A stretch of DNA of 64,000 nt from Octopus sinensis (lineage: Eukaryota). The notes below the pieces were generated by a model. That model ran no database searches. It was not told where the DNA came from and saw nothing but the letters and a program-made list of their open reading frames with translations. Below are positions 1-64,000 of the stretch, piece by piece. The translations under genes were made by a program, and so were the position numbers. Positions within the stretch are counted from its first letter, which is position 1; each line of letters opens with the position of its first letter. The DNA lies in NCBI RefSeq assembly GCF_006345805.1, contig NC_043019.1, forward strand, positions 18,041,360 through 18,105,359, read 5' to 3'.

Positions 1-999
1 TACAAGTCAATGTATCCTCTCTGACATGTTTGTGAAGTGAGTTTCCAGTTAACATAAATAGGTGAACAGGTGTGTGTTTGTGTGTGTGAGAGAGTGTTTG
101 TGTGTGTGAGAGAGTGTGTGTGTGTGTGTCACTACACAAAGATGCAATCAAAGTCAAATATACTTTTCTACTCTAGGAACAAAGCCCAGAAATTTTGGGG
201 GAAGAGGCCAGTCAATTAGATCAACTCCAGTATGCAACTGGTACTTAATTTATCGACCCAAAATAATAAAAGGCAAAGTCAACCTTGGCAGAATTTGAAC
301 TCAGAACCTAGAGACGGACAAGATAGAGCCAAGCATTTCCCCCAGCTCATTACTTTAATCAAAGTCAAATATTAGAAAAGTAGAGAAACCGACGTTGGTC
401 TGCAGCAGCAAAGAAGTTCACAAAATGGGAGAAATTATTTAAGCATGTGGAAGAGAAGTCTAAGATTTCAGGTGGAATCAACCATTTTTCTCATGGAGAG
501 TTATCAATAGATGTGGAGATGCTGGAAATGGCAAAGGTATTTTATTTTTATTTTATCTAGTTTCAGCTCACAAGCTGTGGCCATGCTGGGGCACTGCCAT
601 TCATATTGCGAAAAGGAAAAAAATAAATAGATGTAAAGTATTGATGTGAGAGATGAAGGCAGTGAGTTGATCTCCTCCAATTCTAAAGGTGCTGACAAAG
701 TCATTGGTTTGATAATTGTACAATTCTAGGGAACCTGAACAGTTATAGGAAATTTCACCATAAACATTTTTGCTGTAGGAAAATTCACTGTAAAAAAAAA
801 AAGAGAATAGCTGTTTTCTTAAAATGGCAACTTCACTAATTAACCTGTCAATTAGAGAAAGGTAATTTCTTTAAAATGAGTTTTCTGGTTTACAGTCGGG
901 TTGAATGCCTCCTTTAAGGCAACATTTCCCAAGGCAAAAATGTAAGCAGTGAATTTTCCAGACATGAAACTGAACACAAATCTAAGCCTCAATTAATAC

Positions 1000-1620
1000 C
1001 TACAAAGTATTTGGAGTTAGAAGAGTTCATCTTGCTATCCAAAGTTGCAATGGTGGTTTGCGGAGAGAACTTACTGGAAAAGGAGAAGCAGTTCAGAATA
1101 AGGATAAATTTGGCAAAGAGGAGAAGGTGGTGGTGGTGGTGGTAGTGACAGGTATAAGGGAAGGGTGGAGATTAAAGAAGAGATAAGAGTCAGTCATCAT
1201 AGAGGATGACAGTATATAAGGATTTTATGTCCAGAGAAAACAGGGAGATTTGAGGGTCCAGAAGGGGAGGAATTGAAAAAATTCAAGTAGGGTTCATATC
1301 ACTGATATTAGAAGGCAGAGCAGTGAGATGAGTTTAATAAGGTAGGGGAGCTGAGTGAGACAGCTACACTGAAGGAGTTGAGGCGAATGGGATGGTTGAG
1401 CAACTTGGGGAGGAGTTTAGTAGTGATGTAAGGGACGGAGAAGGAGAAGGGGTTGGTTATCCTTTAATGGTTTGGGATAAAAGTTTTCGAATGTGAAGGG
1501 CAAAGTCTTTGGGTAACTTGTGATAGAAATTTGTATTGTTAAGCTACCAAAGAGTTTCTACTTGGTGGTAGAGGTCAGTTGACCAAAGAACAGTAGAAGC
1601 CCATTTGTTGGTTGGTCTTT
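1000..1620 (-). mobile_element. Heavily decayed Penelope-like RT remnant
   Basis: Motifs in the expected order on the minus strand: WSTDLY...NFYHKL, PSNISD, SLDIKSLYTVI (1202-1237), ILNCFSF...SKM (1024-1102). Confidence 0.6.
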
Positions 1621-3991
1621 ATCAAAGTGTCAAAGTGTACAGAGTTTATGAAAGGTCATATGAAAAGCCATCGAGATGCTTTTTAAAGTTGAACCAATCC
1701 AGATTACATTGGCAAGTCTTTAGAAAGAATGCAACAGAGTTGAACTCTGTGAAACCAGGTGTCCATGCAGAGCTAAGTCATTTGAATACAATTAAGTTAT
1801 TGGTTTGAAAGGATCCATCTTCTAAAGAAATGTTTTCAGTTGTGTTTGACAAAGGGACGACTCAATGTTAACACGGAGACCAAACTTATTCAGTGTATTA
1901 TTGCGTGAGGATGAAGTTTCTGCCTCTGTCTAGCATGGAGCATTCTATCACAAGCATCCAAGAGGAATAAATCATCTGGTATGGTGAGCACAGGGTAAAG
2001 TAGACGAGTGGATGGAGAGGAAAGCTGATTGCTGATTTAATGAAATTTAGTGGCTCTGTTGATATTTTCGAAAGTGATGGAGTGTAATAGTGAGGTTGTG
2101 TATGTGGAAGAAGAGTTAATTGTGCAATGCAGAGGGACGAGATTAATGTGAAGACATGGTAAGAGACAGGCTAGGGATCAGGGATGGAGGAAAATATGGA
2201 AGGATGGAAATTGAAGCAAGGGATCAAATTAAACTAGCAGCAGAATCCAAGAAAATAAATGTGGTTGCAAAAATTTGTTTTGGGAGAAAAAAGAATAGTG
2301 CAAGGCTGGGGTAGAAATGTTAGTGTTGGAAGAATCCTGCAGAAGATGAAGACATTCAAGATACGGTAAGAAGCAGAGGAAGCTGATTTCAGGATGATGA
2401 GAGACAAGTGATGAAGTGCATCTAATATATCCAGGAATGGAAAAGAGAAAACTAAAATGATGAAACTATGAATTGAAAAGAGAAAGAAAATAAAACTGCA
2501 GTATCCACAAGAAAACAATGATGAGTTGGTGGCTTGTAAGATGCTTTTGTTGTTTTAGGTTACAATGTGACAAGCCTGACACACTTGATCCAGAAGATGG
2601 GAGCTGGAGAAGGGTGCATCAGTACTCAGCAGACTGGGGCAGTGAAATAAAGAGTCTTGCTCAAGACACCACTTATCCAGGCCAGAAATCAAACCCACCA
2701 CCTGATCATTATCAGCCCAAAACCCTAACCCCTCATGCTGCCTTCACTGTGTGTGGTTCTTTTCCTAATAATCTTAATCCCTTCCTTTTCTCTGTTTCCA
2801 AATTTGTTTTTTGTTTTTTTTTCTCTGCACAAATACTGTTATTCTCCATATTAGTGTCACCCCTTCCTCCCCTCCTCCCCCCTCTTTCTTTGCTGTGAAT
2901 ATTGTTTCCTCCTCTCACTACTCCTAATCTATTAATCCCCACCCACAACAAGTAACCACTTCATCTCCCCACAAATGGCTCTGCCTGAAATGTTAGCTTT
3001 TCCCTTCTTCAAGCAAAATAGAATTCCATCCCATTTTGTGAAGGTGACACACACACCCACACACATGAATGAGACACATTCAATAAAAAAAAACTCATTT
3101 ACCTGGTTTCAAAGAAAATTACCTTTTATACAGTTAAAATGCCAGCTCTTCACCAAGTTTCCCGCATTTACTCAAATGTTTCATTCAATCCCTTGCTTAT
3201 TTCACAAAGTATTGGGACTACAAGAACCATCAGCAGCAAGCCGAAATTTCACTGTTATTCCATGAAATCTCCACAAAACCTCTGAATAAATCTCATAAAT
3301 ATAATCTTAAGCCTGACCCCTTAGCATTCAGAGTCCTCTCTCAAATGTTCTGCTTATTTACTCCCGTTGTCCTACATTTATCATTCTCTATCTCGTAACA
3401 TTGTAGGGTTGAAAAGAAAGGATTAAGACACATCGATATTTTCTATCACTTCCCATAAACTCAGAGAGTTGTTTATATCTCAGTATAAAAGAGACTGAGT
3501 TTTATAGAGCACTTGTGCATATAAAGGGACCACTTGAATGCATTAACACTCTGGAAGGATCCCTGAAAGCTACTTGAAAGGTGGGTAGTGGGGTGATATG
3601 TACAGAATAAGTCCACAGACCAGCTCTATTCCAATTATCACAGTATAGGTTCTTCAACTGTGTGGTTACCAGTAAATACAGCCGGAAGAATAACTCATTG
3701 TTGTCGGTAGTTTTAACATGGAATTGTTTGTTCTTTTGATATTTCATGGTTCTTCAAGACAGACAGAGCATCGAGAGAAAGTTGATTGAAAGAATGTCTC
3801 AATAAATAAAACCAATTCACCTTTCAAAAACAAAATCTCAATAACAATCTGAATTCCTCAAAGAATCCCAAATTGTAATCCTGCCAGTAATATATTGCTG
3901 TGGCTTGGAACCAAATGCACAGCATTATTTTCCATTCAAAAGAAATCTCTATGTTTATGTCTAGGAATGCAGAGCTAGGAAGAAAATCTTT

Positions 3992-4069
3992 TTAAGAATC
4001 CATCGATATATTCATTGTCACAGCATCAAACAATTTCTGAAGACATTGGCAAATATTCTGGGCTTGATT
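3992..4069 (-). CDS. ITGB1BP1: ICAP-1-like protein, terminal coding exon 5 (NQAQNICQCLQKLFDAVTMNISMDS*)
   Basis: CCAACAG acceptor. QAQNIC..L...FD matches the PTB C-terminal helix (ICAP-1 QAQAICKVLSTAFD). Ends in TAA. Total protein 182 aa; all introns phase 0. Confidence 0.88.
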   Translation of the reverse strand, partial: NQAQNICQCLQKLFDAVTMNISMDS

Positions 4070-4210
4070 CTGTTGGAGTAAAAAAAGAAAGAAAAAGGAA
4101 AAAATTTGCATTAAAACCCTTGAATAATGATTTGTTGATTGGAATTTAAATTAGATTTACAGAAGAAGGGGGAATGTGATGATGTGATGTTCATGCTTTT
4201 ACCAAAAATA

Positions 4211-5486
4211 TCAGGTCATCCCATAAGTTCTGTCTGAATTCTGAATAAAGAAAACAAGTGATCAAATATTATATTTAATTGAAATTGAATCATCAATGTA
4301 CTTTCCCTGATTATCTATGACTTTCTTCCATCTATTTACAAGCTTTTTAATCCCATCAATGTAAAACTCTTTTGGTTTCAAAGCGAAGAACTCTGAAATG
4401 TCAGTTTCAGCCTCTTCCTGGCTTGCGAAAGTTATGTCCCCCCAAATGATTCTGTAAACTACGAAACAAATGGTAGTCTGAAAGAGCAAAGTCGGAAGAA
4501 TAAGGTGGACGGGGAATGTTTTCCCAACCAAGCTCTTTGATCTTCTGTGATGTGATCTTTGCAGTGTGGGGTTACACATTGTCCTCATGAAACATCACTC
4601 CTTTTCGATTCACTAAAATGGGTCCTTTTTTCTTCAAAACTTAGTTCAATCACTCTAATTGCTGACAGTAGATGTGATCATAGATTGTTGCATTAGATAG
4701 CAACAATTCAAAGTGAATTACTTCTTTGAAATCCCACCAGATAGAGAGAAGAACCTTTTTCCCATGAAGTTCCCTTCTCGGTTGTGGTTGAGCTTTTTCC
4801 CTTTTACCAAGCCACTGTTTACGACATTTAACATTTCGATAGAAGATCCATTTTTCATCACAAGTCACAAGTCTATCCAAAAAGGGTGAAATGAGTTCAC
4901 CAGAATGGAGAGGAGAGCAAATGTCAACTCAGGATTTGTGGTTGCTTTCGGACAATTCATGAGGCACCCGTTTTCCAAGATTAGGAACCTTTCCAAGTTG
5001 TTGAAGATGATGATGAACAGTTGTATGGTTTGAACTAAGCTTTATTGCCAATTCTTCAACTGATAATGCAGGATTTTCTTCAAATAATGCCTCAAGGAGC
5101 TTATCATCAAACTCAACTGGACGTCCTGTTCGATCTTCATCTTCAAGGCTGAAATCTCCACTTTTGAATTTTGCAAACCATCTTCTGCAAGTTCTTTCAT
5201 TCAAGCATTATTTCCCATAAACTGAGTGCATGTTTCGAGTCGCTTCATCAGCAGAGTTTCCTTTTTTGTACTCATAAAGCCTTATGTGCCACAAATGCTC
5301 TTTGGATACTTCCATCTTAGAAAGGGTTTTAATCAAAGAAATTTTAATTCTATTATTCTGTAATTAGTTTAATGTACATAAATGCATAAAGATAATTTTT
5401 AATTCCATTAGACATTCTAAAATACTATTAAACTTCATTCAGTTTTAAAAAAGGTAAAATTGGGCAGAACTTATGGAATGACCTGA
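4211..5486 (-). mobile_element. Full-length decayed mariner (Tc1/mariner) transposon in ICAP-1-like intron 4
   Basis: TIRs TCAGGTCATYCCATAAGTTCTG at both ends; TA at left, CA at right; 1276 bp. Broken transposase with HTH (RTCRRWFAKFKSGDFSLED), VPHELS, TCDEKW, HEDN and SDYHLF motifs. Multiple stops and frameshifts. Confidence 0.92.
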
Positions 5487-6041
5487 CATCAGTTTATTAT
5501 TTGTATTTGTATTTGTTTGTTGTAAGGCAGCAATGAACTGGCAGAAGTGGCACCAAATCAGACAGAATGCTCTCTCTCTCTCTCTCTCTCATACACAAAT
5601 AGATAAACAATAAAAAATGGAATGAATGACATTCTTTATTTCGAAATCCCTACGATTGTTTCCACACATCGTTACATCAGTCAGGTGTGTAATCGTTCTC
5701 ACCCACCTGAGGAAGTGTGAAATGCACTTCCTCAGGTGATTGTTTCAATAAGTTGTTTGTTAGATCCTCTCGTCATTTCACTCGGTGTGAAAATGCCTAT
5801 AAATGGTTGGGGGAAGGTGTTTGTGTTTGTCCTGCCACCACTCTCTCCACTGAGTGGCAACCAGTGATGGTTTGTTTATGTCCCATTAATGGTTTCAACA
5901 AGTACCAGCCATAAAAAAATAAAGTAGTGAAGTTGATTCATTTGACTAAACCTTCAAGGTGGTGCCCCAGCATGGCCACAGTTGAATGACTGAAACAAGA
6001 AGAAGATAGAAAAGAAAAGCTAAATATTTTAGCAGACTTAC

Positions 6042-6185
6042 CTCAGAGACACACTGAAAGACGAAACAATGGAAGACTGTTTTGCTGAACTGACCAATCT
6101 TCACGGCGACGTTGTGGTGTTGGAAGTCATCGTCATATTGGATGATCTGAGCAATCGTGTGCAGCGGGTGTCGCTGCAGCACTTC
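6042..6185 (-). CDS. ITGB1BP1: ICAP-1-like protein, exon 4 (EVLQRHPLHTIAQIIQYDDDFQHHNVAVKIGQFSKTVFHCFVFQCVSE)
   Basis: Pyrimidine tract + CAG acceptor, GTAAGT donor, 144 nt. Resembles ICAP-1 DVLHRHALYLIIRMVCYDD...WVYQC. Confidence 0.9.
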
Positions 6186-7080
6186 CTGATGGAAGAAAAC
6201 AGAAGAGGAAATCATCACCACCACCATCATCACCACCACCACCACCACCACCACAGACAGGTGTGTGCGTGAGGCTGTTTGCATTTGCATCTCTCCAAGT
6301 ATCAAAAGCTACAAACAGTGACACTGATGTTGTTTCTCCTGTTAACAAATCATTTGCCGATTCTGTGCCTTTAAAGATGTGTAAAGAGATCCCTTACTTG
6401 AAAACGAGGTAAGGTTAGTGACTGAAAGAGCACCCAGCTGTAAAACACTGCCTCTATAACACAGTCATTGACCCTCAATCGCAAGGAAACTCATGGAACC
6501 ATAACACATTGCTGTTGAACTGAAGCACAGCCATGACAAACTATAAACAATTTAACACATACAAACACACATACATATATTCATTTATATATATACATAC
6601 ACATCATATGACGATGTCATACACACAGTATCGTTGCATGGTTAAGAAGCTTGCTTCCCAACCACTTGGTTCTGGGTTCATTCCCACTGTGTGGCACCTT
6701 GGGCAAGTGTCTTCTACTACAGCCTCAGACCAACTAAAGCCTTGTGAGTGGATTTGGTAGATGGAAACTGAAAGAAGCTCTGTGTGTGTGTGTGTGATTC
6801 AGTGTTTCCTGGTCTTGACATTACATAATAACAGCAGATGAGTGTCACCATCATAAAAGCAGTGTCCTTCATTACCAATCTTCTGTGAAAACATGTCCAG
6901 TCTTGGAAAAGAATTGCCTTCCTCGGTACCAAGTGAGTTAGCAACAAGCAGGGCATCTGGCAATCCAAAATCGACCTCAACAAATCCTATCTGACTCATT
7001 TGTGCATGGAAAAGTAGACATCATTGCACACACACACATACAAGCATACTAAACTGCTAAACAGAGCAGGTAATCCTTAC

Positions 7081-7176
7081 CTGGCCCTTCTTGTCAAGGA
7101 CCTTAATTCCATGCCTTGACACATTTAGTTTCACGGTATCTTCTTCTCGGGCAGTGACAGGTAGTTTGCCATCAAT
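7081..7176 (-). CDS. ITGB1BP1: ICAP-1-like protein, exon 3 (IDGKLPVTAREEDTVKLNVSRHGIKVLDKKGQ)
   Basis: TTTCAG acceptor and GTAAGG donor, 96 nt. DGKLP...VSRHGIKV matches ICAP-1 DGKLP...VSKYGIKV as recalled. Confidence 0.9.
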
Positions 7177-8772
7177 CTGAAACATAGACAGACACATTAA
7201 AAACCCTTCAAAGCAACCCCTAAGCACTGAACCCCCAATTTAAAAAGCAAATAGGGACCACTGATTAACTGCATTAACATTTCTAACAAACACCCAACCT
7301 CATCACAAATTTTAAGGAGACATGGCACTATCAACATCTTAGTTTCAAGGTTGTGTTTGGCCAGCTCAGTGACCATGGTGGTCAACTCTCATAGAATTCT
7401 CTTCACACAGATGTGACAAATCTTTTTAATCCTTGGAGTATTTCTGAGATGAGAAAATGAGCAGAGTGACAAATGTTTGTAGATAAAACAGCTGCACTGT
7501 TCAAGGTACGGCCATGGGATTAAGAAACCACTTCAGGATCGTGCAACCCCAGAAAGGATGGTATTTTGGGCAAGTGTCTTCTAGTAAGGTCCTGGTCAAT
7601 CAAAGCCAAGTGGTCTGGCAAAAGGGAGTTGATAGAATAAGTACCAAGCAGTGGGCTCAATCTCTTTGATTAAACCCTACAAGGCAATGCCCTAGGATGG
7701 TCGTGGTCCAAGGACTGAAACAAGTAAAAGATAAATGCCAGTGATGTTCTTTAATTGAATCTCCTCAAACTTGGTGTTGGTGCCATGTGAAGAGCATCTG
7801 TGCTGGTGACGTGTAAAACACCTCATAAGGTGGCTGACATTCGGAGGGGCATCCAATTGTAGAAACCAAGCCAAAACAGACAATTAGGGCCTGGTGCAGC
7901 TCTCCAGTCTTGCCAGCTCCTGTCAAACCTTCTAACCCATGCCAGCATGGAAAAACAGATGCTAAATTATGATGATGAAGTTGATTGTGATGTTGCTTGA
8001 ACTAGAATGTATGTATACTACTAGACCAACCCAGGGATTGAACTTACATCCACTAGCTTAACTATTACACTTAACACTTGATACTTAAATCAAAACCTAG
8101 ATTCACTGTCCTATGAGGTAATGAGGATAGGAAGTACTGCACAACTTAAGTGCTGAATGTAATAAACACTTGAACCCCTTATGTCAAGGACCGATCACTA
8201 TTTGAAGCAGAAACATTTCCTAATTTTGGAAATAAAACAATTTTTGTATTTTCCAAGAAAATTTTAAATCCTGCAAAGTTTACTTTCAATTCTCAACAAT
8301 CAAAAGGATTTGCTTGGCTTAGGGCTACAGTAGAGGTCACTTGCCCAAAGGTGCCATGCTGTGGCACCTCTGAGCAAACTTATTAACCACATTGCCATGC
8401 CTGCAATTGTATGTACACAAACACACACACACACACATGTATATGTGTGCGTATTAAACAAGAATGTGCTCAGAAGAATAACTCAGAGCAGGTCAGTGGT
8501 ATGTCTTTAAACAACACAGACACATACAGGTATATTAAATACTGTACAACATAAATTCTTCATTTATTAAGAATTATCTCCACCTCCAGAGGATGTCTCA
8601 CATGGAGGGGAGATAATCTCCAAGAATTCTCCAAAGTTGATATGTCATGAAAGAAAACGACAAGTTCATTATCTGGAAATAAGGGAAGACATGTTTCAGC
8701 TACATCAGGCATCATCAGGACAATCCTTTTGACCTCCATCCAAGAGCCAAAAGAGTGGAATATATTTATGCA

Positions 8773-8862
<90 letters not shown>

Positions 8863-9628
8863 GATTCAGGTGAATAAGGCAGAAGGTCGGGTCAAAATAA
8901 AAATGCATGCACAGCCTCTAATAGACGAATAAAAACAATGATAGTGAAGTAGAGGCAGGAAAATACGCAGGTTGTGTATACAATTAATTGAATGCAACTG
9001 AGTATATTATCAGCCCATTCGCTAATTCAGAAACACACTTTCTATTAAATATACAATCCATAATATACTTTGGAACATGCAAGAAGCAGGTTCCAAGACA
9101 GGTGAATCATAAATAAATAAATAACATATAATGGATAGGTGTCAATTCCTTACAGCTGTTTCCAGCAAATTTTTTTACAGTCCAAGACAGCATCGAGGGC
9201 ACTTTTGAATTTTTCCCACCGACCAATCATTTCCCAGGCCCTAAACACTCCAGAACGTGAGGGAGCTCACCACGAAGTTTATATCCTAATAATTGTTTTT
9301 TCTCTCTGAGGGATTTTTAACAGAAGAAAAGAAGTAAAAACTACTGCCTTAGGGAACAGATTTCACTCATATGTGACCATTAGGTCAAGCAAATGATGAA
9401 AAGAAATGAAAATAAAAGTGAGAGGATTGTTTATAGAGATGAAAGCTACATCCACAAGAACTACTGTCAGCACGAGAATGCATCATACGATCAATGATTG
9501 AATGAACAACAGGCTGATATCTTTGAAGGGGGAAAGAATCAAACGAAGGATTACCATGGCATGTTTGATCACAAATACTTTGTCCTACACGATCCAACAA
9601 TTATAGATGTAAAAAAAAAAAAAACATA

Positions 9629-10050
9629 GGGCGCAGGAGTGACTGTGTGGTAAGTAGCTTGTCTACCAACCGCATGGTTCCGGGTTCAGTCCCACTGCGT
9701 GGCACCTTGGGCAAGTGTCTTCTACTATAGCCTCGGGCCGACCAAAGCCTTGTGAGTGGATTTTGTAGACGGAAACTGAAAGAAGCCTGTCGTATATATG
9801 TATATATATATATATATGTGTATGCGTGCGTGTGTGTGTTTGTGTGTCTGTGTTTGTCCCCTAGCATTGCTTGACAACCGATGCTGGTGTGTTTATGTCC
9901 CCGTCACTTAGCGGTGCGGCAAAAGAGACCGATAGAATAAGTACTGGGCTTAGAAAAGAATAAGTCCCGGGTTCGAGTTGCTCGATTAAAGGCGGTGCTC
10001 CAGCATGGCCGCAGTCAAATGACTGAAACAAGTAAAAAAAAAAAGAAATA
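9629..10050 (+). mobile_element. Full-length tRNA-headed SINE with internal (TA)n(TG)n
   Basis: A-box-like TGACTGTGTGGTAAG, B-box-like GGTTCAGTCCC, CORE-like ACCTTGGGCAAGT, tail GCGGTGCTCCAGCATGGCCGCAGTCAAATGACTGAAACAAGTAAAA. Confidence 0.85.
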
Positions 10051-10559
10051 GATTGTCAAGTATCTTCAGGGAAAACTAAGTATATTTTCCAGTTTTTAAT
10101 TAAGAAATAACTAAATTAATTATTTCATAATTCAATTCAAGACCAGAAAGTACACTTAGTTTTTCCTGAAGATGGTTTTTTTACATCTATAATTGTTTGA
10201 ATGTTGATGTTTCAAACGTACTGTTGGATTGAAACATGTGTAGGATATTTTTCAGGATATTTTTGGGTTGTTTTGTTGATCCAGTTTCTTTTATCACTTT
10301 TACTTTGCATCATTTTCCCATTGTGATACAAATAAAATGAACCAAGTATCTATTATATTTTTTCTTCTCTATTTTCTTTTATCAGTTTTTATAATTTATT
10401 AGATTATTTATGTATTGAGGAACTTTCTTTCAATATATTTGATAAAGCCAGTTGGCATCTGGATTGGTATCAACAAACCCTTATAAGGAATTTACATCCT
10501 CAAAATTTTGTACGTACATTATGTATATATTACCCTGCAACAGCAGGTTATTTAACTAG

Positions 10560-10590
<31 letters not shown>

Positions 10591-10984
10591 CTAGCAGTAT
10601 CGCCCGGCATTGCTCGGGTTTGTAAGGGAAATAACTATATAAGCATTTTTAGAGATAAAGTATAATAGCCATCTCAATATGGCTAACCACAAAGGCGGGG
10701 TGTTACTGTAGCTTTTTACATTCTGAGATTTAATAATACATTTTTAGAGTGTTACTTCCCTTATATAATAGCAAAAAAATGCATTAAAAATGGGAAAAAA
10801 TGATGGTAATTTTTTTTTTAATTCATAGACTCATCGTAGACGCGCGCTGATACCCAGGAGGGCTCGATATGAATCACGACTATAAGATACCCACTTTTGG
10901 TTACACTGCACCGCAAAATGTGGGAGTAGTTGGGAATCTAAATCGTAGGAGACAGACACACAACATCACTTTTATATATAAAGA
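10591..10984 (-). mobile_element. Non-autonomous Helitron-like element
   Basis: On the minus strand: A|TCTTTATATATAAA 5' end, CCCG..CGGG hairpin, then CTAG|T 3' end. Confidence 0.75.
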
Positions 10985-11006
10985 TATATATATGTATATG
11001 TAAATG

Positions 11007-11044
<38 letters not shown>

Positions 11045-11849
11045 CCACATGCAAATGAGGAAAAAAGTTTCTGAGAATTCAAGCTTATTTCAAAACCCAC
11101 TCACTATCAATTTTGGCCAATGTTTTTTAGGACTTAAAATGATGGGGAAAACCATGAAGTTCAAAAAAGCTTTTGGAAATTACAATCTCCACTTCCTTTA
11201 TTCTCAAACAGAAAATGAAACATAATTTAAAAATAGAGAAATTTTAAAAATTAATTTCATTAACCCCCACCCCACCCATAAGGGGGCGGGGAAGCATCTT
11301 TTGTAAATTTTAAATTTTTTCAAACCCCTTCCCCCACTTAGTACTGGTTTTGGCTAATCTTTTTTTTTTTGGACTAAGCACTTAAAATGATGGGAAAAGC
11401 CTTGAAAGCTAAATATAGAAAAATTTTGGAAATTACAATCCCTACTTTATTTTCAAAAAGAAAATGAAACAATTTCAAAACAATACAGACATTTTTTTAA
11501 ATGTTTTCTCTCTCACAAATCCTAAAATTTCAGCTTCTTTCCAAAATTTTTTTTTGAAGCATAATTTTAAAATACAGACAGTCTGAATCTGCAAATTGTT
11601 TCTAATTATAATTTCAAAATAATTTGAATTTAAAGGAGGCTGTAGTTTCTAACACCACCCATGACTACCCAGTACCTTCCTCATTCCTTTGTCGCTCTGA
11701 TATGAATAAAGTTGTACTAGTATTCTGGATAGTGTTAGTAGGATAGGTTGTGGCCTAACGTATGGGGCTCAATGCTGGAGCTGTGTACATGTTGGGCACT
11801 CATGTATTCAGAGTTGTTATAGTATGAGTTTGGATAGTAGAGAAAAAGC

Positions 11850-12034
11850 GTTTGTTTATTAGAGGCTGCTATGGTAGACTCAAAGTTGGCTGGGGTGGAA
11901 TAGGATAGCTTCATGGTAGATCTATTAAAGATAAAGTAATATTTATGTTGACGAGGGAAGTTGGTGTCCAGTATATTAAAGAAGGATTTAGCTAAGTTCT
12001 TAACATTTAGCGAGAAATGTGGAGTGTATACCAT
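11850..12034 (-). mobile_element. Penelope-like fragment (RT-to-GIY-YIG linker)
   Basis: YTPHFSLNVKNLAKSFFNILDTNFPRQHKYYFIFNRSTMKLSYS resembles the PLE PPFS.NV..F...FP..H...IFNR...K.SYS motif. Confidence 0.6.
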
Positions 12035-12886
12035 AGAATAGAGCGTCCACCACTTTTTTTTGGGGGGGGGGGGGGTAGTGCTATCTATATTTTTGGAAAA
12101 TGGAGTGGGGTGACATGGCCCATTGCTGTTTTAGTTTTTGACCCAGTGTTACATGTGGGGTCTAGGTTGTCTTCATATGGGTTCCTCTGGGGTTCTAGTG
12201 TATGTGGTCTGTTGTGATTCTGATGGTTGGTGTGTCGTTGCAAAATATGTTGCTTGAGCCTAGTATTAGGGATGTATTTTATTTGTTGGAAGAAGCTGCA
12301 CGTATATATATGCATCTCATCATCATTTAACGTCCATTGTCCATGGGTTGGATGCTGTGACCAGGTCTGGCAAGCTGGGAGGCTGCACCAGACTCCAGTC
12401 TCGTTTCGTATGGTTTCCACGGCCAGATGCTAACCACTCCCAGAGTGTAATGGGGGCTTTTATGTGCCAAGCACCCACTACACTCTCAGAGTGGTTGGCA
12501 TTAGGAAGGGCATTAAGCTGTAGAAACTCTGCCGGATCAGATTGGAGCCTGGTGCAGCCATCTGGCTTGCCAGTTCTCCACCAAACTGTCCAACCCATGC
12601 CAGAATGGAAAATGGATGTTAAACAAGAATTATGATGATGATATATATATATACACACACACACATCATTTATGTGTTTCAGTCATTAGACTGTGGCCAT
12701 GCTGGGGCACCTCATTCAGGTATTTCAGTCAAATGAATCGACCCCTGTACTTACTTTTTTACATCCTGGTACTTATTCTATTGTTCTCTTATTGCTGAAC
12801 TGCTAAGTTATGGGGATGTAAACAAACCAACACTAATTGTCAAGCAGTGGTGGGGGGGAACTTGAACACAAAGGCACATATATATA

Positions 12887-13110
12887 TACGAAAGGGTGGG
12901 GCTGAAAAGTTCCTGGCTTTAAGGTTGTCACGAAAGGCCTGGTTGGAAGCCTAATCTTCCAAGTTCTTTTAAAAGACTTAGAAAAACTGAAGGACCCCTG
13001 CAACAAGTGTGATAATCCGAGAGGGGAAGATGTTCAATGAAATCATAATTAACTGATCCTCCTGTATTTTCTCTTACCCAAAGCCAGGAATCTTTCAGCA
13101 CCCCTTTGTA
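12887..13110. mobile_element. Mariner-type MITE inserted in a SINE
   Basis: About 30-bp imperfect TIRs (TACGAAAGGGTGGGGCTGAAAAGTTCCTGGCTTT / AAAGCCAGGAATCTTTCAGCACCCCTTTGTA), TA ends, no ORF. Confidence 0.7.
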
Positions 13111-14599
13111 TGTACAACAGGCTTCTTTCAGTTTCCATTGAGCAAATCCACTCTCAACGCTTTGTTTGGTGTGGGGCTATCGTAGAAGGTGCTATGGCAG
13201 TGGGACTGAACACAGAATCATGTGGTTGGGAAGTAAACTTCTTACCACCTGGCCACATCATGGTTTGATGGTTTCTGACAGGACCTGGCAACCTCCAGAT
13301 GTGCACCAGGCTTCAATGTTCCTTTCAGAATGGCTTTCTATGGCTGGATGCTCTTCCTAATGCCAACCCCTTTACAGAGTGGCCTGGGTGCTTGTCTTTC
13401 ATGACACTGGCACCAGTGAGGTTGCCAAGTAAATTGCAGGACAGGGAAAGAGAAAAACTTTTACTATTAAGTGGGAGGGGTTATTCGTGAGGGGGAGGTG
13501 GCTTTAGGCTAATTGTTGAAAGGGCTTTGAAGGACCAGCACAGGTGTCATGCTACAGAGGAGATATATGGCTACCCCACATTATATAGGGGTAGGTGGGA
13601 GTAGTAGAGAAGAAGATAAAAGCAAGGTAGTGATGGAGGAGGGCCAGAGCTAACTCTCAAGGTAAGCATAAGACAGGATACAAACAATAGGTCATGGGAG
13701 GAGAGGAGAGAGTGGATATTTCCATAAGAATGTGGGGGTGGGGGGTAGTAACAGATGATTAAAGATGAGGGTGGAAGTGAATGTATTGCTTGCTGAACAA
13801 AGGTGGAGGTTTGGTTGAAGGGAAATGCCAATATGGAGAGATGTGAGGTTGGATAGAAATAGAAATAGCTCAAGAAGGAGAACAGATCAGAAAGTAGAAG
13901 GATGATAGCAAAGTGTAGGAGTGGAGCGTGTGTGTGTATGTGTGTGTATGTGTATGTGTATATATATATATATATATACACACACTCATACCTATAAATT
14001 GGATTTACAAGAAAAGGTTTCAAAGTTTCAGTTTGTTCACCTTCATCAGACGAAGGCAAACAAGTGAAAGCTACTCTCAACCTTTTCCTTATAAAAACTA
14101 ATAAATATGTTTACTTTAGTAAAAAGGATTGAATAATCTTTCAGTTTGTTGTGAATCATTTTTATATAAAACTTGATATAAAAGTAAATGTTAATAGAAA
14201 TATTTATAAATCATCATCGTTTGATGTCCAATGTCCATGCTGGCATGGGTTGGACAGTTTGACCAGGGCTGCACCAAATTCCAGTCTGATTTGCCATGGT
14301 TTCTACGGCTGAATGCCCTTCCTAACACCAACCACTCCAAGAGTATAATGGGGAATTTTATGTGCCGCCAGCATGGGTGCCAGTTGCGTGACACCAGTAT
14401 CTGCCACAACTATGATTTCACTCAGCTTGGTGGATCTTCCTTCTCAAACACAGCATATTGCCAAAAGTTTTGGTCATTTGCCATTGGCTCCATGAGGCCC
14501 AATACTCAAAAAAAGGTGCTTTTTTATGTGCCACCAGCAAATATACACGTCTATCCCACGAGATGAAACAAAATGAAATCAAGAGTCACCATCACATAC

Positions 14600-14782
14600 T
14601 TGTGCTTCTTCCAGCTGGTCGATTAGTTGAGCCTCAGTATCCCTCTTCCTTGCATCACCCATATTCATTTCCCGTACCATTCCAAGAAAGAACACGTTAA
14701 AAAAGACTCTCTGATGGAGAATCTTCTCCACAGAATCTTTGGTGTCTTTTAGTGCAGTCAGGTTTTCATTACTGGAACCAAC
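14600..14782 (-). CDS. ITGB1BP1: ICAP-1-like protein, exon 2 (VGSSNENL...FFNVFFLGMVREMNMGDARKRDTEAQLIDQLEEAQ)
   Basis: TTTCAG acceptor, 183 nt open, GTATGT donor. Contains the start of the PTB fold (F-x-V-x-F-L-G) and LIDQLEEAQ, similar to ICAP-1 LINYIDVAQ. Confidence 0.85.
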
Positions 14783-17505
14783 CTGAAAATAAATTATTTC
14801 AAATGCATATCAATAAATATATACATTTATGATTTTTGGAAAAAATAAATGATAAATAACACTAAAACATTCCAACCCCTTTATCTCCTCTCCAATGAAC
14901 TGCTTGTTCCTGCCTCTTTTCTATTTTAGCCTCTCTGCAGCTGGCATGAAATCACCTCCCTCAATACTGTCAAGGGGTCTTGCTTTACAAGTTACTTGGT
15001 GACTGCACTGGTGCTGGTACCACAAAAAAAAAAAGCACCCAGTGCACTCTGTTAAGTGGTTGGCATTAGGAAGGGCATCCAACTTTGTCAAAGCAGACTC
15101 TGGACCCCAATATGGCCCTCAGGCTAGTCGGATCCTGTCAAACGGTCCAACACATTGCCAGCATGGAACACAGACATTATATGAGGATGATGGTAATGTA
15201 GAAGACTAGGGAAGGAAGAACACTTGATTATATCATCCTCAGTATATGACTGGTATTATTGTTATCATCCCAGAAAGGATGAAAGGCAAAATCAACCTTA
15301 GCAGTATATGAACTGAGAAGATTAATGGCTGTAAATATCACAAGGTATTTTGTCCTACAATATAACAATTTATATTTGTTTCCAATCTTGGCACAAGGCC
15401 AGCAATTTCAAGGGAGGGACAAGTTGTTTACTTGACACCAGTGCTCAACTGGTGCTTATCTTATTGACCCCAAAGAGATGAATAGCAAAGCCAACTTCAG
15501 CAGAATTTGAACTCAGAACGTCAAGACAGATGAAACGTGCTAACAACTCTTCCAGCTCACTGCCAATTCAAGTTAACCAAGATATGGCAGCATGATCAAG
15601 CAGTTTACTTCCCAACCACATGGTTTCAGGTTCAGTCCTACTGCTTGGCACTTTGGGCAAGTGACCCCTACTATAGCCCTGGGCTGGCCAAAGCCTTCTT
15701 GCAAGAGTATTACATTTGATCTCACAGTTGAATATCAATAGAAAGTGTACTTGCAACAATGAAGCGAAATTTTTTAAAAGAAATGTAAATCAAATATGAT
15801 GGTGCTTCAATAATATTAATGGGGGGGGGGGGTGGCACGGCGGAATCAGGTAACAAGGCTGTCTCTTTCAAAACGCATTTTCACAATGGAATGCATCTTC
15901 AAAACATGATCAAAACTCTACAAGTTCTGATTGTTTATCGAAGTTATTCACTGAAGTTTTTCCAGACTTATAACTGCTTTAAATGTTTTCCTCAGGCAAC
16001 AACCGACTCTGTTTCCCCGAATAAAAATGTTTTTTCACCTTTTGCACTGAATACATTAAACAAAAAAGAAAAAGTTATTTCATACTTTGTGGTGTTAATC
16101 ATTTTAATGTTTTTTTTTCTTTTTCAATAATTCAACAAAGTACATTGTCAATAATTCTTATTCTCATACATAAAAGGTACACGATGTGTGTGTGTGTGTG
16201 TGTGTGTGAACTGAGATCCTTTCCTATCCTGGAAAATATGGCCCCTGTAGCCAGGGAATTTCTGCGTAGATACTCAGCCTAGTAGAAATAACGGCCAAAT
16301 ATCATTACACCATTGTAAAAAGAAAGGACATATCGTATAAAATTGCTGTTCGAAAAATAGAAGCTGGGTCGGTCAAGCTTAAATACCTCGCTCGGGGCTG
16401 ACTTGGGATTGAACGTCGATAAATCTCCCGGTTTCCAGTTAGTCGATCATAAATAATTCTTTTTAAGTGAATTCTACAAACATTTGAACCTCTTCACATA
16501 ATATTCAGGTAGGAATCGATGCGACGTAGTAACCAAGTTGATCTTTCCAATTACAGGTGGTGGTACTTCATTCGACAAACTGTCAGGTTTCGTTAACCCA
16601 CTTCATTTACAAGGACCAAGTCGACTCGATTCTATTGGAACTCACAAATCATTTTCTGGCGACCCGAAGGGTTTCCTTATAGTTTCTGTCTACCCAACCC
16701 GGCACTTCGATTTCGCCCTAATTTCACAAACAAGGCTCGAGAAGATTCTAGGCTTTGGCAGAAAGCACCTGCCGAGGGTAATATTCAGTTAATGAGGCTA
16801 CTTAAATGAAAAGGTTAAAAGTCCAAAGTCAATTACTTGACCTTTCGTGATAAGAAACATTTTAACTCTACTAATCTAAACGCAACACCTGAGCACCGTA
16901 TTCAAATAAGTGCATCTCTAATATAAATTGGACATGGGCGATCGTTGCATTCTTTTTTGTCTTGAGGTTCACAGCCAAACGGCTGGGTGGATTCGCGTGA
17001 AAAATGGCACACATGTGGAGACGGGTGCATAGGTTGGAATGCAGTTTGTATTTTTTTCCTAACCCCGAGAAAAGCGATTAAAACTTTTTCTAATGGAATT
17101 TCCTTCTTTCTCCTGCCATTAAAACAACCAGTTGCTTAGGAGCTGTTTTCTGACGGGGTGGGGTCAGGAAATTTTCATATAGCTGGAGGTTCCAACTGAA
17201 ACAGGGGACACGAAATGATAAGGTTGACAAACGCTGTTGTAGATTATACCCAACAGAAAAGGATCCCAGCCCCATCATCCAAACAGACCGCGGGGGGCCG
17301 GGCTTAGCTGCTAATCTATAATTACAACCACAAAAGCACAGTTCATGTATTTTCATCTTAATTAAACTCTTCCGCTTAAAACCTTTATGTAAATAAGTGA
17401 AATGATTTAATCTAGAGGCAGTCACTGCATGAATTAAATACGTTAACTATAATTACAACAAATAAGAAAACAATGAACGAGTTTTGTGCAAAGCTGGAGA
17501 CTCAC

Positions 17506-17553
17506 GACGCTTTCTTTGCTCACGTTTTGCTGCTTGGCTTTCTTCTTCGGCAT
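17506..17553 (-). CDS. ITGB1BP1: ICAP-1-like PTB-domain protein, coding exon 1 (MPKKKAKQQNVSKESV)
   Basis: ATG in AAGATG context, 16 codons, then GTGAGT donor. Phase 0, in frame with exon 2. The basic N-terminus recalls the ICAP-1 NLS. This exon is less certain than the PTB exons. Confidence 0.75.
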
Positions 17554-17724
17554 CTTTCACAAATGTAGTCGAGTTATTAGTTTTCAAAGCTTTGCCTAAT
17601 TATGAGTAGGTTATTTTTCCCTCTTTAAATAATCATCTTCCAGCAACAAATCAACAATCGACCAACAACAGATCGATCGATCGATCAACAAACTTTTGCC
17701 TTCTTTTCCAACAACAAACAATAT

Positions 17725-17734
17725 ACCGGAAGTG
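17725..17734. promoter_or_regulatory. ETS/GABP-type motif ACCGGAAGTG upstream of the ICAP-1-like gene
   Basis: Exact consensus match about 170 bp upstream of the ATG at 17553. Function is inferred. Confidence 0.45.
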
Positions 17735-18769
17735 AAGCTTTAATCTCGAACCCAAAATGCGGTCAAACAATTTAAATTCACTTTTTTTTTTTTTTTTCAA
17801 ATCTCATAATTTCATAAAAGTTGATTTAGCATACATACATATTTATTAAATATGAATACATGAAATTCAATAATAAACGAAATATATTTTTTATTATTTG
17901 TATCATTGTTGTCACTTTATTTCTAACATTAGGCGACACGAAGCCAAAAATATCTTTAGTGGAATATTTTAATCCTTTTAAAGATTAATCTTTCATTTCT
18001 GAAACTAGGTTAACACTCAATGAATTTTAAATACAAATGTTAGAGGGTAAAATATCCAATTGGATCTCCCGATTCTGCTAATGCATGACCCTTTTAGGGG
18101 TCTTAAGGGCGTTTGGCTGAAACAGTAACCCACTGGACAAAATATCCTTCGGGTGTTTGGTTACGAGGCTTTACGTTCTGAGATCAAATCACAGCAGAGT
18201 CGACTTGCCCTTTAATCCTTGCATGAGGTGGGGGCACCAGTCAGCTATTCTCTGCCTGCAAAATATGCGAGCTTCTGCCCTATATTAGAAATATTAGATA
18301 AAACTGAAACAACTGGCAGCTCAAGAAATTAGAATTGTAAAATTATAGCTTTCTGCATATATATATATATAAATTTAGATTTTTGATTTATATGGATAAT
18401 ACCATAACAAATTCTGGTGCCTTTAACTTAAGTACCAGATTCATCTGAATCTAAATGTTTGCTGAACTTGTATGTATATATATATATATATATATATACA
18501 TACATATATATAAGATTCAACGAGTTAAGACTGATAAATATATGTTTAGAGACTGAAAGTTAACAAAAAAGGAAAACAACTCAAGAGAGCTTTCTCTGAG
18601 AGTGTGTGTGTGTGTCTGTGCGTGTGTGTCTGTGCGTGTGCGTGTGTGTGTGTGTTGTTGTGTGTATGTATGCATTTGCAAGCAGTGAAGAAGAGACGGA
18701 GGAGGAGAAGGAGGAAGCGGAGTAGAGAATAAGGAGAGGGGGAGAGGGGCAGGGCCTGTATTTGCCGCG

Positions 18770-18778
18770 CGCCATTTT
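18770..18778. promoter_or_regulatory. YY1-like motif CGCCATTTT upstream of the TFIIS start codon
   Basis: Consensus-like core within a locally GC/CpG-rich patch about 240 bp upstream of ATG 19014. Confidence 0.35.
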
Positions 18779-19013
18779 CCCATCATGCAATGCTGCCTCG
18801 GTCCGCCACAAACAAATTTTCTGCTGTGAGGAGAGATCGGGCGAGTCGTGTCCAACAGACAAGTGAAGGCTTCTTCCCATTATTATTGGGCTTAACCTTT
18901 AGTGTTTATCATTTGCTGTTGGTACCTTTGCCGCCGTTTTCTCATTTGAAGTGATATAAGCGTACATTACTTATTTAGCTGTGTGTGTCTCTTGCGGGGT
19001 TGGAAAAGCCAAG

Positions 19014-19082
19014 ATGGGATGCGAAGACGAAGTATTGAAGATTGGTAAAAAACTGGAGAAGATGATATCCAGCGGGACATCG
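19014..19082 (+). CDS. TCEA1: Transcription elongation factor S-II (TFIIS), exon 1 (MGCEDEVLKIGKKLEKMISSGTS)
   Basis: CAAGATGG start, 69 nt, GTAAGT donor. Typical TFIIS N-terminus. The TCEA1/2/3 paralog label is nominal for an invertebrate. Confidence 0.92.
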
Positions 19083-19195
19083 GTAAGTGGGACGAGGACG
19101 ACGGCGGCCGGCGGCCAGCGGCGGCAGCGCGACACACGTTGATCGCGCACGCACACACATACAACAACACTAACACACACACACACACACATCTG

Positions 19196-19350
19196 GCTAG
19201 TCGTGACTAGTCGATCCTTTGTGTTTTATTTACTTTGTTTAACAAAAATTATTTATTTTGTGTTTTATTTGCTCGGTAGTCGCACGATCGACTAGTCACG
19301 ACTAGCTAGCGCGAGTGCGCGCACCGGGGCCGCTGTTCCCAAGTGCTACC
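19196..19350. mobile_element. Second, left-truncated copy of the hairpin element
   Basis: Same inner IR and related AT core. The right arm is complete but diverged (ends CTACC); the left arm stops at a (CA)n tract. Confidence 0.6.
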
Positions 19351-20083
19351 CCACCCACCTCTACAACTGTGTTGCTAAAGTTTCTCTTGCCTAAATTCTC
19401 ATCTTTCTTCGCTCTCTTCCAACTTTTGCACATTTATGAACCCAAAATTAGGGTCAGCAGCCCCAAAACTCTCTTCACCATTTTACTAATTGAGTTGTGA
19501 CTCTTTTTTTCTTTTTTGTCCGTTTGTTTATTTAAAAACAATTTTTAATAATTTTCAAAATTGTTTCTAATCAACATCTAAAGTAATTATTGTATCTCGT
19601 TTGTTGATCAGGGTTATTTATTTCGATTTCCCCTATTAATACATTTGTTAAGCCCACCCCTCCCTTTCTACCAAGCAAACAAAAAATCCTGGTTGTTTAT
19701 CTCCAGATCAGCTCAGATCGACCTGATCAAAGGCTTTCCATTTGTGACCACCTCTTCTTTACTCTTTCTTTTTAATCGGACGTAGTCCTTTTGAGACAGC
19801 ATACTTCAATTCGTGCCTGATTCAGTCTAAGTCCACCCTTGTCACGGTACGCAGCCCTAGTTTTTCATGCGATTTATCTGGAAGGATAAACTCCAGTTTA
19901 AATTAATCGAAGATGCACTGTATGATTGAAATATAAATACCCCCCCCCCCAATTCCCTGGGGGTGGAGGTGTTACAAACTAAACCCTATCCTCCCATTTT
20001 GTACTCCCGATCGCACCTTTTATCTCTTTAGTACGACCAGTAGAGCTGGCCTTATTTCCATTTTACTTTTACTTTTGATGCTG

Positions 20084-20256
20084 GGTATTACTCGAGAACA
20101 GTGGTCCCGGTGCGCGCACTCGCGTTAGCTAGTCGTGACTAGTCGATCCTTTGTTTAAAAAATTATTTACTTTGCTAGCTGGTCGTTGTACAATCGACTA
20201 GTCACGACTAGCTAGCGCGGATGCGCGCACCGTGACCACTGTTCTCGAGTAGTACC
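20084..20256. mobile_element. MITE-like hairpin element in TFIIS intron 1
   Basis: About 60-bp inverted arms GGTATTACTCGAGAACAGTGG...CTAGTCGTGACTAGTCGAT around an AT-rich core. No clear TSD. Confidence 0.65.
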
Positions 20257-20403
20257 TTGATGTTGTTTATTGCCAACAGCTTGGTCAGTGTTTCGTTGGT
20301 CGAATCCAGAGAAATCTCTCCGTTTCCACCGTTTCTCCTTGCTTTCTCATCTTCCTTCCTTGCTTTCTCTCTCTCTCATCGCCATGCGAGCAATAGAGCT
20401 TAT

Positions 20404-20417
20404 ACCGGAAGTGACGT
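20404..20417. promoter_or_regulatory. ETS-CRE-like composite ACCGGAAGTGACGT in TFIIS intron 1
   Basis: ETS core overlapping TGACGT. Shares the TATACCGGAAGTGA context with the 17725 site. Confidence 0.35.
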
Positions 20418-21708
20418 AGCTAATGTTTAGATTCCACCCAACAACACCCGCCATAAATCTCCCTCATCCAACATCACAAATACAAATTGGAGCTGATCGA
20501 TGGATCTCTTCTTTGCACTGGTTTTTATAGTTGTTATTCGATAACTATTGATTGGGGTCTCACGTCAGTGTTGATAGAGCAACCCTATGGTCAAAAGACG
20601 TTCCTGTCGAGACCACCACGTCTTTTATTCACAGTATATACCTAAGACTAGAAATGTCCGATATGATGGTAAAAAGAGAGAGAGAGAGGCGGAGATTGAT
20701 AAGTTTATAAGTAAATTAATCATCTGGTCTTTAATAAACAGAGAAAGAGGATGAAAAAATAGCAAATACAATGTTTAGTTTACGAGTTGAATAATTTCGT
20801 TTTTCTAATAAACTTGCACGACTGAAATATTGGCTGTCCAGTTTGGATTCGGTGCAGGACGAGTTGAAACGCTCTTTCATTCACTTGTGCCATATTTGAT
20901 GCCAACAAGAACTTCGGTTTAGACGTAGAAAGTTCTTCTTTTCAGCTTCGTTTGTGGTGGTGCCGTTAACGCTCATCGTTTGGGTTGTTTGCGGGTGCCT
21001 GGAAGTAGCAGACCAGACCCCCCCCTTTTTTTTTTTTTTTTTTTCAAGTAGAGTTCCGCACTTTTGAACACCAAGATAGAAGTGGCTGTTTATATGTCAC
21101 ACAAGCTGTTTAATTCTATAAATAGCTTAATTGTGGCCGTCGCAACACCTAACAAGTAAGGGTGACGATATGAAGTGAATTTCGAGTGCCTTAGGTCAGT
21201 TACAGTAAGGGTGGCGCTTCTCTGTGTGTTCATCGAAGCTAGAATAGTTGTGGCAGTAGTAGAAGTGGCTGGGAACACGGCGTGACCCTCTGTTGGTTGT
21301 CCATAGCAGATTGCTGATTAAACCATTGCTAATCGTCCCGGTTGAGTTTATTTCTTCCGGTCGGTGTCGCAAAAATATTTCGGTAAGGTCTATTGCGAAA
21401 CAACTAGAAAAAACATTCTATGGTTTGAAAGAATCAAAAGTGTGCGTGCAAAGGGAAAATGTTTACGTTATTCGTCATTTGTCTAATAAAACCCTCCAAT
21501 ATCACCCCGTAGTCTATATATCTCGTGATTGTATTTTGTCAGTTTCTTCCTTTAAAACCAAACGAAAACCTATCAAATTTGCTATCTTTTCTCTGAACGT
21601 TACTTTTTCATCACAAGCAACATATGCCATTATTTTAATGTGTGCAGGTTTTCAAATACTGCTCTATTTTTTTTTTAGCAATATGCGAGTGTTTATCGCT
21701 CTCTCTAC

Positions 21709-21776
<68 letters not shown>

Positions 21777-24152
21777 GGTTATTCAAATGGTGTCCTTTAC
21801 TGGTTACTGCATAAGTATGTTGAACTTTTGTTATTCATCAAACGAGACGATTATCACCTTACTTGGAAACATGGGTTTAGCGACAAAGAGGATATCTGGC
21901 TGTAGAAAACCTACCTCGACAAATTCCATCTGACCCATGCAAGCATGAAAAGGTGGACGTTAAAACGATACGAGTATTAAGTGGTTTAGCACAAGCAATC
22001 TTGTGTGCCTGATGATAGTTTGTGTTTGTATAAAGAATTGTATTTGTTTGGCCAAATGATGTTATCTGGGCTTGAGTTAACTAAGACAATAATTGTATTG
22101 AGGGTCATAATGGAATTAAAGGCACACAAACATCAGAATGTTCTCCACTAGGAAGTATACCATAAAGTTGAAAAAAATGAATACAAAAGAACATGTGTTT
22201 TTGATGGCTACAATGACTCTACCAAGGAGCAGTGGCTTGCATATCATCATCATCGTTTTAACGTTCACTTTCCCATGCTTGCATGGGTCAGAGAATTTGT
22301 TGAGGCAGATTTCATTTAGCTGGAAGCTCTTCCTGTTGCCAACCCTCATTTGTTTCCAAGGCATAGTTTTCACAGGAGACTGGAAACAAAGGCTATCTTG
22401 TTGATCAACATTTACAAGGGCCACATTAAGACACCTGTGTCTGTTCCTCTGGCCTAATGTAGCCTCTCAATGGAGGGTCTTTTCTCTTGCAAGTTACTTA
22501 CCAAGCTCACTGATATTCATGTTACAAAAACCACCTGGTACTCAGTACTCTCTGTAAAGAGGTTGGTGTTGGGAGGGGCATCCAGCTATAGAAACCCTGC
22601 CAAAACAGACATTTGAGCTTGATGCAATGTCCTCGCTTGTTGGATCCTGTCAAATTGTTAAACCCATGTCAGCATGGAAGAATGTCATTGAGGTATGTGT
22701 ATATGTATACTTGACAAACTTCCTCCAGTTTTCCCCTACCAAATCCCCTCATAAGGTTTTGGTTGACCCAGGGTTGTAGAAAGCTCTTGCCCATGGTGCC
22801 ACACAGTGGAATTGAACCCAGAGCCATGTGGTTGGGAAGTACATGTTTTAAATCACACAGCATGGGCACACACTCATGCATTCTTGCTTCCCTCGATTTG
22901 TAATTTGTGATTTTCTTTCCTCTAACAGTTCTCGGCTTATTAATTCTGACAATTTCTTTGAGCTCCTCTGTTTCTTTCTAATTCACTCATAAGAATCACT
23001 CAACCGTAAACATTAACAGTTCCGCTCTCAGGAAATTATTGAAATTGTAACATGTTGTAGACTCGTTTACCCTGGAATTCATTACACTTATTATGAACAG
23101 TTATATCCTGCACGTTGTCTCTCATAAGGTACCACCAGCAACACTATGTCTGTGTTGTTGTTTAGCCTTCACTGAATCAGTGTTCAAAGACATTCCAACT
23201 GGGGTCAGTTTTTTTTTTTTTTTTTTGCCTTTTCAGTAAAGGACTAGACTACTCAGTGCATCTTTCCTTTTCATTTTCAAAAACATTATGATGCAATTCA
23301 AGAGAGATCTGGCTGCTATTTCTATCACATTGAGCAACCATGTAACATCTTGTCTCAGCCTTGCTATAGCAAACTACGATCAACGGTGTTCTTATTATCC
23401 CATCTATTCAGGCACAGTGTACCTAGCAATATACCGTCTTCTTTTACTTGTTCAGACATTGGACTGCAGCCATGCTGGTGCAGTTGAACAAATTGCCCCT
23501 GCACATCACATCTCATTATATTGTAATGAACGGTAGAATTTGTCGAAGATTGACCCAAAAGTCTTTTACAAAAACAAAACAAAAAAACCTATTTGGTTGG
23601 TCATATGTGGGTTCATGCTCAACAGTCTTTTCTTTTGTTTTCTAACCTCATCTCCAGTTTGACATAGCAGACAGATCTATGATCTAAGACACTCCAGTAG
23701 TGACCTCCATCTTTTTTTACCCTGTAGAGTCCTCAGGGTCTGCAATACTGATGATGTCATCAGAATTGGTCATGGAATATCTCTAGGTTTTTAGATTTTG
23801 ACGCATGAAATTGTAGGTTTATAAACCGTTGAGCACAACAAGGCAGCAGACATCCTGGTCCTTTGCCGTCTTGCCTGAAAGTTTCAGCATCCTGAGGTCG
23901 TCCTTCAGTACTTCATCCTGATCAATGACCTCAGCATCCTGAGGTCATTAAGTTTTTAAAAATCCTTTTATATTTTTATTGTTAAATATTCGGAATTGTA
24001 TAAGAATAATTGTTAAAATGTTTTGTGTATTGTAGAAATGTACCCGAATTATTGCACAAAGAAAATCTTATATGGACCCCAGTTGAGAATGACTGACTTA
24101 ACCCAACATAGCATAGACAAACAGGCATAAAAATTAACTCTATATATATGTA

Positions 24153-24197
<45 letters not shown>

Positions 24198-24201
<4 letters not shown>

Positions 24202-24363
24202 CCACTACACTCACGGAGTGGTTGGCGTTAGGAAGGGCATCCAGCTGTAGTAACATTGCCAGATAAGACTGGAGCCTGGTGCAGCCTTCTGGCTTCCCAG
24301 ATCCCCGGTCGAACCGTCCAACCCATGCTAGCATGGAGAACGGACGTTAAATGATGATGATGA
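24198..24363 (+). mobile_element. Short RTE 3'-tail copy (representative of many: ~12321, 14213, 22245, 25370, 39455, 46060, 57721)
   Basis: GGAAGGGCATCCAGCTGTAG...CCAACCCATGCTAGCATGG...GGACGTTAAATGATGATG, shared with the LINE tail at 54139. Confidence 0.85.
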
Positions 24364-24364
24364 T

Positions 24365-25068
24365 ATATATATATAAAACTGAGAATGTCTGTCTGTGTGT
24401 TTCCCTAAAACTTGAGAACTATCCAACCAATTTCATTCAAATTTTACACATGCCTTACTTAGGATCCATGTAGTTTCATGGGCAAAAAAAAAATGTTCAA
24501 CTTCTTGCCTAGAGTGAGCCCATAGCAATATCATATCTTCACTATTTCAGTATTACGTGTTAAAAGTGAAACAAAAACGTTTCTCTATTTTATGTCAGAT
24601 ACTTTCACTTTAACAATAAAAATAATAATAACAATTGAATTATATGTAGTAAGTAATAATTAAAATCAAACTAAAGTATAATATAATCGTAACATAACAA
24701 AAGTAAAAATAGCAATTGGTATAAAATTGCATCAATGACTTGAAGTGGTTTCACATGAATGGGAATAAAATAAAAATAAAATTAGCGTGCAGAAATGGAA
24801 TAGTCCAGATGGATAATAAAAAATTAAAGAAAAGAAAAGACTATTGTCTATAAAGTATACAATGTAGAGAAAAAAGAAGAGCTAACAATTCCAGTCTGTT
24901 ATATAGTTTGAGTATTGTTATCACTAGCGATATCAAGATATAACTTTGTATTTTGCATTTTATGTGTAGATGTATATATATAGATGTACATGTAATATGT
25001 ACACATATATATACACATATATACATGCACTAGCACTATGACCTGGCAACGACGGGTCTTTAATGCTA

Positions 25069-25069
<1 letters not shown>
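24365..25069 (+). mobile_element. Non-autonomous Helitron-like element
   Basis: TATATATAAAACTGAGAATGTCTGTCTG 5' region (TC not visible). GACCTG-GCAACGA-CGGGTC hairpin, then CTAG|T. Confidence 0.7.
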
Positions 25070-25106
<37 letters not shown>

Positions 25107-25615
25107 GTACACACAGCCATGTGTATAGCTATAACAACCTAAACTTGTGTGGAAATTGTCTTTGCTGCTCCTCGTTTGAAATTGTCTGACAAGAATTATG
25201 TTGTCATATTCACATTTCGAGTGGACATCACATCTGACAGCTCTGCATTGGGAAAATGGCAAACTTTTTTCTTTTTTTTCTTTTTGTTACCAGCTTCAAT
25301 TATTTTGTTTTGTTCTTCATTTCTGTAGTTATACCCACACACATACATTTTACCTTTCTCTAAAATCTTCATCATCATCATCGTTTAACATCCATTTTCC
25401 ATGCTGGAATGGGTTGGACAGTTTGGGGACTAGCAAGCCAGGAGGCCGCAGCAGGCTGCAAACCATGGAAGTAAGAGCCCTCTTGATAAAAATTAGGGAG
25501 CCTGATGCATTGAGCAATTTATCTAACAAGAAGGATGATTTGTATTAGATGTGCTTGTTTCTGTTTATTGTTGTTGGCATCAGGCTGATCAATCATTGCT
25601 CTCTTGTTCCAACAG

Positions 25616-25684
25616 GACCATGCTGCTTCAGTTGACCTCCTCAAATCCTTACAGGATTTACCTATGACTCTTGATGTGCTCCAG
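25616..25684 (+). CDS. TCEA1: TFIIS exon 2 (DHAASVDLLKSLQDLPMTLDVLQ)
   Basis: AACAG acceptor and GTGAGT donor, 69 nt. DLL..L..LPMTLDVLQ motif of TFIIS domain I. Confidence 0.92.
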
Positions 25685-26012
25685 GTGAGTCTCTTTCATT
25701 CCATTCACTAGACCAGCCTCTTTCGGTGTGTGTTTTTGTAGCCTATGTGGTTGAAAGTTTGTTTCACAATCAAATGGTTTTGGGTTCAGTCCCACTCCAT
25801 AGCACTGGGGCCAGGCTAACCAATGACTTGAGTGTGAAATAGGGTTGATAAAACCCTAACCCGAAGCCCATGCTTTGTATATTTCTCATCGTCTTTGTTC
25901 TTTTCACATTTACTTTTCTATGCTGGCAGAGTTGTCCATCCTGTTGCCAACCATTGGTGATGAATGGCATTCATTTACAACTGTCACTTCATGTAAAGGC
26001 AAAGACACATGC

Positions 26013-26045
<33 letters not shown>

Positions 26046-28819
26046 TTGGCCTTCTTTTAGTTTTCATCTACTAAATTCGCTTTAGTCAGCCGAGGACTGT
26101 TGTAGAAGATACTTGGCAAAGGTGTCACACAGCCATGTCTGATACATGCACACGTGTGTGTGTGTGTGTGTGTGTGCGTGTGTGCATCACTTTACATCAA
26201 GAGATAACTGTTTGGTAAATAGAGATTGATGGGTAACAATTTGAAATAAACACTGGAGTTGGTCATGATAGATTGAAACTTTTTATGATGGTGCCCCAGC
26301 AAGGCCACGGTTGACTGATCGAATGAATAAAAGAATGTCTGGAAATGGTCGACACTATAATGTGTGGTTGGGAAGGAGTGGTTAGCATGCCCCTCTCCTT
26401 AGCTAAGCTCCCTTTCTGTCACCACTACCATCCTCTAAAGATGCAGTTCTACTTTCACAGAACTTTGTGCTGGGATTCAACAAAATCCAAACCATTTTAG
26501 ATACAGACTGTCTGGCCGAATAGTTCTTGACCATTTTAATACCCAAGTCAGGTCCCAAGCTAGGATTTTTGTAGGGGTTTACTCACCAGAAAAGTAAAAA
26601 CACAAGTCATTTAAAGGGAAAATTATTGTACCTACAGAGGGAAGATGGTTTGTGAGCTTGATTGATCTAGTCATTAGTCTAGAAATAAACAATCATTGAA
26701 ATCTCAAAGCTATGAGATAATGCAGGATTAATTCAAGACGATATAAATGAATACACATCAGATTTGACGGATTAACATGGATGCTAAAAGGTTTAGATAT
26801 TTAATCTGCATATGGGGAATGCAACATAGGTGCCATATAAAGCGAACATCACGTGATAAATCCCCAAAAGATATTGTCTCACAAATTGTGGACTACAGAT
26901 TCGTCCTCCTCCGCATCATCATCACATGCCCACTTTTCCATGCTGGCATGGGCCAGATGGAATTTGTTGAGGCAGATTTTCCACAGCCGAATACCAGTCC
27001 TGTTACCAACCCTCACCTATTTCCAAATAAGGTAATGTTTCCACATGGCCAGACATGTTTCATATCTAAGAATGGGAACAAACATCACTTGTAATGGCTG
27101 TGATGCTCATTTAGAATCATCTCACCAAGTCAAGACAAGGCCATACGCACACACACACACACCATGGGCTTCTTTCAGTTTCTCAGAAAACATGATAAAA
27201 AAAAAAGGTTGAAGCTGTCTTTTTCCCACCTGACTGTCACGCTGCTACCATCTATTTAGGATATTGCCAATCTCGATCACCAGATCCTGGGTTCAATCCC
27301 CAGGCTGAGCAGCATGTTGTGTTCTTGAGCAAAACGCTCCATTTCACACCACTCCAGTGTTGTGGGGGGACCAGCATGTCAAAAGAATAAACCCAGCATT
27401 TCCTCTGTGTTGTAAAAGACTAGAGAGAGCGGTTCAGGCTGGACTTGTACTCTGACCCTCACCAGCCACAGCAGACGGACCAATAGGTCGGAGGGTTGTC
27501 ACTGCCATGATTAGTAAGGAATCAACGACAAATGGTGGATGCAGCTGTTACAGCACATGCGATTGCTACAATATATCTTTGGTGCTTCGACAATTACAGC
27601 TCAGCTGGTCTAAAGAAAGGGAATTTGGCAGATTCATTCAAATGGCATCAACTAAAAAACAATTGAACTAATTTGTTTTCCTGTGAAAGTTTGGAAATGC
27701 AAACCATGGAAAATATCTTATTTAACAAAATAATTGACTGGTAACGTTTATCGTCACCTCAACATGGCTGTTCCATAGCGATTTTCTAACTGGCTGATTG
27801 GCTTGTTGCAAAAATTGATCGTTTCATGAGGAAAAAAAAAAAAAACAGGATATAAACTGAGACAAATGGATTGTAGGATGTAGCGCTATAACAAAAGCAA
27901 CTGGCACTCAAACAAGGGTTTTGTTAAAGTCTTTGAGTAATCACTACAATCTGGCTGGTTTTATGTAAATTTGGGTTGTTCTTGCTTTTGGATAGACTTT
28001 GCAACATATTTACATACACAAATTAAATTTGGAATAATTTTCTTGTGACAAACTCTGAATTGCAGAAAGAACAGTTGGCACATTTTACCAATCTTGAACT
28101 TTGATTATCAGACTGATGAAAAAAAGAAGAATTTTTTTTTTTATCTCAACCAATATAAGCTGAAGATAAACTGGTATTTGTCATCATAGGAATTGTTAAA
28201 GAACTCAGCTGTCCAACAAATTACTTTTGACATTTCCCTGATTTTGAGAAATGATTTTTCAAGAATCTGAGCTGCATTTTGAAGTTGACATCCACATTGA
28301 TATTCAGAAATCATCTTTGCTTCTTGTTAGAATCTCTGAAATTCTAATAAGCTACAGAGAGGATTTCTTTTCATCAGATTTGAAAAGGAAAAAATAATTA
28401 TTGGCTACAAAATTTATTGACAGTTAATTAAAAGCCAACAGGATTTCTGGCAGTTGATAAAAGTTTATTTAAAATCACTTCAGATCCTCACTTAAAAGTT
28501 GCAATTTGAAGGAATTATGGTGAAGTTGTGCTGCTACTATGTATTAGAATATGCTGCCTCAAGTTCTATTGTTTTTGGATGTAGCTTTCTTGAACGGGTC
28601 AGCACGAAAACTATAGATTGCAACACATTTGATCCAGGAATGTGGATTCAATTATCCAGAATTAATGTCTTTTTGCTTTTTTTATAAGTAAATTCTTTCT
28701 GTTAAACAGTTTTTGTTTCGTTTAATATCTTAAAATATGGCATGGGCTCTGTAGGCATCGAGAAAGCTATTGTACTGCAAATTATCAAGAGATATTCACT
28801 GCTGCCCATCATTTTCCAG

Positions 28820-28946
28820 AAAACCAGAATTGGAATGACGGTAAATAACTTCCGTAAGTCCAGTAATGCGGATGAGGTGATCAGTCTGTCGAAGGCGTTG
28901 ATTAAGAGTTGGAAGAAACTCTTGCCAGGAGAAAGCACAAATTCCA
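28820..28946 (+). CDS. TCEA1: TFIIS exon 3 (KTRIGMTVNNFRKSSNADEVISLSKALIKSWKKLLPGESTNS)
   Basis: TTCCAG acceptor and GTGAGT donor, 127 nt, phase 1. TRIGM.VN and WKKLL motifs. Confidence 0.95.
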
Positions 28947-29088
28947 GTGAGTAACGGCATTTCCCTCTGTTCTGGTTGTTGTTGTTGTTGTTGGTGTCAT
29001 GCTGTTGCCTTGTTAAATATGTGTTGTTTCAGAATCTCTTAAATCGTTTCTTCTTTTTTTCTTTCTCCTCTTCTTGTTTGACCTCCAG

Positions 29089-29301
29089 AATCATCATCAT
29101 CACAGTCTTCTGCTAGAAGCAACAGCGTCAACAAAACAGATGAATCTTCACGTGACAGCACGGACAGTAATTCTCATGATGTGAGCAAGAAACTGGAAGG
29201 CGATGCCAAAGGGGGCCAGTCTGGCACTAAACTAACTGACACAAGTGACCCTATACGTCTCAAATGCCGGGAGCTTCTCTTCAATGCTTTAAAAGTAGAC
29301 A
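29089..29301 (+). CDS. TCEA1: TFIIS exon 4 (Ser-rich linker to TSDPIRLKCRELLFNALKVD)
   Basis: CTCCAG acceptor and GTGAGT donor, 213 nt, phase 1-1. D.IRLKCRELL marks the start of domain II. Confidence 0.92.
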
Positions 29302-29844
29302 GTGAGTGGCGTTTGGCTGTTCTTTCTGCTTTGTTCTCTCACTCACGGGTGTGGCTGTGTGCTTAAGAAGCTTGCTTCCCAGCCATGTGTTCTCAGGTTC
29401 TGTCCCACTACGCTTCCCAATGTCAACCGCTTTACAGAACGTACTGAATGCTTTTAATGAGGTACCAGCACAGGTGTTTTATATGTGGCTCCAGCATGGG
29501 TGCTTTTCTGTGCACCAACGCAGGTACTTTCTTCATGACACTGAAACGAATGCTTTTGACATAGCCCCCAGCATTCACAAACTGGCTGACGGGGGAGGGG
29601 GATGTGTGTGAGTATTGTAGGTGTGAAACTTCAATGTTATTATTGACTCCTGCTCAAGTTTTTCTCCGCAAATAGTCTTCAGGTAAAGATTGTAACTCAG
29701 TGTAGTAGAAAATTCGTTATATTGAATTATTCAATTTAAATTATAAAGACAAACTCTTGTTGATCTAATTGGCAAGCTTTCTCTCACCTTTCACAGACAA
29801 TGTTCTCCAGTCTATTCTGTTGAGGCTACAATAAATTTCTGCTA

Positions 29845-30055
29845 AGGCGGCAAGCTAGCAGAAACGTTAGCATGCCGCGCGAAATGCATAGCGGCATTTC
29901 ATCTGTCTATACATTCTGAGTTCAAATTCCTCCATGGTCAACTTTGCCTTTCATCCTTTTGGGGTCAATTAAATAAGTACCAGTTACGCTCTGGGGTCGA
30001 TGTAATCGACTTAAACCCTTTGTCTATCCTTGTTTAGCCCCCTGTGGGCAATAAA
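29845..30055 (+). mobile_element. SINE family 2
   Basis: GAGTTCAAATT...GTCAACTTTGCCTTTCATCCTTT.GGGGTC...AAATAAGTACCAG. Related copies at ~180-330 (-), ~15380-15560 (-) and ~50425-50590 (+). Confidence 0.75.
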
Positions 30056-30094
30056 TAAATTCCTGCTACACTAATTGCTAAACTTTATTTTCAG

Positions 30095-30148
30095 ATCCCC
30101 CTCCTGGTGTCAAACCAATGCCACAAATTGCTTCAGAAATTGAAGATT
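30095..30148 (+). CDS. TCEA1: TFIIS exon 5 (PPPGVKPMPQIASEIED)
   Basis: TTTCAG acceptor. The exon ends at a U12-type 5' splice site, ATATCCTTT. Read-through hits TAG, so splicing is required here. Confidence 0.88.
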
Positions 30149-30250
30149 ATATCCTTTAGACGTACCATTTCTTAAATGAAATTGGTGCAAGTTTCTTAAA
30201 ACTTTTTGCACTCACTCATTTGCAAATGTTCTGTGTTCTCACTCACTCAC

Positions 30251-30302
<52 letters not shown>

Positions 30303-30680
30303 TCTCCTCTCTCTCTCTCTCCTCTCTCCTCTCTCTCTCTCTCCTCTCTCTCTCTCCTCTCTCTCTCCTCCCTCTCTCTCTCTCTCCTCTCTCTCTCCTC
30401 CCTCTCTCTCTCTCTCCTCTCTCTCCCTCCTCCTCTCTCCTCTCTCTCTCTCCCTCTCTCTCTCTCTCTCCTCTCTCTCCTCTCCTCTCTCTCTCTCCTC
30501 TCTCCCTCTCTCTCTCCTCTCTCTCTCACTCCTCACTACTCTCTCTCCTCTCTCTCCTCCTCTCTCTCTCCTCTCTCTCTCCTCTCTCTCCTCTCTCTCT
30601 CTCTCCCTCTCCTCTCTCTCCTCTCTCTCCATCTCTCCTCTCTCTCCTCTCTCCCTCTCTCTCTCTCCTCTCTCTCTCTC

Positions 30681-30761
<81 letters not shown>

Positions 30762-30822
30762 CTCTCTCTCATCTTGTGTCTTTTATTACTTGATCTTCAA
30801 TGTATTTCTTAACCGAATGTAA
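30149..30822 (+). other. U12-type (minor spliceosome) intron 5 of TFIIS, AT...AA as assembled
   Basis: 5'ss ATATCCTTT at 30149-30157. Branch site TTTCTTAAC at 30805-30813. The frame-preserving acceptor is AA at 30821-30822. Confidence 0.85.
30238..30770. repeat. Degenerate (CT)n/(CCT) polypyrimidine tract
   Basis: About 530 bp that are almost purely C/T on the plus strand. Confidence 0.97.
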
Positions 30823-30977
30823 CTATCTACCAAGAATTCCGAAACACTGACATGAAGTATAAAAATCGTGTCCGAAGTCGTGTGGCCAATTTAAAGGATC
30901 CAAAGAATCCTCAATTGCGGGAAAGTGTGTTGCAGGGCATCATTGATCCCTGTCGAATGGCTGGAATGACCGCTGAG
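30823..30977 (+). CDS. TCEA1: TFIIS exon 6 ([51 protein letters not shown])
   Basis: Highly conserved domain II. GTAACA donor. The 5' boundary is set by frame (see U12 intron finding). Confidence 0.92.
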
Positions 30978-33015
30978 GTAACAACAGTATTCTTTCTAAT
31001 TCTTCACAACCGTTTCCTGTCTTATTTCTTGACTCTTTTCTAAATCCTGAGGAATCGTTTACCTTTTCCTCCTCAACAATAGGGAACCTGTTCTTCGGCA
31101 GCCTTTTTTTCTTTGTTTCTTCCATACTTTACCCTTCTCAACTCCTTTATTCTCCTAGCATACAAGTTGTCCCCTAGTGCTGATGACATTTAAAAAAAAA
31201 AGAAAAGAAAAAGAAACACCAGTACTCTCTGTGAAGTGATTGGCATTAAGAATGGTATCCATCCCTTGAAACTATGCCAGAGCAGAGAGTGGAGCCAGAT
31301 GCAATCTTTGAGCCCATCAGACCCTATCAAACCATCTCAGCATGAAACAAGGGCATTAAATGATGGTGAGAATTCCAAGAATTCTACAAGCTGGGGGACA
31401 GATTGTGGAACATGGAGCATTCTTGATATTAGACATAATTAAAGTGCTCACATTGGGATAGAAAAGAAAAACAAAGCCATTGACAGAGCTTGAACAAGAT
31501 ACTTATATTTACCTGTGTGTGCATTGCACCCCTAATATGCTGTTAAATCTTGCTGCAAAATATTTTTTTCCTCTCATAGTTTTAGTTTTGCTCTGTTTAT
31601 AACCCCCCCCCCCGTTTTTTTCTGAATTAACCAACTATAAGATAATACAACTCCTACACAAGTAAATACTATATCTTCATCTGGCTGTGCAATCACGATA
31701 CTGATTAGACAACAGAACACTTGCTCTTCCAGATGTGTGTAGGATACTTTAGCTGTACAATTTTCTCTGTCACTTCGTTCTACCCGAATAGGTTATTTCT
31801 TCTACTGCCCATCATATTTGCTGTCCTATCTCATTTCTGTATCTGCATTGAAAATAACCTCCATCTTAGCTGTGAATTGCATAACAATCAAGTTCTGAAA
31901 TTGGATACTGTATGTTGTGGAGTCTGAATTGATATATTCTGATGACATATCCTGATACGATCTTCAGTTTTGCTAAAAAGACAACAGCTGAAAGCTGTTT
32001 TTGTAATCAGATCTGCTTGGTCAGGTTTGAACAGAAGCTAATCTACAACATGGTATTGAAACAATATATGACCATTCCAAAGACAAATGTGGGTTTCTTC
32101 CAAGAAACACAACAGAAGACTGGTGGATGATCCCAAAGTCTAACCGAAAATCAAGTATGAATTTTAACCTGAAAGAAAAAGCTTGTAAAAAAATTTGTTC
32201 TAATTTTGGGTGTGAAGAGGATTATGGATTATGTTTGAGAAAGATGAAAGATTTTGAAGTTTATTATCCATCCTAATTAATTAAGAAAAAAATTAATTGA
32301 AACTTTGTTGTAAATTCAAATAATTATTTTGTGGGTCTTAAATTTGAATTGTTAGCAGTTGGATGGCTCTGGTATGAAGTGGTCAAATTTTGACTTCCTC
32401 AGCGGAAGAAAAGCAGTGCTTCGGGCATTACAAGGCCTCTCTGATTGAGAGGTGGGGTGAGAGAGGAGAAAGATAAAACCAGGACTTCTGGAATATCTGC
32501 AGACTGGAAGCAACAGAGTGGAGAGTGATCAAAGCACACCTGTGCACTTTCAAATAGCCAAGTGGTGGTGTTATTGCTAAGGGTGCATTAAGTACAACGC
32601 TGTGTTTACAATTCAAACATGAGAAGAGTTCTGCTAATGGTGCATTTCCAAGTTGTTGCTTCTATCTGTAGAAATGTTACTTGATGCGATGCTCAATGGT
32701 TGAAGGGGAATAAACGTCTCGACAATAACTCGGAGCCTTTTACCTGAATTCTCAGGTCAGCTCACTCAATGCAGCACTGTGCACTTTGCCTGGCTCTCAG
32801 GGGAGTCAGTGCTGAAGCTTTGGACAATGTTTACCTGTGGTGGACAGACATCCAGTTCCATGGATATAAATTATGCCTCATCCTCTAAATTCTATACGAA
32901 TCACAGACGTTTTTTTCTTCTCTCTTTCTCATTTGTTTCATTCCATTCAGCAGGGAAAACCAGTCCTTTATATTAAGTTTACAACTCTAACTCAGTATAA
33001 ATGTTTCTTGTGCAG

Positions 33016-33162
33016 GAGATGGCCAGTGACGCTATGAAGTTATTGCGGAGCAAATTAACAAAAGAAGCCATTAATGAACATCAGATGGCTCAGACAACTG
33101 GAAGTGTCACTGATCTCATTAAATGTGGCAAGTGTAAGAAGACAAACTGTACATACAACCAG
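33016..33162 (+). CDS. TCEA1: TFIIS exon 7 (EMASDAMK...[13 protein letters not shown])
   Basis: TGCAG acceptor and GTATGT donor, 147 nt. EMAS motif and the first CxxC of the zinc ribbon. Confidence 0.95.
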
Positions 33163-34483
33163 GTATGTCAGATTTCTCTGCATTCATTTATGCCATAAAA
33201 CTTGTCTTTCATCATTGTTACTTGTTGGAATATTTCTCTATTTTATTTCCCATTTCCTTATGGACTTCCACCTTCCATCCTCTTTTCATGTTTGTACCAA
33301 ACAGGTTATGTCCCTTCGTGTTCTGAGTTCAAATCCTGTTCAAGCTAAACTTGCCTAGCATCTTTCTGGGGTCAATAAAAATATTACCAGTTTACTACTA
33401 ACACTACACTTGATATAATTACTCTTTTCCTGAAAGTGGTGCTCCAGCATGGCCATAGTCCAGTGATTGAAGCCAGTAAAAGAATTTGAACAGCCCGAAA
33501 TTTCTGATTCCCCCCTTTCATGAAGTATAACTCTCTGACAGAAAATGGAACATTACAGAGACTCTGTGTGTGTCCGTGTGTCCAGTTATAAAAAATGAAA
33601 TTTCATTTTGATGTGTTGTCGCTCTTCGAGAAGTAATACAGTGACCCACTGATTTGTCCAATAGAAACTTGTAAGTGATGGGGCTCTCATCTATCCTCGT
33701 TTGTGCCTGATTCGTTCATTGCTGATCTGTAAGATCCGGTTAATAGAAAAAAATATAAAGGCCTCTGGTCCTAACAAATGACACAAATGAGTGTATTTTC
33801 TTCAGGGATCAAGAAAACACAAGTGCTTGGAGGTAATTTATTTAAAATAGTAATAATGAAATTATTGTATACATTACTCAGGTGCCCCACAACTTGTCAA
33901 AAGTGCGTATAAAGCATATGCAGTAATGTGCAAATGTCTGGAAAGTGAACAGTGTATGAGTCAGATACATGCTTGTGTGTGTATGGAGGGGAGAAAATCA
34001 AGCGTAGTGTTGGCGAATGTCAGAAAGCATGGAAGTTTTGAAGGATGCAGTGCTCCGACAACTAACAATTGCTGTGTTTTTTTTTTCAGAACCAGGGCAG
34101 GCCCTCTCCCTCTCCTTGATAGACCAGCATTTCAACAATCAACATCTCATCTTTTTCTATTATGTTACATCCTCCAGCACTCGCTCACTATATTCATCTG
34201 TTTTCAAGGTGGTCGCCACAAATTTGAAAGGCATTTAACTGCTATATCTTGCAAATGGGGCAACTGCCTGCAGAGATTCTTATTCATTTTGTGAGTACGT
34301 GAAGAGTGTGCTTGAGTGAGTGGCTACCAACGATTGCTGCACCTCTTAACATCGTAGAAAGTTGGGGCCATGGGGAGGGGGGGTGGAATTTGATGTCAAC
34401 AAGTACATTGTTGAGTCTTTGTTTTTTGATTTATTTGTTGTCAAGCATTTCGAGTAGTTTTGTCTTTCTTATACCCCCCTCTC

Positions 34484-34537
<54 letters not shown>

Positions 34538-34550
34538 AAGCCAGTTTTGA

Positions 34551-35160
<610 letters not shown>

Positions 35161-36875
35161 TTCTTCGCCTGAAAAAAAAAGGTGGGGCTGGAGTAAGAAT
35201 AGGTGAGATATGTCTGAGTGATTATGTGGTCTGCTTCCCAACCTGAACAAGGCTATGTCTCAAATTCAATCCCTCTCTGAAGCATCTTGGACAGATTGTC
35301 ATTCTTTATGGCCTCAAGTCAACTTATTCCATTTAAGGGAAATTGGATCAGAAGAAATATGCTACCTGAGAATTAAAATAAAGGTACCTATCTGGAATAC
35401 TCAGCCAGTTACGCTTTAATTCCAGAACAAGGAATTCAGTTTATGGCACCGCTGAGTCCTAATCATCAGACAACAAATATTCCATGATGTAAACTATTCC
35501 TAATAATAAGTATATGTAGGTCCACCTCAAATGTTCAGGGATTTGTATCACCTACAAAATTTCAAGCCAAGGAAATGAAAACTGTGAGGTTGAATGAAAA
35601 TCTGCAAAGGAGAGAGAGATTCTACAAACTACAATGAAGGTAACTCCATCATGGTAGGGAGCCGGCTGTGGCCCTGAATGAAATCTACTCCAATGGAGAG
35701 GAAACAGCTTCTTTGGTGCTGGCAACATCAATAAAATGCACCAAATTCATATTGTAAAGTTGTTGTTGATAAGAAGGGTATCCAGGCAATAGAATTGTAC
35801 CAAAATCCTGATACGAAAAATAATTGTATATATACAGGACTAGCACAAAGTTGTTATTGCTGAGATGGTGGGATTATCTGGTGGTGTGTAGGAATATCTC
35901 AAACAACCGACCCGTCAGTAGAAAATTCTCTTCTTTCCATCAGGTACGAAAGTTGGGAGCCGCCACAAATGTTAGCATGATTAAAAACTAAGGATTTTAG
36001 GGGTTCTTGTGTGTGTATGAGAGACCATCTTGGAGGTTTGGGAAAACACTCCATTATAAGGACAACGATATCGTTAGTCGTCAAGAGTTATTTCCCTTCG
36101 TTTACCTCTGCCTTGGTCGAGTTTCGGCCTTAAAAGTCTGTGCAAAAATTTCTTCCTGGTTTTAGCTTTATCTTGTATTTAGGTTGCACTTTTTTTTTCT
36201 GTTGAAGTCACGTATAACATACAGTATATATGTTACGATAAAAAACACTGAAATCTGTTTGGGATTTTTAGTAAAAAAAAATATTTTTATCTTTAAAAAT
36301 GTTATTACAAACAATTAATCCCAAAATAGTTTGAAGCTTGTTGATCTCTTTTTGGACATCGAATTTGGTGGTCCAGGTTCGATTGCTAAATATCATTGCT
36401 ACTTGTATGTTTATATATACACATACTTTTTTAAATAATACCGAGTATAACTCTTCTAGGTTTGTAACAAACCATTCCTTGGTGATTCATTCTTTGTTCT
36501 GTTTTGTGAAACTATAATTCTATCTTAATGCATAAAATTGGGCCCAGAATGTGAGGACATCAGTTTGATCTCCATAAACTGCATAGTCCATCCATTCTGT
36601 TGCCAAAAGTGTCCAAATTCCTATTCACACCTCATTGGACATTCTACTTTCCATATTGTTCCATCTTCTCAGATGGCATTCATTTGCAGACAAGTCTGCT
36701 GTGACTGTTTATTCTTTTCTCGGCTCTGCTCCCCACCGACATCACACTTAGCCTCACATCTCAGCATTTTCTTTTATGCTACAGAATATCATTATTAAAG
36801 TTGATGCTTTAAATTAGTAAGAAAAAATTTTTTAATCCCATTATTAACTTGATCTGTGTTATTTTCTCTTTTCAG

Positions 36876-36884
36876 TTTTGTTGA
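36876..36884 (+). CDS. TCEA1: TFIIS terminal coding exon 9 (FC*)
   Basis: TTTTCTCTTTTCAG|TTT TGT TGA completes the canonical RWKFC* end. Total CDS 915 nt = 304 aa + stop. Confidence 0.85.
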   Translation, partial: FC

Positions 36885-37860
36885 TGTTCCAGCCATAGAA
36901 TTTTTGTTCTTTCTCTGATCAGAGACCATTGACCGCTGCCACCGCCATCGCCCACCACCACCATTATTATTATCATTAATTGTTATCATCCCTTTGCTGA
37001 AACTGGATGTCTTTAAAGAGAAGGAAGACAGAAAAGCTCTGATCAGTTAATGGTGGGATGAGTTTGTTCGTGTTTCCAGGGTTCTTAACACCAGAAAGCA
37101 ACCGGAGAACTTGACATAAAACAAATTTTTAAAAAATTGGAAGAAAAAAAAAAGAATTTTAAAAATGCACTCACTTTCCCCATCACTAAAAACATGGTGA
37201 GTTTTTAAAGAAACAAGAATTATGAAAGGATAGACCAAACTGAAGCTGGAACCTATCGTCCATCGTTTTCCACTTCCTCCTCCTCCTCCTCCTTTCTCTC
37301 TATGGCTGTTGATTTGCTGCGGATCTGACCTTTCCACTCCCACTCAGCCTTGCTCTCTCCCTTTTTCCTCCTCTTAGGGCTCTGTCTTTCTTTATCTCTT
37401 TGCCTTCCTTCTTCCTCTCTCTCTCTCCCACCCTGCTGTGTTTTTGTGTGTGTGTGTGTGTATTTATTATCTGTCTGCATTTGTTGTTGCATACATTGTA
37501 TTTTGAATCTCTGTCAACGTGTGTTTGTCGTTGCCCAACCTGAAGTATAAATTAATTTTCACAATGTGTGTCTGTGTACACACACATACACACCATTCTT
37601 CTCATAATTGCTGAATTACCCAACATGATCCATAAATATATTTATATTCTCAGTACAGACGTGTGTGTGTATGTGGCTCTGTCAACCATCCTACTACCCA
37701 TGCATGCATGGAAGACGTGTTAAACGATGGTGATGATTACATTTATATAGGGTTTCCTCTGTATAACTACTAACACATTGTTGAGATGCAAGAAGGCCTC
37801 GGTTGCTTTCACCAAAAAACTGCCATTGCTCTTGGCTTAAATTCATTCTTTAATTTTCAA

Positions 37861-37866
37861 AATAAA
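37861..37866 (+). terminator. Candidate polyadenylation signal AATAAA for TFIIS
   Basis: Hexamer about 1 kb past the stop. The real 3' end cannot be fixed from sequence alone. Confidence 0.2.
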
Positions 37867-40800
37867 TATCTTCTGAGTTCTGATAAATGATTCCCGAGAC
37901 AAGGAAACATCCAAGAAATGGGTTGGAGAAGGGTAGGGGTGTCATCCAGGTTGTAAGGGAAAGTAACGGGGTGGGGTGGGCGGGTGACATTGTTCTGGAA
38001 ATAAGGCTTTCCTCACATTTGTTTCCCTCATTTCATTGAAGTTGTCTGCACTCCCATCGTGTTCACAAGTGTTTTGGCCAATGTTTTGAGAATGTAATAA
38101 GTCCCCTGTGATGTTTGTTCTGCATCAAGTTACATGCCCTGTTGCCATCAGAAATGGTGTGAGTCCATCATTGCAGACTTGCTGTAAATGGTGCTGCTGT
38201 TCACAGTTGCAAAATGCAGAAATACTCTTCTAAAAATAAGTCTTTTGACTCTGTGGACTGTATTCACCCTTTGCCTGTCCTGTGAAAACACATCTGCTGG
38301 TATTCAGGACATATTTCCTTGGTGTCCATAAATCATACACATTGGCAACATTTTTCAACGTCCAGAGTAGCTGGGGCGGAGAGGGGGAGGGGCCTTGTGA
38401 AAGAAAACTATATTCTTCAGAACATATGAAACAAGGGCTAAGAGCCTGAAATCAAGGATAAACTTAGAGTTAACATTTGATCTGCTTTAATAGGAATCTA
38501 AACCCAGTTTATTTCTCTGCTGCTTCAATTTTTTGCAGAAGAATTCTTTGTCAATACCTGAATTTCTTGTAGTCATCCAGGTCTTTCTTTACCAATTACA
38601 GACTCTCTTTTTCCGTCAAATAATTCCAATATTTCAAGTTTATTATGCCAGGGCATCATCTCTTAGGGTATTCGAAAGATATCCTTTGTCTGCTTCAGTA
38701 CCAGATCCAGAGTAGAGCTTTGTACTCAAAGTAAACAATGATTTCTATCCAATGTATTGAGATAATGTTTCCTTTTAATATACTACTCTTAAATTATGAT
38801 ATGTATTTATATTGTATATATGTGTGTATATAATGATAGGTTATTTCTACTTTAAAACTAAATCTCTGGATATTGTTTCAGTTTGAGGCTGGGTGTTCAT
38901 TGAACCAATTGTTCACAACCACACATAAAAGCATCTCTGAAACCCGAAAGGGGAATCCTGCTTCTTTGGGATCGGTTTTATGATTTAAATCCCTTTCAAG
39001 AAAAAAGAAGACTATATATATATGATCTTCACTTCAACATCTACTTTTCCATGTTTGCGTAGGTCAGGTGGAGTTTGTTGAGGCAAATATTCCACAGCTT
39101 GATGCCTTTTCCTGATTACTTCCAAGCAAGGTGTTATGTCCCCCGTGTCCAGGAAATGTTTTCACGGAAGAATGGCAACCAGCAGCACTGCTTGATGGTG
39201 TGCCTGTTTGTTTACATCCATCATGCAATGTCAAGACTGGGGGAGAGACACACACACACACAAATATGCAAACACCATGCCAGCATGGAAGGTGGACGTT
39301 AAATGATGATCATATATATATACATACATACACACACACACGCACAATGGGCTTCTTTCGGTTTCCATCTGCTGAATCTACTTGAAAGGATTGGGTGTGA
39401 GTTGATGCCATGCAGTGGGACTGAACCTGAATCCTTGAGGTTGGGAAGTGAGATCATCATCATCGTTTAACGTCTGCTTTCCATGCTAGCATGGGTTGGA
39501 CGATTTTGACTGAGGGCTGCACCAGGCTCCAATCTTGATCTGGAATAGGTTCTACAGCTGGATGCCCTTCCTGACGCCAACCACTCCAAGAGTGTAGTGA
39601 GTGCTTTTTACACACACTCACACAATTATATGCCATGCTTATTTTGGGCTGCAGTGCTCTTGGTGAAAAGGAAAGAGGCTGAGAGAGGAACATAGAGTTT
39701 GGTGAAGGAATCTCCTCTCTCTCTCTCATTTTTGATCCATTGCTGCCAACTTGGTTGACTGGATTGCAGTTCTGTAATCTGCTGGTGAGGCTTTGCTGTG
39801 TGTTGCCCCACCCTCGACCCCTGGGCTTTGTTTTTGATCACAGCTACACACACACACACACACACTTTTTTTGCATGTCAATATGTATGTGCATTTATGC
39901 GTACGCATGCACTGGTTTTGTATACATATCTGTTGAATGTAAATCTCTGAGATAAGTTATTGTTGATGTGATTATCAGATCAAGATTAATTAATCTCGTC
40001 GTTGTTTTAGAGATGAAAGAAAAAATGTTTTGTCACTGTCGCCATTGTATAAAATCTCAGAAGACTTCCTACCAAAAATATATGTTCCAACACACACACA
40101 CACACACAATCATAGATACACGTGTCTGCAATTTTAAAATGAACTTTTTTTTTTTCCCTCTCTTTCTCTCATGCTCATTATTTAAATTTTCATCTCTCCT
40201 CCAACTCACATATTCTCTCTCTCTCTCTCCCTCCCCCGACACCGTTCCTGTCTCTGTCTCGCACAATATTACAAGCTTGTTCCCTATTTTCATTTACAGC
40301 AACATCACTGATTCTCCACTCACTTTATACAAAGTAAATGTCTTTTGTTTTATGTCCCTCCACTTTTATGTATGTCTGTGTTATATACAGGCACATAATG
40401 TGTGTATGATTGTATACATACATGTATGTGTGTATAAATGATATATATTGTATATGTATCATGGCAAAAGTGTAGAGAGAATGTGTGTGTGTGTGTGTGT
40501 ATAAATACAGACGCATTGAGACCCGTGGCCAAGTGGTTGAAGTGTTCTGCTTGTAATCGTGTCGAGTTCAATTGTTGGGCCTGGTGACCTGTTGTCCTTG
40601 AGCAACGTTCTCCATTTCCTGTTCTAGCCAGTCAACCAATGCCGGTCTCTCTCCTCAGCTGCCATATTCTCAATATACCACTGGTTCAAAAGGTATGAGA
40701 GTCGAGACTGTCTGTGTCCACCTGTGGCAACATAATATACCTTTAAAAATAGAAGCAGGGTACTTGCTTCCAGGATGCTCTCACACACAAACTCTTTCTA

Positions 40801-42538
40801 TAGCTTTGTCTTTGTGTGTATATATTTAAACAGTTTTTTGTCTTTTCTGTCAAAGACCCTGTATTTTTGTTGTCTTCATTTTAATCCCCAGGTTCCCCCT
40901 CTTCATCCCCCCCCCCCTGCTGCCTCCAGCTGCTTTGACCACCCTCCGCCCCTGGGTTACAGAAACAAGCAGAAAAAAAGGAAGGCAGGAAAGAAAGGAA
41001 TATTCTGTTGGATTTTAAAATAAACTTTGTTCACACTTCCACATTTTTTGTCTTCTTTGGAACTTTTTTTTTTCTTCTTTTTCCTCCTTATTTTCTCATT
41101 GGACAGTGGCCATGCTGGGAGTAGGGGTCATGCAGATTGATGACCCCTACCTGCCCCATCAGTACTTTTTTGTACTGCTAAGTTTCAGGGTTGTAAACAA
41201 ACCAACATCAGATATGAAATGGTGGTGGTGGTGGTGGGTGAGGGGAGCAATTATTGGATGATGTCATGTTAGGAAAGTCTACATTAAAAAAACTCAAAGG
41301 ATAGATGAAGGGCATCCAGCTGCAGAAACCCTGTCAAAACAGACATGGAGCCTGGTCATCTGTCCAACCCAATGATATGGCAGGCTTCCGCATAGTTTCC
41401 ATCTCCCAAATTCATTCACAAGGCACTGATCTGCTGGAGTTGTTGCAGAAGACACCCGAAATGCCATGCGGTGGGACTGAACCTGACACCACATGGTTGC
41501 AAAGTGACCTTAATCACTCAACCATGACTCCAGGATTTTCTTTTCTTTCAGGTGAAGGCACATGGCCCCATATTTAGGGTATTGCACTCACAAACTGGGC
41601 ACTACATTGTCTTTTTGAGTAAGATGCTTCATTTCATGTCATTTCAATCTACTCAGCCATAGAAGATGTTCCCACAATGGCTGGGAAATTAACCTTGTGA
41701 AGGACTGGCTTCCCATCCAGGAAATATGTGTCCTAAACACAGATCATCTAAAAAGTGGAGATGTTATTCGATGGTGAAAAGCAGCAGTGATCGGATCTTT
41801 CAGAACATCTTGAGAATAGATGGATCCATTATGGTTCAGATTCTTTCCCCATGCATTTTTATTGGTTGGGTTTCATTTACTGGATCAGGACTGACTTAGG
41901 ACAAAACAACAGAAATATATTGGTCGGAGTCATCCTACTTAAACTGGATGGTCATGGTTGGAAGATCTTCAGTCATGGAATGAAACAAGCAAAAGAAGGA
42001 GTGAAAGTACATTGGATTATGTCATCCTTGATACACTATGCCTAAAAAGAATAATAAAAGTCACTTGATTATGGGTTTGCTTGGAGAAAAGCATCAGAAA
42101 AAAGTCCCGTTGATTCCGACCAGGGAAATGGGAGACCCCAACCCACCCGAATCCCTCTTCTCACACCTGCCTCTTTACCTTTACTATGAGTAAATCATCC
42201 GTGTAATTTGATAACAGGTTAGGGTTGGGGCTCATATGAACAGATCTAATTACCGAATCCTTTGAAACACACACACTCCCTTTTTGCAGAAGTATCTGTG
42301 TAGGTTGGAGTCAGGCCAACCAGGTGTGGTGGAAGTGGAAGGAGTTCATCTCCCTCTAATCAGAGATAATCTCAGAGCTCCATGGTAACACCTGGTTGAT
42401 ATCCTTAATGATGAAGCTACACACGCGCACTTGACTGCTGATGAGGATGGAGAGCTGCAAGCACACACGTTACACGTATTCCTAAAAGCACCGGCAGCTC
42501 ATATATACATGCATACATAGACATTATATTTATATATA

Positions 42539-42920
42539 GGTGCAGGAGTGGCTGTGTGGTAAGTAGCTTGCTAACCAACCACATGGTTCCGGGTTCAGTC
42601 CTATTGCGTGGCATCTTGGGCAAGTGTCTTCTGCTATAGCGCCGGGCCAACCAATGCCTTGTGAGTGGATTTGGTAGATGGAAACTGAAAGAAGCCTGTC
42701 GTATATATATATATGTATGTGTGTGTGTTTGTTCCCCTAGCATTGCTTGACAACCGATGCTGGTGTTTTTACGTCCCCGCCACTTAGCGGTTCAGCAAAA
42801 GAGACCGATAGAATAAGTACTGGGCTTACAAAAGGAATAAGTCCCGGGGTCGAGTTGCTCAACTAAAGGCGGTGCTCCAGCATGGCCGCAGTCAAATGAC
42901 TGAAACAAGTAAAAGAGTAT
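42539..42920 (+). mobile_element. Second full-length copy of the same SINE
   Basis: Near-identical to 9629-10050 apart from microsatellite length. Partial copies at ~6625, 12660-13260, 25790, 47340 and 52200. Confidence 0.85.
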
Positions 42921-43013
42921 ATATATATATACAACGACTATATATTTTATGCCAGCCCCCACCCAACACAAAAGATAGACGTTAAATGATGATGAATATA
43001 TGTCTAATGTATA

Positions 43014-43055
<42 letters not shown>

Positions 43056-44395
43056 ACACGAGTGTGCTATGTTGAGAGTCCACCCAGGGGTAGCTCCTCA
43101 GCCCTCTTCTACAATGTGACTAGCCTGAGGTACCTTCTTGCATTCTGCATGGAAACCTCACAAGTGTTACGACCTTTGCCCTTTCGTCCTTTCAGGGTCA
43201 AAGTTCACTTGCCCTCCCCCAGAATTCCAGGCTTTGTGCCTTCAGTAGATATTATTATTATTATTATTTATAAACTGAAGCTTCTTGTATACAAGCATTG
43301 TGTACAGTAAACTCGTTATTACTATTATAACTCCTAAGAAGCTTCCTGTTGCTAATTGCTCCAATTATTCATTTGACGATTCTCATCAACAACAGCTTCA
43401 GATTCCAACGAAATTCACAAACTCTAAGTTTATTCTTCAAATGTAAAAACAAACATTTACCAATTCATACACACTCTTTCTCTCTCTCACACACACACAT
43501 TCATATGGAGACAGAGAGAAAGAAAGAAACAGATTGATATATATATATATATATATAGGTCTATTTATAAACATGTTTATATAGATATAAATATATGTGT
43601 GTGTATATATATATACGGTGTGAAGAGTTTTGCTGCCCATCCACATGGTTCCAGGTTCAGTCCTATTACACAGCATCTAAGGCGAGTGTCTTCTCTCAAA
43701 AACCTCAGACTAACCAAAATGCTTATGACTGGATTTAGTCCATGGAAGATGTTTGTTGTACAAGAATATATGTCTGAATGTTTGTGTACATACACACATG
43801 TTATGTGTGTGTGTGTGTATATATATATACACATAAAACAAGAATTGGAATTCAAAGAATGAAACCAAACTCACACTAAGCTCTTTGCTGAGTTTACAAC
43901 TTTCAAGAAGAGTGGAGTTGAGTTTAATTCATGTAATTAAATGTCTCCATCGTTGAGAAAATCCAGGAATCACAATGGTCAAGGAAGTAAATAATAATAT
44001 TTCTAATTTCCGAGAATTCACAGATAAAATATATTTTATCTTTCAAATCTCTGAAATTTGATAATTAATTAATTATATACTGATGATTAATTGTTTATAT
44101 CTATACACACACACACTTTGAACTCCGAATGTAAAGACCGATAAAATATTGCTAAGCATTTTCTGAGGATTATCATTCAGCCAGTTTGCTGCCCCTTGTC
44201 ATCTTCTATTAAAAACAATTTAGCATTAATCTAGAGAATTATTCAATGCTCCCCCCCACCAGCCCTTGGGGGGGGCTGAGTACGTATTATTTGATACATA
44301 CTCTAAGATAAAGAAGGGTGACAGTGACTTCGAAATTTCATCAGGCAATCAAACCCAAAACTTCAAAGTCATCATAATACCATTTTTGGTTTCAA

Positions 44396-44785
44396 GGCAG
44401 AAGGTGTTCTTCCATCAGGATAATGCTCAGCCACATACAGCAAGGATGAGATTCCAAAGGCTGGAGCAGTTTGAATGGGAAACGATGCCCCACCCACCAT
44501 ATTTGCCAGACATTGCCCCATCTGATTAGCATTTATTCCGCAGTCTTCAAAATCATTTGGACAGAAAGAATATGAATTCTGTAGACGAGGTCAGAACAGT
44601 ACTGGAGGAGTATTTTTAATCACGGACAAGTGAATTTTGGAAGAGGGGCCTTGTAAGTCTACCAGAGAGATGGAAGAGCATTGCAGAAAATGAAGGAGAG
44701 AATATTTTAGATTAAAAAAGAACTTTATCTTAATTTTGAAAAATAGAAGTATAGAAAAAACACATTATTTGTGGAATGACCCACT
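44396..44785 (+). mobile_element. 3' fragment of a mariner transposon
   Basis: FHQDNAQPH...PHPPYLPDIAPSD*HLFRSLQN, followed by a right TIR-like TGGAATGACC. Confidence 0.85.
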
Positions 44786-44889
44786 ATATGTGTATATATA
44801 TATATATATAATCCTCATGAATGGATGAAACTGCTAAATAAAGAATTATCCAAAATTCTGACTGCCTCCTCTTTCTTCATATATGTATG

Positions 44890-45238
44890 GTGAAGGCAGA
44901 TGACTCAGAGGTTAGAGCCTCAGGCTCGCAATCACAAGGTTGTGAGTTCAGTTCCTAGACTGGGCTGCGTGTTGTGTTCTTGAGTAAGACACTTTATTTC
45001 ACGTTGCTCCAGTTCACTTAGCTGTAGAAATGAGTTGTGAAATCACTGGTGCCAAGCTGTATCGGCCTTTGTCTTTCCCTTGGACAACATCAGTGGCATG
45101 GGGAGGGGAGGCGAGGCTGGTATGCATGGACGATTGCTGGTTTTCCACAAACAACATTGCCCTGACATGTGCCTCAGAGGGGAACTTTCTAGGTACAATC
45201 CCAAGGTCCTTCATGACCAAAGGGGGTCTTTACTCTTT
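44890..45238 (+). mobile_element. SINE family 3
   Basis: tRNA-like head followed by GTGTTGTGTTCTTGAGTAAGACACTTTATTTCAC. Partial relatives at ~27280 and ~40525. Confidence 0.7.
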
Positions 45239-46348
45239 ACCCTATATATATTTACACACACACACACACATAGAGGTAGCTAGACAGACAGACAGACAGC
45301 TGAATACTTCTCTAATACATATTGAGAAAGGGTGTAACAAGTGATGGTACAAGTTGTTGTGATTGTAATAGTAGAGGTGGCAGCTGTAGTACTGACCTCG
45401 GTAACTGTGGTGGGTTTGGTTTGTCATCATCATCGTCATCATCATCGTCATCACCATTTCACCCTCATCAGTGTGGTATCAATCAGTCTTTGTTGAAGAA
45501 AATAATGGGAAAGAAGAAAAATAAAGGATGCAGAAAGAATGTAACTGGATGGATGGTGGTGGGTGGTGGTGGGTGAATTGTCAGTGTTTTCCTTCCTCGC
45601 CACCCCACCCCCCCATTCGTCTTGCACCTCCCCCACCGGAAGCCCCACTCTGGTCGATACTTAACACATTCAGCCACAAGTAGTTTATCAGCAGACTGTA
45701 ACAGGAGTTCAGAGTAGCTCTGTGCATTACGGATGTATATGTATATCACACACACACACACGCACCCACACGCATGCATGCACACACACACACACATGCA
45801 CCCACACGCATGCATGCACACACACACACACACTCAAAGACATGCAACACACATTTCTAAAAATGCAAAATATATTTTGAAGGCTGATCTCAAAACCTTA
45901 CAAAGGAGATGACAGAGGACGGAGATATGTGGTACTTGAGAAGACCTGACCACCACAACAGAATTGAGATCCTAAAACCAAGGTGCCATGTGAAAAATAT
46001 TGGTGTGGGTGCCACATAAAAAGCACAGGTGATGGTGCCATGTAAAAAGCACCCAGTACACTCTGTGGAGTGGCTGACATTAAGAAGGGCATCCAGCCAT
46101 AAAAACCAAGCCAAAACAGACTATATGGGACCCAGTGTGTCCCCTGGCCTTTACCAGTTCCTGTTAATCTGTCCAACCCATGCCAACATGGAAAACGGAT
46201 GTTAAATGATGATGATGATGATGATAGACATAATGTATATGCATTTGTGTGTGACAATGATGATAACAGCTGTCCACTTATAACCAAAGAAAACCTGTAC
46301 AAAATGTCAGCAATTTTCATGCATGAGGTTATTACATCTATGGTCAGC

Positions 46349-46763
46349 CTCACCTGGGTTTGCACCTGTGGATTCCTTGCTCCCTATGGCACCTGGGTTT
46401 GGACCTGTGACTTCCATGCTCCCTACAGCACCTTGGTTTGCATCTATGACTACCATGCACTGTATGGCACTTGGGTTTGAGCCTGTGGATTTCATGTTCC
46501 CTATGGCACCTGGGTTTGCACCTGTGGATTCCATGCTCCCTATGGCACCTGGGTTTGCACCTATGACTTCCATGCTCCCTACAGCACTTTGGTTTGCACC
46601 TATGACTTGGGTTTGAGCCTGTGGATTCCATGCTCCCTATGGCACCTAGGTTTGCACCTGTGACTTCCATGTTCCCTATGGCACCTGAGTTTGCACCTGT
46701 GGATTCCATGCTCCCTATGGCACATGGGTTTGCACCTGTGGCTTCCATGCTCCCTACAGCACC
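46349..46763. repeat. 39-bp minisatellite, ~11 units
   Basis: Consensus GGCACCTGGGTTTGCACCTGTGGATTCCATGCTCCCTAT. Units start at 46349, 46388, 46427, 46466, 46505, 46544, 46583, (46608), 46641, 46680 and 46719. Confidence 0.95.
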
Positions 46764-47702
46764 CTTCTACTTGGCCAGCCATCAGAAAGTCACTTCACTA
46801 GTGATTGCACAACCTGAAGTTTTTGGTCTAATAAAGCTTGTACAGTACCTCACACACCTTCACCCTACTGACATGATCCAGGGACAAACCAAGGAAAGAT
46901 ACCCAGTGCCAACATGGGTTGCAGTCTCAGGAATGTGGGAGCATCATGATCTCCAGCCTAAGCAAAAGAACCCCAAAATGTGCCATGTCATCCCCTGCAT
47001 ATCAGGTTTTATATCAGAGCAATCATCTTCTAGAGACATGCTTTAACAAAAACTGAGGTGTACCCACACCCTGTAGTCTTCCAGCATGCCAGACACCAAC
47101 CTGGAATTTCTGAGGGCCCACGCTATTCCTAGAAAGTCATTGAACTTACACTGGGTTCATCTCAGCTTTTGACAGGATTTGTTTTTAGTTCAGCTGAGTT
47201 TCTCGCAACCCTTTTCCGCAGTTCACCAGGCAAGCCTAGTCGGGGTGCTGGTTGACCATGCAACAGGTTGTGCTGGATTCCATGTTGCTAGTAGCACACA
47301 TGAGACAATTCACAAGGGACCTGACACAATATATACACACTTATATGGCTGTGTGGTTGCTTGCTTGCTTCCCAACCACATGGTTCCATGTTCAGTCCCA
47401 CAGTGTGACACATTGGGAAAGTGTCTTCTACTATAGCCTCAGGCCGACCAAAGCCTTGTAACTGGATTTGGTAGACAGAAACCAAAAGAAGCCCATTGTG
47501 TGTGTTTGTGTTTGTCCTTCCCACGGTTGCTTGACAACCATTATTGGTGTGTTTACATACCCGTAACTTAACAGTTCGGCAAAGAGGCTGACAAAATAAG
47601 TGCTAGGCTTACAAAGAATAAGTCCTGGTATGTATGTATATATATATACAGAGATGTACTTGCATAGCGAGTGACCTGATCTGAGATTGTGTGCTGGAAC
47701 GA

Positions 47703-47987
47703 AAACAATTGCCGCATGGAAGGTGTTTATAAGCCATTTAAGAAACATACAGAAGCCGTTAGATTCACTTCAACATTTAAGTTTAATTTGTCAAAATATT
47801 TTCGTCGCTTTAAGACCGCGACCTGTTCACTGACAAAACTTTGTGTTGCACGAAGTTTTGTCAGTGAACAGGTCGCGGTCTTAAAGCGACGAAAATATTT
47901 TGACAAATTAAACTTAAATGTTGAAGTGAATCTAACGGCTTCTGTATGTTTCTTAAATGGCTTATAAACACCTTCCATGCGGCAATT

Positions 47988-47991
<4 letters not shown>
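47703..47991. repeat. Near-perfect 289-bp palindrome
   Basis: 47703-47841 is the exact reverse complement of 47853-47991. The ORF track shows the same peptide on both strands. Confidence 0.97.
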
Positions 47992-48034
<43 letters not shown>

Positions 48035-48883
48035 CACACACGCTCTTTCCCTCTCTCTCTCTCACACACACACACATGTATACAGTGTATATATTCTTCA
48101 ATAAGCCCAGCATCTGACACCATTTCAACATATGGCATTTATCTGTGTCTACTGCAACCAGTGTTCCAGTTTGGTCGGTTGTAATATTTACCAGTAGCAC
48201 ACCCTGTTTCTGTAGCAAGACGAGGGTTTTGGCGCTAAAGTCTCTCATGTAGAATGGGTTGCAGCTGTTGAACAACTGACTGGAGGTTCTATATCAACAC
48301 CAACAACTATTGGAAGTGGTCATCCAATTTCCTAGAAATAGCAGCCATGTTCTTTTTCAATCATGCACAACAGTGTTAGAAAATTAAGGACATGTTGAAC
48401 AATTCAGCTGTGAATATAGAAACAGATATGATGGTCATGGCTAGAACAGCTTCAATCATTAGTCTGTGCAGTCAGGGATGAATTGGGACTAAACAACAAC
48501 AACAACAACAACGGTAAAAGTACAATTACAACCACAACCACAAATAACAAAATACATCACCTCTACTACCACTACTACCATCGCCACCACCGCACCCACC
48601 ACCACCTTATGAATTAACATAATACACCATAAACCATTGGAATTCAGTAATTCTATATAGATAGTCTCTAATGTTTCTGGTTTTGCTGTGAAACAATTTT
48701 GGAGGGAAAACACTGTGTGTGTGTGTGTGTGTGTGTGGTATGGATCTCATTAAGTTTGGTAATGTTAGAAACACACTTGTTTTTCTCTCAAGAGGCAAAC
48801 CCAGAACTTTTGAGGGGAAGAGGCTCAGCAATAGATTTAACCCTCAGTTCTTGACTGGTACTACTACTACTACTACTACTACT

Positions 48884-48934
<51 letters not shown>

Positions 48935-48936
<2 letters not shown>

Positions 48937-49492
48937 TGCCCTGGTGCAGTACCAGGCAGTGGCTCTCATGGCTTCTGATCTTAACTGATTGGAAGTGTTA
49001 TCATGTCCATTGTTTTGTCTTGGTATAAAAGATGGGCTACAGCAAATATTCTGCTCAACACCACCGATTTGCTTGTCAGTTGTTTGACCTTAACCAGTTG
49101 AATGTGTCCCTTAGTGGCTGACGATATGTACATCTCTGATCACAAGCAGAAGTAGTGGGGGAGCATCATAACCATGTGTTGAGAGGGATTCTTTGGGGTT
49201 TGGATAATTCACCTTTGGAAACATGGGTGGTTCATTCAACATCCTTAAACAACCCTTATTCAGGAACCTTTTGAGCAGGATGGGTTACTCGACCAGAAGA
49301 AAATTCTAACTGGGCCCCACCTGCAAGGTCATGTGCTGTTTATCTTGATATGAGATCACCATGTCACGCACATATTGCTGTGATGCATGTGCCAGGTGTA
49401 CCCTTATCAGACGGGTAGTCATGATGGGTATATTGGGTTTCGTATATTTGTACCCCAGTGTCACTTTGATGGCATGCACTGCTCTCTCACTC
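48935..49492 (-). mobile_element. ~560-bp non-coding interspersed element flanked on both sides by (AAT)n
   Basis: Sharp composition change. (AAT)n abuts both ends. No TIRs and no coding capacity seen. Confidence 0.55.
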
Positions 49493-50037
49493 AATAATAA
49501 TGATAATAATAATAATAATAATAATGTATATGTGCATGAGTGTATGTATATATGCATATATATATATATATATATGTATACACACATACACACGCATACA
49601 CATATATATATATGTATGTGTGTGTGTGTGTTTGTGTGCTAGTGTGTGTGTGTGTGTGTGTGAATATAATGTTATATGACTATTTACTCAGCAACTCACA
49701 GCTGGTGTTGGGTGCAGAAACAAATGTTGTGATCTGCAGTGAAAGCCTCATATCCTCCATCCTTCTCTTACATTATTCTGGTATAGATTTCTTTTATTCT
49801 TTTACTCTTTTACTTGTTTCAGTCATTTGACTGTGGCCAACTTTCAGGTGTTTTAACACCTGGTGCTTTGAGAGAGTCTTCTTCTCCACTGCACAGCCTC
49901 CTCACAAACACACAGAGCAGAGCTGTGAGTTATTGGTGGTGTTTATATACATATCATTCAGCTTGCTGGTTCTTCTACGAAGTTGTTTTGGGGGATTTGG
50001 GGCCATAGCCCTCTCTGAAGAGAGCCATCAATGTCTC

Positions 50038-50039
<2 letters not shown>

Positions 50040-50112
<73 letters not shown>
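50040..50112. repeat. (GT)n microsatellite (one of dozens of TA/CA/ATT/CAT tracts)
   Basis: Directly visible. Confidence 0.95.
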
Positions 50113-50117
<5 letters not shown>

Positions 50118-50532
50118 TGTGTGTGCATATGTGTGTGCGTGCTTCTATCATGCAATATTCACAATACATCATCTGATGTTTTAAATTAGGCAATTAATAT
50201 ATGATGACAATTATCAAATTTACTAATTGCCAAACTTGTACTCAGACAGTCTACCGTAGTTTGGAATTTACATACATACATATATTTATAAGTGTGAGAG
50301 AGAGAGAGAGAGAGAGTATTAATTAGTTATGTTGGATGGTATGTTGCATTTCCACCTCAAAACGATTTACTGCCAGACAGACCCTATTCACTCCTCCACA
50401 AAACATATTTTAAGGCAGAACCAATAGCATGCTGGACAAAATGCTTTGCCGTATGTAGTCCTTCTTTATGTTCTGAGTTCAAATTCTGCCATGGTCAGCT
50501 TTGCCTGTCATCCTTCAGGGTCGATGAAATAA

Positions 50533-50883
50533 GTACCAGTCAAGTTCTGGGGTTGCTGGAACTGACTTGGCCCCTCCCTTCAAATTATGCTTATTGTAGA
50601 AAGGACATGTTTCAATCATTATTATACAGATGACAGACGTAAAACCCCTGATCCCTGGACACAACATGCAATATTTTTGTGGGCAGTGTTGGCAAAAATC
50701 TAGCGACAACCCCTGTAATATGGCCAACACTGCCCACAAAAATATTGCATGTTGTGTCCAGGGATCAGGGGTTTTACGTCTGTCATCTGTATAATAATGA
50801 TTGAAACATGTCCTTTCTACAATAAGCATAATTTGAAGGGAGGGGCCAAGTCAGTTCCAGCAACCCCAGAACTTGACTGGTAC
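50533..50883. repeat. Perfect 161-bp inverted duplication with a 29-bp spacer
   Basis: 50533-50693 is the exact reverse complement of 50723-50883. Confidence 0.97.
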
Positions 50884-51813
50884 CCCATTGAAACAATACC
50901 CAGTTAACTCCCCAGTTGATCTACAAACATTCTAGGAACCAGTGAGCCCAAACACTTGCTTGGCAGAAGTTCTTCTGACGAAGATCTCTCCCGCCCTCCG
51001 CCTGCCTTGCACTGAGTTTCTACTTAACCAAGTTGGTCTCACTGGGAATAAGTGGATGGTTTGTGTGTGTGTGGGAGTGAGTCTGTGTACTTGGGTGTAT
51101 GAATGAATTTGTTTGTATGTATATGTGTGCATGTATATATGTGTCTGTATATATTTGTGAATGTGTGAGTTTGTGTACATGGAGGTATTAATGTGTATGT
51201 ATGCATATGTGAGTGTGTGTGTGTGTTTATGTGTGTCTTTGTGCATACAAGTGCATGCGTGGGCGTGAGTTACTGTGCATGTGAGTGTTGTTGCTGTTGT
51301 TGTTGCTGTTTTTCTTGTTTCAGTCTTCTTGTTGAAAACAAACAATTAACAGCCTATTAATAAACACAACCCATCAACTGAAGTGGGTCGACTCAACGAG
51401 GAAGGCAGGCTCTAGGTGGTCGCTCGACCTGCTAGAAATAACAGTCACATCGCCCGGATAAAAATTATGCATTTTGCCAAGTTAAATAGGAAAAGGACAT
51501 GTTGAATACTACAGCCCTACACGTATTTAAAAAAAGACATGATGGTCACAACTGGAATGCCTTTGATAACAGTTCTGCTCAGTCAGGATTGATTTTGGGC
51601 CACCCAACTATCTCCACTTCCACCAACAACATCAACAACAACAACAAATGAAGTGGGTCTCTTCAAATAATAAAGCAGAAAGAGGGGGCATTAATGAATG
51701 CTGCCCCCTCACATAGAAAAATTACATCAACAACTGAGTAATAATCCGCCGAAACTACACCTGATTATATATACACTTTAGATGAGTTGTAGTGCACCTG
51801 AGCACTGTACACA

Positions 51814-51861
<48 letters not shown>

Positions 51862-52340
51862 AATAAACCAATAAAGGAACGTCTACATGGTCACTAAACA
51901 TGCTAGAAACAGCAGCCAAATCTCCCTCACATCAGAACCAAATGTCTTTTAAAATAAGGAAGAAACCATTGAATCATTCCATTGGATGGAGGATTGGTAG
52001 AGTCAGTAGAGTGACACACAGAGAAGGCTTGTGCTGTTGTGTTGTGCATGTTTATGGCCTGAGTTCAAATCTGGCAGTAGTCAGTTGGCTTTTTAGCCTT
52101 CCAAGGTCAATGTTTTAAGTACCAGCTGAATAGTGGGGATATTCTAATTTAAGACCATCTTGTGGTATATAAGAAATCTATACACACACACACACATACT
52201 CAGGTGTAGCTATGTACCTTCCAACTATATATTTTTGAGTTCAATTCCACTGCGTGCCGCCTTTGGCATGGGTCTTTTATAATAACACCAGGCTAACCAA
52301 AACCTTTTGAGTAAACTGACAGAAACTGAAAGAAGGCCAT

Positions 52341-52371
<31 letters not shown>

Positions 52372-54138
52372 TGTGTGTTAACGTCTCCTGATCTTAACAT
52401 CCGATGATAGTTGTAACCGAGCATCATCATCATCAAACAAGCTGTGCCCTTCATCTCCACTCCTTCATGAAAACATGTCCTGCCATGGGGAAGAGATGAC
52501 CTAATTTGGAAATGGGTGAAGCAATGGCATCCAGCTGTAGAAAATCTGACCAATGCAAGTATGGAAAAGTGGACATTAAAATCATGATGACGACGATGAT
52601 GATGATGATGTCGGCATTGTCATCATTATCTTCATCCTCCTCTTTTATTCTTTAAACTTCATCAACCATTTTAATATCAACCTGTTTGAGACTAAAGTGA
52701 ACTAAAATATTCACATTTAAATTAAAACCTCCATCAAAATCTCCTCCAGTCAATCAGGAATGATATCCTTTGACCTCAGTTGCTTAAAACCCCTGCTTAA
52801 TTAATCTCTATGAAGTGACAAATACTTCACTAAATCTTCCAAGACCATATTCTAACAAGAATGACACCATGATATTTCAGTTGGTAGAAAAGCAGCAGCA
52901 ATCACAGAATTCAGGGCAACCATTGAACGAGAAAGTCCAAAGGAAATCTTTCCTGATGTTCATGATTCCATTTCTGTGCATTATCGACCAGAACGGTCAT
53001 CAGTTTGAAAACTGGCATTTATAAAAGAAAACTGTAAAGTTTCAGTTATTTTAACTTCCTCTTCCACAAAAATTTTGATTGCATAAAAATAATTAATTGA
53101 GACACTAAAGCAATCTTCTCATTAGATTTATAATTAAGGAAGAGGTCATCATAATTACTACGTTTAATGTTCACATATTCAAGTGGTTCCGTGAATGAAT
53201 GGCAGAAGTGTAGGGTTATGAGATCCCTCTGGTCTGTTCAGCCTTGCTCATCATGTATTGGTGCCACAAGAAAACACTGACTGGAACACTTGGGAACTGT
53301 GCCAAAGCAGACATGTTTGAGCTCTGAGTCTTTGGGAACAGTCGCACCCAATGGGGATGGACTTGGATCAGCCGACCAGCTCATGCCAGCATTGAAAACA
53401 GAAGTACAATGATGATGATGATGGGGGGGGGAGAAGGAGGAGGAGGAGGTCACCACCACCACCAGCCATAAAGGTGTAATCAAGCTTGCTACAGCAGAAG
53501 CAGACATTGTGGTGAAATACATCAAGAAACTGCTACAGTTGGGTAAACATATGGTATTGATGTGGGTGGGGTTTTAGGTAGGTGGATGGGGTACCCAGGT
53601 TCTGTGGTTGCCATCTTTACAGTATTTCACTGACTGGTGGTACAACTAACATCATCTTCTTCATTATCATCATCATCATTAAATTTGAAATAAATCTGGC
53701 TGCTACTTTTAGCAAACTGACTAAATGGTTCGTTAATTATGGTCTTGATGATGACGATGGCAATGGTTATGATGATGATGATGATAAAAGTGGCTGATGT
53801 TGTTGTTGTTTAATCTCAAATCAGCTCTGATGAAGATCTACAATCTGAGGCATAGCAGCTATATATATATATATATATATATACTTTTGTGAGTTGAATT
53901 AAGCAAACACTATATATGAGAGAGATTTTCTTTAAGTATTAGAAATAGCCTTAAAAAAGTTTTTTAGCTGCTATTTCTAATGAGTTCAGTATGCGGCAAA
54001 GTAATTTATTTTACTAAGCCCTTTTATATAATGTAATAATTTGAATTCGCCTTGAATGGTCCCTTTGCATACTGAACACTTGGTGAAATTGATTAATTTT
54101 GCCCTCAATTGTTGAAATATATATATATATATATATAT

Positions 54139-56138
54139 CATCATCATCATCATCGTTTAACATCTGCTTTCCATGCTGGTATGGCTTGGATGATTTGACT
54201 GAGGACTGGCAAACCAGATGGCTGCACCAGGCTCCAATCTTGATCTGGCAGAGTTTCTACAGCTGGATGCCCTTCCTAACACCAACCACTTCGAGTGTGT
54301 AGTGGATGCTTTTATGTGCCACCAGCACAAGGGCCAGTCAGGCAGTACTGGCAACGGCCACACTTAAATGGTGATCTTTGTGTGCCACCTGCACAGGAGC
54401 CAGTCCAGTGGCACTGGCAACGACCTCGCTCGAATATTTTTTTTCCACTTGCCACTGGCACAAGTGCCAGTAAGATGATGATGGTGATGATTATGTTTGA
54501 ATGGTGCTTTTTATGTGCCACTGGCACAGAAGCCAGTCGGCTGCTCTGGCAACGATCATGCTTGGATGGTGCTCTTAGCACTCCACTACCACAGATGCTA
54601 GTCATGTGGTGCTGTCATCGAATTTGATTTTCATTTCGATTTCACTTGTCTCAACAGGTCTTCGCAAGCAGAGTTTAATGTTCAATGAAGGAAAGGTACG
54701 CATAAGTGCGCTGGTTACACCCCTGGCATAGGCCAAAGGTTATGGTCTCACTTGGCTTGATGGGTCTTCTCAAGCACAGTATATTTCCAAAGGTCTTGGT
54801 CACTAGTCATTGCCTCGGTGAAGCTCAGTGTTTGAAGATCATGCTTCACCACCTCATCCCAGGTCTTCCTGGGTCTACCTCTTCCACAGGTTCCCTCAAC
54901 CACTAGGGTGTGACACTTTTTCACACAGCTATCCTCATCCATTCTCGCCACATGACCATACCAGCGCAGTCATCTCTCTTGCACGCCACATCTGATGCTT
55001 CTTAGCTCCAACCTTTCTCTCAAGGCACTAACACTCTGTCGAGTATGCACACTGACATTATACATCCATCAGAGCATGCTGGCTTCATTCCTTGCAAGCT
55101 TACGCATATCCTCAGCAGTCACAGCCCATGTTTAACTGACATGTAGCATGGCTGTTCATACACATGCGTTGTACAGTCTACCTCTGAGCGAGAGGCCCTT
55201 TGTCACCAGCAAAGGTAGGAGCTCTCTGAACTTTGCCCAGTCTATTCTTATTCTAGTAGCTACACTTTCAGAGCACCCACCCCATTACTGACTTGGTCAC
55301 CTAGGTAACAGAAGCTATCAACTACTTCTAATTCTTCTCCCTGGAATGTGGCAGAAGTTGGTCTCTGCACATTTTCGATGTTTATTGCTCCCGAGCATCT
55401 GCCACATACAAAAACTACCTTCCCAGTTAGCCTTCCTTTGATATTGCTGCACCTCTTATGTGTCCATAGCTTACAGTGGGTACATCTTATAGAGTTTCTA
55501 CCTATGCCTTTTTTACAGATCAAGCAGGGCCATCTACCTGAAGGGATTTGTGGTTTGCCTGCCTTCCTACTTATTAGGACTTTGGTTTTTGCTAGATTGA
55601 CTCTAAGGCCCTTCGATTCTAATCCTTGCTTCCACACCTGAAACTTCTTCTCTTGTTCTGATAGTGACTCAGCAATTAGAGCAAGGTCATCAGCATAGAG
55701 GAGCCCCTGTCTTAAACTCCTCTGTTATTGCCTGGAGGACTATGATGAATAAGAGGGGGCTGAGGACTGAACCTTGGTGGACCCCTACCTCTACCTGGAA
55801 TTCTTCACTGTACTCGTTGCCAACCCTCACCTTACTGACAGCGTCCCTGTACATGGCTCGCACGGCTCTCACTAACCATTCATCTATCCCTAGTTTCCTC
55901 ATTGACCACCAGATAAGGGATCTGGGTCTTTCTCCATGTCAATGAAAGCCAGGTACAGAGGTTTATGTTTGGCTAGGCATTTCTCCTGCAGCTGTCTTAC
56001 CAGAAATATAGCATCAGTGATGCTTTTCCTTGGCACAAACCCAAACTGTATCTCATCCAAACTGACTCTCACCCTAATTAGTTGGGCTATGACCCTCTCC
56101 GTGACCTTCATTACCTGATCCAACAGCTTGATACCTCT
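54139..56138 (-). mobile_element. 5'-truncated RTE-clade LINE (RT, PHD-like insert, repetitive 3' UTR, (ATG)n tail)
   Basis: RGIKLL, QFGF, FIDMEK, GVHQGSVLSPLLF, LYADDL and GLRVN motifs in broken frames. Ends in GTTAAACGATGATGATG. Confidence 0.92.
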
Positions 56139-56169
56139 ATATATACATACATACATATATATATATATT

Positions 56170-58345
<2,176 letters not shown>

Positions 58346-58751
58346 ATACATATATATTCATAATTAGACAGATAGATACAAACATACATATTATATATAT
58401 GTCTGTGTGAGTAGGACTAAATTATTCAATCTATCCTGACTTTAACATGGTAGGGAATGATTTGAGGGAGATTTAGCTGCTATGGAGGAATTTAATTGGC
58501 TTGGAGTAAGGCTAGCAAAGAGGAAGAGGAGGAGGAGAGATTGGTTATTGGTTTATGTAGCAGATTATATTGGCAGCTGGGCAAGTAATTACACATACAC
58601 GTGTGTGTGTGTATGTGTGTGAGTGAATATATGTATATATGGATGTGCGTGTGTGTATATATATATGTATATATATATATATGTATATGTATATATATAT
58701 ATGTATATATATATATAGGTGAGAAAGTGGTGTGTGAAAGCACATGGTTGA

Positions 58752-60246
58752 ATATATAGAAAATAGTAAAAAGTGAAAAAACTACAGAAGGCTTGTTTTA
58801 AAAGGTTAAAAAATATATTTGAGTCATTATGTCAGAAGAATGTTATAACATAGTTTTTGAAGAAATTACTGGTTTCATGTTAACTTTTCAAATTTCTCAA
58901 AACATCGTGTTACGTCTTCGTTATGAAGTGCAAAGAAGAGTTCCAGGTAGGGGGAGGTAATAACCGATTTTTTCAGGTATAAGGGAGATAATCGCTTTAT
59001 ATTTCTTTTCCCTTTTATTTAATGGGGTGAATTTCTCTGTATAAGAATGTTAGAGTGGTTAAGTTTGGGCTTATATTTTTCAATGAAGAATGTTTCCTTG
59101 TTTAGTCTAATTTGTGTTGGTGTTCCAATAGCACATTGATAAAATGGAAAGATTAAAAATTGTGGTAGTAGTTGCTTTGCGCATTTCTCAATATGTTCAC
59201 TAAAGGGTATCATTCTGTATTCTGGGAATGCAATTTGTTGTCGATGCAGAGTGTATCTATGTCTGAGTGATAGTCCCGTGGACCCCACGTAGTTTTGGTG
59301 GCAGCCCGAGCATCTTATGACCTAAATTATGTTTTCAGAAGCACAAGTAAAATTAGATTTGATCTTGAATTTTTGTCCCTCTTTGAACCTAGTAATAAGG
59401 AAAAACCGAAGATAATCAGCCTTTCAACCAAACCTCTCTCTAACATAAAAATTGACATCCTCTCAAAAGGGCTCAAATTTACTCCAACTCCACGCAAAGC
59501 CAACCTAAATGAAATCAAGGATAATATAACAGAATTCTGCAGAAAATTAAGACTAGCAGAAGCATCAACCAGTTTCAATACTGAAGATGAATCACTAGTC
59601 AAGAACAAAAATTCAAGATCAAATCTAATTTAACCTGTGCTTCTGAAAACATAATTTATGTCATAAGATACTCGGGCTGCCACCAAAACTACGTGGGGTC
59701 CACGGGACTATCACTCAGACATAGATACACTCTGCATCGACAACAAATTGCATTCCCAGAATACAGAATGATACCCTTTAGTGAGCATATTGAGAAATGC
59801 ACAAAGCAACTACTACCACAATTTTTAATCTTTCCATTTTATCAATGTGCTATTGGAACACCAACACAAATTAGACTAAACAAGGAAACATTCTTCATTG
59901 AAAAATATAAGCCCAAACTTAACCACTCTAACATTCTTATACAGAGAAATTCACCCCATTAAATAAAAGGGAAAAGAAATATAAAGCGATTATCTCCCTT
60001 ATACCTGAAAAATCGGTTATTACCTCCCCCTACCTGGAACTCTTCTTTGCACTTCATAACGAAGACGTAACACGATGTTTTGAGAAATTTGAAAAGTTAA
60101 CACGAAACCGGTAATTTCTTCAAAAACTATGTTACTGTATGAAAAAATTTTATAACATTCTTCTGACATAATGACTCAAATATATATTTTAACCTTTTAA
60201 AACAAGCCTTCTGTAGTTTTTTCACTTTTTACTATTTTCTATATAT
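58752..60246. mobile_element. Penelope-like element: inverted pseudo-LTR + N-terminal ORF fragment + pseudo-LTR, RT deleted
   Basis: Inverted arms of ~625 bp at 58752-59376 and 59605-60246. GIY-YIG motif NIIYVIR.SGCHQNYVGSTG. The spacer encodes LSKGLKFTPTP, a typical PLE pre-RT motif. Confidence 0.88.
60084..60118 (+). ncRNA. Minimal type I hammerhead ribozyme fold (U3-A8 core) in the PLE pseudo-LTR
   Basis: GAAAT-TTGAAAA-GT(TAAC)AC-GAAA-CCGG-TA-ATTTC. Helix I, helix II and a palindromic helix III all pair. Activity untested. Confidence 0.7.
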
Positions 60247-60939
60247 ATATATATATATATATATTTACTAAGAAACCACCTTTATTTCTTTCTCCCCTCT
60301 TTCCCTCTAACTCTCTCTCCCTCTCTCTTGTTCCTCCTTCTCTTTCTCCAACTGTCTATCTATCTACCTATCTCTCCAATCAAGAAGACTAAGGAATTCA
60401 CTGAGACCATTCCAGAAGAGCTTCTTTTAGTTTCAGAATGTGTAACAATTACCTGAACATGTAATACGTGTGTGTGTGTGTGTGTGTGTGTTTGCATGTG
60501 AAAAAGGGAAGGAGGAGTTACAGTGATATGCAATTTCCCTAAACTGATAAATGGTATTTGGTATCTGTAAATCTGGCAATCACTATCGTTACAGCTAAAC
60601 TGAAAGGTGGAAACACTCACAAAACTGATAATCTCAATTTTAATTCAACCCTCACCCCCCCCCCCTATTGCCTTCACTATCCAACTCCTCCTCTTCCTCC
60701 ACCTCTCTCCAGACTTCTACAATTAATTCTCTCAGGCTTTTTCTCTCTCTCTCTTTCACTCTGCCTTTTTCGTTTTCGTGTGTGTAATACACAAATGTGT
60801 ATGTGTGCATGTGTCTATATAGATTATATGCACATATAGGTCTCTTCTATTTCTTAAATATTATAAATCTTCCACTGAGGAGGGAACCGGTTCCCAACAA
60901 AGATACAAGGCTCCATCTTTGGGACTATGTTTAACACAG

Positions 60940-61760
60940 ACAAATTCACGTTTGCCACTCACAGATTGCACTTGTAATGTACGAATCATCCAGTCAATTT
61001 CCCTTTCTGAAAATCCCAGTTCATCCAGATTCTCCTTTAAGCATTTACTAACAAAACCCAGTGCTCCAATTATTATCGGAATGAACAGGAATTCATAGTC
61101 TGGATACAGAAACTGGAGGTTTTGAGGCAATTGTCCATAGATATCCTCTTTTTCTTTGTTTTTCAAAGAGACATTTACATCCGCTGGGCAGCTGACCTCT
61201 ATCATGGTACATACCTTTGCCCCTCTCTCCCAAACAACAATGTTACGTTTACATTTGACTGAAGTTTTGATGGGAATATTCCACCAGTATTCCTTGAGTT
61301 GGTGTTTATGAATGTATTCCGTAACAGAGGGATTTTCTAAGTTTATTTCAGGAGAGTCTTTTTTGTGGAGGGCATTGTAAATTGTTTAAGCAACAACATC
61401 GTTCCGCATTGGGAGGTTGTACCGTGACAACATTTTAGGACAGTTGCTAATCACATGCATAATGACTTCCACAGAAGCATGACATAGCCTACACATGGGG
61501 TTGCACCTTGGGATTACAAAAGCATCACTGCCTCTCTTGTTCACCAGGTACTTTGTGGCCATCTCCTGTTCATGGATTGCAAATGCATAGCCTTCAAAGT
61601 GTGATGTGAAGTATGTATAGCACTTGTGACTTTCCATCCATGACCTCTCAGATGACAATTCAGTCCCGTTGTAGATCTGCATGGGTTGAAGCATATGTGA
61701 CTGACAAAAGTTGTTAACTTTTTGCCCCCTTCCAACTGGTTAGGTCTGCACATGTCACCA
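60940..61760 (-). mobile_element. RLE-type non-LTR retrotransposon remnant (R4/Dong-like C-terminus)
   Basis: EGYAFAIHEQEMATKY, CCHC knuckle CRLC...H..S.C and R.DVVA, then IEVSCPADVN...K...Y..L and IPIIIGALG of the restriction-like endonuclease. Frameshifted. Confidence 0.75.
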
Positions 61761-62023
61761 CTTTTCCCTCACCATCGGATTTTCAGGATGAGAAATGAGG
61801 TCAGCACAAAGAGATCTCTCTACATAACTGGATTATAGTGATGGGTGCTTGTATGGCACGAGCACCACGCCCTCAGGCTCTAATGGTTGCTGCCTAAGTA
61901 TGACTGAAAACTGCATCCGGTTGAGCGGCTCCGATTCAGGAGTTGCAGGCTTTTGAGGGCAGTGGAACCACATACAAAGATATATACATACATATATACA
62001 TACACATTCCATCCATCCATCCA

Positions 62024-62062
<39 letters not shown>

Positions 62063-62689
62063 ATACATACATACATACATACATACATACGTACATACGT
62101 ACATACATGCGTACATACGTATATACATGCATACATACATAAATACATACATACATACATATGTGTGTACACGCACAAACACACACACACACATATATGC
62201 ATACATGCATGCACACCCACTCTTCAAAAGCATGTTTGCATAGTATAAGAAGAACTACTCTGATGACGAGGAAACGAGGGTGATGGGAGCAAGGGAGGGC
62301 AGGTGTGGGGGGGTTGCTACGAGAGCTTAGGGGCTGCTAATGTGTTGGGGTAGAAGATTGGGGTTGGCAGGGATTATCTCCTCACTCCATACACTATCCT
62401 CAGTTTAAATGATGTTGTACACTAGATGGTTGGGTGGGGCTGGAGGTAAAAGGGATGTGGAGGATTAAGGCAATGGGAAAGAGGGTGGAGGTGGTGGGAT
62501 GAAGACTAAATCATTTTAATATATTTTATATACTTACATAATATAAAATATTATATTTCATTGGTCTATGTATCTGTGTAGCATGTATATAAATAGATGT
62601 ATGTGTAAATACACACAAACACACACGTATATATATATATATATATGGTAGTTGATGGTTGTCTACTCCTTATGCAGAGTCTGACCCCC

Positions 62690-62905
62690 CCCCCCTTCTA
62701 CCTACACCTTAGAACCATCTTGGTGCCTGATTTTTAAAGCAGACAATATTTTGAAAAGACACCCACATAGAATGCACATCCAATTTGGACCACCAAGAGC
62801 TGCAGATAAGTTCTGATCTTTGTGGATCTTAAAATGTGTTTTGAAGCCTTCCTTAGATTTGCAGACCTTCTGGCATACCTTGCATTCAAAGGTGTGCACA
62901 GACAT
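62690..62905 (-). mobile_element. Two degenerate C2H2 fingers, probably a LINE ORF2 C-terminus
   Basis: CKVCQKVCKSKEGFKTHFKIH and CILCGCLFKILSALKIRH. No splice or gene context was seen. Confidence 0.45.
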
Positions 62906-64000
62906 ATAGGCAGAATAGTTGGTAGAGGTTCATTTTCCATGGGTTCGCAAATGATTTGAGCCCAACATATACATACAAACATCTTTCTATATATATTTAT
63001 GTATATGAAACAATGCATATGTGTTGTTGAAAAGCCAGAAACTGCTGTGATAATTTGGGAACAAGTCCCTTTTGTCAATGTAGTGTGTTAAAAACAATAC
63101 ACTCCGGCGCTGTAATGAAATGAAATCCTGAAAGCAACTGTGAGAACAACAGATGTGCACTTCACTGTCTTTGCAGTTTGTCAACGTCATATACTCCAGC
63201 AGGAAATCATGTCAGCCAGTCTCAAGTATAGAGAAACAGTTAAGAAACATTTCCCAGGCTTCGCTAAAATAAAATTCAAATTATCTTATAGAAGCAGCTC
63301 AAGATCAAAATTTTTATCTACAGACATATCTAACATATGTATATTGTGGTGAAGCCAGAATGGTTCCATTCCCTGGCATGTCTACCTGTCCAACCTCATA
63401 AGTGCAACCTCATTAGTGATTACACAAAAGCTGGATTGTCAACACAGTCTCTCAAAGCAGCCCCTATGAACCCTTAAATGACATAAACTAACACAACTCC
63501 CTCACGCTTTATTATATGAGACTAAAGGACAATTTTTATCCCCACTACACCCTTCAAAACTTCCATGCTTCCTGAAATTCACCAACAGCACACCTGAAAT
63601 TCACCAACAGCACACCTGATGTCCCTCCATCTTCTTATTTATTTAAAAAGAATTTTTTATTAACGACCCACTCACGGTTCACTTCCTCTCCATCATTCCA
63701 CGTACTTTTGGCTACTCTCAGCTGTATTGTACCTGAGCACTGTATACAATAATGATGATGATGATAATGATAATGATCAACATCATCATTATTATTGTTA
63801 ATTAGCAGCATATAGTCCTACCTGCCATTGTCTAACACAGACTGGTAGTTTTTTGTAATTAGTTGGTTGCTTGACAAGACCAAACAAAAAAGAAAGCTAC
63901 CAATGTTATGACTAGTATCCTCCTCCCCACCCGATGGCTTAATTATCGTGGGAGGTGGAGGGACTGTTTTTCTGGTGGTCATGGTGATGTTGTAGGGTCG

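Follow-up and report, generated by a model that had tools for sequence, protein, structure and literature searches.

A probable AT–AA minor-spliceosome intron in the TFIIS gene of octopods

Does an intron of the octopus TFIIS gene truly end in AA, and is that the end at which it is spliced? The question arises in a 64,000-nucleotide stretch of the Octopus sinensis genome (the window), where the fifth intron of the gene opens with a U12-type 5' splice site and can be closed in frame at an AA, with an AC one base downstream that would shift the frame. We consider it very probable that intron 5 is an ancient U12-type intron whose termini changed from AT–AC to AT–AA in the octopod lineage, that the AA is real sequence, and that it is the site spliced.

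Intron 5 of the Octopus sinensis TFIIS gene

Exons were located by tblastn with human TCEA1, and their boundaries were then set by eye and by script (table 1). The region from 18014 to 37884 of the window is base-identical to CM016881.1:18059373-18079243 of GCA_006345805.1. Seven of the eight TFIIS introns are GT–AG, intron 5 being the exception, and splicing the latter as AT–AA completes an unbroken 304-aa TFIIS open reading frame (ORF). The product agrees at every residue with XP_029649828.1 ('transcription elongation factor A protein 1 isoform X1 [Octopus sinensis]'), a model that derives from the same assembly as the window and whose name does not carry 'LOW QUALITY PROTEIN', the tag with which RefSeq marks models needing frame correction. 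The model therefore uses the nonconsensus junction itself, with no inserted base. A second RefSeq isoform, X2 (XP_036368443.1, 281 aa), lacks exon 2 (25616–25684) and with it 23 residues of TFIIS domain I at the N terminus. An Rfam scan of the window returned zero matches.

Table 1. Features of the TFIIS gene and its intron 5 (window coordinates)
Feature	Positions	Strand	Details
TFIIS/TCEA1 coding region, O. sinensis	19014–36884	+	9 coding exons, 304 aa
Exon 5, (N)PPPGVKPMPQIASEIED plus first base T of the Ser codon	30095–30148	+	phase 1 end
Intron 5, AT...AA, minor-spliceosome type	30149–30822	+	674 nt; placed by frame and conserved one-residue spacing IE[ED]-x-I[YF]xEF
U12-type 5' splice site ATATCCTTT	30149–30157	+	perfect consensus match (/RTATCCTTT)
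Imperfect (TC)n microsatellite	30237–30770	+	~534 nt, most of intron 5; Tandem Repeats Finder: period 2, 282 copies
U12-type branch site TTTCTTAAC	30805–30813	+	one C-to-T difference from TTCCTTAAC
3' intron terminus AA, probable productive 3' splice site	30821–30822	+	frame, RefSeq identity, orthologues
AC one base downstream (last intron A plus first exon C), candidate competing 3' splice site	30822–30823	+	frame-shifting
Exon 6, (S) plus 51 residues, TFIIS central domain	30823–30977	+	exon assembly
Next AG	30833–30834	+	T+AA gives in-frame TAA at the junction
TGA in the AC-spliced frame	30853–30855	+	122 nt upstream of the exon 6/7 junction

Exon 5 terminates in ...GAA ATT GAA GAT T, and the 5' splice site follows directly after its last TFIIS-homologous codon. 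Toward the other end of the intron, the branch site is followed by CGAATGTAA^CTATCTACC (carets mark splice junctions), that is, by nine bases before exon 6, which places the second branch-site A (30812) 10 nt from the last intron base. These nine bases hold no polypyrimidine tract, and the (TC)n tract stops on the upstream side of the branch site. The single departure of the branch site from consensus would, given the U12 sequence, make a G–U pair with U12.

Ending the intron at AA joins T to CT as TCT (Ser) and restores the conserved IEDSIYQEF. In every TFIIS homologue that was read out, a single residue separates IE[ED] from I[YF]xEF, and AT...AA alone among the in-frame pairs both cuts before A1 of ATATCC and keeps one residue at the junction. 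The original prediction had described the 5' splice site, branch site, phase, and frames of this intron from the sequence; all of these statements hold, including the TCT codon and IEDSIYQEF at the AA junction, which the RefSeq-identical product bears out.

By themselves the splice motifs are neither rare nor significant in the window: RTATCCTTT is present 3 times where 1.8 are expected, and TTCTTAAC with AM after it 7 times where 2.4 are. Intron 5 is judged real because its motifs fall precisely at the points where TFIIS homology breaks off and starts again, because the seven other introns are GT–AG and the whole ORF is unbroken at 304 aa, and because the signals are conserved in orthologues. 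Further perfect 5' splice-site matches on the plus strand, at 38679–38687 and 52763–52771, lie where no ORF or homology ends; with their count within chance expectation and without coding context, they are taken as chance. A U2-type rescue of intron 5 was also rejected, there being no GT before the in-frame TAG at 30158–30160 and the next AG giving TAA. Other in-frame pairs (TA...AC, TT...AC, and more) need a non-U12 cleavage position or lose the conserved junction residue.

The orthologous intron in cephalopods and vertebrates

The orthologous intron was compared among cephalopods, as had been proposed along with the original prediction, and proved to be AT–AA in octopods and AT–AC in a non-octopod cephalopod (table 2). 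The AA^CT end is present in five of the five octopod sequences, O. sinensis included. The 5' splice site ATATCCTTT is identical in O. vulgaris, O. bimaculoides, the read-derived octopod contig, Argonauta, the non-octopod cephalopod, and human TCEA1, and the branch site is a perfect TTCCTTAAC in both Argonauta and the AT–AC cephalopod.

Table 2. Ends and lengths of the orthologous intron in cephalopods
Sequence	5' end	3' end	Intron
O. sinensis (window)	GATT^ATATCCTTTAGA	TTTCTTAACCGAATGTAA^CTATCTAC	674 nt
O. vulgaris GCA_951406725.2	as O. sinensis	as O. sinensis	322 nt
O. bimaculoides GCA_001194135.2	as O. sinensis	as O. sinensis	322 nt
Another octopod, read-derived Logan contig SRR11869390_814449	as O. 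sinensis	as O. sinensis	191 nt
Argonauta hians GCA_054771915.1	GATG^ATATCCTTTACC	TTCCTTAACCGAACGCAA^CTATCTTC	1164 nt, AT–AA
Non-octopod cephalopod contig, ENA ERZ21867824	GATG^ATATCCTTT	TTCCTTAACTGAGTTCAC^CTATTCAC	540 nt, AT–AC

In the non-octopod contig the intron ends ...TTAACTGAGTTCAC^CT, an AT–AC intron with spacing identical to that of the octopods. Across all six cephalopod sequences, nine bases separate TTAAC from the exon and 10 nt separate the second branch-site A from the last intron base, so that TGAGTTCAC^CT of the AT–AC relative and CGAATGTAA^CT of the octopods align without a gap. Given this equal 9-nt spacing, the octopod AA end is a C-to-A substitution of the terminal intron base and not a lost base. 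The bases flanking the Argonauta AA differ from those in Octopus, and it is therefore not a copied error.

Spliced RNA is available on the AT–AC side. Three RNA-seq runs of a cephalopod close to the AT–AC contig yield contigs with the spliced junction GAAGATG^CTATATAT, which places cleavage before A1 of ATATCC and starts the exon with CT in that lineage. The RefSeq models of O. bimaculoides have IEDSIYQEF (Ser) at the junction. Among the Logan and ENA contigs searched there was no spliced octopus TFIIS mRNA, and the RefSeq junction might be owed to protein homology instead of RNA-seq. Exact look-ups of the exon-6 ORF in public contigs, and of the Pomacea and Ruditapes proteins, gave no match. 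A protein search with a 163-aa fragment returned no cephalopod and no match longer than 286 aa, this search seeming to limit match length relative to the query; the full-length query brought up Octopus and Argonauta.

Human TCEA1, TCEA2, and TCEA3 are listed as having U12 AT–AC introns in the data sets of de Wolf et al. (2021, PMC8280824), which confirms, for these three genes, the vertebrate TCEA U12 intron that the original prediction had placed here. In human TCEA1 its sequence is ATTGAAGAAG^ATATCCTTT...TTCCTTAACGGCCTGGTAC^CTATAT (PMC8280824). The human and octopod introns are alike in gene family, codon position, and phase (IE[ED] G/T^CT I[YF]), and also in the 5' splice site, a TTCCTTAAC-type branch site, and an exon starting with CT; they differ in that the human AC end lies 11 nt from the second branch-site A and the octopod AA at 10 nt. 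At the homologous intron, a vertebrate genomic Logan contig reads TTCCTTAAGTCCAAAGCAC^CTATATTTC and a TARA invertebrate contig TTTCTTAACCAGAATCATAG^ATATTTTC, with an AG end, and some other invertebrate genomic fragments have no intron here. The TFIIS U12 intron thus appears, from these sequence comparisons, to go back at least as far as the ancestor that vertebrates share with cephalopods.

Intron 5 is orthologous to the AT–AC intron of the three human genes, its last base having changed from C to A in the octopod lineage to give an AT–AA ('A-type', AT–AN) intron. U11 and U6atac would recognize its 5' splice site, and U12 would pair with its branch site. In the second step, exon 5 would be joined to the C at 30823, which directly follows the AA located 10 nt from the branch adenosine, and the product would carry the Ser codon TCT in a full-length TFIIS. 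We infer that AA is the site used in vivo. A genuine AT–AA intron was one of two options originally put forward, and it gains support from the RefSeq-identical product and from the AA in five independent octopod assemblies or contigs.

The (TC)n tract makes intron 5 90% pyrimidine, with a longest unbroken pyrimidine run of 274 nt. This tract, which stops 35 nt upstream of the branch site, explains the differences in intron length among the four Octopus-type sequences (674, 322, 322, and 191 nt); the Argonauta intron has no such tract. The tract is an odd cargo for a U12 intron. A second microsatellite, (CT)28, lies at 34479–34534, some 40 nt before the acceptor of intron 7, and CT-rich microsatellites seem common in the introns of this gene. 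The intron that follows exon 6 in the contig of the non-octopod cephalopod contains ORFs with SCAN-like (555 aa) and integrase-C (90 aa) domains (12654–14705, minus strand), which probably represent a retroelement insertion enlarging that intron to about 7 kb.

The neighboring AC and other readings of the junction

The minor spliceosome could instead use both AA (30822) and AC (30823), the AC product being frameshifted into a stop and degraded by nonsense-mediated decay (NMD). Some of the TFIIS pre-mRNA, whether a fixed or a regulated share, would thereby be spliced unproductively, and TFIIS output would be tied to the state of the minor spliceosome. We regard such dual use as unlikely, although several properties of the site are in accord with it. 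Splicing at AC, with a predicted junction of GAAGATT^TATCTACC (30148>30824), is followed by 10 residues and then the TGA, and the distance of this stop from the exon 6/7 junction exceeds the 50–55 nt criterion, making the AC isoform NMD-eligible in silico. That AC would lead to TGA after about 10 codons, and the next AG to TAA, had been foreseen in the original prediction, and both frames are as described there.

The distance from the branch A to the AC is 11 nt, within the 11–13 nt optimum for the distance between branch point and 3' splice site (Turunen et al., PMC3584512), and the AA lies at 10 nt; we applied this optimum with roughly 10–20 nt tolerated. Choice of the U12 3' splice site is also error-prone and of low stringency (PMC3584512; Chang et al. 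2007, PMC1874599). The spacing optimum would favor AC at least as much as AA. Work by Dietrich and colleagues from 2001 is said to have found C the most active 3'-terminal base with A (AU) at the 5' end, which would favor AC as well. The AA may not be the sole 3' splice site in use, nor even the kinetically preferred one, and the AC one base downstream is, judging by its position, a plausible and credible competitor.

Octopus and Argonauta have both kept the AAC arrangement, a point in favor of dual use. The exon-first C, however, belongs to a GCT or TCT (xCT) codon that is conserved from vertebrates to cephalopods, AT–AC relatives included. AAC follows simply from having the terminal A next to the first base of the exon, the C of this conserved codon, and its conservation therefore needs no regulatory explanation. 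Also against dual use, RefSeq isoforms X1 and X2 are both in frame, and no others are listed. Its stronger form, in which a hard-wired acceptor pair has sent a substantial share of TFIIS pre-mRNA to NMD since before the Octopus–Argonauta split, is in our estimation more doubtful still. If AC is used, the intron would let the spacing rule and the terminal-nucleotide rule for choosing U12 3' splice sites be set against each other in a natural setting; if the acceptor pair is true, TFIIS dosage depends on the fidelity with which the minor spliceosome selects the 3' splice site, and the locus is a natural single-nucleotide competition assay for 3'-end choice by the U12 spliceosome.

It is highly improbable that both cleavages fall one base downstream, giving an intron from 30150 to 30823 (TA...AC) and a Tyr at the junction (IEDYIYQEF). 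This arrangement is in frame, leaves one junction residue, and provides an AC end, but it requires 5' cleavage after A1 of the invariant AUAUCC, and the mRNA junction of the AT–AC cephalopod, G^CT, corresponds to cleavage before A1. The RefSeq models of two Octopus species likewise give Ser and not Tyr. The two readings predict different cDNA at the junction, GATTCTATC for Ser (AT–AA) and GATTATATC for Tyr (TA...AC).

Coleoid cephalopods edit their RNA heavily by ADAR, and A-to-I editing of the terminal A would turn AA into AI, read as AG, making the intron functionally AT–AG. The general prevalence of such editing is the one point in favor of this route, to which we give very little credence: the 3' splice-site region (211 nt, 30770–30980) folds no better than shuffled sequence (z = 0.06), and AT–AA introns of mammals and plants are spliced without editing of this kind (PMC1557818, PMC10639083).

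The other option originally put forward, that the true sequence is ...GTAACCTATC (AT–AC) and that the O. sinensis assembly dropped one C (AACCT to AACT), has in its favor the rarity of AT–AA and nothing else, and we reject it as next to impossible, since four other independent octopod assemblies or read-derived contigs share AA^CT, an added C would introduce a length difference from the AT–AC relative with its equal nine bases after TTAAC, and the RefSeq protein carries no frame-correction flag.

Annotation of the intron and comparison with known minor introns

The AT–AA intron is modeled correctly by RefSeq and wrongly in the deposited annotation of O. vulgaris, which splits TFIIS into two genes at intron 5. 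The O. vulgaris locus, OX597836.1:50281668-50299101 (recovered-locus positions 10001–27434), corresponds to the TFIIS coding region of the window. Its first annotated product (180 aa, ...IEDYIL, stop) reads through the U12 5' splice site to TAG, and the second (CAI9739788.1, 117 aa) starts at the Met of MKYKNR. This split is an annotation error caused by the AT–AA intron. On the 5' side of TFIIS in O. vulgaris lies an ITGB1BP1-like gene with ICAP-1/PID domains (minus strand, recovered-locus positions 1–8382); by synteny this gene is expected on the minus strand within the window's first ~17 kb. Two O. bimaculoides proteins, XP_014769991.1 and XP_052831953.1 (locus CM046623.1), continue after ...CTYNQV into intron-like sequence (…LSPPVLSSYPIQAKLA and …CWNFYALIDAIKLVF…) and have no C-terminal zinc ribbon, the last TFIIS exons of this species being either mis-modeled or missing or broken in the assembly.

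Intron 5 therefore matters chiefly for annotation and as a comparative data point. It defeats some gene-prediction pipelines, and recognition of AT–AA ends keeps the models of an essential transcription factor from being split or truncated. For comparative purposes, it is a U12 intron as old as the bilaterians in which a switch from AT–AC to AT–AA can be dated to the octopod stem and has been stable.

Were both acceptors used, the nearest parallel would be U11-48K and U11/U12-65K, which are autoregulated through USSE-driven unproductive splicing (AS-NMD; PMC3584512). The likeness would lie in an alternative choice of 3' splice site that yields a degraded isoform. These genes have a conserved enhancer element and demonstrated isoforms, and for octopod TFIIS the dinucleotide itself is what is shown.

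As an intron spliced at AA, octopod TFIIS has closer counterparts. A-type (AT–AN) minor introns, with which it shares its termini, depend on CENATAC and as a class are spliced less efficiently, with more intron retention (de Wolf et al. 2021, PMC8280824). AT–AA is the commonest noncanonical type of minor intron in animals and plants according to a survey that took in O. sinensis (Larue and Roy 2023, PMC10639083), and Sheth et al. (2006, PMC1557818) counted three such introns in human, four in mouse, and one in Arabidopsis. Of the documented examples, RASGRP4, FLJ21106, and MSH3 resemble octopod TFIIS in having a U12-type intron that begins with AT and ends with AA. The AT–AA introns of RASGRP4 and FLJ21106 are conserved between human and mouse, and that of MSH3 is AT–AA in human and AT–AC in mouse (PMC1557818), a precedent for a change between AT–AC and AT–AA among lineages. 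AT–AA minor introns are thus already described, and octopod TFIIS adds a further case, differing from the documented ones in gene and clade, in a switch that is fixed across Octopoda, and in a frame-breaking AC one base downstream.
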